DNA of 64,000 nucleotides from assembly GCA_905331295.1 (NCBI GenBank), contig CAJNYD010000223.1, forward strand, positions 62,001 through 126,000. The letters run 5' to 3'. Origin of the DNA: Rotaria socialis. Its lineage: Eukaryota. Made by a program: the position numbers and the translations under genes. The stretch's first letter is position 1; every line of letters begins with the position of its first letter. Below are positions 1-64,000 of this stretch, one piece after another. Below the pieces are notes generated by a model. It was given only the letters and a program-made list of their open reading frames with translations, searched no databases and had not been told where the DNA came from.

Positions 1-2000
1 GAATTGCATATAAACTGCCAAAAACCAGGTTATCTAAAGGCAGAGCACGTTGCGAATCGTGATACAAAATAAAAATTTCACTCTATTACCGGCATGCAAC
101 CAGTCTTCATATCAAAAAAGTTATTGATATAAAGTAAATTGCGCCACCATGTTTGTCGACATGTTGACGTTTCACTACCATTCACCGGATAAACAGGACC
201 ACCTTGGCCAAAATATGATGAAAGATTAATATGGATCAGTAAAATTATAGCATAGAATACTGTATATCTAGAAAAAAAAACATTTTATTTATATATTTGA
301 AAAATTCAGATCGAGATTAATACCTTAGATAACGATAAACATAATGATTAAGAAGAAATTTCCCAATTGAAACTCTCTCATTTTCGACTTTCGTCATAAA
401 AAAAATGAATGTAGTGAGTAGACCGCTGAAAAAAATCAATAGAATTCAATTAAATATATTTTAAGCATTCGCAATTACCTTAAGACAAAAAATGAATCGA
501 CACTCAATACTCCTTGTACAATTATTTGAAACCAAAGTTGACGTGACCAATTGAAAATAGTTAGTACATTATCTAAATTAACATAATTATATTCTATACG
601 TTGTAGACAAATATTTTTGAAAATTTCTATGAGCGTGAGCTTAATTAAATGAACTCTATTTTTACTTACGAATAAATTATTTTCTAAGAATATAGATTCT
701 AGATTTTGATTTTAAGGAGTATTTAGAAAAAACTCACCCGAATAATAAGCCGCATAGAGAAATGTATGACCAATAATAATCCACCAAAGCGAAAGAACAC
801 GAATACCATTTAAACACGATAATATTTTAGGTTGATGTTCGCGATTTAATATTGAACAACTACTCATTAATGAACAACAGCTAACTAAATTTTGTGCCAC
901 TATTAATAATCAAAATACGATGTGAATATATATATATATATATTTCAAAAGAAACTAATTTACTTGAATCACCAGCTTGCTGAGGTCGAGCAATTAACGG
1001 TGTTGCTTCATTTTCTTGTTCATTGTCTGAACGTTGCGTTTGAGACGTACTAACCGCTGTTGTTGTTCGACTTAATATTGGTTCATAAGTCGTCGCAGGT
1101 GTTTCATCCATTTTCAAAACATGTCTATGTCTATATGCAATATGCATTCCAGTAGCCACAAGAATGAGAAACGCAATCACACTCAAAGTTACACTAAAAT
1201 TAAAACAAAATCAATGATTAGGAAATCCATGACCCAGAAATGTTACATTGTTAAAATTGCTTTTGTATCATAGGAACGTTGATCAAGGCAATGCATACTA
1301 CCATTTTTTAAATTAATGAAGTTTTTAATAAATGGAATTTGAATAGCACCTGAAAAAAGTTTTTATGGCATAACGAAGAGAAAAAATGAAAGTTTTTCAA
1401 TAGGATATTCACATACGTTGATTAATGTAATTGATTAGTTCGTTTTCATTACAACTTTGAGGTACACAAATGCCATAGATAGGTCGAACAGTAATTGATT
1501 GAGTACTGCTAATAATACACGTACGTGTTCGAATTGGTTGTTCAACAACGGTATTATTTAAACCACGGAGATGATGTTCACATTCATATGTTGAACCTAT
1601 CCAAAAGATGTTGCCTTGCATGATTCCGCTAGGAACTTTTCCCCAAGCATCCAATGCTAAAAATCAAACGAAAGAGAAATTAATTTTATTTTTCTCGAAA
1701 ATTAAAGACAAATAACGAGTTACTTTTCAATGCCCAAGTTTGTTTAGTAACGAGATCTCTAGTTAATAATGCGATATCTCGACTACAATTCGATTCATTA
1801 GAGTTGAGTTTAAGATCGAGTTTTATCCATGGCAATGTTTGATTGAATTCCATATTGAAATCAAGAAAATTTTCTTGAACAAATCGAGCATTCGCAATAA
1901 TTTTCGGAATAAGATTAATAGACGATAATGATTCAGCTTTAATCCCAAATTTAATCATGAATAGAAGAAAAATAGTAAATGAATACATATGAAACTTCAT
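1..2000 (-). CDS. Nose-resistant-to-fluoxetine-6-like (NRF domain + acyltransferase-3) membrane protein; multi-exon, 3' end runs off the window
   Basis: Signal peptide MKFHMYSFTIFLLFMIKFGIKA. NRF-domain motif DAWGKVPSGIMQGNIFWIGSTYEC and GICVPQSC. Acyltransferase-3 motif CLNGIRVLSLWWIIIGH. Downstream exons read VDSFFVL and WWRNLLYINNF. Exons are separated by short GT-AG introns. Confidence 0.9.
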
Positions 2001-2819
2001 TTTAGTTTATCTACAAATAGGATCAAATGAATCCTCTTAAAATAATACATAAAACTGACGCCTAATTTGTTTTCCGTAAATTTTCTATTCAACGTAGAAA
2101 TCATAGTGAGTTATTTTTATCTTTGTTTATTAAAAAAATAATCGTTCTTTTTCTTTCATCAGATTTTCGGCGTATTAAAACGTCCACATAATTTTTACTG
2201 TTAAATAATTAAGTAGATTTGAAGTGGTTGTGTCAATATATGTAATTACATAAATAATAAGACATTATAGAATAGGCTTGCAGATTTAAGTTTAAAGAAA
2301 TGTGTCTATTGTTTATCTAAATATGAATATTTTCGTTTATAGAAAAGTATCGTATCGAAATATGAGACTTTATTTGCTCTTGTCTTAATCCTATTTAAGA
2401 TACATGATTTCGTGCTTCTTTTCATTTTGATGATCGACTACTAAACGAATACGGCGAGAACGACCGATAGCTGGTTGGCAAGCTGTAGCAGTATTTTATT
2501 CTATCTTCATGACATAGACATATTAGTCCGAACAAGAATTTCGAAGTAATGTTGAATTTCTTTTCTAATACTAACATGCAAAATACAGTGTTAACAATTA
2601 GATTACATTTAAATTTCAGAGCAATCGAAAAAGACACTACCATTTGTCACTAATTGCTTAATAGAGACTTGGTCTTTCTAGATTTTCATATATCTTATTG
2701 AGTTTTTTGAAAGACCTATAAATTTCTTCTACATGCATTGGCGAAAATCTCATAGACAGACACAGACTATTCGTCGTTCGCCTTAATTCTAATCAGATTT
2801 TTATTCTAGATCAATATTT

Positions 2820-3815
2820 ATGTTTCATCTTTGTGAAATTTGTCGTCGTTTTGCTAATCGACAAATAAATGTATCAAGTGTCCGTTTTATTATATATTTC
2901 TTATTGTTCTCAGTATTGATGTATTATCATTTTTCAATCTCGTTAACAAAAAGTCATAGTAAAATTGAATCGTCTTCTACTCGAATTATGTATGTAGTTC
3001 GAACAAGTTCAAAATTTTATCGATCTCGTTTACAGCACGTACTGCAAACTTGGATATCATTGGCTAGTCAACATACTTATTTTGTTACGGATAAACTTCT
3101 ACCAAGTGTATCTCATGATCATCTTATTCTAACAGATAAAATATGCGGTCAAGAGAGACATGCAATGAATACTTTATGCTGTAAAACAGCACATGATTTT
3201 AAACTTTTTCATCGTCATCTTACAAACTATGATTGGTTTTGTCATTTCGACGATGATCAATATGTGAATAGTAGAAGACTAGAAGAATATTTATCTACAT
3301 TAGATTCTAATAGACCTTATTATATTGGACGTAATTCATGGGCGAAGACACTTGATCGACGAAAACAGCCATTTCCGTATTCATTTTGGTTTGCTACTTT
3401 AGGTGCCGGCGTCTGTTTATCGAAACCATTAGTTCATCTTCTTCAACCTTACACTCAGAATATTGCGCAATTCGTTGATGGTTGTTTAAAAGAAAATTAT
3501 CATGACGATATCTATTTGGGCTTCCTTATATTTGGTTATCTCAACATAACATTAACAAAAAACTATCGATTTCATTCTCATTTAGAAAAAGATTTTTATA
3601 ATGACAAACAAAAATTTCTTGAAATATTTAATGAACAAATAACATTTGGCTTTCGTCTACCTAATTACTGTCCAGTCTTTCTTCCAAATCTGTATGATTC
3701 TCGATCGGATCGCTATCGTCTGCGTTCAATGCATTGTCTACTGAATCCTCATATCGATGAATGTCAAATGAGAATGCATAAGCTTGTGCTTAATGTGACT
3801 AAATCATTTCGATAA
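2820..3815 (+). CDS. Fringe-like (GT31) beta-1,3-N-acetylglucosaminyltransferase, type II membrane, intronless
   Basis: 331-aa ORF with N-terminal TM anchor and fringe motifs LCCKTAHDF, WFCHFDDDQYVN (DxD), YIGR, FWFATLGAGVCLS, HDDIYLG, FHSHLE. Confidence 0.88.
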   Translation: MFHLCEICRRFANRQINVSSVRFIIYFLLFSVLMYYHFSISLTKSHSKIESSSTRIMYVVRTSSKFYRSRLQHVLQTWISLASQHTYFVTDKLLPSVSHDHLILTDKICGQERHAMNTLCCKTAHDFKLFHRHLTNYDWFCHFDDDQYVNSRRLEEYLSTLDSNRPYYIGRNSWAKTLDRRKQPFPYSFWFATLGAGVCLSKPLVHLLQPYTQNIAQFVDGCLKENYHDDIYLGFLIFGYLNITLTKNYRFHSHLEKDFYNDKQKFLEIFNEQITFGFRLPNYCPVFLPNLYDSRSDRYRLRSMHCLLNPHIDECQMRMHKLVLNVTKSFR

Positions 3816-3891
3816 CAAGAAATGAACGTGATATTTTACTTCTATTGGTGCTTATCTTCTTATTAAGCGTCAACTGTTTTTGTTTTTTTGT

Positions 3892-4883
3892 GGTTTACCC
3901 CACATTCGTCCCATAATTCGTCCCACGAAATTAGTCCCATCTTTTTTTACCCTAATTCGTCCCAGTTAAAAATTATTTGATTCTTAACTCGTCCCATGTG
4001 ACAACATTAATACTAATTGTTCCATTCTACAAGAGGCTTTACTTATCAATTAAAACTAAATTGAAGATCGTAACAGAGTTCATCTATGTATAATATAATC
4101 ACGCAATAGAATAGAAAATGGCCTGGAAACGATCGGAAATTCTAATATGTACTACTAGAACACTCTTAATGGTGACATCTCACTATTATTTTTGATAAAT
4201 TGGTGGATCAAGCTACGCGATACATAAAATCAAAGACAAAAGGATATGATAATTTTTATACATAACTTGATCTCGTTTTTGTGATATGCTTCGATTTACA
4301 ACTAGTGAACGAAATCAGCAAGTACTAAATTATTTGTATTTTCAATATACTGTGAAGCGAAAGGTGTGGGTGTGTTTATCTCTTCTCTATTTTCTTATTG
4401 GATGATAATTAATAAAATATAGCCAGACTTTCTCTCATGTTTAGAGGTGGACCGTTGATTTTAATTTGAGTTAATAAAGAGAGTTAATTAAGTGGTTTTA
4501 CTTAACACTTAATATTAAGAAAAAAACGTTTACATTAGCGACTTAATTACTTAATATTAAGTGTTAACTCAATACTTAATATTAAGTAATTAAGTGGGCA
4601 ATCTACACATTTTTTTCTTAATATTAAGTATTGCGTTAACGCTTAATATTAAGTGATTAAGTCGCTAATGTAAACGTTTTCTTCTTAATATTAAGTGTTA
4701 AGTTAAAACTTAACACTTAATATTAAATTAACGTAAAGTGCCACCCCTACTCATGTTAATTGATACTCTCATATAGAATGGGACGAGTTAAGAATCAAAT
4801 AATTTTTAACTGGGACGAATTAGGGTAAAAGAAGATGGGACTAATTTCGTGGGACGAATTATGGGACGAATGTGGGGGATACC
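3892..4883. mobile_element. Non-autonomous Mutator-like (MULE) MITE
   Basis: ~105-bp near-perfect terminal inverted repeats (3892-3996 / 4779-4883) made of (A)ATTCGTCCCA units and starting GG. 9-bp target-site duplication TTTTTTTGT at 3883-3891 and 4884-4892. No ORF. Confidence 0.88.
4442..4749. mobile_element. hAT-type MITE nested inside the MULE MITE
   Basis: Termini TAGAGGTGG / CCACCCCTA. 8-bp TSD CTCATGTT at 4434-4441 and 4750-4757. Internal ~90-bp inverted repeat rich in the palindrome CTTAATATTAAG. Confidence 0.85.
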
Positions 4884-5530
4884 TTTTTTTGTAAATATGG
4901 ATGCAAAAATAATTTCTATTATTTATTCATCAAGCAACAGAACATTTTCTTTTCTATTCGTGTAAGACACGCGTATGCATAGCCGTCAAGTTACAACATA
5001 CGAAGGCACCCCGTTACTGTTGTTGCTGACTCGACAAGTGTTTAACTGAAATGATTTCAACTCGGCTAACTCTGTCGGTTCTATTTGAATTTCAAAATAT
5101 AATATCATCGATTGCTCGAAAGAAAGAGAAAAGCAAATTATTTACGAACTATTGGTTGTTTTTCTAGTGCAAACGATTTTACCAAATACAGGCTTATGGG
5201 TATTGTTCTGTTTCGAATTCAACGGACATTGATAAATGAATAATATATATATGTGTGTGTGTGTGAATATGTTATGATTTCTTTTCTAAAAAAAGAAATA
5301 GACGAATATGAAAAACAGATACATATATTTCTTATCGTATGAAAATATTGATGAAAAACAAAATGAACACATAAGTGTAGGTATAGCTGATATAATGATA
5401 CTGGTTATGAAAATGAGAAAACAAAAACAAATATGCTTGGATTTATTTATTTTCTTGATAAACAAATCACTAGTCGTAATGGTAGATAGCTAAGCCTAAC
5501 GATTGACTATATCATGATTGTGTGAGAAAA

Positions 5531-7064
5531 TCAAGATGAATCTTTAATGCGTTTGCAGATTTCCGATGTATACTCCGAACATTTGGATTTGCCACCTAAA
5601 TCACCAGTCAGTACCTAAACAAAAATAGATCCTCATAATTTAATATGATCAACAAGAGATTATTACAAACCTTTCCATTTTTTATCGTTTCAAAACAAGC
5701 TTTTTCGATGCGTTCGGCTTTATCATACATTTGTAAATGTTTTAACATCATAACTGCACTAAGAAGTAATGCTGTCGGATTAGCTTTATCTTGTCCAGCA
5801 ATGTCGGGTGCAGTGCCGTGAACAGCTTCAAAAATAGCTGCGCCATTTTCACCAATATTACCACTTGGTGTTAAACCTAAACCGCCAATAAGACCAGCAC
5901 ACAGATCACTAAGAATATCACCATATAAATTTGGCATAACGAGACAATCGAATTGCGTTGGGTCTTGAACCATCTAGTTTTTTGTTTTCATAGAATTAAT
6001 TATGTAAGAAAATAATAATTTTCTCGAATAACTAACCTTGAGACAAACAGTATCAAGATACATTTCTTCAAATTTAATTTCTGGATATTTCTCAGCGACT
6101 TCACGTGCACATTTTAAAAATAAACCATCAGAAAGACGCCTAATGTTATCAAAAAGTACAGATAAAAATAGCTGAGTGTAAATTATGATTCTTCTTACAT
6201 GATATTCGCTTTATGAACGGCTGTGACTTTTTCTCGTTTATGTTGTTTAGCATAGAGAAATGCATATTCACAGACACGTAATGATGCATGTTCAGTAATA
6301 AGTTTTATACTTTGTACAACACCTGGTACAATTGTATGTTCGATACCCGAATATTCACCTTCCGTGTTTTCACGTATTGTAACAAGATCAACGTTTGTAT
6401 ATGGTGTTTGATAACCTAAAAGATACACAAAATTTTGTTTTAAATTATAGGTACTTGAGTATGTCCTACCTTCAATAGTTTTACATGGTCTTACATTAGC
6501 AAATAGATTGAATTGTTTGCGTAAAGCAAGATTAAGAGATTGATGCCCTTTACCAACCGCTAGAAGAAAGAATATATATTAGATGCATTTGCTTAAGAAA
6601 ATCATTCTCTTACGTGTTGCTAATGGTCCTTTGAGACCAATGCGATTCTTTGTCACGGAGTCGATAGCTCGAGGAGGAATACGAAATTTTCCATCAGGCT
6701 AATCAAAAACAAAGATGAGAACACGGTCTATCAAAAGACTTTTTGTCTTACTGATTTGACAGGTGTTACATCAACCGATTCCCAATTGATTGGTACATCT
6801 GCAGCATCAAAGATTTTTTGAACACTATTTGAAATTTCAGGACCAATGCCGTCACCTTCAATGATACTAAAAAGTTATTTTGAATGTCAAAAATAGAAAT
6901 GATTTACCTGGAATAAGAGTTACTGTTCGCGGAGAATCGACTGAGCCAATCGTACTACTTGTTTCATCAAGAAGTGGTGATGAAGTAGCAAAAGAACGTC
7001 GATTATAAATCGATGATGTTGAACGACATGTAATGGCAAGCCGGCGAAATATGGCAAATGACAT
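5531..7064 (-). CDS. IDH3A: Mitochondrial NAD-dependent isocitrate dehydrogenase subunit alpha, multi-exon
   Basis: Mitochondrial-type leader MSFAIFRRL. Motifs [78 protein letters not shown]. Last exon [21 protein letters not shown] ends at TGA (5531-5533). Confidence 0.96.
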
Positions 7065-8365
7065 ACTATTTCCTACAATCACACATGCACACGAAACAAT
7101 CTACAGTATAGCAGTGAAAGTAAACCTTATGGCAAATTCGAATCAATAGTCATAAAAAACAACAACAACAAAACATCGCTACATTACATTACATACCAAT
7201 GCTAGAGTATTGCAGGAAGACAAAGAGCCAATCAAATGTCTCGACGTTAGATGTCTGTAGCGGTTGTCGAAAGCATTTCGTCTGATTTATCAAAGTCGAT
7301 CAGAGCAATGAATGACAACATACAACAGTAGAGTAGTAACTATATTATTTTAGCGGAAAAGTAACAAAAGAGCTTGGCAATTTACAAAATATAATTGTTA
7401 AGATAAAAAAATTAAATAAAGAATAAGCAAAACTTGTTATATCTTTAGACATGTTACAATCAATCGAAGTGTAAAAAGGAGTATGTTAAACAACTAACTA
7501 AAATCTACATTAAAAATCATAAAGATCGATTAGCATTGTAACTAGGTAGATCATGTTTTTTTGGAAATATGTACAGCGTAGAACGGAAAATTTCACAAAG
7601 TAGCATATGATAAGATTGATAGAAATTAGCATCTATAAATTAATGCACATATATTCTAAGACACTTTTCATTTTACTTTGTTTCCCTTTGTATTTAAAGA
7701 ATAAATAGATGCGTATTGTTGCATGTTGTTAGAAAAATGACATGCAAAAACGATATTATTTTGTTCAGCAACAAATCTTATATTTCAGTATGATGAAAAA
7801 TTGAATTTAAATATATTTTTATAGAATTAATCTTACATTTTGCTTATACACTGTAAAAAGAACAGATATATACGTATATGATGGGGTTCCTCTTTAGAAA
7901 ATCAAGGTATTCATATGAAAAGCAGGGAATGCTCTTGAATTTTAAATGTAGGATCCTGCTGGCTACTTGTAGCACCTTCAGATGGTATATTTGAGAGTTC
8001 AATTAGTAACTATAACAGCCTAATTAATATTTGTAGTAGCTTAACTCAAGTGTAATTCTAAGTCTGATGATTTGTTCTATATAAATTCATCCATATCCTC
8101 AAGATTTTTTTAGTACGTAATCTTCAAAAATCTGATTTTGTTGTGTTTGATCACCTCTCACTTATTTTTGCCTTCTCTTCAACTAGCTTGTTTCCAGCTT
8201 CAGTCTTTCGTCCGTATATAGTGTACAATTACAGCAGAATTGAAAATATTCCATTTATTAGAAGAAATATTTTGCAGAAAAAGTCAACATTAAATGAAAG
8301 AGAACGAATGTGGAATAAACTTTATTTATTTTAGCCAAACCAAAACCTCGATTAGAATTTGCCTT

Positions 8366-10326
8366 TTATACGATCAATATTTTTTTTAACTGTAAGACAT
8401 TCTCATCCGTTGAAGGAAGAAATTTCTGCCAGATGCTAAGTACTCGTTCAAAATACGAAAGTGCTTTAGAATACTCTTGCATCTTCGCATATATCATATC
8501 CATGTTATGATATGACGCAGCCAAGTCTGGATGGCTGAGAGATAAAGTTTTTTCTCTGATCCCGAGCGTTCGTTGAAAAGCTGAAAGTGCTTGGGTGTAG
8601 TCCAGAATCTTGCTATATGCCGTACCAATTTTTCTATAGGAAGCGGCTAAGTCAGGATGATTTGGCGGAAGCGATTGTTTCCTAACCTGAAGTAGTATTT
8701 CGTAAGATGCAAGCATTTTCTTGTTTTCGTTCATTTTACCATATAGTGCACCGATGTTGCTGTAGGAAGCAGCCAAATTGAGATGATTAGGAGAGTGATT
8801 ATGGCTAAGGATTCTTGAGGATTTTTCATAAGATGAAAGTGCTTTCGGATAATTTTCCATGATCTCAAACATACAACCAAGTTGATCGCAGTAATTCTCT
8901 TTGTCTGTTGCAGATGATGTGTTTTTTAGCACGTATTCATAAAGTGTTTCTAATTTTTCAAATTTTCTCAATTTGATAAATATACGAGCTAGTCTAGACC
9001 ATCCAATTGCCAGAGAGTTGAGTTCCTTTTGCATTTGTACTGTGTATGTGCGTAAGTCATTATCGTTATTACCAACGAAAGTGAGATAGACTTCCCATAG
9101 CGTATTAGTATGATCATCAGTGATGCGTTCGATTTTGTCGATACGAAAGATGGTATGTGTCGAAAAAAGAATTTCATCTCCTTGATACTTTTCTTGGGAA
9201 TCGCTTTTAATATCAGCAAAAGAAGTCGATGTAGATGCACAGAGTGTTGGATCAATAGTCATGACAAATAACACGCCAACTGAACCTTGATTAAGCGCTG
9301 CTGATGGACTTGTAATTTTTTTCAAAGAAAGATCCCGATTTCGACTTGTTGAAAGGAAATTATTAAAAGACATCAATCGGCCTTTTGCTTGCTTCAATGT
9401 TTCAAAGTGTTTTTCCAATAAACCTTGCCCTCTATATAATTTGAACGGCGTCTTTATTGCTGTCGATTGTTGTTTATGATATAGTTGTTCGATCGCTCGA
9501 TGAAGACGTCGAATGAAAAATCCCATATTCAAAAGAATATCGACATCAAGTACCTGAAGACCTCAATTGAGCATCGAGGCGATAAAACTTGGCGTCGTGT
9601 ACCATGAAATAGATGTATCACGACGATATTGACGTTTGAAATGTTCAATTTCGCTATGATCTATATTATTCCCGAGACGACAGTAGTCAACAAATTCTTT
9701 TATGGATTTATTGTCTTCGTCATCGTCGTCATCAATCTCAAAAAGAACTTCTCTTAACAACGATGTGTACATAAAAATATCATTGATACCTTGAAAACTG
9801 ATCGAGATCAAAACTCGATCGCATCGTTCGCAATCGATTTGTAATACATTACAGTTTGAGGAAATGCTTGTATGAACACCCTTTATCTTCATCAATTTTT
9901 CGTCCACTCTTCATGTGCCGATTTATTGCCACAAAAAATATCAATGGATTCCAATTGTGGCCATTCGTGAATTTTTGGTACAATACGCTTTCCCAATGAA
10001 CCAGAAACAATCGTAGATACCTTTTCTTAGTTCATTTTACTAAGGAATCTAGTACATTCTTCAGCATCTGCAAATAAGCGGATTGGCACCATGATAGAGC
10101 TTAGTTGTCCTAAGGAATGTTTATAGTCTTCGTTCGACTCATCGATATTAGCATCGAGCCAAACAAGATGAAAATTTTGAAGAATTCTACGACCATGATG
10201 AGACAGCACAACAGTGTTATTGCTGGTGGTGGATGCTCCAAATCTGCTAGTAATAGACGGTGGCGTGGATTTATTAGTAGTGGACGAAGAGGAACGACCA
10301 GCTGAGGATGTTGTCAGTATGCTCAT
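8366..10326 (-). pseudogene. Disrupted mono-ADP-ribosyltransferase + TPR-repeat gene (family expanded in bdelloids)
   Basis: One continuous architecture: LVWLDANID N-terminal domain, ART motifs LYRGQG / FLSTS / DEILF, then kinesin-light-chain-like TPRs (HPDLAASY). Broken by in-frame TAA at 10027, a 1-nt frameshift near 9895 (EEWTKN / MKIKGV) and in-frame TGA at 9563 (MLN*GLQVLDVDIL). Confidence 0.82.
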
Positions 10327-11600
10327 GATGACTGATGAAAGAATGGATTCAATGAAAATGAATCTCTCTTTGTGTATAAAAATGCTAATGTGTTCTTTTC
10401 TCTTTGTTTTCGTTGGTTGTCATAACATCCGGAGTATTTTTCATTGCATTAAGAAATTTTTATTTTTCTTTCGTTTCCAAGTTGTTATAAGAAGTGACGA
10501 CAATGTCTCTGCACCACAGGCGAAAAAAAATAAGAATAGAAAAAAAAGTAACTATAATACATGAATGCTGTCCTTATGTCTGTTTTTGTTTATTCAGCTT
10601 TCTTCCAACATATTCGTAAGTATGCGCCTGCAACAGCCCATTACTTGAAAAGAATGTGAAGTAGACTAATTATGGGCAATGTGTGCTTTGTTTGTTTATC
10701 GGATTAAAACCGTAAGGTTCAAAATTAAGATGCACTTAAAATAAAGATATTTTAAGGACTCTCAGTGCATGAAATAATTAGTATAAACAAATCATAATTA
10801 TACATATGTAAGCATACTTGTAAAAGTGCGAATAGCTGGTACATTTTTTTTAATATCGTTGTTTTAGGCGACGTGTGTTAGTGAAAATGCATTTTTTGTT
10901 TATTTTTACAACCACACACGTATTCGAACTACTCTCTTTGAATTTCATAAGCTTGTGATCTGCTGTTTAAAGAAAAAAACTATTTTTCACCGTTTATTTG
11001 CAATTTAAGAATGCTTCAATTCAGAATTTCTTTATCAAAATTACACATACCTGGATCATCTTAACCAGTCAACCGATCAGTTCTAATAGAAAAATAGACT
11101 AATGAAATCGAAGGTAGCATGATATATACGTATCACTCATCTATAGCATATTTTGCTCGTTAATATAATCAATAGAGTCTAATTCATTTGAATCGGATGA
11201 CAAAACTATGATCTAAAACCGTTTGCTTATCGTTGCTTTATTGTGTCGATGAGTGACGTTTTGATATAAAAAGATAAGATATTGTGTCACACTTTTCTTC
11301 ATGTACCATTATCAGAGCATTTTATTTATATGGCAAGTGCGACTAATAGATCTCGTAAGCGTATCAAACTATCAAATAACTCACTTGAACAAGAATCAGT
11401 CCCGGTTGAGAACACGGTCAATAAAATTTCATCAAGTAAGTAAAGACCCACAGATCATCGTAATACATCTACTTAGACTTAAATATTTCCCTATAATCAA
11501 CCAAAATCTTACACTCTTAACAGAGCTTTTATGTGAACCGACAGCAATAATAGATGTAATAACATATGAAAAATTATTGATAGATACTGCTTTTTTGAAG

Positions 11601-12526
11601 GATCGCCATGCTTACCAAATATTGATGTGGAGGCAAAGTGGTCGCCAAATGGTATAACTGTAGCAGGAGGCAATGGCCCTGGAAAGGCCATCAATCAATT
11701 ACATCATCCATGGGATCTGGACGTAGATGATGATCAAGCTATTTATGTAGCTGAATATTCAAATCATCGCATTATGAAATGGACGTGTGGTGCCGTGCAA
11801 GGAGAAGTCGTCGCTGGTGACAATAGACAAGGAAATCGAAATAATCAATTGAATGGCCCAGCAAACGTAATTGTCGATAAATATAATGATGCTATTTTCA
11901 TTTGCGAGCAAGGAAATAGGCGCGTCGTTCGATGGCCACTTCATAATGGCAAACAGGGAGAAACAATTATTTCAGATATTAATTGTTGGGGTTTAGCCGT
12001 CGATCGTGATGGATATCTTTACGCTTCTGATTATAAAACGCATGAGGTAAAGCGGTGGCATTCAGGGGAAACTTTAACTACCGTGATAGCGGGTGGTAAT
12101 GGAAAGGGTAATCGTCTCGATCAATTTAATTTTCCTGCTCATTTATTTGTCGATCTGGATTATTCACTGTACGTATCAGATATCGGCAATCATCGTTTGA
12201 TGAAATGGACACAAGGTGCCAAAGAAGGTATTGTTATCGCCGGTAATGGAAGTGAAGGAACAAATCTAACACAATTATCCTATCCTGCTGGAATAGCTGT
12301 TGACAGTTCAGGTACTGTCTATGTTGTAGATTCACATAATCATCGGATAATGCGTTGGTTACAAGGAGCAAAAGAAGGTAGTGTCGTTATTGGTGACTAT
12401 GGGCAAGGAGCAGAAACAAATCAATTGAATGGTCCTCTGGGCTTGTCATTTGATCGGCAAGGTCATATTTATGTAGTTGATAATCTTAATCACAGAATAC
12501 AAAAATTTCATATAGAATCAACTTGA
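11601..12526 (+). CDS. NHL-repeat beta-propeller protein (main exon; probable small upstream exon)
   Basis: Six repeats of the VAGGNG.G....QL..P.G..VD....YV.D..NHRI type. Acceptor TTTTTTGAAG ends at 11600 and opens the frame SPCLPNIDVEAKW. Confidence 0.9.
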
Positions 12527-12849
12527 ATTTTTGCAACCCATCTACGATGTTGTTTCATTTTCTTTTGAATGTGTTCTTTTTACTAAAGTAATCATCGTGT
12601 CTAAAAAATTCAGAAAAAAAACCTTGAAATCCGTTCTATGTTATTGATTCTTCTGAAAATAGTTCATTTCATGTGCAATTCGAAGATTTTGAAGAAAAAT
12701 AAAAGTTGCTCGACAGAATAATATGTGATTACTGTTTTTTCATGAGTGACACATGGACCAGTGATTAGAAATGTCATCTGAATTAATATTAAAACAATAA
12801 AGAACAAAAAGATAAAATTAGTCCCATTGATTGGTAACAATTTGATGTA

Positions 12850-13605
12850 TCATGGTGATGTAATTTCTACCATTTTAATAATATAAAATTCATCGCCTGT
12901 ATTCAGAGAAGAATGGACTTGAAACTGTGTACCAGGTAATAGTAGAATTTCATCGTCAGTACAGTTGAATGAATGTTTACTAATATCTTTGCCTGAGCTA
13001 CATTCGATACTAAACAAAGTTCTTGTACCGGTATTGATAAAACCATGTTCATCGTCAAGCGTTTTAAATTTCTCTGTGCAACTCATGAATTTCGATAGAA
13101 CAAACACAAACTCGGCAGGATATTGCGCTAGCATATTTGCATTAACTCCTCGATGAACAGTACAACGTTTAGAGTTGATTTTTGACAATCCATCGAAAAG
13201 AAGTTTCAAATATAGAAACCACGGTTTCAGTTGTTGTTCACTGTTTGATCGCAATGCTTCATTCAGAAAGTAACGAAATGAATTTTCTCTTGCCAATGAG
13301 TTCATATTGAGAAGCATAATAGAAGCTGATTGGTCAGATGTAAGGTTATCGCCAGGTTTTCTACAATTCATCTTTGCTGTACAAACCATATCTTTAATAT
13401 CAGGAATAATATTTTGAAGTGTCAGAGTAGCATCTTCAAGAGAAACTAATGGCATATTTCTATAGCCTTGTAGTAGAGATATTGATTCTGCAGTTGTAGC
13501 ATCAAACATGGAAGACTGACTCATTGTGATGATTGGTTCAGGAGTTCGATCTGAAAATAATATCCATCGCAAAATTATTTCAGAAAAAATATTGTCCAAA
13601 AACAT
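12850..13605 (-). CDS. NAD(P)+-arginine ADP-ribosyltransferase domain protein
   Basis: PLVSLEDA, LTSDQSASI, LNEALRS, LKPWFLYLKL, and R-S-E motifs VHRGV / FMSCT / DDEILLLPG. The 5' end is uncertain: there is an acceptor near 13551 and an in-frame ATG near 13524. Confidence 0.85.
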   Translation of the reverse strand: MFLDNIFSEIILRWILFSDRTPEPIITMSQSSMFDATTAESISLLQGYRNMPLVSLEDATLTLQNIIPDIKDMVCTAKMNCRKPGDNLTSDQSASIMLLNMNSLARENSFRYFLNEALRSNSEQQLKPWFLYLKLLFDGLSKINSKRCTVHRGVNANMLAQYPAEFVFVLSKFMSCTEKFKTLDDEHGFINTGTRTLFSIECSSGKDISKHSFNCTDDEILLLPGTQFQVHSSLNTGDEFYIIKMVEITSP

Positions 13606-14640
13606 TTTTTTAATTGCTCACAAAATGGAGAAACCTTTCAATTACTTGCCGCTGCGATTCAAGCCGACGAACTTCAGATTCACGTTTGGATCAATATTTT
13701 AAAAACTATGCAATATGTTCAAAAAAAATATTTAAATTTCCAACTAGATAGAATAAGAGCATTGCTGTCACCCATGGCAACAATGTAGTTAATCGATCTA
13801 TGAAAGCCTGTAAAGGGATAATGTATGTTTTGCGCGATCGGAAATGAAGGAACTGGGAAAAAATTTCTTTAGAAGAATGTAAACAAGAAATAATAGAAAA
13901 TTTCCCCGCGGAACTGTAATACAGCCATTTATTCAATCTAAACTCGCATATAAACCCTTTAAATTTACTTCAAGCGGTAAAGTCAACATTACGCCAGTCA
14001 CACGCCATAATAATTCTCACATCCATTTATAATAAATTTTTATTCTACTTTTGCATTTTATAGTTCTTTACCAGATACTTGCAATTGATGCTTATACTTC
14101 CTTAACATTGTCAAATGTACATAGCGTTTTGAATCCAATATTCGCGTCTCTTCGTATTGACTCTTCTATTTCGAGTTAGACTATTATTTGCATACATAAA
14201 TTCATCTGATAAAGCGCTTTCATACTGCCTAGCCGGTGTCTCTTTCGTCTATTTTATTTGTTGTCGTACTCACCGTATGTTTGACATAGTAGAATGGCGG
14301 AAAGAAAAAGGTAAAAACTGCATCGTACTACGACACATTTCAATTTATATACTCATCTTACACTCTAAGGGCAACTATTTTCCGATAAATGTTTTCAAAA
14401 ACAAAACTACCTTATTCCGTAGCACTCCTATTTTTAGGCGATATTAGTTTAGGTCGATTCAAGTCGACTGGTCTTGCCTCTCACGAGGTAAATCAGTGCT
14501 CATTTCTGGTAGTGTTTCTTCTGACTGTAACAAAATATCCCACTGATAGAATAGCATAGACAAGTGGTTCATTTTTAACAATTTTCTTTTTTATCTATAA
14601 AAAATAAAGAATTATAACGAAATATAAAGTCTTCATTGAC

Positions 14641-14964
14641 CTTGTAAAAATTTCGGATCCATTCTTCATGTTCGACTTTGTTCATGCAATAAATAAACAT
14701 GGCGTTGATCTGGGGAAGTTCATGGATATGTGATAGTATTTACCGACAACGTAGACCACTGACAATAAGAATAATTGTTTCATTCGTAACAGAACGAATA
14801 TATTCTTGAAAACTAGTTTCCTCAGTGAAGGTTTGAGCAACATCGACGTTGGCGTATAGCTCTTGCAGACTATCTAAGTTTTCCTCTTCGAGAGCATATG
14901 AATCGAACCAAGTAATTATAAATTTACTGCTAGAATGGATATTCGACGTCAAAGATCTTTCCAT
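14641..14964 (-). pseudogene. Remnant N-terminal exon of the same receiver-like domain family seen at 10326 (ART/TPR genes), with a premature stop
   Basis: IITWFD...IILIVSGLRCR*ILSHIHELPQINAMFIYCMNKVEHEEWIRNFYK: homology continues in frame through TAA at 14740-14742, up to a GT donor. Confidence 0.6.
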
Positions 14965-15812
14965 TTTTTCGGACCAATTTCTTACCAGTAATTTGTATTG
15001 CTACCTGAAACTAAATAAATATTGGTGTATCAGAACGAGCATTTTAAATTGTTTGTTGGTTTTCTTGCTTCCCGTGTTTATTATTATTATAAATATTAAT
15101 GAAATTAAGCTGATTTCGCGTACTTGGGGTATTACCTTATCGTTATAAAATAAAAATGAAGATGAAATAAATACTAAAGCATTATTTTTCTTTGAGAAAG
15201 TCCTGTTAAATTATTATCAAGTAGCTCGTAAAAACATTTGATACTGGAGACAACATAGTCTGTAGAAGAATGCATGCGCCATTTGTTTTCATTTATCAAC
15301 TTCATTTTTTAATAATATCAAATATCGGAGTGATATCGCTGATTCGGAGTCATATCGAATAAAACTTACTGTTTTTATACTTATGATATAGAAAAAGCTC
15401 TTTTCTTGATTTCACTCTTATCGTTGATCGTAAAACATTTAGTTATCAGTATTTTATAGGTATAAAAAATTTATTTATCGCTATTCTATAATCATAGAGA
15501 TTCTATTTATAACTTATTTATTTCTTAAAGTAAACATAATCAACAGTTTTTCTGCTTTGAATCTGATACAGTCAACCAACAATCAAAAATTCATCTTGGC
15601 TTTTATTTTCAACTTTTCCTTTCTTTGCTTCATTCTGTTCTTTTTTGCATCCTAAATTCGCATCAAACAGGCCGAGAACATGCTTCTCTGTATGCACTAT
15701 ACTACATGTAAAATTTTCCATATATTGTTGGAAGTTTTGTCTTCACTTGTAGAATTGTGAAAAAGCACAAGACGAAAGCTTCTTCATTCAGATTCTAGGT
15801 TGAAAAGGGACT

Positions 15813-18800
15813 ATGTCTAACAGAACATCAGCCACATGCAAAACTGGAGCAAACTATGAGCAAGACGATGACGGTCAGTATACACGCATCGAGTACAAGG
15901 GAAAAATCTGTCTTGCGTTTCTTTAGCATCAAACACAGATCAGCAGAAGCCGCCCTTTGTAGTACGTGATCGGTACTTTCCAACAAAGACGCCACGTCCT
16001 AGTAGAAAAGACGATATGCCATTAAATCAGTCAAGATGTTCACAACGTTCTTTAAGCAATCTTTCTCGTATTTTACCGGCAACTAATGTGGATTGTGTAA
16101 TTTCGAGAGGTAAGTGATCAAAGCTCTTCGATAATGGCAATTACTAAAAGCGCTCATCGTCAGGTAATGTGAATATAAAAAATAATCAGCGATCAAACTC
16201 ACAAACAAAACGCCCACGTTCGAATTCAAGGGTCAAGTCGTCCAAAGCTATGGGATTTAATTGTATAGGTTCCAAATCTACTATTGAGCAACTGAAAGAA
16301 AAAATCAGGGGTTTATATGACGTACGTACCAATCTCTCTAGAAAAAAGTGCAACATTTTTTCTATTTATTTTGATTGAACGCATAATTTGCCATTTTTTT
16401 TTATAGAAAGACATACCCGAAGCACGCAATAATCATGAGTTTCTCATTGTCGAACAAAACGCATTAATTGAACAGCTTGATGAAGATGATGATAGGAGAC
16501 CTATCTGTGAGGCATTGCTCAAGGAGCTCAAAGAACAATTGAATGCATTCAACGCAATTGTATCAAGTTTCTCAACATGTAACACATCGAATTTATCCGA
16601 AGTCCAACATCATTGGAATATTTTGAATCGCGAAATTACACGACTTGAACTTCATTTACCCATTTACGCGCGACATCTAGATTTGATTGATCCAAATATT
16701 TATGGGCGTGTTCTTATACTAAAAGCAGATACCGGGTCTGGCAAGAGTACACAACTAGTTCAATATTTAGCTGATGCCTTGTTGGCAACACAAGGTTTTT
16801 TTTAAGCTTTCGTCATTTTCGTGTGTTGTTTCATTTAAATTTTAGGACAAATTATTTGTACTCAACCTCGACGTTTAGCTGCACGAGCATTGGCTTCTCG
16901 AGTTGCTGAAGAGTTCGGATGTAAATTAGGCGAAGAGGTAATATATCAATTGCTAGTTGATTCCGACTTGTAAACATATGTAGTTAACAGTTGTGAACAA
17001 GTCTTAGTTTATTGGTATATGTCTAGGTTGGCCTTCATATTGGCGTTAGCCGTGCACTAGTATCAGCCCGAACTCGAATTCGCTTTGTAACTGAAGCCGT
17101 TTTATTAAATGAATATTACAATGATCCTATGTTGACAGCCTATTCGGTAGTCATAATCGATGAAGCTCACGAACGAAGAATCGATACAGATTTACTCTTA
17201 GGCGCGATGAAAATATGTTTGAAACAACGCAAAGATATTAGGGTAAGTAAATTTAAGTTATATTGTTATTCAATATGCTTTTTGTATAAATCCACCAGTG
17301 AAAATATTAAGTATAAATTAAATCAGTTTCAAATCTTAAATATAAATACTATCAGTTTTCGATTAATTCTTGATAAAAATGAAGTTTATTTCTCTCTCTG
17401 TTATTTTAAAACAAGAAATTCTAACATATGTTATAAGTTGATCATTCGGAAAGTTTTCATTGAGACACGAAAATCTCAAAATAACTACAGAGTTTTACCA
17501 CTGAAAAGCCTACAAAAACACGAAGCATCTGGTAAGGTTATTATGATACGATGAATACTTTCTCTAATAGTGTAACTACTGAAGTTTCGAGAGAAATAAA
17601 AAAATTGAAATATTTCGCGTGATTTCTTTAGTTTTAATTTGTCCAAGTAGAATTTAAAATTTAAAGACTGCTCTGAAGTTTTCTCGCCTTATACTCATGA
17701 TAAATTTGCAAAGCAAAGCATTTTCTATAGAAAGTTACTGATGCTTTTTTTCATAGTTGATCATCATGTCTGCTACTTTGGATGATAAACTATTATGCAA
17801 CTATTACAATGATGCCTGCTTCATGAATATTCCCGGGCGAACTTTTCCAATAGAAGATGAATATGCGAGTGAAGATCCTGAAGATTATGTAGATGCAGCC
17901 ATTAAAAAGACTTTTGAAATTCTTGCAAGTGAACAATCGGGAGATATTCTTGTCTTTCTCACAGGACCCGAAGAAATCTATCGTGCTATCAACCAAATCA
18001 GTTCAAATGTTAAACGCTACGGTTCGATTCTTCTCCTACCGTTGCATGGTAAATTAAATGAAGTGGAAATGGACTTAGTGTTTAAAGCATCTCCTAATAG
18101 AGAACGTAAAATCATATTTGCTACTAATGTGGCTGAAACATCCATAACTATTGATGGAATTCGTCATGTGATTGACTCTGGTATGGTCAAAGAAATGATG
18201 TGGGATCCACAAAGCAAAACGCGAGCACTAAAAGTAGGCTATACTACGCAAAGTTCTGTCATGCAACGACGTGGCCGAGCTGGACGAACTGCTATAGGAA
18301 AAGTAAGTAATTAATTCGACTAGATTTTATCTTGTTTTTATATGAAACACATGTATAAGCAAAACAAAATAGATTAATGCAGTGGAGAGCAAGGCCGATA
18401 TTCGTATCTTATGATTAGGGATGAATTATCTAGACATAGATGTTCATAAGTTGAAAATAGAATTTCATGAATACGAACATTTGTCACTCAAATATTTATC
18501 AAATGTCTGTACAATTAGTTGTAATATGGTTTTCATACTCCGTACAATTTTACGACTTGATCGTGAATTTTTCTAGAAAAGAATAACGTAAGAACTGCTG
18601 TTGCCAGCGTTTACTATTTTCATATTGAACAAACAAGAAATTTTGGAATGTATAGAATCGAAATTTATTTTTCTGTGTCCTCCCAGATCATACCAGTGCA
18701 TTTTCCTCTTGTTTCACATTTTAATCCCACAGGCATTGTGTCAACAGCTTTCTTTCAAATTATTTAGTGTTATCATTTGTACACAATCGATACTTATGAA

Positions 18801-21800
18801 TCATTGGAAGTGTGTCCTCGAGCTGAAATTCTTTGTATTCGACCTAGTATAGCTGTTCTCAAATTAAAATATCTTGGCATAGGGGATGATGTATCAGAAT
18901 TCGATTGGTTGGAGCCACCTACTAGAGAGAGTATTCAAGATGCGGTCGATAATCTGATGGCGCTGGGTGCTCTCGATCCGAAAACAAAAAAATTGACTGA
19001 AATCGGATGGACTATGGCAAAACTAGGTCTTGAGCCCATGCTTTCGGCCATGATTTTAACTGGAGAAAAATATAACTGCCTCAGTTATGTGCTAGCTCTT
19101 GCAGGTATGCTGCAAATCTCACAGAATGTGTGGTGGCGCGGTAAAGATGACGAGTCGAAACAATTGGGAGAAGAAATACGAGCCCGGTTTGCTCAAGATT
19201 TGAATATCGGCGGTGATCATATAGCATTACTTCGTCTGTATCTTGAATGGAATGCTTTGGGTGACGATAGAAGAAATAATGAAAAATGGTGTCGTGAGCA
19301 TATGATTAACGGAAAAGCAATGAGGATGGTAGATAATTTCATTCGAGAGACAGCATATCAAATGAAATGTAATTTTAAAATTGAGTTGGCCAAGCTAAAT
19401 GACGATCTAATTCAACGAATTTTGCGCTGTGTGTGTGCCGGCTTCTTTCAACAATTAGCCATAACCAATGGAAATCTTCGTGCTGGCTATAGACTGATAA
19501 ATAAGTCTAGTAAGACATTTGCACGAGTACATCGATCGTCTACACTGACATTCGTTGAAAAAACGCCAAAGTTTATAATCTATCATGATATACTTATCAT
19601 CAATGAAACTACCTATTTGACGGCACTGTGTCCAATCGATTTCGATTGGCTAGATAAGTCTTGGTTAGCCACCATGCCGCAACCGACGCTTCAAACTGTA
19701 ATCAAAAGTCACGTCTTTGAAAATCTTGGGCCAGCACTTTTGCTTTCAATTGTCGGAAAGAAATGTCAACATAGACCATGGCTTGAAGAATCGTTCAATG
19801 TACTCCTTGATCCAAACTATGAACAATCACGAATTACAATATGGGGCGAACAGAGAATGCTTGCTAATGCACAACAACATCTCGAACGAATTATAGATCA
19901 AGAACGAGGAAAACTTCGTACTGAAGTAAAAGAATATCAAATTATTGGATCGACCAGAATTTTACTGGGGGCAGGTGGTCAAACTGAACTGGTTCTGGTT
20001 AAAGACGAATATGTTAAAGTATTGCTTACTCGACTACCACCAAATGTCACTGAAAAGCAAATTGAAGAAAAATGTCTTCCGTATGGCAAAGGTAAAACTA
20101 TGAAAAACGATAAGTTCATTCAAATTTATGAGTATCGAAGAAGTAACCAAATTGTAAGCAGACATTCTTCGAGAATGTCAATCGATGAGCATTAGCTCAG
20201 TTACAAATTTAGCACATTAGCACTCTCAACAATTGTGCAGAACGCTCGTTGTCCTTTAATTAATTGTTGTCATAGGAAACTTAGAACAATTCTCTATGTC
20301 TGAATTTATTTATTTACAGTGCGAAATATTGTTATACTTCGAAGAAACCAGAGTGGAAGTCTAGCGTCGGTCACTTTTTACTCATGTGACAGTGCTCGAT
20401 CAGCAGTTACTAATTTGTCGCATCAAATATGGGATGGCAGAGAATTAAACGCGAATCCTAGCCAAAAAAATGTGTCAATTCATGCAGGAAGACAAAACTG
20501 TAAATTGAAAGTTCAATGGTTTATGACGAAATCTCAATGTTCGGCACGAGTACAATTCAGTCAACAGGAAGCAGCCTTTAAAGCTCTTGAATTCTTCGAA
20601 GAAACACGAAAATTTCGTTGTCGCATTGAACCAATTACAAGTAATCCAACAATTAAATGTTCTTGCTCATTAGCGGTGCATACGGGTAAAGGCACGATAT
20701 TTTTTCAAACTGCTGAACAAGCTCAGAAAGTAAGACGTCATAGATTTCATTCATGAAAAACTTCTAATTTCTATCTTATAAGCAAAATAAAAGGTACGAA
20801 TCAATACTCATCTGTATCTTTGATATCATTCTATTCATAGAATAAAAGATTTTTCCAAAAAAATATTATAATGCTGCATTGGAATCAGCAGCATTAGAAG
20901 TCTAGCTTAGTTCGATTCTGATCTAGCCAATTGAGATGAGACAATTTGAAATAAAAATTTTGAATCAGAAACAAATACTTACATTAATCTAAGTTGCGAC
21001 GCTGAAAACACAACATAGCAACATGATGAAACAACTAATGAATCCGTCTTCGTCTCTTCTGTTTTTTATCATAATTTATCTCACATTTCCATTCATTTTA
21101 GGTACTTAAATGTGATAATTCATCTCCGTTTCATCTCCGAAGAAATCCCAAAGATGATTTATCTCTATGGATAGAAAACGTACCGGCAAATCTGGATGAA
21201 TATGATTTAAAAAACAGTTTCATTAATATTACTGGAGTGACGTTGCAGCGAGGTTTCCGCAGAATAGCACTTGCACAACTCAGTGTAATTGAAGATGAAC
21301 TTCGTCGACTGTTCAATTCATATCGATCGTTTCAACGTGAATTAGTCGCTGTTATGCCACAATCTAAAAAGGGTGTGCTAGAAGCGTATGTTCAATTTAC
21401 TGATGAACGAGATATGCAGACCGCTATCGAGAACCTGAACAACAAGCCAAATTTAATTGGTTCAGGCAAATTGAGACTTTCAGTTTACAAATATCAGTTT
21501 CCAAAGAAGCCGACTAAAGTGGCGGATAAATCAGCATTTCTTATCAAGCTCTACCAGTTAAAAGCTGACATTGACGAAGAAGTTCTCATTCAAGATCTAA
21601 ATCAGCATCGTTTGGGTGATTACATAATAGATGTTAATGTTTTTCGCGAATCATTACCAAAATATCCATCTCGAGACGCATCAGAAACTAGGTCTGAAGA
21701 AGATGAAATTAACCTGATTAAGCTGCAATCTCTATTCAGTGATCGTAGAAAGTTTCGTTCTGCGCCGGATATTCAAATTCGTCCAGCTACAAACGACGGT

Positions 21801-23797
21801 CGCGTTGTGGCATTCGTTCTGTTTGATCATCCTAGTGATGTTATAACGGCTATGCACATGTATGAAACACCAGACGATCCTAACCTTTTGAAATTTGGCG
21901 ATTATAAAATGCGGTTAATACCAATAATTGATCATACCATTGAGCTTAATGCAGCGCTAACTCGCGCTATACCAAAACAAATTGAGCACGCCATTGAAAC
22001 GATTAAACGCGACCCGATATTATCAAACATAGCTTTAATTAAAAAGATCCCGCTAAAGAATCAACAAGAGATTACCCGAATTTCAATTAAAGGAGCCAGC
22101 ATTCAAAAAATTTATAAAGCTCGTGCCATCTTCGAAGAATTGATGAAAGGTCTAATATTCAAATTTGCAGAGCCTTCATGGGTCAGTATTCTATCATCAT
22201 CATCATCGTCGATTTTAATCCAGCTACCTTTCTCCTCCTTGCAGAAATATATAGTTGCTAGTTGTTCCCAAAAACGGAGATTTCTGTAAAAGAAGAACTC
22301 AATTAATTTACATCGATAAGATTAGTTCAGACTCTAGACATAGCTATTGTCTGCCAAAAGAATTTATCTATTGATAATAAATATGATCATAATATTTTAG
22401 GTTTCAGTTATTTTTGATGTAACGGGTAAAACGTTTCTACAGAAGGTTCAGGACCGCACCGGTACATATATTTGGTGGGACTGGAGGTCGACATTCTTGA
22501 GAATTTTCGGTAACGACCAAGCCAGTAACAAAGCCTATCAAGAGATTAATGATTACATTCACGAGACACTTGATCAAAACAAGTATTCAGTTCCTATTCG
22601 TATTCCAGAAGGTTTGTAATAAAAATAGCTGTATTATCTATCTGATACCTTAATATCCTCACTATTTAAGGTTGCATCCGTCAATCTATTGAGCAATCAA
22701 GCGAACTCCGTCGTATGGGCAATGAAGAAGTTAAAGTTACTATTGATGTATTAAAGCGTCTCATTATTATCAATGGAGATAAAAATAAAGTACTCGAATG
22801 TGAGCGAAAAATAAAAGATCGGCTTGGCAGTTATTTACCAGAATATGTTCATACTACTACTACTGCTGCTGATTTTCAACATTTGGCGATACCAACCAAT
22901 GAAGAACGTGTATGCTCTATCTGTTTATCTGGCTTCAAGTCGCCATACTACTTACAACCATGTGGGCATACGTTTTGTCGATTATGCTTACAAAATTATT
23001 TTGAAAACATTTATAACACAGATGCTTTGCATTTATGTTGCCCATTAGACACGTGCAAAGTGGAATGTGTCATTCAGGACATTGAAGCTATACTTGGCTT
23101 TGAAAAAATGTCTTGTCTAGCTAAGATTGCTTTTCAAATTTATATTGGTCGCCAAGAAAGTGATCTCAGTCAGTGTATTGGGAACAATTGTGATCAGGTA
23201 CAATGATTTTCCTCATTGAAAAATAATTTGAAATCATCCTCAACGTTGCCTAGCAAAGTAAAACCGTTTCGGATCCCATTTAGAACCACTCAACTGGTAA
23301 TCCGTAAAAATAGAGTGGCATGTAAATTTTGATGTAATAAGAAAAAAAATCCACGTTCTCAAAATTCATTACCTTTGAAATGTTTTATAAAATTAATTTT
23401 CGAAATGTATCCAATAGTATTCGAGGGTTGACAACTAGCAATTGCTGATTTTCAGAGATGTTATCAATACTAGTACGAAAAGTTCTCAGGAAAATGAAAA
23501 TGCGTGCAAAAGCAGAAAATATTACGAATATTATATTTTATTTTAGCACCCATTACATGGTCCGGAAACCTAGTTAATCTAAATTTTCTAGAAAACTATT
23601 CCTAACAGAATGTCTTCTTCTTTTTTTTTCTTCAGGTATATCGCCCATCACAATATTCCTCGAGTTATCACTGTGATCAATGTAACGAAAACTATTGCAT
23701 ACCATGTAAAGTTGAATATCATTTTGGTATGACCTGTACACAATATAAACAACCTGAGCGCGAACTAAATCAAAAATTTCTCTCGACTAACAATTGA
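15813..23797 (+). CDS. DEAH-box RNA helicase fused to RRM/KH-like domains and RING1-IBR (DEAH11/12-type helicase-RBR fusion), multi-exon
   Basis: Motifs [49 protein letters not shown]2/OB region. RRM-like segments ([22 protein letters not shown]). RING1 [53 protein letters not shown]. Stop at 23795-23797. The start at 15813 is tentative. Confidence 0.9.
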
Positions 23798-24472
23798 TTT
23801 AATTAATTTTGAAACATTATTATTAATCTCGAACATACACTTTGAAAAATAAATTGACTGAGATGCAGCTGTTGTATAATAAACTTAGTTTAGGGATACT
23901 TATTAGGACAGGCTCGGAGTAGGTTCGCGCCTGTATGTAAATGAAGGGGTGTGGGTCTGAATGAGCATTGTAAAAGAAGTCACATCCACACCAAATAGAG
24001 ATAACTCGCTAAAAAATATTTTGAAAATAATAGCATAAAATGAACCTAACGTATTTATGTTATGATTGAGAAGCTCCATTTTTTTCTGTTTTGAATTCAT
24101 TCACTTAGTTTAGAATGTGATAACATCACTTGTTCGACACAGAACGATAAAAAACAACAACATAAAAGACCGATAACAACGGAGCGATACGTGTCTTAAA
24201 TTGATAAAACTAAATTTTTAATGGATGAATTTTAAAACCACAGAAAAATTCTTTTTTTTTAATGGGGCTTATCATAAATCGAGATCTATTAATTTCTTCG
24301 TAAGTATTGGAATACAGATAAATTTAAGATATTTTTTCGTATCTATGTTATCATCTTTGTACAAATATTTGCCTTGTATCTTCTCTTTGATTCATATTAT
24401 TATAACCGTAGAGTTATCTTGTTGAAAACTGATTTTTCCTTATGTGTTTCTACTTGTAGAATAAATCTACAA

Positions 24473-27301
24473 ATGAATTTGATATTTTCTATAAGTTTTG
24501 CATTAACATTTACTTTAATTCATTGTTCTATTCCAAAGACAATTCAATCTCCTGATGAAAACCAATTTGAATTGTCGAATGAATATTTAACTGTTCAATT
24601 TAATTTAACCAATGGACAAATAACATCATTTTATTATAAATCAGAATTAATTACAATAACCAATGAAACAAGTTTCATTTTTCTCGATAATATTTCAGTT
24701 GATTGTTCAAAATTAATAAACTATAAAGAAGATATGAATTCAATTAATTTTACTTATTCTTGTTCCAATAAAACAAATTATGAATTAATAATAATCTATA
24801 CATTAAAATTCGATTGGGAATTTTTACGAAAGCAAATTTCTTTTGAAAATATAGATAATAAAAGCATAACATCCATTGAAACAACATTTACATTGACGAA
24901 TAAAATGATTTCATCTGTTTCGATTGTACAAAATAAACAAGATTTAAATAAACAACATACAGTTTTCTTACGAACGAAACTAACAACATTAGGAATATTC
25001 GCAACATGGCAACATCCATTCGGCTCCTATACTGTTACGTCAAATAATCAAACAGTAACAAGTTCATATAAAATAGGAATAAATAAATCCTATTTAAGCG
25101 AAGGATTTCTTATTGGTTTCTATCAATTATCTCCTTATTGGCATACAAATGACATTAATTATGCCGAACGACGAGCTTATGAAAACGCAACAAATTTCTT
25201 TTATCCTGTTCCACAACGTCAACAATCAATAAAACATGCCGTTGGTTGGGATAGTAATGATTATCAAATTGATATTTCAACATCACATGGCGTCGATGAA
25301 TATAAACGTCTAATTGATCGTTGTTCACAGCTTGGTATAAAAAGCTTAACATTCGCACCATCAAATACAAATGTGTCAAGTCGCCAACAATCTACTGATG
25401 ATTGGGGTTGGGAATCTATTTTATGGTTATCATTAGGTGAACAAATTCGTTTAGAACAATGGAAACCGTATCGAGATCCAATGCCTTTAACAATTCAGCA
25501 CATGCTAGATTATGCAGAATTTAAACAAGTTAAATTAGTTCCATATGTTTATCCACCGTTAGGTTATAGATCCAAAGGAAAAGATCAAGCATGGCTATTT
25601 CCAAGTTCACATTGTAAAGATGTTTGTGCATCATTAGCAAGTGTAGAATTTCAACAATATTTTCTACAATTATTAATTGATTTTGCGCAAACTACAGGTA
25701 ATGAATGTTAAATTTCAAAATTAACCGTGCAGAATCTTCTTATTTCTGATAAAATAAATATTCTGGTGTATTTTTATATAGGCATTGGTGGGTATGCATG
25801 GGATTACAATTTTTTTTATGACACTAAAAATAGCGAATATAGTCAATGGCGCGGTTGGCAGTGGATTCGCACTGAATTACTTATTGCTCTGCCTTACTTA
25901 ATTATGGATCATCGTTATGCATCTCAGTTCGATGGTCCATGGTCATGGATAACTTTAAACGGCTATACATCACCTTTATTGAGTGATGAAAATCCTGAAA
26001 CATATCCAATCTTACATCCATCGTTACACACTGATAAAATTTCTGCAGATTTTATGCGTCAAGGAAATGTTGAATTACGTTTAGAACATTTTTCATCAAT
26101 GGATAGCATTCCTGGTTTTATTGGACATCAAACAGAACGTTTAGCATCAGATGGAAGTCTACCATGGGTCGATAATAATTTGAGAGATTTTGATTTAATG
26201 GGTTTCTCCTATTCATTATTATCTAATATAGCAACAGCTGGTTTAAATCTTATTCATACATTTATACCAGCACGAGATTTAGAAGAATTTTATTTTCTAC
26301 CGGAAGAATTAATAGAATTTTGGTCTTATTGGCTGAAATGGGCAGATGAACATATAGAAGAAATTCGTAATAGTATACCATTTAATACGGAACAGGATTG
26401 GTCTTTGATGAGATCAAATGGTATTGACGGATTTTTATTTTTATTTAATCCAAATTATAAACAAATGAACCGAACGATTTTATTTGATGGAAAATTAAAT
26501 GTAAAAAATCCCCAACAACAAGGTTATTGGTTACTAAAAGAAATTTATCCACAAGAAAGATTTATACAATTCATAGAATATAATCAAACAAATCAATTTT
26601 TATTAGATGGTCAAAGTGTTACAGTGTATCAATTAATATTTATTCCAATAATTGATCAACCAATTCTTGTTGGCATTAGCGGACAAGCTTTTGTAACAAA
26701 TCAAAATACTATAATTATTAATGGAGTTTATGGCGAAGCTGGCACACAAACAAACAATCCTATGTTTATTATCTTACCAAATCAAGAACTCATATCCAAG
26801 GTTTTATTAAATGGAAAAGAACAGCGATTTCAACAAAACAATGAAATAATTTCTTTACTTGATTCTTTATCATTTCCTGGTTTATATTTGCCACGTTCAG
26901 CAGAAATTCTTAATAATACAATAATGATTAGTGATTTATTATTGCAGCAATTATCGGAACGTCAATTAGAATATCCAATTCAATGGACGGGAAAAGAATT
27001 AAATGACGCATCATGGTTAGGACCACAGCGCCTTCTATTATTTATATGTATTCAAAATCCAAACGATCAATGGAATATAACTGCTCAAGTCAATAATAAT
27101 CCAATCATTGTACACAAAGCTTATAATACACGTGATCATTATGAACAAAATCGATTTATGGGATTTTATTTAGATTTAACAAATATTGTTAAGCAATCAA
27201 ATGTTAATTATTACTTATCGTTAAATATGCCGCCTCTTAGTCCAGAACAATTTCAAGGATTATTTTTAGAAAATATTGAAAGAATTTTTGTTGAAGCATA
27301 A
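24473..27301 (+). CDS. Secreted ~915-aa protein, probably a glycoside-hydrolase-like multidomain enzyme; two exons
   Basis: Signal peptide MNLIFSISFALTFTLIHCS. One in-frame intron 25698-25781 (GTAATG...TATAG) joins the 445-aa and 524-aa ORFs (QTTG/IGGYAWDY). Beta-rich N-terminus and W/D-rich central domain (DDWGW, GYAWDY, IMDHR). The family assignment is inference. Confidence 0.7.
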
Positions 27302-27864
27302 ATTCTTTTTGTTCTGTATCTGCATTGAATTTAATAAATCAGTTCTTATAAGACTGGAACCATAGTCATCATTAGATTCAATCATTTGTTTTTATTCAAT
27401 ACATTCGAAATATCCTTCTCAACAGTGAGAAATGTAGAAAAAAAACATTCCGCAATCCTATCACTCTGTTATGTTCTCGAGCCGGAAACTTGTAAAGTAT
27501 TTTCATACTATATATGGGGACAGAGTTGATTGCAATCAAAGCATGAGCCACGTTTTATATTGATCTAATTATGTTAATTATAAATACGTATTTCACTTAA
27601 CACTGAATGGGTACTATAATAATTATTTGCATATTATATCGATCACTTTCATTTTTATTCTCGATTAGTAGCTTCATTACTTTCGTTTCGCTTCAATTTT
27701 TATAGAACTTCCTTTAGAATCAACATAATTACAACTTTCGTAAAAGAAACTGCAAAATAGTTGACCAACCACTCGCTTTGAGTAGAGATAAAAAGTGTGA
27801 TAACAGTATGGATGTGTATTAATAACTTTCCATTCATACATATCTCATTTTAAATAAGGTTCTG

Positions 27865-28254
27865 TTATGTATGTGCGATGTTGATTACAGAGTGACCAGT
27901 TAGAATGTCAACAGATGCCTCACCAGCGCGTGTAGAGAGGAGACGAGGTTGATCCCCTTCATAATAAATAACCATTTTCTCCCATCCAGCCCTCCATTCC
28001 AAAGAACATCCTTCGGAACAACCTTCATTTAATACTTCATTCAGTGCAGCCTGACCATTTGACTTCTTGTACGAGAGTAGATACTTCTTATGTTGCCATC
28101 TGAATGGTAGTAAATGAGTCCAATTCGATGCCCAATTCGCTTTCCATACCAACTTTGAAATTCTATGTTGTTGTATTTCAAAGAATTCTACTTGCCCATT
28201 TCTGTATTCTAATAGATGAGATCCCCAATTAGCAAAGATCGTGCTGTTTGCCAT
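27865..28254 (-). CDS. Small intronless Trp-rich protein with short beta-repeat character; unknown function
   Basis: 129-aa ORF, GC-richer than its flanks, with repeated units W.S.WTHLLPF...YLLSY...GQ and WRAGWEKMVIY...LLSTRAGE. Confidence 0.6.
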   Translation of the reverse strand: MANSTIFANWGSHLLEYRNGQVEFFEIQQHRISKLVWKANWASNWTHLLPFRWQHKKYLLSYKKSNGQAALNEVLNEGCSEGCSLEWRAGWEKMVIYYEGDQPRLLSTRAGEASVDILTGHSVINIAHT

Positions 28255-30090
28255 GGCGAGTGAAATGCTTAACCGTTAATAATTAATTTAAATCAAAGCC
28301 TGAAATCATTAAACAAAACTCATGGATGTAAGGCACTTGTGCGAAGAAGCCCAAAAACGAGAGCGAAAATACTTTTACCACCAAGTGAAAAAAATACAAC
28401 AATCAATGCTGGTTCAAAATTGAACCTAGTGTTCCCTATTTGTCTTTGAGAGATCTTATGTGACTTCTGTTTGAATTTTTTCTTAAGTAACATATCCTCT
28501 CACTCTTCTATTCATTTGATGAGGTATGCAACTGTTGACACTTACCTGAGGTAATATTTGAAGCGCCGTGTAACAGAAATGAAGAACCATAATTTTTACA
28601 AAATAAAATAGAAAATGGGGACTGCGCAAGTATCCACGTAAATAAGAAACGCATTGCAGACACAGCGGGATGTGCCAACGTTTCTTACAGACACTTAGAG
28701 AACCTGTATAGGTTTTAGATACTAGGTAAAATGAATGCAAATAATACGTTTACTGTGTTGTTTTAAAACGCGTCTGGGCGCATTCATACTTTCAGCGACT
28801 CATAACGATGAAACATTAATAGAAGTTATCTAATCTTTGATAAGTGCTGCCGAATTGTTGAAATGAATAAAAACGTGTTAGAGAACAACGTATGTGAGTG
28901 CATAAAAACAATAATTACTGGAAATAAAACGCTATCTTGAAGAAAAAGAGTATACATGAAGCGAGTTATATACCAAGAGAAATACCTTTTAGTTGAGGCA
29001 ATTTTTTTATTAAGTGGAACAAAAATAATAAAGTAAAGCACGAGTCACCAAATCATTCTTCATCACGTAATTATATCTCAAGAGCAATAATAACTAGTTT
29101 TTCGTAAATTTTTTACTTGACGGTATTTATCTTATATGTATGTTCTTTTTATTGCAACATGTAATCATCTAGAATCACAGTAAGAGTCTAGCAGAGAGAT
29201 TTTTGAAAAAAACCCACAGCTTTGTTTATCACATCCATAATGGCTCGACGATATTCTTTATTTTGAATTGTTGTATTCAAATTGGGGTGTGTGCGTAATA
29301 TTGAGTCGCGAGTTAAGTTAAGAGTATCACTATTAACTATTCTAAATTTTTTTCTACATCATAACCATCTGCATGCTAACATTTTCAACGAAGTTATTGC
29401 TTGGCTTGTGCTTGTGTGTTATACAAGATTTGTTATGCTTAATAGATATTCAACTCAAAAATTTAGTAACAATGATTTAATGATGGAAAATCTGTGCTGT
29501 TAAATTTTATGAATAGAATAGGGGAGACTTTACATATAGCTTCCTTCATTCTCAAAAGTATCAATTACTACAATCCAAAGCATTAAAAAGGATTGCATGT
29601 TCTTTGTTTGCTGTTACTGTAACGGTGCTTTGGCAAACTGCATCGTATCTGTTATTAATAAAAAGCAAGAGAAACAAGAATGGTTTAAGAGAATGAAACA
29701 AATTTGTTAGCAATACATACGCAATTGATCTGTCGAATAATTTTACATGAAGGCCAGAACTTGCAATGTCATTAGCGAACGGAACACTCAAGCTGAACAC
29801 TACAAAACAAATAGGTTTTTAGTTTGGAAAAACATCGACATTCGCATAATTACTGACACGTTTTTCCTTTGTTAAAATATATGATAGCATAATCTATTTT
29901 ACCCAAATCAGCATGAAAGCTGAATACATATCGGAGAACATCTCCTGTGTTTATGTCTGCATTCGATCTAAAATCGAAACAATGAATGAAAAGTTTCAAC
30001 TTTTTCATTCTATTCTAGTCTTTTTACTTTTAAGTGTGGATGTGGGTGTGGGTATTTTGTTATTATGTATTGTTCTACACCCCCACACTC

Positions 30091-30853
30091 TCATAAATTA
30101 GATGAAGATCTGTTGAACCTGATAGTACATCTTTGTTTTTGTTATGGAATAGTTGCATTATGCATGAAAATCGAACATTTAACATGCTAGAGGAGTTGTG
30201 CAGCACATTGTGATAATATATAGTTTTTGTTCTTGAATAATTTTACTTGAACGTCATGAATCATTGTGACATAGGTTGGTGCAGGAACGTATTGACGAAT
30301 GCATCTTTTTCGATTCTAATATTTGTATTTGAGCAGAATATATGTCTATGTGTACTCAACGATGATCTCCTGCAATTTAAAAATAATGAAAAATTCATCT
30401 GTCAGTGTTTCATAAAATTATGACAACAGTGTTTCATAAAATTATGACAACAAACCTCCCGAAGGTTTTTGAATTTTTTTTTAACTTAAAAACTCTTATT
30501 TTTCAATGGCATGCACACAATCTGTTAGCTGGGGTTGGATCCGTCCTATACTTCCTATAATTCCTATGAAAAATGAAAAATAAAGTGCACTATTGCTTAA
30601 AAAAGCTTTTCTAATCAAAGTTTTGAGGTTTTTAAACAAATCGATTCGATACCTAGTGATTCTTTCATATACTTCGAATGTTTTATAGGGACATTCTTTT
30701 AAATACAATTCCTTTTCACACTATCAAGCAGACTAAATTTTTTTTAAAAAGTGACGCTTAATTAAATAATATTCAAACAAAGTAAGATAGTCTTTACAAA
30801 TGTTTGTATGCCTTTTAGAATCTTTTATTGTTTTCTGTTACATGCACGTACGT
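30091..30853 (+). repeat. Copy 1 of a ~730-760-bp duplicated non-coding segment
   Basis: Colinear and highly similar to 42876-43600 from TCATAAATTAGATGAAG to GCACGTACGT. This copy has an extra 24-bp tandem duplication at 30403-30450. Confidence 0.92.
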
Positions 30854-30902
30854 GAGGGTGGGTGTGGGTGTGGGCGATGGGAGAAGACACACCCACACCC
30901 TC
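30854..30902 (+). repeat. Telomere-like-repeat hairpin (family member)
   Basis: GAGGGTGGGTGTGGGTGTGGG-cgatgggagaagac-ACACCCACACCCTC. Related copies at 37662-37726 (inverted) and 63943-63987. Confidence 0.75.
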
Positions 30903-31648
30903 GAGATAGCTACATGGGGACGATTGGTGTTGATTTTTATAAGTTTCCTATTCGAGAAGAGAATCGTTTTGATTGTGTATTTTGTGGAAAACTCGGATGA
31001 CGAATCATAATGTAAAAACAATAAAATTGGTGATTGTAAGTCGAGTTCTATGATGATAATTTTGAATGATTTGTGATTTCTAGTGGGATACAGCTGGTCA
31101 AGAAAAATTTCAAACTATTGCAAGTAATATCATATTGGTAATTTTTGTTTCTCCGTAGTCGAATATGTTTTCGTGTTCAGGTAGTTACTATGGAGGTGCT
31201 CATGGTATCATCATTGTTTTAGACGTAACCAATTCGGCAAGAGATTCAAATATTGTTGCTGTTTTTCATTGGTAATTTCATAGGAATGGTTTGAAAACGT
31301 CAAAATATGGTTGGGTGAAATCGATCGATATGCAAATGGAAATGTCAATACTTTTTTGGTTCGAGATAAGTGTGATTTGTCATTGGCACGACTCATTAAT
31401 CAAGCATAAGCTAAAGTATACAAAAGAAGAAGATTTAGGTAATATTGTGTATTGTTTATTAAGAGTTCGCAAGTTCATCAAGGATCTTGCATATAGAAAC
31501 ATTGGCGAAGAATTGAACTAATATTGATCAATTGTTTAAGAATGTCTTAAGTGAGATCTTACAGGACAAATCCCAGGAAAACACTCATATAGTACTTGGT
31601 GGACAAAGAAAGTCTGAGAAATCTTCAAGTGGTATTTGTTCATCATAA
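30902..31648 (+). pseudogene. Decayed single-domain Rab1-like gene
   Basis: Exon remnants SYMGTIGVDF, WDTAGQEKFQTIA, SYYGGAHGIIIVLDVTN, WFENVKIWLGEIDRYANGNV, RDKCDL, HIETLAK. Premature TAA 31407 and TGA 31514, damaged splice sites. Ends SSSGICSS*. Confidence 0.85.
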
Positions 31649-32158
31649 AAAAAACGTCATTATATTGGTCTCAAATATTTGTTTTCTATATTTCACTTCA
31701 TATGATCTTTCTTTTTTGTCATTTAAATAGAATTCTGTTCAAGCACATGAGAAATCCATTAAGTTTTCCGCCTTTAATATTGAACTAAGTTTTTGCATTA
31801 GCTGATGAATTGTATGCCTAGTTAATATTGCTTGACATCATATACCTGTATGTTTTTCTTTGCTTTCTCACAAGTGGTCGTTTTCTTGCTTTTTTTTTAT
31901 TCCGAATCGCATGACTTATTTTAAGTTTTCCTCATCACAAGCGATTGCCCTCAGAAAATGCCTTGTTCTCTACTGATCACACACAAAAACAAATCTTCAG
32001 TTTTGCAATTTACGCGCGGCTGTTTTTTGCGTTCCTTCATTTGCGGTGCATACTAACACGTAAACGTTGAGTCATAGCGTATATGACTGCGTGGCATTCG
32101 TCAAGCGACAATAAAATCAAATTGAAAATTTCTAGACAGAGTAGAATGAAGATTCCAA

Positions 32159-35100
32159 ATGGCAACTAATGACAAGTGAGTGGTTATTTCGTTTACACAC
32201 AAACTCTCTATTCATTTTAGTGACCGATATGCTCAAATGTTACTCATCGGTGATTCAGGCGTTGGTAAAACAAGCCTTTTAAAGCGCTTCACTGTTAGTC
32301 ATGTCTATTTTCTTATGAGATAATTCATAGCTTCCATTTTTTAAGCTTGATATATTCGATGAGAGTTTTCATCCAACAATTGGAGTTGAATTTGTGAGTG
32401 TCTGCTTTTATTTTGCTGATTGCCACGAGTATGAATATTTATATTGTATATTCAGACAACGAACTCTGTCACAATTAATGGAAAAACATTGAAATTACAA
32501 ATTGTAAAGAATTAAAATTTGTATTACAATAGAGAAAATTATTCAATCTAAATATTTCAGTGTGATACAGCATTTCAAGAACGATATCGAAGCATTACAA
32601 GTATTTTTTTCTGAATTCTGCGTTAACATAAAATTATTTCATATTTTCAGACGCTTACTATCGTGGCGCACAAGCTGTCATCATTGTTTTTGATGTTACG
32701 AAAGCTGTATGCAATTTAACAGATCATTTCTTCTTCTCAAGTTATTCTATTTCAGGAGTCATTCGATAATCTCAAAATGTGGTTGGAAGAACTCAATCAA
32801 CATTTAGACCAAAGTGTAAAAAAGATATTAGTCGGCAATAAATATGATTTGATCTATGACAGAGTCGTTGGTCGTGAAACAGCGCAAGTATGTGAAAGAT
32901 CATCAACGTAAATATTTCGAGCTATCTTATTTAGAAATTCGCTGATTCCTTGAATATTCCATACGTGGAAACATCAGCGAAGGGATCAATGAATGTCGAA
33001 GAAGCGTTTAACATTCTGTTGACTCAGATTATGTCGATTCCTGAAGCAGCGTCATCGGAGAAGACCGCTCAACAAGAACCAATTCTAGATACAGCAACAG
33101 ATACACCTGAATAGTAATTCGTTTTACAATAACATTATTTAACGATTATATGCATACATTTTAGCTATCATCTATTTAAAATAATTCTAGTCGGAGATTA
33201 CAATGTTGGAAAGACGTCGCTGCTGTTGCGTTTTGTCGTAGATATTTTACACTATTTGTCTATCTCAAACTATCAATGTTCTTCTTTATAGGATGAAACA
33301 TTCAATGAAAATTCCATAACAACTCTCGGCGTTGATTTTGTAAGTTTTTCTTTCGAGAAAGACAACGAAACGCAACGTTTTTCTCGAATTCCCATAGAAA
33401 TGTCGAACGATCAAATTAAACGGGAGAAAAGTCATGCTACAGATGGTAAGTATGCCTATTTCGTAGGTGTACAATCTTATTTTCTGTCTAGTGGGATACA
33501 GCTGGCGAAGAAAAATTTGGAACACTTCAAAGTAAAATTTAGTTAGAAACTTTAGTGAAATACGTTATCTTCTTTTTAGGTCGATATTATGAAGGTACTC
33601 ATGGTGTTATAGCGATCATTGATCTTACGAATGAGGTATGCTATATGAGTAATATCGTTTCACTCAATATGCCGAGTTATTTCTATAGCAATCCTTGGAG
33701 AACATTGTTAAGTGGGGTGAGGAATTCGATCGACATCGACTAGACGCTACAAGCGTTGTAATAGTTGGTAACAAATGCGATTTGACACATGAAAGAGTTA
33801 TCGCTGCTGAAACCATCCAAGTGCGTAGAAAATCGAGTGATAAATTCGCTGAATTTGTCCTATTGAGTTTGCTAGAAATTTGTTGAATCGGCTGGTGTAA
33901 AATATATAGAAACATCGGCGAAAAATTCGATTAATGTTGAACAAGTGTTTCAAGCGATTGCTACCGAAATTATGTCTACTCTTCAACAAGCAGAACCGCC
34001 ACCAGAATCTAAGCCAGTGGAAACTCCTACACCGGTCAAACAGAATTAGTAAGTCGGTTATGATAATATGATTTTTCGACTGTCATAGAGAAATATTTTA
34101 GCGACTATCTATGTAAACTAATCGTCGTGGGCGATGCTGGGGTCGGCAAGTCATCGATCCTGTCGCGCTTTGCTGTAGATATATTTCGAAATATTTTTTT
34201 CTCAAAAACTTTCGAGATTTTCAATGTAGGATAATACCTTCGATGAAAGCTACCTTGCTACGATCGGTGTTGACTTTGTAAGCTTTTTACTCTATCATGA
34301 TTTAATATATAAAATTTATGCAGAAAATTTCCAAAATCGAGCGGAATGGAATAACAATTAAACTTCAAATAGTAAGTCTATTTTGGTAATGTGAATGATA
34401 GAGTGTGTTTCTTTAGTGGGATACAGCTGGGCAAGAAAGATTTCGGACTATCATAAGTAATCATTATCGAGGTGCACAAGGTTTCATCATAGTTTATGAT
34501 GTTACAAACGCTGTAAGTCATTTGCGTTTAGTTTTGTTGCTTTTTCATTGTCTCATGCTTCTTCTTCTTCAGCAATCGTTTGAGAACATTAAAGTGTGGT
34601 TAGATTCAATCGATCGAAATGCAAATGAAAACGCAAAGAAGTTATTAGTCGGTAACAAATGTGATTTAACATCCAGCAGAGTTGTTGATCAGACCGCTGT
34701 TCAAGTATGTTGAATCACTTTAATAGAAATTCAACAAGCTGTTTTCTTAGAAATTCGCTGATTCACTACACATTCCATACGTCGAAGTATCGGCGAAGAG
34801 TTCGGCTAATATCGAGCAGGTATTTGAGATCATGGGAAATGAGTTTATGTCGACTCTTCCGCTAACTCTCGGTCAGCAATGCGAAAGTAAAACAGTTAAA
34901 AACACAGCTTCGGCTACAAATGAACCGTAAGGGATTTATCATGGCACTCACAGAATAAAACAAAACAAAGTATTTCTAGGAACTATTTGCTAAAATTGGT
35001 CATCATCGGAGATTCTGCTGTTGGCAAATCGTCGTTACTCTCACGTTATGCGGTAAATAACTTTCCATGCGTTTGTCTTCGAAGCTATTGTTATTCTATT

Positions 35101-36753
35101 TAGAATAATACCTTCAATGAAAGCTTTATTCCAACCATTGGAACTGATTTCGTACGTTTTTCGTTCGGAAATATAATCGTATGAATCATCATCTGAAATG
35201 ATTTCAGGCATGTCGTACAATACAAGTTGATGGAAAAACAACTAAAATATCCTTTGTAAATATACGTCCCCAATGAATATCATGAAGAAATGTGTGTACG
35301 ATTTTTCTAGTGGGATACGGCTGGTCAAGAACAATTTCGAACTATTACAAGTAATTTTTTTTTCATTGTCTGCAATTGAATAAGATGAATACGTTGGTTT
35401 TTCAGATAGTTACTATCGAGGAGCCGATGGCATTATCCTGATGTTTGACGTGACCGATAGAGTATGTTATTTGAACGATTACTATATTCTCTCTCTCTAT
35501 CTCACTTGATATTAAATACCTGTTATTAAGGCATCGTTTGAAAATATCAAAATGTGGTTGCAGAATATTGAGCAGCATGCATCGAATAGTGTCAAGAAGT
35601 TATTAATTGGTAACAAATGCGATTTAGTATCACGCAGAGTTATCGATCACGACGCAATTAAGGAACTCGCTGAATCGTCAGGATTATCATATATGGAAAC
35701 ATCAGTAAAGAATGCAATCAATGTTGAGCAAGCAATCAGTAGCTTTGCTTCTGAAATATTAGCGACAAAAACAAATCCATTGCCTCGACTTGTATCAACA
35801 ATAGTACAGACATCTCCTGTCAATCAAAAGTCTGAAAACAAATCTTTTGTCAGTACAAAATCGAACAACTCCGAATAGTAAGCTCATAATGAGATGATTT
35901 CTTTCTCATAGACAATATATTTTAGTGATTATTTGTTAAAAATTGTGTTGATTGGAGACTCTGGTGTAGGCAAATCTGCATTGTTGTTACGCTTTGTTGT
36001 AAATAGTTTTTAATGTAGCTCTTTTTGTATTCACCGATCGTTTTTTATCTAGGATGATACCTTCAGTGAAGCTTTTCTCACAACGATCGGAGTTGATTTT
36101 GTAAGTCTCGCTCTCGGATAGTGCGTGATTTATTCTTTAAAATTCTTGTAGAAAATTCGGACGATTGATTATCATGGGAAAAAAGTGAAATTGCAGATTG
36201 TAAGTAGATAGTCATACGGTTCTTATTTTGAATATTATTTTTTGTTTCTAGTGGGATACAGCTGGCCAAGAAAGGTTTCGAATTATTACAAGTAGTACGT
36301 TTGTTATTTCTTTAGAAGTTTTTAATTCCGTATTTCTTTCAGATGCTTATTATCGAGGTTCACATGGTTTCATCGTAGTTTATGATATTACAAGTCTTGT
36401 AAGTGATTTGAATGTAATTCCGTTTCATCGGAGATTATTCTTTTGTTCTCAAGGAATCGTTTCAAAAAATCGAAATGTGGTTCAATTTAATCAAGGAAAA
36501 TGCAAATCAAAACGCTAAAAAGCTTTTAGTCGGAAATAAGCGTGATTTGACATCGCAGAGAATTGTTGATTATGCACAAGGAAAAGTATGTAGAGTTCGA
36601 AAATATAGTTAACTTGATTATCTATGTGATGCTGTTTATCAGGAACTCGCTGACTCGTTAAACATTCCCTATGTGGAAACATCGGCGAAGGATTCGACTA
36701 ATGTCAAACAATTATTCATGGATATGATAAGTGAACTCTTACCGAGTGTATAA
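32159..36753 (+). CDS. Single gene encoding five tandem Rab1-like small GTPase domains (~950 aa, 34 exons)
   Basis: ATG 32159 and five consecutive sets of G1-G5 exons. All introns are GT-AG and preserve frame. Domains are joined by phase-2 introns 33114-33164, 34049-34101, 34927-34979 and 35878-35925. Final stop TAA 36751-36753 after ELLPSV. Confidence 0.88.
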
Positions 36754-37312
36754 TCCAGATATCAGGACACAATTGAATTTTTTCCCTACTTTTATTCTCT
36801 GGATTTTTTTATTTGATATATACAATTGAGTGATATGCATCGAGTATATGAAAACTTATCCGCTAGGCTTGCATAAGTATATAAATGTTTCATAATATCT
36901 GTTCAAATTTGAGAAAAGAATCTCATCTTCATGTGGATAATGGCCAACATTTTTCAATGAAGCTACTTGTGACTTTTCACTACGCTCGAGCTAAGTCGAA
37001 TAGGAGATAAAATGCGGAAATAAGTGTTCGGTACCTCGTTGATTAATTGAGAATGCATTTGTGATTACGCCACTTTGCGAACAGAGTGGTTTAAAACTAA
37101 TCGTTTGACTTGTATTTTAACTAATATGTCGCTCGATTCGAAGCCAAATCGATTCACAATCAGTATTATTTCCATCTAGCACGATCGGTAAATCAGCTGA
37201 CAACAGATCGATCTATCTTTTGAAGAAAAGTCAAATGCAATCAAATAGTCTCAAATTTTGCCTGTCAGCAATCTACTTTGTCGAAAAATTCAAAATCAAC
37301 GAATAAAAAATG

Positions 37313-37389
37313 AAATGCAGAGCTAATTATGCCGACACGTTTCGTGTTATTTATTTAAACAATAAATCACTCATCAGGGCTCTGCATTT
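37313..37389 (-). ncRNA. Type I hammerhead ribozyme (Penelope-associated minimal-stem-III type)
   Basis: Minus strand reads GCAGAGCC-CUGAUGA-GUG AUUUAUU guuua AAUAAAU aa CAC-GAAA-CGU-GUC^GGC...UCUGC. Full catalytic core, stems I and II pair, GUC cleavage triplet at 37336-37334. Confidence 0.85.
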
Positions 37390-37661
37390 TCATTAGGAAG
37401 CAAAAGAAGCGAATCAATAAACTCTCAAAAAAAACTTGTATAATCAATAAAAAAAAGCTTTAAATAAAACATGCGCAATCAATTACAGACAATTAAACAC
37501 AATTAGAAAACAAATTCCTAAATTATCTGGCAAGTTCCTTGTGAAAGAACGGAACTTGTCGTGACTTTCTTTTTCACGATACACAACCGCATTCATCAAT
37601 ATTTGTTCAGACCCATGAAAGCAAATCCTGCAAGCAGTAACCATAAACTTTATTGTGCACC

Positions 37662-37726
37662 TGAGGGTGTGGGTGCGACTCCGCATGTGTCTTCTCCCAT
37701 CACCCACACAACCACATCCACCCTCA
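37662..37726 (-). repeat. Telomere-like-repeat hairpin (family member)
   Basis: Reverse complement GAGGGTGGATGTGGTTGTGTGGGTGATGGGAGAAGACAC...CACCCACACCCTCA matches 30854-30902. Confidence 0.75.
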
Positions 37727-39654
37727 AGATGCTTCAACTCCATAAAATGTAATGACAATGATGACGAAACTGCGGAAATGTAAAGAATAATTTTTATAAT
37801 ATACTACTAGTAGTTTTTATTTTCTTGTCTTGCTCTAGTGACGATGACGAAAGTACATCGGAAACAATTACACTGGAAGATGTCAAGACAAAAGTGATGA
37901 TACTCAATAATAATATACAAGATACTATGTGGTTTGTTTAAATATACATGGTTGTCTTTTTTTGTCTATAATCATTTACTTGAGCGTGAAAAGAGAATAA
38001 AACAAATCTTGATCATTTTTTCGCAGTGTGTAAGAAAATAGAAAAATGTTCTCTTAGAAATTAATTTTACAATATCCGGTGGCATCATAAATATTATTGA
38101 CTGAGTTGTGAAATTAGGCGTTCCAGTTGATGATTATTTTGAAGACTTTTATCTGTCACACTGGTGAACACAATGGCTAAGTGAGAAAAATATGTTTGAT
38201 AGCTACTATCTTCATTCATTTAACTGAATTGTGGAGACATTTTAGGTATTTTCTATCAGAGACATGCATCGTACCTAAAACAGAAGGTGGAAAAGATGGC
38301 GTAAGATTTAAAATAGTGACATTATATACGTAGCTTTCAAGAAGAGAGGTCGCACATCATTATTGAACACAGGTTGATCATCATAAGGTCTAGATTTAGA
38401 AGAAGAAACGCTGATATAACTTCGAATGTCACGTATCTTGCTGTTTATCATCAAAATCATTCATTCAAGTTCAAACTTTGCTGTTTCTCCTTTGGTCGAA
38501 AATAAAAATGGTACTAATTTCGAAAAATAACTGCGTCGAAAACCGTATGCTTAGTAACGCTGATTCAGGATATATTAGTAGACTTCTTCATGGCAACCGT
38601 ACTATTATCTTTTCTATTTGTTCATGTCTTTGAATACGAATAATCCGTAAAACTTTTGCCAGTGTCTATATGATTATTTCATGTTTTATTTTGTTTCGCT
38701 GTTCATCAATAATGAACATAACAATGAAGTATGATTTCACACGATGTGTACAAACGAGTAGCGACATGAACGTAAAAATATATTATTCTTTTATTGCTTA
38801 GACATCTGTTGAAACCTTTCTAACGTCAATTTCCTATTCAACTGTATGGTATGCCAGGTTGAACAAAGGAATAGTTCCAACTCACATCAATGATTTATTC
38901 CATCAAGCATTTAAAAAATTCACGAAAACGTACACATCAAAGAAAACGTCAAACACCAGCACCAGAAGATTTTCAGCATACACCTGAATAGAAGCTAAAG
39001 GCACATACTCTCATAAATGATCTAATAAGTTTTGTGTCTTATATAGCGCTTTTAGGCAAGCATTCACTCGATGTCAAGGTCAAGATGATTAAAACGACCA
39101 GATCTGTCAAGTGTTCATAGAATATTTTACCAGTGATGAACAAATAAATGCTCTTATATAAATATACGATTATGAAAGACAAGCTTGGACGTTATCCGAT
39201 TAATGGAACAATGCGTCCCTCTTTTAGCCACCAAAGAATTCGCTCTTTCACAGTATGACGAAAGCGACGTGATGCAAACATGAAAATATAGAATCGTTCC
39301 TAAAACAAAAGTCAAAGTTGAAAATCAAGACGATCAACTTACTTCACCAAGTACTTACTACATAAGCAATTGAGGCAAAAAGTAAATAATGTTACAAGTC
39401 AATGTTTCTGTAGCTTTCAGGTCAGCATTCTTCTCAACATCAATCGTCATAAGTGCCTTAGCATTATAAATACCGTACGGAGTAAGGCCTAGTAAGGTAA
39501 GTCAATAATAAAGTAGAATATACATGAAGTCCGCCGATAATATAGTGCAGTCGTCAAAACGAATAGCTGCATCGTACTGCCAACAAGTTCCACAGTTATG
39601 ATGAATGGACCAACATAGAGCAGAAAAAATCGATTCATAGAAACTAACGACGTC

Positions 39655-39716
39655 ATGGCTGGGTGTGGGTGTGGGTGTCATTCCTCTCTTTATCCACACC
39701 AACACCCACACCCCAT
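39655..39716. repeat. Telomere-like-repeat hairpin
   Basis: GGGTGTGGGTGTGGGTGT ... ACACCAACACCCACACCC, a near-perfect 18-bp stem. Confidence 0.7.
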
Positions 39717-41594
39717 AGTGACTGCAAAGCAGTATAGAACACAGTCTTGAACCAACAATGAAAAATCATTCATAAAAATCAATTTCGTAATAAAAGAAAA
39801 GTAAATGTTGTATTTTATAAATTGATATCCATTGTGTAGAAAAATCAGAGATTTTTAAAGTTTTTCTGTTTTACTGTTTACTTCTATACGCTTTCTTTGT
39901 ATAGAGGATGTCTTATAAATAACATTTCAATATAAAAATATGAAATTATTCTGTACACTTGAATTCAGATTAATTAATATCTTTTGGTTAGTAATACAAG
40001 TCAATCCAAATTTTTCTCTTGCATAGAGATCACTTAATCAAATACTACTGTTGATCATCACTCCAAGTATCACGTAGCGAAGATCAATTGTTATCAAAGG
40101 AAAAAATATTAGTAAATTTCAGGGCGACGACATCAGAGATAAGATACCTGCTCTATTGCTATGAGTATTTAAAACTATAATAAATTGAAGCTTGTCTTAC
40201 AGAAGATAACGTTACTTTCTTAAGATAAGTATAAAAAGAGAATTTTATCAAAAAAGACAGAAGAAAACTTCGACATGTAAGTATTTTCTTTCCATAGCGG
40301 TTTTACAGTGGTTGTACTGTTCTTCTTTAACATTCCATATAGTTGCTTTCGTATTGCTAACCGTTCGCAATGAAAAATCAAGAGCTTTAACTAAAATCTA
40401 AATGAAGTTGAAAACTGTTTGCTTAATCAGATGAAACTGACCTGTTTGATTGGTTTCATATTTTTATTTAATCTACTTATACCAGTTTTTATACTGTACT
40501 GTAAACAATCTTTTATAAAATGTTTATTATTACCAAGTTTCAAATTATTAAGATGAGCATGTTCATCATCAATTCGAATAGAAACTAAATATATCCTACG
40601 CCATTTCTTTTTTCTGTGGTCCATCGGCAAGATACTTGTAATTATACTTCATATATGAAGAAGTGCTCTTCGTTGCAAAACATTTGATGTTACAAAAATT
40701 CTGTTGAAGTCAGCCATTTGTCTTGTGCTGCTTGCAATAGGGCCAGAAAATTATGGTAATGAATCCTATAGTTTGAGTTTACTGACGTCAGAATGCTTGT
40801 TCAATCTTGTGATTTTACAAAGGAGTTTGCGGTCATTAGTCTTTCGATGAAATGAATATTCAAGGTTGCATTCTTTCTAGAGATGATTAAATGCAGACTA
40901 TTGACAAGAACGTGCACATACTTTTCGACTCTAAGAGCAATGTATGAATTTCACATGAAGAAGAGCAGTGAATTATTATTCACAGGTTTTCAATTACAAT
41001 TTTGTTGTGTTATTTGTTTCGAGTGTAATGTTTAAAATAGAAAAGTAATAAAAAGGAACCACGGAGTTCCTTAGAAATGTGCACAGCGGTGTTTTACTCT
41101 TAATTATGCACATGTCTTACGAAAAAGCCTATAATCACTCACTAATCACATCAATACGAACTCTCATTCTCTTATTCATAATTGTGAATCATGTTGATGT
41201 TAGTATCTATTTTCGATGTTACAGAGTTGAAAAATAAATCAGCATGAAAAACCGGGCTTATTTTTCTCGCTAACAGAGAGTAAAATAGATTGGTTGGTAT
41301 TTTAATTCTAGTAACAACATGACAGTTAGAAGAAAGAATAGAATGTGGTTAAAGTAAACAAAAAAAGAATGATTGCTTCATCAAACTGAAACTCAAGCAA
41401 CAGTATATAAGAAGGCATGCGCTAACAGCGAGATTCAAAGAGACTTTTGAAATTATTTGTTGTTTCAAATATATAACTTTAATGTGCAATTGGAACGTTA
41501 TTCCAAAGTTGGTGAGTAACTATTTTACGAAATCACTTAACAATCGACTAAAACATATAGGCATCATCATCCCATGTCCATGTTAATTTAAATA

Positions 41595-42309
41595 ATGTCG
41601 CTTCCGCACCGAAAAAAGTTACGTGAGCAAATCGATTCTTTCTGAGATGATAGTTTTAATAATATGCATACTCTTTCTAATAAAAGGGTAACTGTTCCTT
41701 CGAAAATATTCATAGTCGTTACTGCTACTGTTGTAGTAGTCCTTATTATGGCTTCAGTTTTAGTATCAGTATTCCTTGTGCTTACTTATGCAGGACCATT
41801 CGCAACAACCAGCTGTAGCTAGTTTTTCAAAAATTTCATGTCCCATATTCTTTCCTTTTATTTTTAGTATCGAGCACAACCACTACAACTACGACAACAA
41901 CTACAACTACAACTACAACAACAACGACTAATGGTGGACCATCTGAATGCTCATCTTATACAACAATCAATGATGTGACACGTTTAACAGTAGCCGCTGC
42001 TGGAAGTGGATGCGATAGAACTCTATTCAGCTCATATACGACCTGGGTTCGATTTAATGGGGCTAGTGGAACTCAATTAGCAACATCTGCCCCAGCTTCA
42101 AATCAATGTGGTGCTCAAGGTACTGGTTGGTATTCAGGTTCACTGCCAGCATCAGGTGTCTCTAATAGTGGAACGGTGTGCTATGTTTGGAATTCGAACA
42201 ATTGTAATTGGTCAAATACGATTCAAGTAACAAATTGCGGTTCATTTCATTTTATGTATGGGATCTTATTAGTCCACCGGTTTGCAGCCTCCGTTATTGT
42301 ACTGCATAA
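41595..42309 (+). pseudogene. Type II membrane protein with Thr-rich stalk and uromodulin/GP2/OIT3-like D8C (Cys8) domain, frameshifted near the C-terminus
   Basis: TM exon (IFIVVTATVVVVLIMASVLVSVFLVL), poly-Thr stalk, then C..Y..I.D..R, CD, WVRF.G..GTQL, CG...TGW, VCY.W..NNC.WS..IQVTNCG. A TTCAT duplication at 42241-42250 shifts away the expected YVWDLISPPVCSLRYCTA* ending. Confidence 0.75.
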
Positions 42310-42875
42310 GCAAAAGGATTTGATATAGTTTTGATGCATTTTTTTTGTACATTTCTATCGAAATCAAATGTGATTGAAAATAAAACAGTGAAAATTTGAA
42401 ATCCAGTATAACTTTTCTAACGGTATTAAAATGCTATTAGGTTCTCTGCTAGTATTTTTCTTTTCTTTTCTTTTCTATTACAGCTCTGATCAGTCAGATT
42501 ATAAATCTTGCACGAAATGTTAGAACAAAGCGTGAAAGTTTCTACGGAGAAAGTGAAGCTCCCATGGACTCTGCTAAAATTAAAGAATCCAATAACCTTT
42601 ATTGCCCATCGATTTCTTCAGGGTGTAGCAGTTTAAAACATACTGAGCACGCCATAACGGTGCGCACGAAACAACAAGTATCTTTGCTTCTTACGAATCA
42701 TTGTAGCTTTCGATATAACTCTAGCAGCATAGAATCAATATCTTCACAGCTTCTTCCTTTACAAATATATATAATTTATCTTAAACTTTCTTTCATTCGA
42801 TGAAAAAAGAGTGAGTATCTCTGTTAAATTAGATGGATCCATATCGGTAAAAATGAAAAATGTCATCTTCAATTG

Positions 42876-43600
42876 TCATAAATTAGATGAAGATCTGTTG
42901 AACCTGATACTGCATCTTTGTTTTTGTTATAGAATAGTTGCATTATGCATGAAAATCGGCATTTAACACGCTAGAGGAATTGTGCAGCACATTATGATAA
43001 TATATAGTTTTTGTCCTTGAATAGTTTTACTTGCACATCAGGAATCATTGTAGCATAGGTTGGTGCAGGAACGTATTGGCAAATGCATTTTTTTTCGATT
43101 TCAGCATTTGTATTTGCGAAGAATATATGTTTAAGTGTACTCAACGATGCTCTCCTGCAATTTTAAAATAATTAAAAATTCATCTGTCAGTGTTTCATAA
43201 AACTATGACAAAAACCCTCCCGAAGGTTTTTGAATTTTTTTTAAATTTAAAAACACGTATTTCCCAATGGCATGCACACGATCTGTTAGCTGAGCTTCGA
43301 TCCTTCCTATAATTCCTATGAAAAATGAAAAATAAAGTGCACTATTGCTAAAAAAAAGCTTTTTAATCATAGTTTTGAAGTTTTTAAACAAATCGATTCG
43401 ATACCTAGTGATTCTTTCATATAATCCGAATATTTTACAGGGGCATTCTTTTTAATACAATTCCTTTTCACACTATCAAACGTACTAAATTTAAAAAATG
43501 ACTCTCAATTAAATGATATTCAAACAAAGTAAGATAGTCTTTACAAATGCTTGTATGCTTGTTAGAAGCTTTTATTGTTCTCTATTACATGCACGTACGT
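42876..43600 (+). repeat. Copy 2 of the ~730-760-bp duplicated non-coding segment
   Basis: Direct repeat of 30091-30853 with scattered substitutions and small indels. Confidence 0.92.
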
Positions 43601-44310
43601 ACATGGTCTTGTTTAAGCGTAACTCTGTGATAGTTAAAAAGTTCGTTCATACATCTTTTGATGCAACTGGTCGTGCTTGATTTATGCCATGAAAAGCTCC
43701 TATTTATTCAGGACCTCTAGTAAAATACAATTTCTTGTGATACTATTTCTCCAAATGAAACACTTTTAGATCTATTTGGGTAGTGCTTTGACTGGGATTT
43801 CAAACGTTAAAATAGTTTTCTCTAAACTTTTCTGCTTTTATAAAAAGTAAAAATAACCGAACGTGACGTTTTTAGTAACGTTGAAACACAGTGTTTTATT
43901 CACCCATTTGGGACAGTTAGCATAATCAGAATGATTCCATTTATTGTCAGAAAGAAGTATAATGAAATCGTGAGAAAAATTTAGTGGTCAAGTTAATTTG
44001 ATCCCGAAAAAGTTTAAAGCAATATTTTATTTGAATTTAAACAAGAAATGTTCAACATCCCAATATTTTTCTCGTTTTTTATGCCTTTGTCTGTAGTTAT
44101 AAAAAAAAATGTTTGATCCTATTCAAATTCCTACTTTTCAAAAGCGTGCAATCCGAGGCCAGAGTCATCTTTAATACGATTCGTTGTCAACAAATCGAGC
44201 ATATATGCAATGCGAAATTTACTTAATCGTATTACATCCTTTCGATCTGTGATTTATTTTTCTTTCAGACTCTCATTCAGATTGACCTTTATTTATTGAC
44301 ATACGGGAAT

Positions 44311-44428
44311 CAGAGACGTGCGCAGGACAGGACGGTCCTGTTGTCCTGTCCTGCCGCCCGCCAAGACCAATGTAGCAAACAGGATAGGCAAGAACAGGAG
44401 AGAAAATTATGCCCTTTGCACGTCTCTG
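44311..44428. mobile_element. 118-bp hAT-type MITE
   Basis: Perfect 11-bp TIR CAGAGACGTGC / GCACGTCTCTG. Perfect 8-bp TSD ACGGGAAT (44303-44310, 44429-44436). Internal CAGGA(C) repeats. Confidence 0.92.
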
Positions 44429-45245
44429 ACGGGAATAAAAATCAATTGTTTAGCATCCTCTTATATATTTACATTCATAATATTCAGTTATAGGAATGAG
44501 AATGAAGAAACAAATCCGACATGTAAATTGTCCGCGTCTGAATTCCACTCTTCTTCTTTTTTCTTTCAGTTCGATTCTTTTTCAACTTGAATGAAAAGTC
44601 TGAAACAAGCATGATAGTCGATACTGCTCTTCTTCATCTTGTTATATAATAACAGTAACATGCTAACAACTTTCATGTATAGCCTTGATTTTTTTATTTC
44701 ATCTTTTGCATTAGCACGAGCTTTTTCTTTACATTTATTGTCTTTTCAATCTATATCATTTTTTTAATTTTGTGTCTTCTGCATTGTGCAACTTTGATTT
44801 TTTATATCGTACAGGATATCTTTTCGCGTATAAATACATAGGTAGATAGCTAAATAAATAGTTTCATAGGTTATTCAATAATCATATATATATATATGAA
44901 TAGATAAATATACAGATGCGTATGTAGTTGCTTAACCAGAAAAAATCATAAAGTGTGAGATCACGGATGAGTTCGAGTAGGATATATTGTATAAGTCCCC
45001 TAGGTTCATGTTTCAGTCCTGCTTGGAATCAGTAGTTAGCGAGAATAGTTCATTGCAAAATTTGAAGATAATGTGACTGTCTTCATTCTAAAATAAAAAA
45101 TATATTCAATTTTTATAACAAGCTGTTATTATTGAGCACGATTTCTGTGCAACATCTTAAAGCAGGTTTCTAAAATCAAACTGTTTTTATGTGGCTGAAT
45201 ACACAACATCTTCCCTGCAAAATTATAGTAAGCGTGTAGTACCCA

Positions 45246-45365
45246 CCCAGGTCGATTGTTCCGACCGCAGGATATTGTAGGAACCGGCGGGAAAATACCG
45301 GGCGCCACCCGAGCACTGCTTCTGTTTTTCAGCGATTTTCTGACCTTATACCGCCACGACCTGGG
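45246..45365 (+). mobile_element. MITE of the CCCAGGTCG-TIR family, internally deleted copy
   Basis: TIR CCCAGGTCG / CGACCTGGG. Shares GGATATTGTAGGAAC and ACTGCTTC blocks with 50869-51166 and 63467-63785. Confidence 0.8.
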
Positions 45366-45894
45366 CTGAGCTAAAATAAATTAACAGTTCAACTTATTTT
45401 TTGGGATAGGTATGTTTCATTAGATATTGCATGATGAGAGTGTTATTCTTATTTCAAATTGATTTAATAGTGTTCATTCTTTCGTTTTTAGCATATGCAT
45501 ATCAACAATCTGCGTAGAAATTCAGAATAACGAAGCTACAATTTCGACACTAAATAGGTGAAACTATCATGATATTCGAACTTCGAAGCAAAAACATCAT
45601 ACCTGAAAAATGTGAAGCAAACATTGTTATCTATCATTATTTGCACCGTACATTATCTGCGCCAGCAATATTTTTATACGCTGATATACTCGGTACTCGA
45701 CATAACAAAAACAATTTCGTTTGCCAAATTTTATTGTTGAGTTACATTTAGAGAGTAGTTGCCGAATTCGACTTCGAAAATAAAAGAAATCTTCTGAAAA
45801 TCCTATTATGCACAGACAAACGATAAAGATAAATTTTATCGTATTTATAAACTTTACAATTCGAATTGAAGCATCCATATAAGTAAGGCAAAAG

Positions 45895-47171
45895 AGCAAA
45901 AGATAAAATTTTATCGTATAGTTATAAATTTTATAATTCGAATTGAGGCACTAATATAAGCCCACTCGCACACTCACGAAATCCGTCGCTGCATTCACCG
46001 TTGCACAATGTCCTTGCACGCCCACCAGTCCATTCGCGACACCCACAGTTGAACGATATACCGATACTCTTTTCCAGCAAGAATAGTCATTGCCATCGCA
46101 GGTAATGAGTAAGCTATCTCGGATAACTATGCTGCGATCATTCGTCAGTTTCCAGCAACTCATATCAGAATGCTACCGAGCTGCCTACGTTCACTTTTTG
46201 CATTATTGCGGTGGCTTTGAATATTCGTGAGGTTACTAACAACATTTCTGAGATTTCTAGTAACACTTCCGACGATGATAGTAGCATACTGGAGGTTCCT
46301 AATAGTATTCCTATGATTACTAGTTACACACCTGAGATTGCTAAAACCATGCCAGCCGTTCCAATAAGTATTCCTACGGATCCTCGAAGCATACCTCAGT
46401 GTGGGACTCGCTTCCTACAAAGTTAAATAACATCCACAGGATAACTTCTGGTTCTGGGTGAAAACGCTGTGGCCATTGGAAGATGGATATGTGATACCTA
46501 TTCTGACGTTCCTCTTTAGGGTTATCAACGAATGTGATGAGGATCGATTTGACTGTGCACACACAGACCCTTTTTTGGTCGCGGCTCTGTGGGGGACGCT
46601 TCATGCCCCCACACCGCGACGCTAAAATAAAAGCGTGTGTAAGTAATGTGCTGAGTTTCGCTAAGACTCTTGTCATGTTAATACTAAAAATCACAGCAAA
46701 CTGTTTCGCTATGACCAAAGGGAGTGGACGTTGGCTGAGCGGATAGTAAAATCTGTGAAAATATGATAATAGCGTATAGTCCCATTGTGGCAGATGGTCA
46801 GCTCACCGTAGTATCATATTGACGTGTGACAAAATGCGGCGCCGCGCTCATAGCAAACATGAAATCTTTAGCTAAAGATGTGCCCCATGCTGCTCTGCAC
46901 TTCAGCCAGCAGCTATCTTTACGATATAGAAACTTATCCGGTCGGTCATTTAGATGTGGTGTTCACAATATGTAGCAGTTATCCTTTACTAAACAGTTTC
47001 ATTATCCTGGTAGAAGAGTGTCGGATGTGTTGTTGTTGATTATACAAAGTTTTACTAGTGAACAGGTTCTGACCTGGTTCAGTTGTCGAGCAAGCACACT
47101 TTGAAATTTGCACTTTCTGAAACGCCATTCAACGATGCCTCAATTCGAATTATAAAATTTTATCTTTTGCT
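45895..47171. mobile_element. Degraded inverted-repeat-bounded element with GC-richer, stop-ridden interior
   Basis: AGCAAAAGATAAAATTTTAT...AATTCGAATTGAGGCA (45895-45950, preceded by a tandem variant from ~45825) recurs inverted at 47136-47171. The interior is visibly more GC-rich and has no intact ORF. Confidence 0.5.
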
Positions 47172-48076
47172 TGTTGCTGTAACTGTGTGAGTGCCCATTT
47201 TTTTATTTTCGAATTGATATTATGTAGTTGAACCTTCACTTATATTCGAATTCGAATTAGGCATCTCATGTGCAATTTGATGTCTAGAAGTAAGCTGGAT
47301 CGAGTGTTTATTTTTTAATTTGAGAAAAGAGCATAATTGGACGAATCCTAAAAAAATATACTTTGTTACGTACATCTTTAGATTAAATGGGAAGAGACTT
47401 TTTTTAAAAGCTGTGTGCTTGTAAAAAAATTCCATGAAAAACCTACCAAATTTACTGTGAATTTGATCAACCATTCAATAGTAAATTTTCAATTTAAACT
47501 ACCCAGGATGTTTATTTTTTGGCAGATACTGTACTTTTACCGATCACTTAGTTAGTTTGAAGAAAAACTAGCTTTATTTCAGAGCGTACGTACGAATAAA
47601 TTTCGTTCAGTGAAACACTATAGTCATCATCATATTTATGGAAGAGTGTCTTGCCTAGCCATTTTTGGAAACTCAATATAATTTTCAACAGCATCATTGA
47701 ACATTTCATTAGACAAAAAATAGTAATATTCTCAAGTTTTAATGCTTTAAGTGGATATAGCTTTTGGAGCACTTGGTAGATAAATAATTGATATTGATTT
47801 CGAAATTAAGTGAGATAGCCGGTATTTCTTGAATCAATATGCAGGAAGAGGTGAAGAATTCAGGTGTTCTCCATGGCGTACAATCAAAGCAATATGTTTT
47901 TTAATCATCTTGTTGAATACATGCGAAGCTTAGAAAGATTATTTCAATTGCAACAATCAACTGATAAATTTCAAAAAGTAGCACATCAAATAAATCGATG
48001 TTAATCTAGTGACAACAGCTGTTTTATTTGTGAAAGTTTTCAAAAAAGAAAACTTCTGTTTGATTTCCAGATAAAT

Positions 48077-49681
48077 ATGCCATTAATACCAACTGGATTT
48101 TCTCAAGTATGGAAACTATTTTCAGCGAAAGAAAAACGAAATATACTTGTGTACATCATTGGTATTATGCTGTACAAATTCGGCTTGGAAGCTTTCAATG
48201 GAGCGGTCGTTACACTAGCGACAAATCGATATGATCAAGATGCTTTTGAAGCACAAACACCATCGCGAACATTTGAACGAGTTGGCTTACTCTCGGGTCT
48301 TAATCAAGCATTTCAATGTTTCGGCTCTATTTTGATAGCACCGCTAATTAAACGTTGGCCAATACGTACCATTCTCTCTATATCAATCGTCGTTTTTGCT
48401 ATTTTTACAGCAATTTTAATGATTATAGATGCTGCGACTGGCGGATACATAAAACCAGCAAATTTTACACCACAACATCCGAATGATTTCAGTTACTATG
48501 GTCATTACAATACAGATTTGATCATTCCAATTTATTGTTTCACTGGAATCGTTTATGGAATGGTTGAATTGATTCGACGAATCATTCCACGAGATATTGT
48601 TGGTGGTGATGTAGAAAAATTACAACGGATGGATTCTGTAGTTCATATTTTCTATGAACTATCTGGTACTGCTGGAGCTTTCGCAACTGCTCTTGGTTTG
48701 ATCCCTCGACTAGGAAACAATTATGCCTTTATCATAACACCCATTTGTTTTACGGCGGCTGGGATCATTTGGTTTTTCCTAAGTTCTCTGAAGACTTCTC
48801 ATCCTTCTGAAAAAGAAGATTTAAATAACGATAAATCAGGTTATGTTAAATCCATCTTGGATAAATTTCTTCTGTTCGGAAAATCAGTTTATACTGGAGG
48901 AAAAATTATTTTTACCAAACGACGATTCATCTGGCTTTGGAGTGGTTACTCTGTGGCACTCTACTCGCATCGTTATCTTGAAAATGGTATAGCTCCACAA
49001 GTAGCAAAACGATATATGGAAAATTCTGCGTGGTCACAAATCATTGTAGGTGGTTCCAATTTCGGTGAATTGATCGGCGCTTTAACCGTTTTTCTTTTCG
49101 CCAATACCATCCGTACGCCAATGCCTTGGCTTCGCTTAGATGCAATATTATTAATGATCGTTTGGTATATTCCTTTTTTCTATCCTACAGTAAATGAAGT
49201 CAAATACGCCTGGATTATGGCTGCCACATTCATTCCAATCTCATTCGGATGGGCTGCTGGCGACGTTTCTCTTGGTGCCTATATTCAATCATCATTGACG
49301 AATGTGGAATCCCATGACAGTCATATTTCCCCACTTGGTGCTGTCATGGCATTTCTCTATTCGTCCTACATCGTCCTATATGCTATTGCTAATCCGTTGC
49401 TTGGAATCTACATCGACAGTGTTTATAATGCTCAGAAAACTATTAGACCTGCTCTGTTCTATACAGGTGGTGTTCAATTTACTATTGTATCAATTATGGT
49501 TTTTGCCTCGACATTTATTCCACGAGGTTCAATCGCATTCAATCCAAAAATGCTTAATAAACAGCTATATGATGCAGAGCATACAGGAGACGAAAAAATA
49601 GATGATTTGAATTCAGTAGAAAATTCTTTACACGAACACCCACCTGTGCACGACATTTTTGACCTTGATGCTTACTTCTGA
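48077..49681 (+). CDS. MFS-like multi-pass transporter, intronless, resembling a fungal protein family
   Basis: 534-aa ORF with about 12 hydrophobic segments in two halves around a hydrophilic loop. Motifs YKFGLEAFNG, GLNQAFQCFGSILIAPL, YGMVELIRRIIPRDIVGG, GWAAGDVSL. Confidence 0.85.
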   Translation: MPLIPTGFSQVWKLFSAKEKRNILVYIIGIMLYKFGLEAFNGAVVTLATNRYDQDAFEAQTPSRTFERVGLLSGLNQAFQCFGSILIAPLIKRWPIRTILSISIVVFAIFTAILMIIDAATGGYIKPANFTPQHPNDFSYYGHYNTDLIIPIYCFTGIVYGMVELIRRIIPRDIVGGDVEKLQRMDSVVHIFYELSGTAGAFATALGLIPRLGNNYAFIITPICFTAAGIIWFFLSSLKTSHPSEKEDLNNDKSGYVKSILDKFLLFGKSVYTGGKIIFTKRRFIWLWSGYSVALYSHRYLENGIAPQVAKRYMENSAWSQIIVGGSNFGELIGALTVFLFANTIRTPMPWLRLDAILLMIVWYIPFFYPTVNEVKYAWIMAATFIPISFGWAAGDVSLGAYIQSSLTNVESHDSHISPLGAVMAFLYSSYIVLYAIANPLLGIYIDSVYNAQKTIRPALFYTGGVQFTIVSIMVFASTFIPRGSIAFNPKMLNKQLYDAEHTGDEKIDDLNSVENSLHEHPPVHDIFDLDAYF

Positions 49682-50868
49682 GAGAACATTTATTATACTT
49701 TGAAAGCGGTACATTATTTTATTTGATGATTTAAAATGTTGTTCGTGATAGCACTCCAATAAAAGCGATCCCAATAAAAATTGTCTCATTAATCTTGTTT
49801 TTATCGATGTTTGATACTAGAATGAATCATGAAAGATTTTTCTGCGATATAGATTTTCGAATACCTATTTTATTTGAAAATCTCTAGTAACGAGAACATA
49901 TTCATAAGTATAACCAGCAATTTTCAGTCGCAACTCTCAATACATACACGTTGTCTTACATCAACGATTTTGACTGAAATACGATCAGTATGTCAGCGCA
50001 TTATTCTTCCGAAAAAGTTGTTTTAGTGTTGTAAATCAATAAAAAAAGACTTAATTGACCTATTTCTATTCTGAATTGATACTATTTCATTGAGAATATC
50101 CTAAACACTGGTTATTTAATCACAAGTTAACGATCATGATTTTTTAACTTAAAATTTCCAGTCTTGTGTCTACTAGACATGTAAATCATGTGAATATCGA
50201 TACCGTGAGAGATAAGTAATCAGAGAATGATTTTAATGTTTTAAGAACTTCACTCATGAAGTTTGTGGCTAGAACTATAGTTTTTACCTATGCTGTTTTG
50301 TTTTGAACAATATCACTGATGCATTCTACTGACATAACAAATATGTTTATCAGATTTCCCTTGGCGGGAGGATATTTGATGGAAACATCGATCGTTAGAC
50401 AGATTGACTTTAATTGAAACAGCATATTGAGAAACCATCAACGTTTATGCATAGAAAAAATAAAATAAAATGACTTGTTGCTTTTAATGCTATTTTTGTT
50501 ACTTTCATCATGTCTTCAGCATAAAAACGATGCATACATTTTCTCTCTTGTAGTTTTTTTTTGCATAAGCTAAATGAGCCTAAGTCGTTTTTTTCCCTAT
50601 CAATACACAAAAATTATGAATTCATCAAGTGACAAGTCAAACTACTAATATGTAAATTGATACATCAATCCTTCTTGAAATCTAACAGTTAGTATTCAAA
50701 ATTTTTATAACCATAGTTTAGTCTTACATGAGACTTTCATTAATTGATTTATGGATTAGATCGAAAAGCACTTGACCAATTATGTAAAATATTTACATTT
50801 CATCAATTACTTTAGTTTTTCATTTGTTATAACACTGCTATGGCGCATAAGAAAGAGAATACTAGATA

Positions 50869-51166
50869 TCCAGGTCGATCGTTCCGGTCACCGGATATTG
50901 TAGGAACTGGCCGGAAAAAGGCGAAAAAATCACCGTATTCCACAGGAAAACAGGGGAAGTCGTTGGAACCTGGAATCAGTATTCCCGTCGGACAAATTTC
51001 GGAGTTTTTCCCGATGATGTACTGTCAGTTTCTGCCGGACAGCACAGGAAGTTGACCGGAATCCACTGAAAAAAGATCCGAGAATTTCCGACCGGAATAC
51101 TGCTTCCACCTTCCAGCGATTTCCCGTGTTTTCCGGTCGTTTCCCGCCTTACTACCACGATCTGGG
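50869..51166 (+). mobile_element. MITE of the CCCAGGTCG-TIR family
   Basis: Ends TCCAGGTCG / CGATCTGGG. Internal inverted repeat (CAGTATTCCCGTCGGACAAATTTCGGA vs TCCGAGAATTTCCGACCGGAATACTG). GC-rich and CCGG-rich. Confidence 0.82.
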
Positions 51167-52638
51167 ACGTGTCAATCTAAAGAAACTGAATAAATAATTT
51201 CGAGAAGACGACTAATAAAGACGTGTATCGGGTGTCTAATAACACGAAGTAATGTTTGCTTTAATACGCAAACTTAGATGTTTTTTCTTTTTTCTCCACC
51301 ACATTTTTTATTTGTTCGAAATTTGAATTAAATAATTGGTGGATACCTGTACACTTAATTTGCAACATTGTTTCTATATTTATTTCTCTTGATTATAGAT
51401 GAAAAGCTGAGTCAATAGTACGTTCTTTCCTTTGAAGCAAGTGACAACATGATTTTTACTATCATGTTTTTGTAAGCCGTTATTAAGTCACAAATTGTTA
51501 TGGCATTCTATCGGCATCAATTTTTTTATCTATCAATAATATAAAAATTAGAATTATAAATAAACAATTGTTATGGCAAAGATCTGAAAGTATAGTAATC
51601 CTTGATATTGACAATAGAAAGTGAAATTTGAGTTATTTTGACGTAAGCTAGTAGTTAATCGGAAATTTTTGACAGCCTTGCTAATGTCCGTCACATTTAA
51701 ACATTGAGTACTCGTTTTGACTACTTCGAAGGTGTATTTAAAATTAAAAATATTTAATAATAACAACAAATCGTTACTTAATATTGATTTTATACTTTAT
51801 GAAGAAAATCAATTATTTATCGAATAAGCTTCAAACATAGCATCTGAAACTCGAAGAGAAAACTTTCATTATCACATCCACTGATATCAAAGATAACTAC
51901 GCCTTGTTTCTTTAGTTTTAAATAAAATTGAGTCAGGACTTGTGAGTGGGATGGACTTATTTTTAAGGAGAATTCTTAGGAAAATTTTACGAAAACGCCA
52001 TCTTATATATTTTACATGTAGTTTACTATGAAAAGAGTAGTTTTAGATGATTTTTCTTCTCGGTACACTGATAAACCGATTCTATGACTGCCGATATTTA
52101 TTCATATGTCTCATACTTCTCGTTTAAGTTACGTATTCGATATTAAAATTGACTCACAAAATGTCTGTTATGCGTTTGACAGAATTTGTTTTGTATATTG
52201 TTTCTAATCGTTAGTTTAAGTCCTATCGAGATTCCTAGTTAGATGTTTTCATTTTTATATAGTGATATATATTTGCAAGTAACATTTGTTAGCGCTGATC
52301 TTTATACATCGAATAGATGATGAATGAACATCTCAGAAAATTTTCAAACGAGATTTTCCCGCCGTACAGTATTCTGCTTTAGAATGAAGTCATCATTCAA
52401 TATAAGCAACAGGCTAAGCAAAAATAGGCGCTATTAAGCTAGTAAAGAACTCATTAACTATGAAGTGTGCCACCCTCTGTTTTAAACTCTATTTAATTTA
52501 GTGTGACCTATTGATCGCCAGCAAAAAAGGGAATAAATTTCCTTGGCAGAAATGAGTAAAATCCATTGGAAAACAGTCGACCTTTAAAGAGATTTCACTA
52601 AAATCGATAATATAATGGTCCTTTCTACTTTTTTTTAG

Positions 52639-54006
52639 TTATATGAACAGTACAAAACCATCATTTGACTGCGTCAAAACTCGAAAGTTTTGTTTCGCAT
52701 TTTCGGATAAACTGCAATGAGAAATATTGAGTGATGACAATGATTCATTCGTCTTAAGCATCCGAGCTATACAATTGATACTTCGATCCGTCACAAATTT
52801 GTTCGACGAAATATCAATCGATTCGAGAGTTTTATTATGACGTGAGAGTGCATCGGCCAAGAGTTGAACTCCTTGATCACTAATTGCATTGTTTGATAAT
52901 CTGAGAAAAATCAGTTTTGTATTGGTTTTGAGCATATTAGCAAGACATTTTGCACCTTCATCAGTAATCGCGTTCGCATTCAAGCCGAGCATTGTAAGAC
53001 TCGAGTGGTTGCAAGAAAGAATCTTTGCCAAAGCACCAACGCCTATGTCAGACACACAATTATTATCTAACCAAAGTTTCTGTAATGTAGTATTGCTTTT
53101 CAATGCTAATGCTATGGTCGACACACCCTTTGGTTTGATTATATTACGTTGTAAATGAAGCTCTGTACATCGTTTATGGGTAATGGCTTCGTTGACGACG
53201 AACTCGATGTCTTCATCCTGCAATTGATGCTCACTTAAGTCTACTTGGGAACACATCAAGCATTTCCCCAATAGATTCATCAATATTTGTTGTTGAAACG
53301 ATAATGATGCTGGTGGTTGGATCTCCTTAAGTTTTATAATATGGAGTCCATTTTTTTGATCAGAATTCGAAACAACTTTGAAATATGTACCAACAGTAAG
53401 CAAAACTTCGTCTTCTGCAGTATACATCGAATATTGTTTAATACGTTTCCCGCTATCACATTCAATAATGAATAGAGTTCGAGGACCTGATTGACCAAGA
53501 AATTTTTCAATAACATTAAGAGATAATGAACACGACGAAAATGGCCAGCATACATCAGTTTTATCTTCCATATATTCTCCACTTATATCCAGTTTGACTC
53601 CACGATAAACAGTTTGACCCACATTCGACGGAAGCTTTGAGAGAGCAACAGTGAAAAGTCTAAGATAAAGAAACCAAGGTTCTATCGCTTCTCTAGTTCC
53701 TGATCGAAGGATTTCGTTCAAACTATTGTAAAACGATGGTTGAATCGGCCCCTCCAGAGTATAAAGTTTTATTGAAGCAGCTTCATCAGAAGATAGGCTA
53801 CCTATGGAAGTCTGACAATCGGCTCTGACTATTGCAACCATGTCTTCAATATCTTGTATAACATTGATGAGAGGTACAATCGCTGCTTCAAGTGAAACCA
53901 ACGGTTTCTCTTCAAAATCTTGTATACGTTCACGTAAACTTGCTTGTGAATTCCTGACATCAGCGTATCGTTCAAGTATTTGTTCTTGGATTGCACCAGA
54001 AAGCAT
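52639..54006 (-). CDS. ADP-ribosyltransferase domain fused to RNI/NLRC3-like leucine-rich repeats, intronless
   Basis: ART motifs PLVSLEAA, ASIKLYT, VYRGV, FSSCS, EDEVLL. C-terminal 28-aa LRRs (L.L..N.I.D.G...LA..L..N..L). Confidence 0.9.
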   Translation of the reverse strand: MLSGAIQEQILERYADVRNSQASLRERIQDFEEKPLVSLEAAIVPLINVIQDIEDMVAIVRADCQTSIGSLSSDEAASIKLYTLEGPIQPSFYNSLNEILRSGTREAIEPWFLYLRLFTVALSKLPSNVGQTVYRGVKLDISGEYMEDKTDVCWPFSSCSLSLNVIEKFLGQSGPRTLFIIECDSGKRIKQYSMYTAEDEVLLTVGTYFKVVSNSDQKNGLHIIKLKEIQPPASLSFQQQILMNLLGKCLMCSQVDLSEHQLQDEDIEFVVNEAITHKRCTELHLQRNIIKPKGVSTIALALKSNTTLQKLWLDNNCVSDIGVGALAKILSCNHSSLTMLGLNANAITDEGAKCLANMLKTNTKLIFLRLSNNAISDQGVQLLADALSRHNKTLESIDISSNKFVTDRSINCIARMLKTNESLSSLNISHCSLSENAKQNFRVLTQSNDGFVLFI

Positions 54007-55675
54007 GTCAGTTTATGTTCAACTTTTAAGTTCTTAAAATAAATAAAATAAAAGTAGAAAATATATGTAGGAGATTTTCAAGCATTTATTTTATTTGTAT
54101 TGTATGAAATCTATCGATAATTGAAGTTGATAGATGACAACATTTTTACATGCGATATTTATATCTATAGCATTGTATATTTTTGCGAGCTACTTCACAA
54201 TAATTAAACATTAGACTAGACACGAACGTTGCCAGAAGAGTTTGGCAATCTTTTTTCTAAGTAGTTTTAGCTTCAGTGCAAATGTTCTATGTAATGTTAT
54301 TGGGTTTCATTAATGAATTTGGTCCAACGAGAATTTTATTACATCTAATTCGAAGTTCGAACTAGGTATGCTAAATCTTTTGAGTTAATTGTTTTACAGT
54401 TTATGATTTCCGGGTTCTATTGTTAGATATGTTTCATGAGTACAAGAGTATTGTGAAGTATTCAGTCTATAGTTTCTCTCTATAGGCTTTCTATTATTCG
54501 TGATCGTATCGATTTATTAAACACAAATACTCACTTTTTATACTTGTAAAAATGCAAGCTTTGCTATTGAAGTTTTCAAACGCTATTAAGATTCATGTAA
54601 AATAGTCATAAAAAGCATCTGGTTAATATTACGCTTATAGTGACTACTATTAAGATAATGAATAAAACAGAGATGGAGCGCGATTCTCTCAACTTTCGAC
54701 CAAAGTTCATAGAATCCTTTTTGTCATCATTCTATCGATGAGCGGTACGAATATTGAATAATCTTGTTACTGCCTTGCATGACAAACTTCTCGAGAAGAT
54801 GATCGATTAGTGTATTAATTCTTTCAAAAAAATTATTTTAATTTTAAAACAAATGATCATCAAGATTTCTTAATAGCATAATTCCAGTACTGAGTATGCA
54901 TTATAGGTTCTTTCATTAATCTCACTTATTCCTCAACTAAACTGGCTCTGTTTATTCAAAAAATATATTACTATAGATTAAGGCCTAGTAGCGTAAGAAA
55001 AAATGAATTCAAATATATATAATCTCTAAAGTAAAAATATCTTTCTTACCTCTGCAACCGAATATTGTCGTTTGATTGCAAGACTTTCTTTTCTTCTGCA
55101 GATTTTTTTCCCAGTAAATATTTGCACAGAAAATAAAAGAATCAAAGTGGTCTAAGTTTCCATCTAATGTTTTTTTTATTGATATGTTCGTTCTGTAAAA
55201 ATATGAGTAATACAACGAACTCTTTTTTTCTTATGAATATATGTGCACTTTGAAATGTCCAAGTTAATTAATCGACTAAATCTATAATTATTACTAGAAA
55301 GAAGAAACAGAACTTGACATTTCATTTTTTTAATTAAATAACAACTGGGTAAAAGAAACATTACCAATTTGTCGAACGACAGAAAATTGGCGTATGCACT
55401 TCCTTTTCCCTTCTGGCAACACTGCAATACGTGTAAATAGTATTATTTCGTTTTGTTGCATTGAAAAGAATATCTTGCCAACAAACATCAAGAATTAATA
55501 ATGCTGAGAGAAAACAGCATTGAACAACTGTTTTATAGATTATCGAATAATATTCAATACGGTATTTATTGCTTGATTTTGATCGTACTTAAACAAATTT
55601 CAGTGTTGGATTGCTTGTTATGAGCGAGGGGGTGAAAGCGAAGTAGAAAGAAGCATCAATTTAGAGTTAATTGGT

Positions 55676-57391
55676 TTATACAGATGTTTTTAAAATAAAG
55701 AATTCCATTAAAATGAATGACCATGTTAAACTGAGTTTGATTGAAATCGACAAAATCGGGCAATTGAGATCCGATGTCCAATCGTCACTGCCGACCCAGT
55801 GTTTGCATATAAATAGGCCTTGTGGATCAACTACTTGTTTGATGGACTTGAGTCGATCATACATAGCTTGCGAACCAAAATATCTCTGCTTCCAATTAGG
55901 TTCATTTGGATCGGCTTCATTCAAATAGGAATCAAATAGTGCATTATTTGATAGAGTATCTAAGATTTGTATACGAGAAGTAATATCTGCAGCAATCAAT
56001 TTTTGAGTTTCCATAGAGGTGTTGTCTGCCTAATCCTGACCATAGACTATATGACTTATTAATAGACTTGTTGCTTTTGTGCTTATATGTTTCATTTGTA
56101 AAAATAATTTTGCTTGATCATCCGGTCGATAGCGAACGACTGTGTCAGGAATAAGACGTGATCCAAGTAGCATATTATATCTATTAGGATCAGATGGAGT
56201 CAATGCAAGCTTGTATGCCTCATAGAACGATGGTATGAACGCTGTAGTCTTTGCTGAAAAAACTAAATCTGTATTGTTATTCTGAAATTCGGAGAATGTT
56301 GCGTTTCCAATGTTGAGTTCTCCATTGGGCCAAATATATTTCATAGAAATCTTGTGATCTCCCATAGATATATATCCAGCACAGCCATCATCTGCTAATT
56401 TTGGTAAAAATGGAACAAAATCTCGAATCAATGTAACATACCGAGTCTCATTAGATGCTTCTATACTAAGTAGAATACTGATGATATAGGGCGATGAGAA
56501 TGTTCTCAAAACAACAGAAAGTACAACATCATGTGTACCACCAGCTCCACCACTCAATGCATAGAACAAGTCACTATTTTGGCATGGGCTTACAATTTTA
56601 CGCTGTCCATCCGCAGTAACCACGCCATATTCGAGTACTTGATCAACATCCAAACCTTTCCACAATGGCAATAGACTATGGCCACCACCTTGTAAAAATC
56701 CACCGGTATCCCCTACAGAGTTACAAGATCCACTAATTGCTGTCAAATTGTATTTAGAAAATCATTTGTAAACTTCATCCCACTGAACACCTGCACCTAG
56801 ACGAACTTCATTCGTCACATTAGCAGAACCACAAGAGGAATATTGCGGGATCAATGGCATGTTCTTCATATAATGAAGCCGTAAAAGAAATGATCCCGGT
56901 GCTGTCGATCGGCCAAGGATATCGTGACCTGTTGTTTTGATAACTAAACGAAGATTGTATTTTGCAGCGAATTTTATCGTTGCTTGAACATATTCAGGCA
57001 ACGTTGCATTAACAGCAATTACAGGCACAGAACTTTGATGACATGAAGAATTCAAATTGTATATAGAACATTAAGTATTTTTCCAATTATAATATTGCAC
57101 AGCACCCAATTGTTCGCTACGCCATTTTGAATTCATCCAGTTAGTATACGCTATTGTACACGCCTCCATATTGAATTGATCCCGAGTACACGAGGCCGCT
57201 GATGGACGAGGTAAAACTAGACATCCATTTATAGAATCATTAAGTAGTTGCCAAGATGTTGAATCATTCGAAAGACAACGGCAAATACTACCTTAAAACA
57301 TAGAGATACACAGCATAAATTAGTATAATACAATAGATCTACCAGTAACAGCGTAGTATTGACTTAGAACCACAATGATAAATAAGAACAT
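55676..57391 (-). pseudogene. Secreted FAD-linked (berberine-bridge-enzyme family) oxidoreductase, fungal type, pseudogenised
   Basis: Signal peptide plus 51-nt intron 57292-57342. Motifs LVIKTTGHDILGRS, GGFLQGGGHS, DLFYALSGG, YLNEAD..EPNWKQRYFG...DPQGLF. In-frame stops TAA 57071, TGA 56762, TAG 56030. Confidence 0.88.
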
Positions 57392-58729
57392 CGTATTCTC
57401 AACTTATGAGTATTTACAAAAAAGTACCTATCGTGATGAAATTAATTGGATTTACGTAGGACTTGTTGCTGTCTACGTCAAACATGATTATTCATCATTT
57501 TTAACGTGATTACATAAACACTCGAAAGATTATACACGAAGTATAGTCTAATACAAAAGAAATATCACATGTACCCGTAATATACGAGACTCGTATTGTA
57601 GCTTATGTTCTTGACTCATATAAATCTGTGATAATAAACAATATTGTATCATTATTCCCAATCATTTATGATGATAAAACATGATTTATGAATGTTAATG
57701 TAGTACTTTGTCAATGTGTATGCAAATAAGATCCCTAGGGCGAAACTCACAACCGCAGCACGATACTTCATATCATGCATATTTTAGATTACAAGAGAAT
57801 ATTTTAGAGTACTTTAACGTAACTTTAGGTACATAGATGTACTGATTTGCACTTTTATTGATTGGATTTAAACTATACAAGCACAATAGCAAAACAAAGA
57901 TTTAACTTCAGATTCTTGTTCATTAGATGAAATCTATATGGAAATCTATTAATTAATTTTAATTTACAAAATATCATTTCCTGGCGATTGTTTTGTTTTG
58001 CTTGAGTGAAACTCTTGATCTTATTGGAATAAACTTATTTATTCAAATAGTTAAAAACAAATATAACGCAACAGTGGATACGAATCTATTAGGAAATGCA
58101 AATTTCGCTATATGAGTCTGTATTCATATTGTTACTTGATGTGAACAATCAATTGCTCTTTAAAACAAAAGTCGAAGAACGATTTCAAATACAAACCATC
58201 ATTGGATTTTCGAACAATCATTTTCATATCCAATAAATTCGTCTGACATTGACTCTATAGATTATTTTCAGGAAGGTCAAATTTAATTAAGAAGTATGGA
58301 GACTGCTACAACAGATGTGATATTGGTTCAAAATCATAGAATAAAATAAAATGATTATTTTAATCTTGAGTTACATTGGATGCCATGGGTTATGCGGAAG
58401 CAAATTCACGTGCAAATCGAATATATTTGATTCAAATTTTATAAAACATATATATTTGGATAAAAAACGGAAACAAAGCGGGCATAATCTGCGTTCCGTA
58501 GCTACTTTAGACTTTCTTCCGTTAATACAATAAAAAAACAAAAATTTTTCACTGTCGATATCAATATAAAGAAAGAAAAAACAATCATTATTCGATGTAT
58601 TTTATTTAAAAAAAGTAATGTAAAAAAAGAAAATTCAACGAAAACATGTAAAACTCATACTGAGAATATTCAGATTGCTTTTAAAAAATTGCTTCAACCT
58701 AAATATCAAGTTGAACAAAGTTCATCTCA

Positions 58730-59398
58730 TTACTGGAGTTCGAGTGAAAGTTTTTCGATAGTGTACAATGTATTGTTTTTTGTAAGAACTTCAATTAGCT
58801 TATTATACATATCTTGACGTTCATCTTTCGTTGCCGGTCGCATATCATCATCCAATGAATCAACGTAAGGTTTAGAATTGAGAATGAATGTGTCAACGGG
58901 TACCGTATACTTTTCTTTAACTAAAAACGTTAACACCCGCTCTTCTGAACCGATTATGGGAGTGACCGAATGAAATTGTTGAGTATTAACATGCATTTTA
59001 TTACCTGGAAAATGATAGCGAGAGGCTACATGACGAAGAGTACCGGACACCGACTCGGCCGAACTTAGTATATTATCTGGATTTCGAGTGAACTGATATG
59101 AAATTGTACCGTCTTTTTCATCGATGATCTCCCAAATTTTTTCTTCATATTCACCTTCCAAACAGAATGTATCAAAGGAATTCCGATGATTATGAATATG
59201 AGTTTCAGCGCAATCGATAAACCAATTGATTTGATATTCGATCTTTGCGTCTTTTTCATCAGTACCACAACGAATTTGATGCATCACATTCGGAACAGTA
59301 CGAATATCTGCCGATGGCCAATCGATAAGTACTTGATATATTTTTCTGAAAATAAAGTCTCGCATCAAGCCAACTCTTGAGTAGAATCTAAAATTCAA
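58730..59398 (-). CDS. Cupin-fold (cysteine-dioxygenase-like) protein, last exon; 5' end unresolved
   Basis: Cupin motif 1 ETHIHNHRNSFDTFCLEGEYEE and motif 2 FPGNKMHVNTQQFHSV. Confidence 0.62.
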   Translation of the reverse strand: MNFRFYSRVGLMRDFIFRKIYQVLIDWPSADIRTVPNVMHQIRCGTDEKDAKIEYQINWFIDCAETHIHNHRNSFDTFCLEGEYEEKIWEIIDEKDGTISYQFTRNPDNILSSAESVSGTLRHVASRYHFPGNKMHVNTQQFHSVTPIIGSEERVLTFLVKEKYTVPVDTFILNSKPYVDSLDDDMRPATKDERQDMYNKLIEVLTKNNTLYTIEKLSLELQ

Positions 59399-60499
59399 TA
59401 AATGTTCATATTATCTGATCTGTAATACATCGATTCTGACTTACTGATTGCTACATTCATTTTGTTCTTGCTGTAGGGAAGTTGTATTTGTTTCGTATAA
59501 AAATACCATTTTGAATATATATAACAATAGCGTGAGTTTGTAACTGAATTATTTCAACTAGAAAATTCATGTCTTTAAATATGCTGGTGATCAGACAGTT
59601 GATTCGAGTATTATTTCGACAGTGGAGAAAAAAATGACTCAAAATCAATTTGATGACACTGTAACGATAAGAATGTTTTATCGTGATATCGAACTGTTTT
59701 ATTTCAATCAACCTTCTCCTTTTATAGTTACACTTTTCTTTCTCCGGGGCGCGTCACTCAACCGGAGAGAACGAGAAAGAACACGACAAAGAGGAAGAGA
59801 GAATACACATGACAATGAGGAAGAAAGTCGTTATGTACATTGATTAAGATAGAACGAGTGCTTATATCGGCACAGACACATCATATCCAGTGCTGGAACA
59901 TGAAGATTGCGAATCTTCGACGGGTAAACCCAGTGTTTTTTGCGCTTCCTGATATGGATATAATCGATACAAAAATTTGGTTGGTTTTGATGTATCCCTA
60001 TTCGAGATGTATGAATAGTTTTGCGAATTAGAATTCGAAAGATTTAATTTAGTCTGAAACGCTGCCAGCTGAGAAGAAAAATATTAATTTGTAGAGAAAT
60101 TGGTTTCATAACTTTATGTTGTGTGACATTTTGTATCGAATTTTTAGATTCAATGATAGGTATTGATAGAACAATAGTGATCCAAAGGCATTTTAAATTT
60201 TATATTTGCCTCTTCTAAAAAAAACAGATCTTATCATGAGAAGTTTTTCTTTTCTTTTTCACTCTTCTGGACAAAACATTAGTTTTCAGAACTTTGATCT
60301 AATATGCGAGGTTTTCTCGTACAGTGAAGTAATGCATCACAGTTAAACTTTGAAGAAAATTCATTCTTGTTATTTATTAATTTTAAGTAGCTTTGAAACA
60401 TTCAGTGATCTATTTCAAAACATCGACGAAATTGATGCAATTTACAAAAATAGACACGACCCGACATGAATTCGAAGTTTACGTTAAAAAAAGAACTCG

Positions 60500-61446
60500 T
60501 TAACAATCTTTCGATGACACTTTTTTCATATGATCCAAAACTGATTTAAACGTCAAATCATCACAATTTTCATTGTCTTTAAGTCGTTTTCGAATTAGCG
60601 TTGAACTAATATCTTCTGATTCGGAGCTGGACGTATCCATTTCATCGTCATTATCGCAGACATAAAATACACGTGGATCATTCATTGCATTTGTTGACTT
60701 GAGTACACTATTATTTTGACCGAGACGATAAACAACAGCAACGCCACCCAATGGTGATTTTCTCAGTGTTCCCATACCGTAACAACGATTAAATAAATCC
60801 AGACCAGCAACATAAATTACTCGAACAGGTTTCGGCAAATTTAGATGTTGATTGATGAATTGTTGAAGGCTATGAGCGACACTTACTAGATGGACGAATC
60901 CAGGAGCTAGAAAAAAAAAATTTCATCAGAATTTTTCATAAAAGAACTATTTCAATAATAAATAAAACGAAATTAAGCACGATACTACAAGCTTCATGAG
61001 CAAAAGTACTGATTATTTTGAATGAAAAATTGAAGTTTGTTTGCTTTTTTTTGTATCTCACGAATACATATACATAGATTCAAAAGATTCATCAACTTAC
61101 CCATACATTCAGCCATGTCAACACTCAGCCAATGTTGTTGACCAGCTTCTTCAATTGCTTTTCGACACATTTCAATACGATGTTCGCCACTAATCAGTTC
61201 ATTACTTAACTTACCATATACATATTCATCATGAGTTGGAGATAAATATCCTCCGATGACATTGAAATTACATGCTCGCTCTAAATACTTTTTAGTTCGT
61301 ACCATATTCGATACGTGACTACGATGAATAGGATTCATAGAACCCGTCTTAATTAATACGACATTTTCTAGACTATTTGATCGTAATTTTAAATTTGCGT
61401 AAAGAATTGACAAATCAGTCGTCCGTTCAGAATGTATTTCAGACAT
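60500..61446 (-). CDS. NMNAT-like / cytidylyltransferase-family nucleotidyltransferase, two exons
   Basis: TGSMNPIHRSH (HxGH-like), GGYLSPTHDEYV, HRIEMCRKA, YVAGLDL. In-frame intron 60907-61100 (GTAAG...CTAG). Confidence 0.8.
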
Positions 61447-63466
61447 TATAAAAAAGAAATTATGAAATGGAATGAGACATCTTAGTTAACATTTAAACAG
61501 TATCGCTGTCTGTGAATTTTTTCCCAAACAGAAAGCGAATCAGTCAGGCTTCCGAATGACTCATCATATAAGAAATGCGTCATTTTGTCAATAAAGCAGA
61601 ACATCAAAAAACAAAATCTTACAATTTTTATCCAAAACCACTTGTAATGATGTTGCACCATTGTGTTGCGTTTTTTCAACCAACTGCAACGCACTGAATT
61701 GCAATTCATCAATGCATTTCTTTCTTTGAAAATAATTGTTATTTAACACTGATGTCTGTAGGTTTTTGTTATCAATGAATCTAAACTTCTTCTGCCGTTG
61801 CGTTTTCTGTTTTCTTTTACAGAAAGTTCAACATAGTTACATGGCCTAGAGAAGCAGGACACATTGTTCTTTTTTCGATGGATTCATTCCGTTGACATTA
61901 TTTGAGGCAATCGTCCGATCAGATAAAGCTATTTGATTGCTCGGCTCAGCGTGAAAACTTCTGGAGAAAACCAAAAATATATGTCGCATACTCATATACT
62001 ACTGAGACACACAAAGACCATCTCGGCAGTTAAAGGATAATATATAAACTTGCAATTGTATCGACGAACATAGATTAAGTATTGAATCATCAACAACATC
62101 TACCACCATAGACAGAGACGTCCAAATAAAGAAATTCAATGAAAAAAGTACTACGCATTTTTCTCTAATTATTTCGGAAAAATATATGAGGTGTCACAGC
62201 GTACTCTATACTTTCAGTATCTATTAATGAGTTTCTTTATTTTATTAATATCTTCTCAGAAACTTGTTGACTCAGTGTTTCCGGTGCTAAAACGAAATAT
62301 AAGCTTTTGATAAAAATATTCATCTTTCAACGTAAAACTAATTACCTAGTAACTAGAACGTCTTTCTTTCAGCTTTTCTTGGTCAATTCAATTTATAATG
62401 GCTAATAATAAATGGGAAAATGTCAATGTTATTTTTTATGATATGATTGATATATGTATATGACTATCATTTGACAAAGTGTTAAAACAAACGATTCTTT
62501 TAAGTAAAAATATGAAGACACATTTTTCAGACAAATTAGAGAACAATAGAACTATGAATGGAAAGTGTCAATTATAAAATTTATTTGTTTTTCATTCTAT
62601 CTTGATCTGAATTTAAACTCTCTCGTTCGTTTTGATCTATGGTGCCTATTGGAAAACAGGCTACTAATGAAATACTCGATGAAGATACATTTCACTTATG
62701 AAAGAAAGCTACTATTTGATGATCTCACATGGCATCATACACAAAATTTAGTTCACTATACACTTGCATATTCTCTCACTAATAGAAAACTGAAAAGAGC
62801 TATTAAAGCATGTTAATTTTTCCAATTGAAACCGGTGAAACAATTAAACACCTCCTCAAAATAAGTTCTACTTGACATGTTTCATGAAAAAAATCACTCT
62901 AGGCGAACAAATGTATCACATTTTTAAAATACTTTTTGAAAAAAAAATTTCTTTTGGCCTTAAATTATGTGCTAAAAGGTACCTGATAGTTCACAAAAAA
63001 ACTCATCGCGAAGTAAGAAAATTGCTAGAAGTGAAAAACGATTAAATACCAGGTAAATAAATGATATGCCGTTTCTCTTCACGATACCTACGATCAGTGT
63101 TTCTAATAGAAATCTGAAATAAAATGTTTTTGTACATTTCTTTTATGTGAAGAATGTGTATCTTCACACTTTGATTTTATAAACAAAGTGTATCAAAGTG
63201 TAAATAAACGAAAAGCGTTGAAATAATGTAGAAAGAGAATAAAAAAAAGTCCTTGCTTATCTGTTTCATAGAGAAAAAAGGTGACATCGATTATAAACAA
63301 CGAAATTAGAGCTATACATACAAGTGGCATCTTTTTATCTGACAATAAAATAAAAGAGTAGAAAAAACAAAATTACTGTGCTATGTACATCAATAGAGCT
63401 ATCTATCATTTAAGGTGGAAAAGAAGAAAGTGACATAGATGATAAACAACAAAATAAGAGCTATAG

Positions 63467-63785
63467 CCCAGGTCGTCGACGTACGGCGGGAAACGGCCGG
63501 AAAGCACAGGAAAGCGCTGGAAAGTGGAAGCAGTATTCCAGTTGGAAGTTACCGGATTTTCTTCCTGTAGATTCCGATCAACTTCCAGATGTAAAACACA
63601 GAAAACTGACCGGAAAACACAGGAAACTGACCGGAATCCACAGGAAAAAAATCCGGTAACTTCCAACTGGAATACTGCTTCCAGTTTCCAGTGCTTTCCC
63701 ATGCTTTCCGGCCAGATACGGTGATTTTTCCACATCTTTCCGGCCGGTTCCTACAGTATCCGTCCTCCGGAATCATTGACCTGGG
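63467..63785 (-). mobile_element. MITE of the CCCAGGTCG-TIR family, opposite orientation
   Basis: Ends CCCAGGTC / GACCTGGG flanked by AG on both sides. Long internal inverted repeat GGAAGCAGTATTCCAGTTGGAAGTTACCGGATTTT / AAAATCCGGTAACTTCCAACTGGAATACTGCTTCC. Confidence 0.85.
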
Positions 63786-63942
63786 AGAGGCACATAATTT
63801 TTTCACGATTAGGGATGCACCAAATCTTGATTAAGATTTGGATTCGGGAGCAAACCCTTGGTATTTGAACTCGGATTTGGATTTGTAGCCTAGATTTGAA
63901 ACTTAATTTAGATTAGTGCCTGATATTTGAAGGGGTGTGGCT

Positions 63943-63987
63943 GAGGGTGTGGGTATGGGGAAAGAGAAGACGGGCACCCACACCCTC
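63943..63987 (+). repeat. Telomere-like-repeat hairpin (family member)
   Basis: GAGGGTGTGGGT-atggggaaagagaagacgggc-ACCCACACCCTC, a perfect 12-bp stem with the shared GAGAAGAC loop motif. Confidence 0.75.
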
Positions 63988-64000
63988 TAGAGATAGTATT

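Follow-up and report, generated by a model that had tools for sequence, protein, structure and literature searches.

Rab1, among the best-conserved proteins of eukaryotes, acts as a single switch with a lipid anchor. A locus of the bdelloid rotifer Rotaria socialis raises the question of whether five tandem Rab1-like GTPase domains are made as one polypeptide (penta-Rab) or as five proteins, and what such a chain could be for. The window is the whole stretch analysed, 64,000 nucleotides of contig CAJNYD010000223.1 (positions 62,001 to 126,000), and it contains the following features, in which D1 to D5 denote the G-domains.

30900..31650, plus strand: Rab1 pseudogene, 5'-truncated and stop-containing, with a canonical-type tail
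32159..36753, plus strand: penta-Rab gene, 34 coding exons, 951 aa, five G-domains of probable Rab1 derivation, C-terminal Cys absent
32159..32175, plus strand: lone ATG exon of 17 nt, bordered by a phase-2 intron (32176-32220); same start in the R. magnacalcarata and R. sordida models
32221..33113, plus strand: unit 1, D1 and a 27-aa linker, 7 exons; G3 Gly>Phe, triad Trp>Cys
33114..33164, plus strand: junction intron 1, 51 nt, phase 2, without in-frame ATG
33165..34048, plus strand: unit 2, D2 and a 25-aa linker, 7 exons; catalytic Gln>Glu
34049..34101, plus strand: junction intron 2, 53 nt, phase 2
34102..34926, plus strand: unit 3, D3 and a 26-aa linker, 6 exons; near canonical, triad Tyr>His
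34927..34979, plus strand: junction intron 3, 53 nt, phase 2, with one AATAAA
34980..35877, plus strand: unit 4, D4 and the longest linker (about 37-38 aa), 6 exons
35878..35925, plus strand: junction intron 4, 48 nt, phase 2; counterpart at 692-748 of the metagenome contig L026
35926..36753, plus strand: unit 5, D5, 7 exons; stop immediately past helix 5, without hypervariable tail or Cys

The frame runs from the ATG at 32159 to the stop at 36753 through 951 codons with 0 internal stops, in agreement with the 34 GT-AG exons and the open frame of ~950 aa of the original prediction. All 33 introns are GT..AG, 45-69 nt long (mean 52.7 nt), and the exon sizes recur from unit to unit as 73/48/48/40/56/132/last; units 3 (96 = 40+56) and 4 (347 = 132+215) have each precisely lost one intron, in unit 4 the last one relative to L026. 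The introns joining the units, initially given as 48-53 nt, phase 2 and at the position of the first, were re-measured at 51, 53, 53 and 48 nt and share phase 2 with intron 1, and the linkers span about 25-38 aa rather than 20-35 aa. Upstream of the gene lies the pseudogene listed above, a decayed single Rab1 unit, a piece of which the public R. socialis models mis-splice onto the penta-Rab start. These models, at 979-992 aa, match the gene and were set aside as its structure on two grounds: exons taken from the pseudogene and a missing D2 P-loop. Genes of the ART, NHL, TPR and LRR kinds neighbour penta-Rab and were given no weight in the functional reading.

All four junctions are very probably spliced into one mRNA, judging from the gene structure and its conservation. 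Alternatively, the domains could belong to five Rab genes, closely arrayed or trans-spliced from an operon, that each end at a junction stop, the fused model being a prediction artefact. It is true that a stop codon is read immediately at each junction if the intron is left unspliced, that rotifers trans-splice, that an AATAAA lies within junction intron 3, and that predictors often merge tandem genes; many of the two-domain database matches may be such mergers. However, the junction stop arises automatically where a phase-2 donor divides a Tyr codon, and the AATAAA, at 34954, is a single copy at about chance level given the AT content. At a dS of 0.72 the D4-D5 junction still has its donor, acceptor and phase, and none of the five products would end in Cys. 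Furthermore, none of the four junctions has an in-frame ATG in or just after it; in every case the P-loop precedes the first Met beyond them, at residues 251, 548, 661 and 879. Members of a spliced-leader operon have their own start codon after each acceptor, which D2-D5 do not, and the rotifer spliced leader carries no ATG (PMC3795323 Table 1). Because D2-D5 lack a start codon before the P-loop and the leader supplies none, five single genes, or an operon resolved by trans-splicing, are very unlikely. One transcript-contig set yielded 11 partial records, those listed being mostly short canonical Rab1-like pieces with no junction joint among them, a result without weight either way. The proposal of one polypeptide instead of five genes is well supported by comparative evidence.

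Shorter products are possible, since a junction-spanning transcript was not obtained and each unspliced junction reads an immediate stop. The chain might be a polyprotein, comparable to polyubiquitin: cleavage within the disordered linkers, rich in P/T/S/E, or retention of junction introns would then give shorter soluble Rab-like units. The linkers are modelled at low confidence, are likely disordered and finish on similar short motifs, and a retained junction intron would yield a clean stop; on the other hand, the five domains are only 41-58% identical to one another and are not homogenised like polyubiquitin units, no cleavage motif is evident as common to the four linkers, and freed units would still be without an anchor. 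We consider this unlikely, and the single five-domain chain remains the preferred product.

Five domains were recovered in two ways: PF00071 matched the R. magnacalcarata model P0007 in 5 Ras stretches, and a profile built in this analysis gave 5 full matches on the window's own model. The five G1 motifs are the same as in the original prediction, and its "five complete G-domains" hold for the fold, the motifs of D1-D4 being in part non-canonical. In addition to the lesions listed above, D4 has a G5 Ala>Val change; D2 is the most diverged domain, retaining 53/84 conserved columns, and D5 is the most Rab1-like, with 107/165 residues identical to the species' own Rab1. The RabF1-F5 motifs are recognisable in five of five domains, the hydrophobic F/W/Y triad is intact in D2, D4 and D5 and altered in D1 and D3, and 16-20 of 21 nucleotide-site residues per domain are identical to Rab1. 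The domains do not keep the invariant switch I/II surface of Rab1: they match it at 16-23 of 30 positions, compared with 22/30 for Rab8 and 30/30 for lizard Rab1B, and the Ser that bacterial enzymes modify in Rab1 is retained in D4 only. Penta-Rab thus has the G1-G5 Ras fold and the RabF and triad features of the Rab class, and lacks its Cys tail and single-domain chain. A C-terminal Cys and hypervariable tail are absent in the window, in L026 and in R. sordida, with the stop directly past helix 5. As Rab prenylation requires a C-terminal Cys (motif list in PMC5902227), the missing site argues against the membrane tether, in the ordinary Rab sense, that was first suggested. In the AlphaFold model, built on a 41-row alignment so that contacts between domains may be missed, the domains mostly have pLDDT 70-90, the linkers <50, and pTM is 0.31; a single-sequence model (mean pLDDT 35) was not used. 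The chain is predicted to be five folded domains on flexible linkers, as beads on a string, with no fixed packing.

The gene is under purifying selection, as seen in the comparison with L026, the sole bdelloid-type array among 76 metagenome loci. L026 keeps the D4-D5 junction intron, its phase and all exon sizes; over 909 coding nt there are 0 indels, and 8/8 shared introns differ in length. At dS 0.72, dN/dS is 0.39 (bootstrap 0.28-0.54, 302 codons), away from the value near 1 that the original prediction, together with absent expression, had named as refuting it; in the linker it is 0.57 (0.21-1.35, 37 codons), indistinguishable from 1. The R. magnacalcarata models align without gaps to the 951-aa model, with 906-913/951 identical residues (~95%), the same start and five domains, and the R. 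sordida and Silwood isolates have the same linkers. The common ancestor of the three named Rotaria species with an intact gene is dated near 29 My (PMC4632278). It is very improbable, then, that the array is a dispensable duplication product under weak constraint and in slow decay. The G3 lesions of D1/D2, long branches in the socialis/magnacalcarata line (quick tree) and the adjoining pseudogene would fit such decay, which is largely refuted by the dN/dS (upper bound 0.54) with 0 indels or stops over 302 codons, by the intact gene in three species of that age and by two-domain relatives in Adineta.

Two trees were made: a careful one of 37 rows, without R. magnacalcarata duplicates, most partial domains and long branches, and a quick one of 97 rows. 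Array domains fall within the Rab1/Rab35 group in the quick tree (SH-aLRT 98), and the 37-row tree leaves the base unresolved. Positional clades across species are found in the latter for D1 (99/98, with the D1 of R. sordida and Silwood2), D2 (92/96) and D4 (100/98, with R. sordida), and D3 and D5 do not resolve as such. Terminal branches are 0.28-0.52 for the five domains versus 0.02 for the species' own Rab1, a normal single-domain protein (P0212) with 153/166 residues identical to lizard Rab1B. Five fast-evolving, anchorless Rab1 domains in one animal frame, in a genus of near 29 My, depart from the rules of a single domain and an anchor. Substitutions between R. socialis and R. magnacalcarata concentrate in variable columns (p 0.006-0.02), a further sign of selection. 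Of the 30 mapped interspecies changes, 6 lie at positions 73-77 of switch II, the patch modified in Rab1 by bacterial enzymes; the cluster is statistically weak (p 0.034 for the region as named, with scan p values of 0.017, 0.17, 0.08 and 0.76 for widths 5, 3, 7 and 14).

The best PDB matches by sequence and by fold are Rab1A/B, and in four plant Rab1 loci the phase-2 acceptor is identical, the first exon is likewise 73 nt long and 48-nt exons come next; together, the matches and the intron pattern point to Rab1 ancestry. A tandem Rab1 duplication may have joined a copy's last exon to its downstream neighbour's first coding exon, giving a unit flanked on both sides by the ancestral phase-2 first intron and hence capable of in-frame re-duplication, which could have produced the 2x, 3x and 5x arrays of bdelloids. 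Such a module would explain how Rab arrays can grow.

As to function, where the original prediction had offered a scaffold, a sink or a decoy, we rank a soluble multivalent bait as most likely and a scaffold next. The frame lacks the usual lipid anchor, and the protein is accordingly predicted to be soluble. Given the protein, a mechanism with close to an even chance is that D3-D5 would bind and turn over GTP, D1-D2 would be slow or locked, no domain could be lipid-anchored or GDI-cycled, and the avidity of five diversified switch surfaces would make the chain a competitor for enzymes, regulators or effectors directed at Rab1. We tentatively propose that it is a flexible bait soaking up proteins that recognise Rab1-type switch surfaces, most plausibly microbial ones. 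Long end branches, copy numbers of 2, 3 and 5 with a pseudogene, and the switch II changes speak for a bait as conflict-like evolution. Nevertheless, a faithful decoy should keep its target residues, and the switch surfaces stand at about Rab8 distance from Rab1 (16-23/30), with the modified Ser kept in D4 alone and the switch II cluster weak; the long branches and dN/dS of 0.39 equally fit relaxed constraint; and the evidence for a bound microbial protein is an evolutionary hint. A scaffold with fixed roles would account equally for D1, D2 and D4 being conserved by position: it would be a housekeeping protein in which each position has its own endogenous partner and which is recruited to membranes via these partners, cross-linking them. 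This possibility, somewhat less likely, gains from the purifying selection, from the nucleotide-binding residues kept at 16-20/21 and from domains that differ widely within a chain yet form positional clades across species. Trafficking Rabs, however, are extremely conserved, as the species' own Rab1 is, whereas the array domains change quickly and differ in their number of copies, the G3 lesions vary between species, and D3 and D5 form no positional clades. The proposed bait would make penta-Rab a test of whether hosts make decoys from a heavily attacked trafficking protein, and the chain is in any case a natural test of multivalency effects on the GTPase switch.

A search for relatives, advised in the original prediction, which had rightly taken the source for a bdelloid, placed penta-Rab in a bdelloid family of 2x, 3x and 5x Rab1 arrays. 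The bdelloid 2x-3x arrays (P0141, P0143, P0157 and P0138, all predictions) group with penta-Rab domains (19 rows, 81/88), but they keep a tail ending in one Cys. Predicted arrays outside bdelloids comprise an 8x (P0021), a 7x (P0022), a Stentor 3x (P0032), a Solemya 3x (P0029) and a Tulasnella 4x (P0027) protein; they sit elsewhere in the tree, a single clade of all arrays not being rejected (p-AU 0.204). Like penta-Rab, the database proteins join Rab G-domains by short polar linkers, and the 3-8x arrays hint at a class perhaps dismissed in Rab surveys as gene-model errors. It is a rather speculative view that poly-Rab chains are an unrecognised, repeatedly evolved eukaryotic class (2 to 8 domains; bdelloids, ciliate-like protists, a bivalve and fungi), in which the five-domain rotifer form is an anchorless decoy array whose five diversified switch surfaces shield Rab1 traffic from microbial Rab-attacking enzymes.

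The original prediction knew of no described example, and no five-Rab protein was found in our literature searches; its novelty is somewhat below that claim, since the two-domain EhRabX3 and the three-domain Arl13Triple are published precedents, beside undescribed database arrays. Several G-domains in one chain are also known in Miro and GIMAP8, and in EngA/Der and p190RhoGAP (pseudoGTPase domains), which are not Rab arrays; unlike penta-Rab, these four have two or three G-domains, together with extra domains or membrane anchors. In EhRabX3 the two domains pack together and regulate each other, whereas the penta-Rab model, with its pTM of 0.31, low-confidence linkers and 41-row alignment, has no fixed packing. 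EhRabX3 (Entamoeba histolytica; PDB 5C1T, cited in PMC8514894) shares with penta-Rab tandem Rab-type G-domains and non-canonical G motifs, and differs in being a two-domain orphan Rab of a protist, described in the available text of that paper as without G2; it is absent from the top 60 PDB sequence and top 50 fold matches of penta-Rab. According to the accessible part of a preprint (bioRxiv 10.1101/2020.10.31.363457), Arl13Triple of Euglena gracilis is likewise a tandem triplication of a divergent small-GTPase domain beside a normal single-domain gene, but of the Arf family, with three domains and in a protist, and a Malawimonas Rab+Arf protein is a further multi-GTPase chain. A paper on "three Rab domains" was rejected as precedent, the "domains" in its available portion being motifs (PMC4728774). 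Among the closest known systems is also Rab1/Ypt1 (RAB1A, RAB1B; PF00071), which resembles penta-Rab in sequence, fold and intron pattern, and from which penta-Rab differs in its five domains per frame, lack of hypervariable tail and Cys, diverged switches and fast evolution.

The predicted penta-Rab gene is built of 34 exons, separated by 33 introns (all GT-AG, 45-69 nt), as determined by reading the sequence and splicing by coordinates, and forms an open frame of 951 codons from the ATG at window position 32159 to the stop at 36753, which bears out the original prediction of a single 34-exon frame of ~950 aa. A first exon of 17 nt, containing the ATG, is followed by five repeated units with exon sizes of 73/48/48/40/56/132/last, with a precise loss of one intron in unit 3 and of another in unit 4; the intron missing from unit 4 is still present in L026, a metagenome locus (one of 76 loci) from another bdelloid-type genome. 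At the four junctions the introns measure 51, 53, 53 and 48 nt and are all in phase 2, as is intron 1, and there are five Ras-family domains (D1-D5; 41-58% pairwise identity), as had also been claimed. The linkers between the domains are ~25-38 aa long. Chance can be ruled out as the origin of this pattern, because the exon sizes and phases are too regular.

Sites within the penta-Rab gene (window positions, + strand)
34417-34512: exon of unit 3 with a precise intron loss
35531-35877: exon of unit 4 with a precise intron loss
36292 / 36295: alternative donors, 3 nt apart, yielding 951- or 952-aa models

Depending on the donor, D5 gains one residue in its switch II, and both forms are found in the public models of both species, which would be indirect evidence of expression if the predictor built them from RNA hints. 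The longest penta-Rab exon matches, at 100% identity, an NCBI protein that carries the label Rotaria socialis, and its search gave 5 matches among 178 candidates, every one from Rotaria. The matched protein belongs to a cluster of 28 members, 15 of which were listed; among these, seven R. magnacalcarata models have 951 or 952 aa, the same Met start as in the window, and 906-913 of 951 residues identical to the window model. The models of R. sordida (P0003, P0139 and P0155) and of the Silwood isolates (P0147, P0148, P0156 and P0185) are gappy, with starts, linkers or ends matching the penta-Rab. The Rotaria genomes paper describes the models of these three species as RNA-seq-guided BRAKER predictions (PMC7943196), and we assume that the listed models come from that annotation. 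The public R. socialis models were rejected as gene structures: they wrongly start in the pseudogene upstream and omit the P-loop of D2. Approximate dates are near 29 My for the genus and near 6.9 My for the socialis/magnacalcarata split, as given in PMC4632278.

L026 contains the end of one domain, a long linker and the last domain, with exon sizes identical to those of the window, and aligns over 909 coding nt with zero indels, while all eight shared introns differ in length. Over 302 codons, dN/dS is 0.39 (bootstrap 0.28-0.54; dS 0.72), with values of 0.38 in the D4 part, 0.35 in D5 and 0.57 (0.21-1.35) in the linker; since it is under purifying selection, the predicted protein does something. 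Linker and position suggest that L026 is orthologous to the penta-Rab. In the trees (one quick, one careful with 37 rows), its last domain groups with that of R. sordida (98/92), R. socialis D5 being unresolved; the first half-domain of L026 did not cluster with D4 in the quick tree.

The whole array is very probably spliced into one mRNA, as judged from the sequence. Separate Rab genes would be favored by the stop codon that is read immediately when a junction is left unspliced, and no RNA spanning a junction turned up; however, at three of the four junctions this stop is produced by a Tyr codon split by the phase-2 donor, and L026 keeps the junction intron at the same place and phase. Moreover, the first Met of D2-D5 (residues 251, 548, 661 and 879) lies beyond each P-loop, and although trans-splicing occurs in rotifers, Table 1 of PMC3795323 gives a 23-nt leader with no ATG. 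Separate genes, which the original prediction had also thought unlikely, are thus very improbable.

With the species' own Rab1 as reference, each domain retains 16-20 of 21 nucleotide-site residues and 16-23 of 30 switch-surface residues, compared with 30/30 for lizard Rab1B and 22/30 for Rab8. D1 is without the G3 glycine and D2 without the catalytic glutamine; D1, D2 and D4 of R. sordida carry different lesions. AlphaFold, run on a 41-row alignment, gave five G-domain folds with linkers of pLDDT <50 (pTM 0.31), and the best 50 fold matches were single Rabs throughout, with Rab1 on top. According to PMC5902227, Rab geranylgeranylation requires a C-terminal Cys; the penta-Rab has none and therefore could not be so modified.

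Four plant Rab1 loci (L041, L044, L045 and L052) share the phase-2 acceptor ahead of the first strand and have an exon of 73 nt with 48-nt exons after it, so the junction intron corresponds to the first intron that Rab1 had ancestrally. On the simplest reading, each linker would have arisen when the tail of a Rab1 copy was joined to the first coding exon of its neighbor, and a unit flanked by phase-2 introns could be duplicated in frame, which fits a bdelloid family of two-, three- and five-domain forms. Adineta ricciae, R. sordida and R. magnacalcarata have two-domain proteins, the last of these also three-domain models, and Rotaria has the five-domain form; an A. steineri model has one and a half domains. 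Most shorter arrays have a tail ending with a single Cys, which the five-domain form has lost in three lineages. The careful tree unites the 19 bdelloid array domains that it contains in a single, modestly supported group (81/88), and resolves positional clades for D1, D2 and D4 but not for D3 and D5.

Features around the array (window positions)
30900-31650, + strand: Rab1 pseudogene, 5'-truncated, with stops and a canonical-type tail
30853-30891 and 37686-37726: GT-rich element of 41 nt, inverted copies, 90% identical
16407-23206, + strand: DEAH-type helicase pieces (HA2, OB fold), then RRM and RING stretches
8366-13617 and 52639-54012: TPR, NHL-repeat, ADP-ribosyltransferase and ART-LRR coding stretches

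The pseudogene, which may be a remnant of the parent gene, lies ~500 nt upstream of the array, and a part of it is fused to the array in the public R. socialis models. The GT-rich copies, perhaps a small mobile element, flank pseudogene and array on either side, one at the pseudogene's cut-off point; shorter matches occur at 39660 and 63941-63987. The pieces at 16407-23206 are possibly one helicase-E3 ligase gene, and Pfam gives no match for two long frames at 24293-27301.

Because of its fast evolution and turnover, the penta-Rab would have a role different from ordinary Rab1 traffic. We tentatively propose a soluble multivalent bait, a reading based on selection, speed and turnover, changes in switch II and the modification of Rab1 switch II by bacteria, whose enzymes are described as modifying a Tyr and the adjacent Ser there (Y77 of Rab1 is named in a PDB title). 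Of 37 differences common to three R. magnacalcarata models, 30 map within domains, six of them in switch II, at positions 73-77 of Rab1B (p 0.034 for the named region; cluster scan p 0.017 at width 5, 0.17 at width 3, 0.08 at width 7 and 0.76 at width 14). Columns 72, 38 and 46-49, which lie on the partner-binding face, are among the normally conserved columns most eroded across 20 array domains. The switch II signal is weak, the target Ser is kept in one of five domains, and relaxed constraint could yield the same pattern as a bait. A scaffold is somewhat less likely than a bait, a processed polyprotein improbable and decay of the array very unlikely.

A profile made for this analysis was run over 392 proteins and found two full domains in 68, three in 13, four in one, five in 15, seven in one and eight in one. 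These counts are not a census because the proteins come from score-ranked searches, and many of the two-domain cases may stem from faulty gene prediction. All 15 five-domain proteins are the Rotaria gene, the window model included. Full Rab-type domains number eight in P0021, seven in P0022, four in P0259 and three in P0256; P0021 and P0022 were each found twice at unchanged length, and sampled P0021 domains group with those of Stentor (99/93). From their spread, the non-bdelloid arrays may have originated independently, although a tree uniting all arrays is not rejected (p-AU 0.204). One further locus is either another fused array or separate genes:

LNAP01003074.1 (L073), 5578-10330, one strand: four Rab-like units in about 5 kb

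Searches of open-access papers found none that describes a bdelloid multi-Rab or any Rab array with at least four domains; such genes could be listed in supplements. Within these searches, the claim that no example had been described appears to stand for at least four Rab domains and fails for tandem G-domains, since EhRabX3 (cited in PMC8514894) and Arl13Triple (bioRxiv 10.1101/2020.10.31.363457) are in print. The penta-Rab is a real and conserved array of five Rab1 domains, apparently undescribed so far, and belongs with these rare tandem small GTPases as a new variant. Compared with Rabs themselves, it would work like Rab domains with the anchor absent, and it departs in two defining features, the C-terminal Cys tail and the single G-domain per chain.
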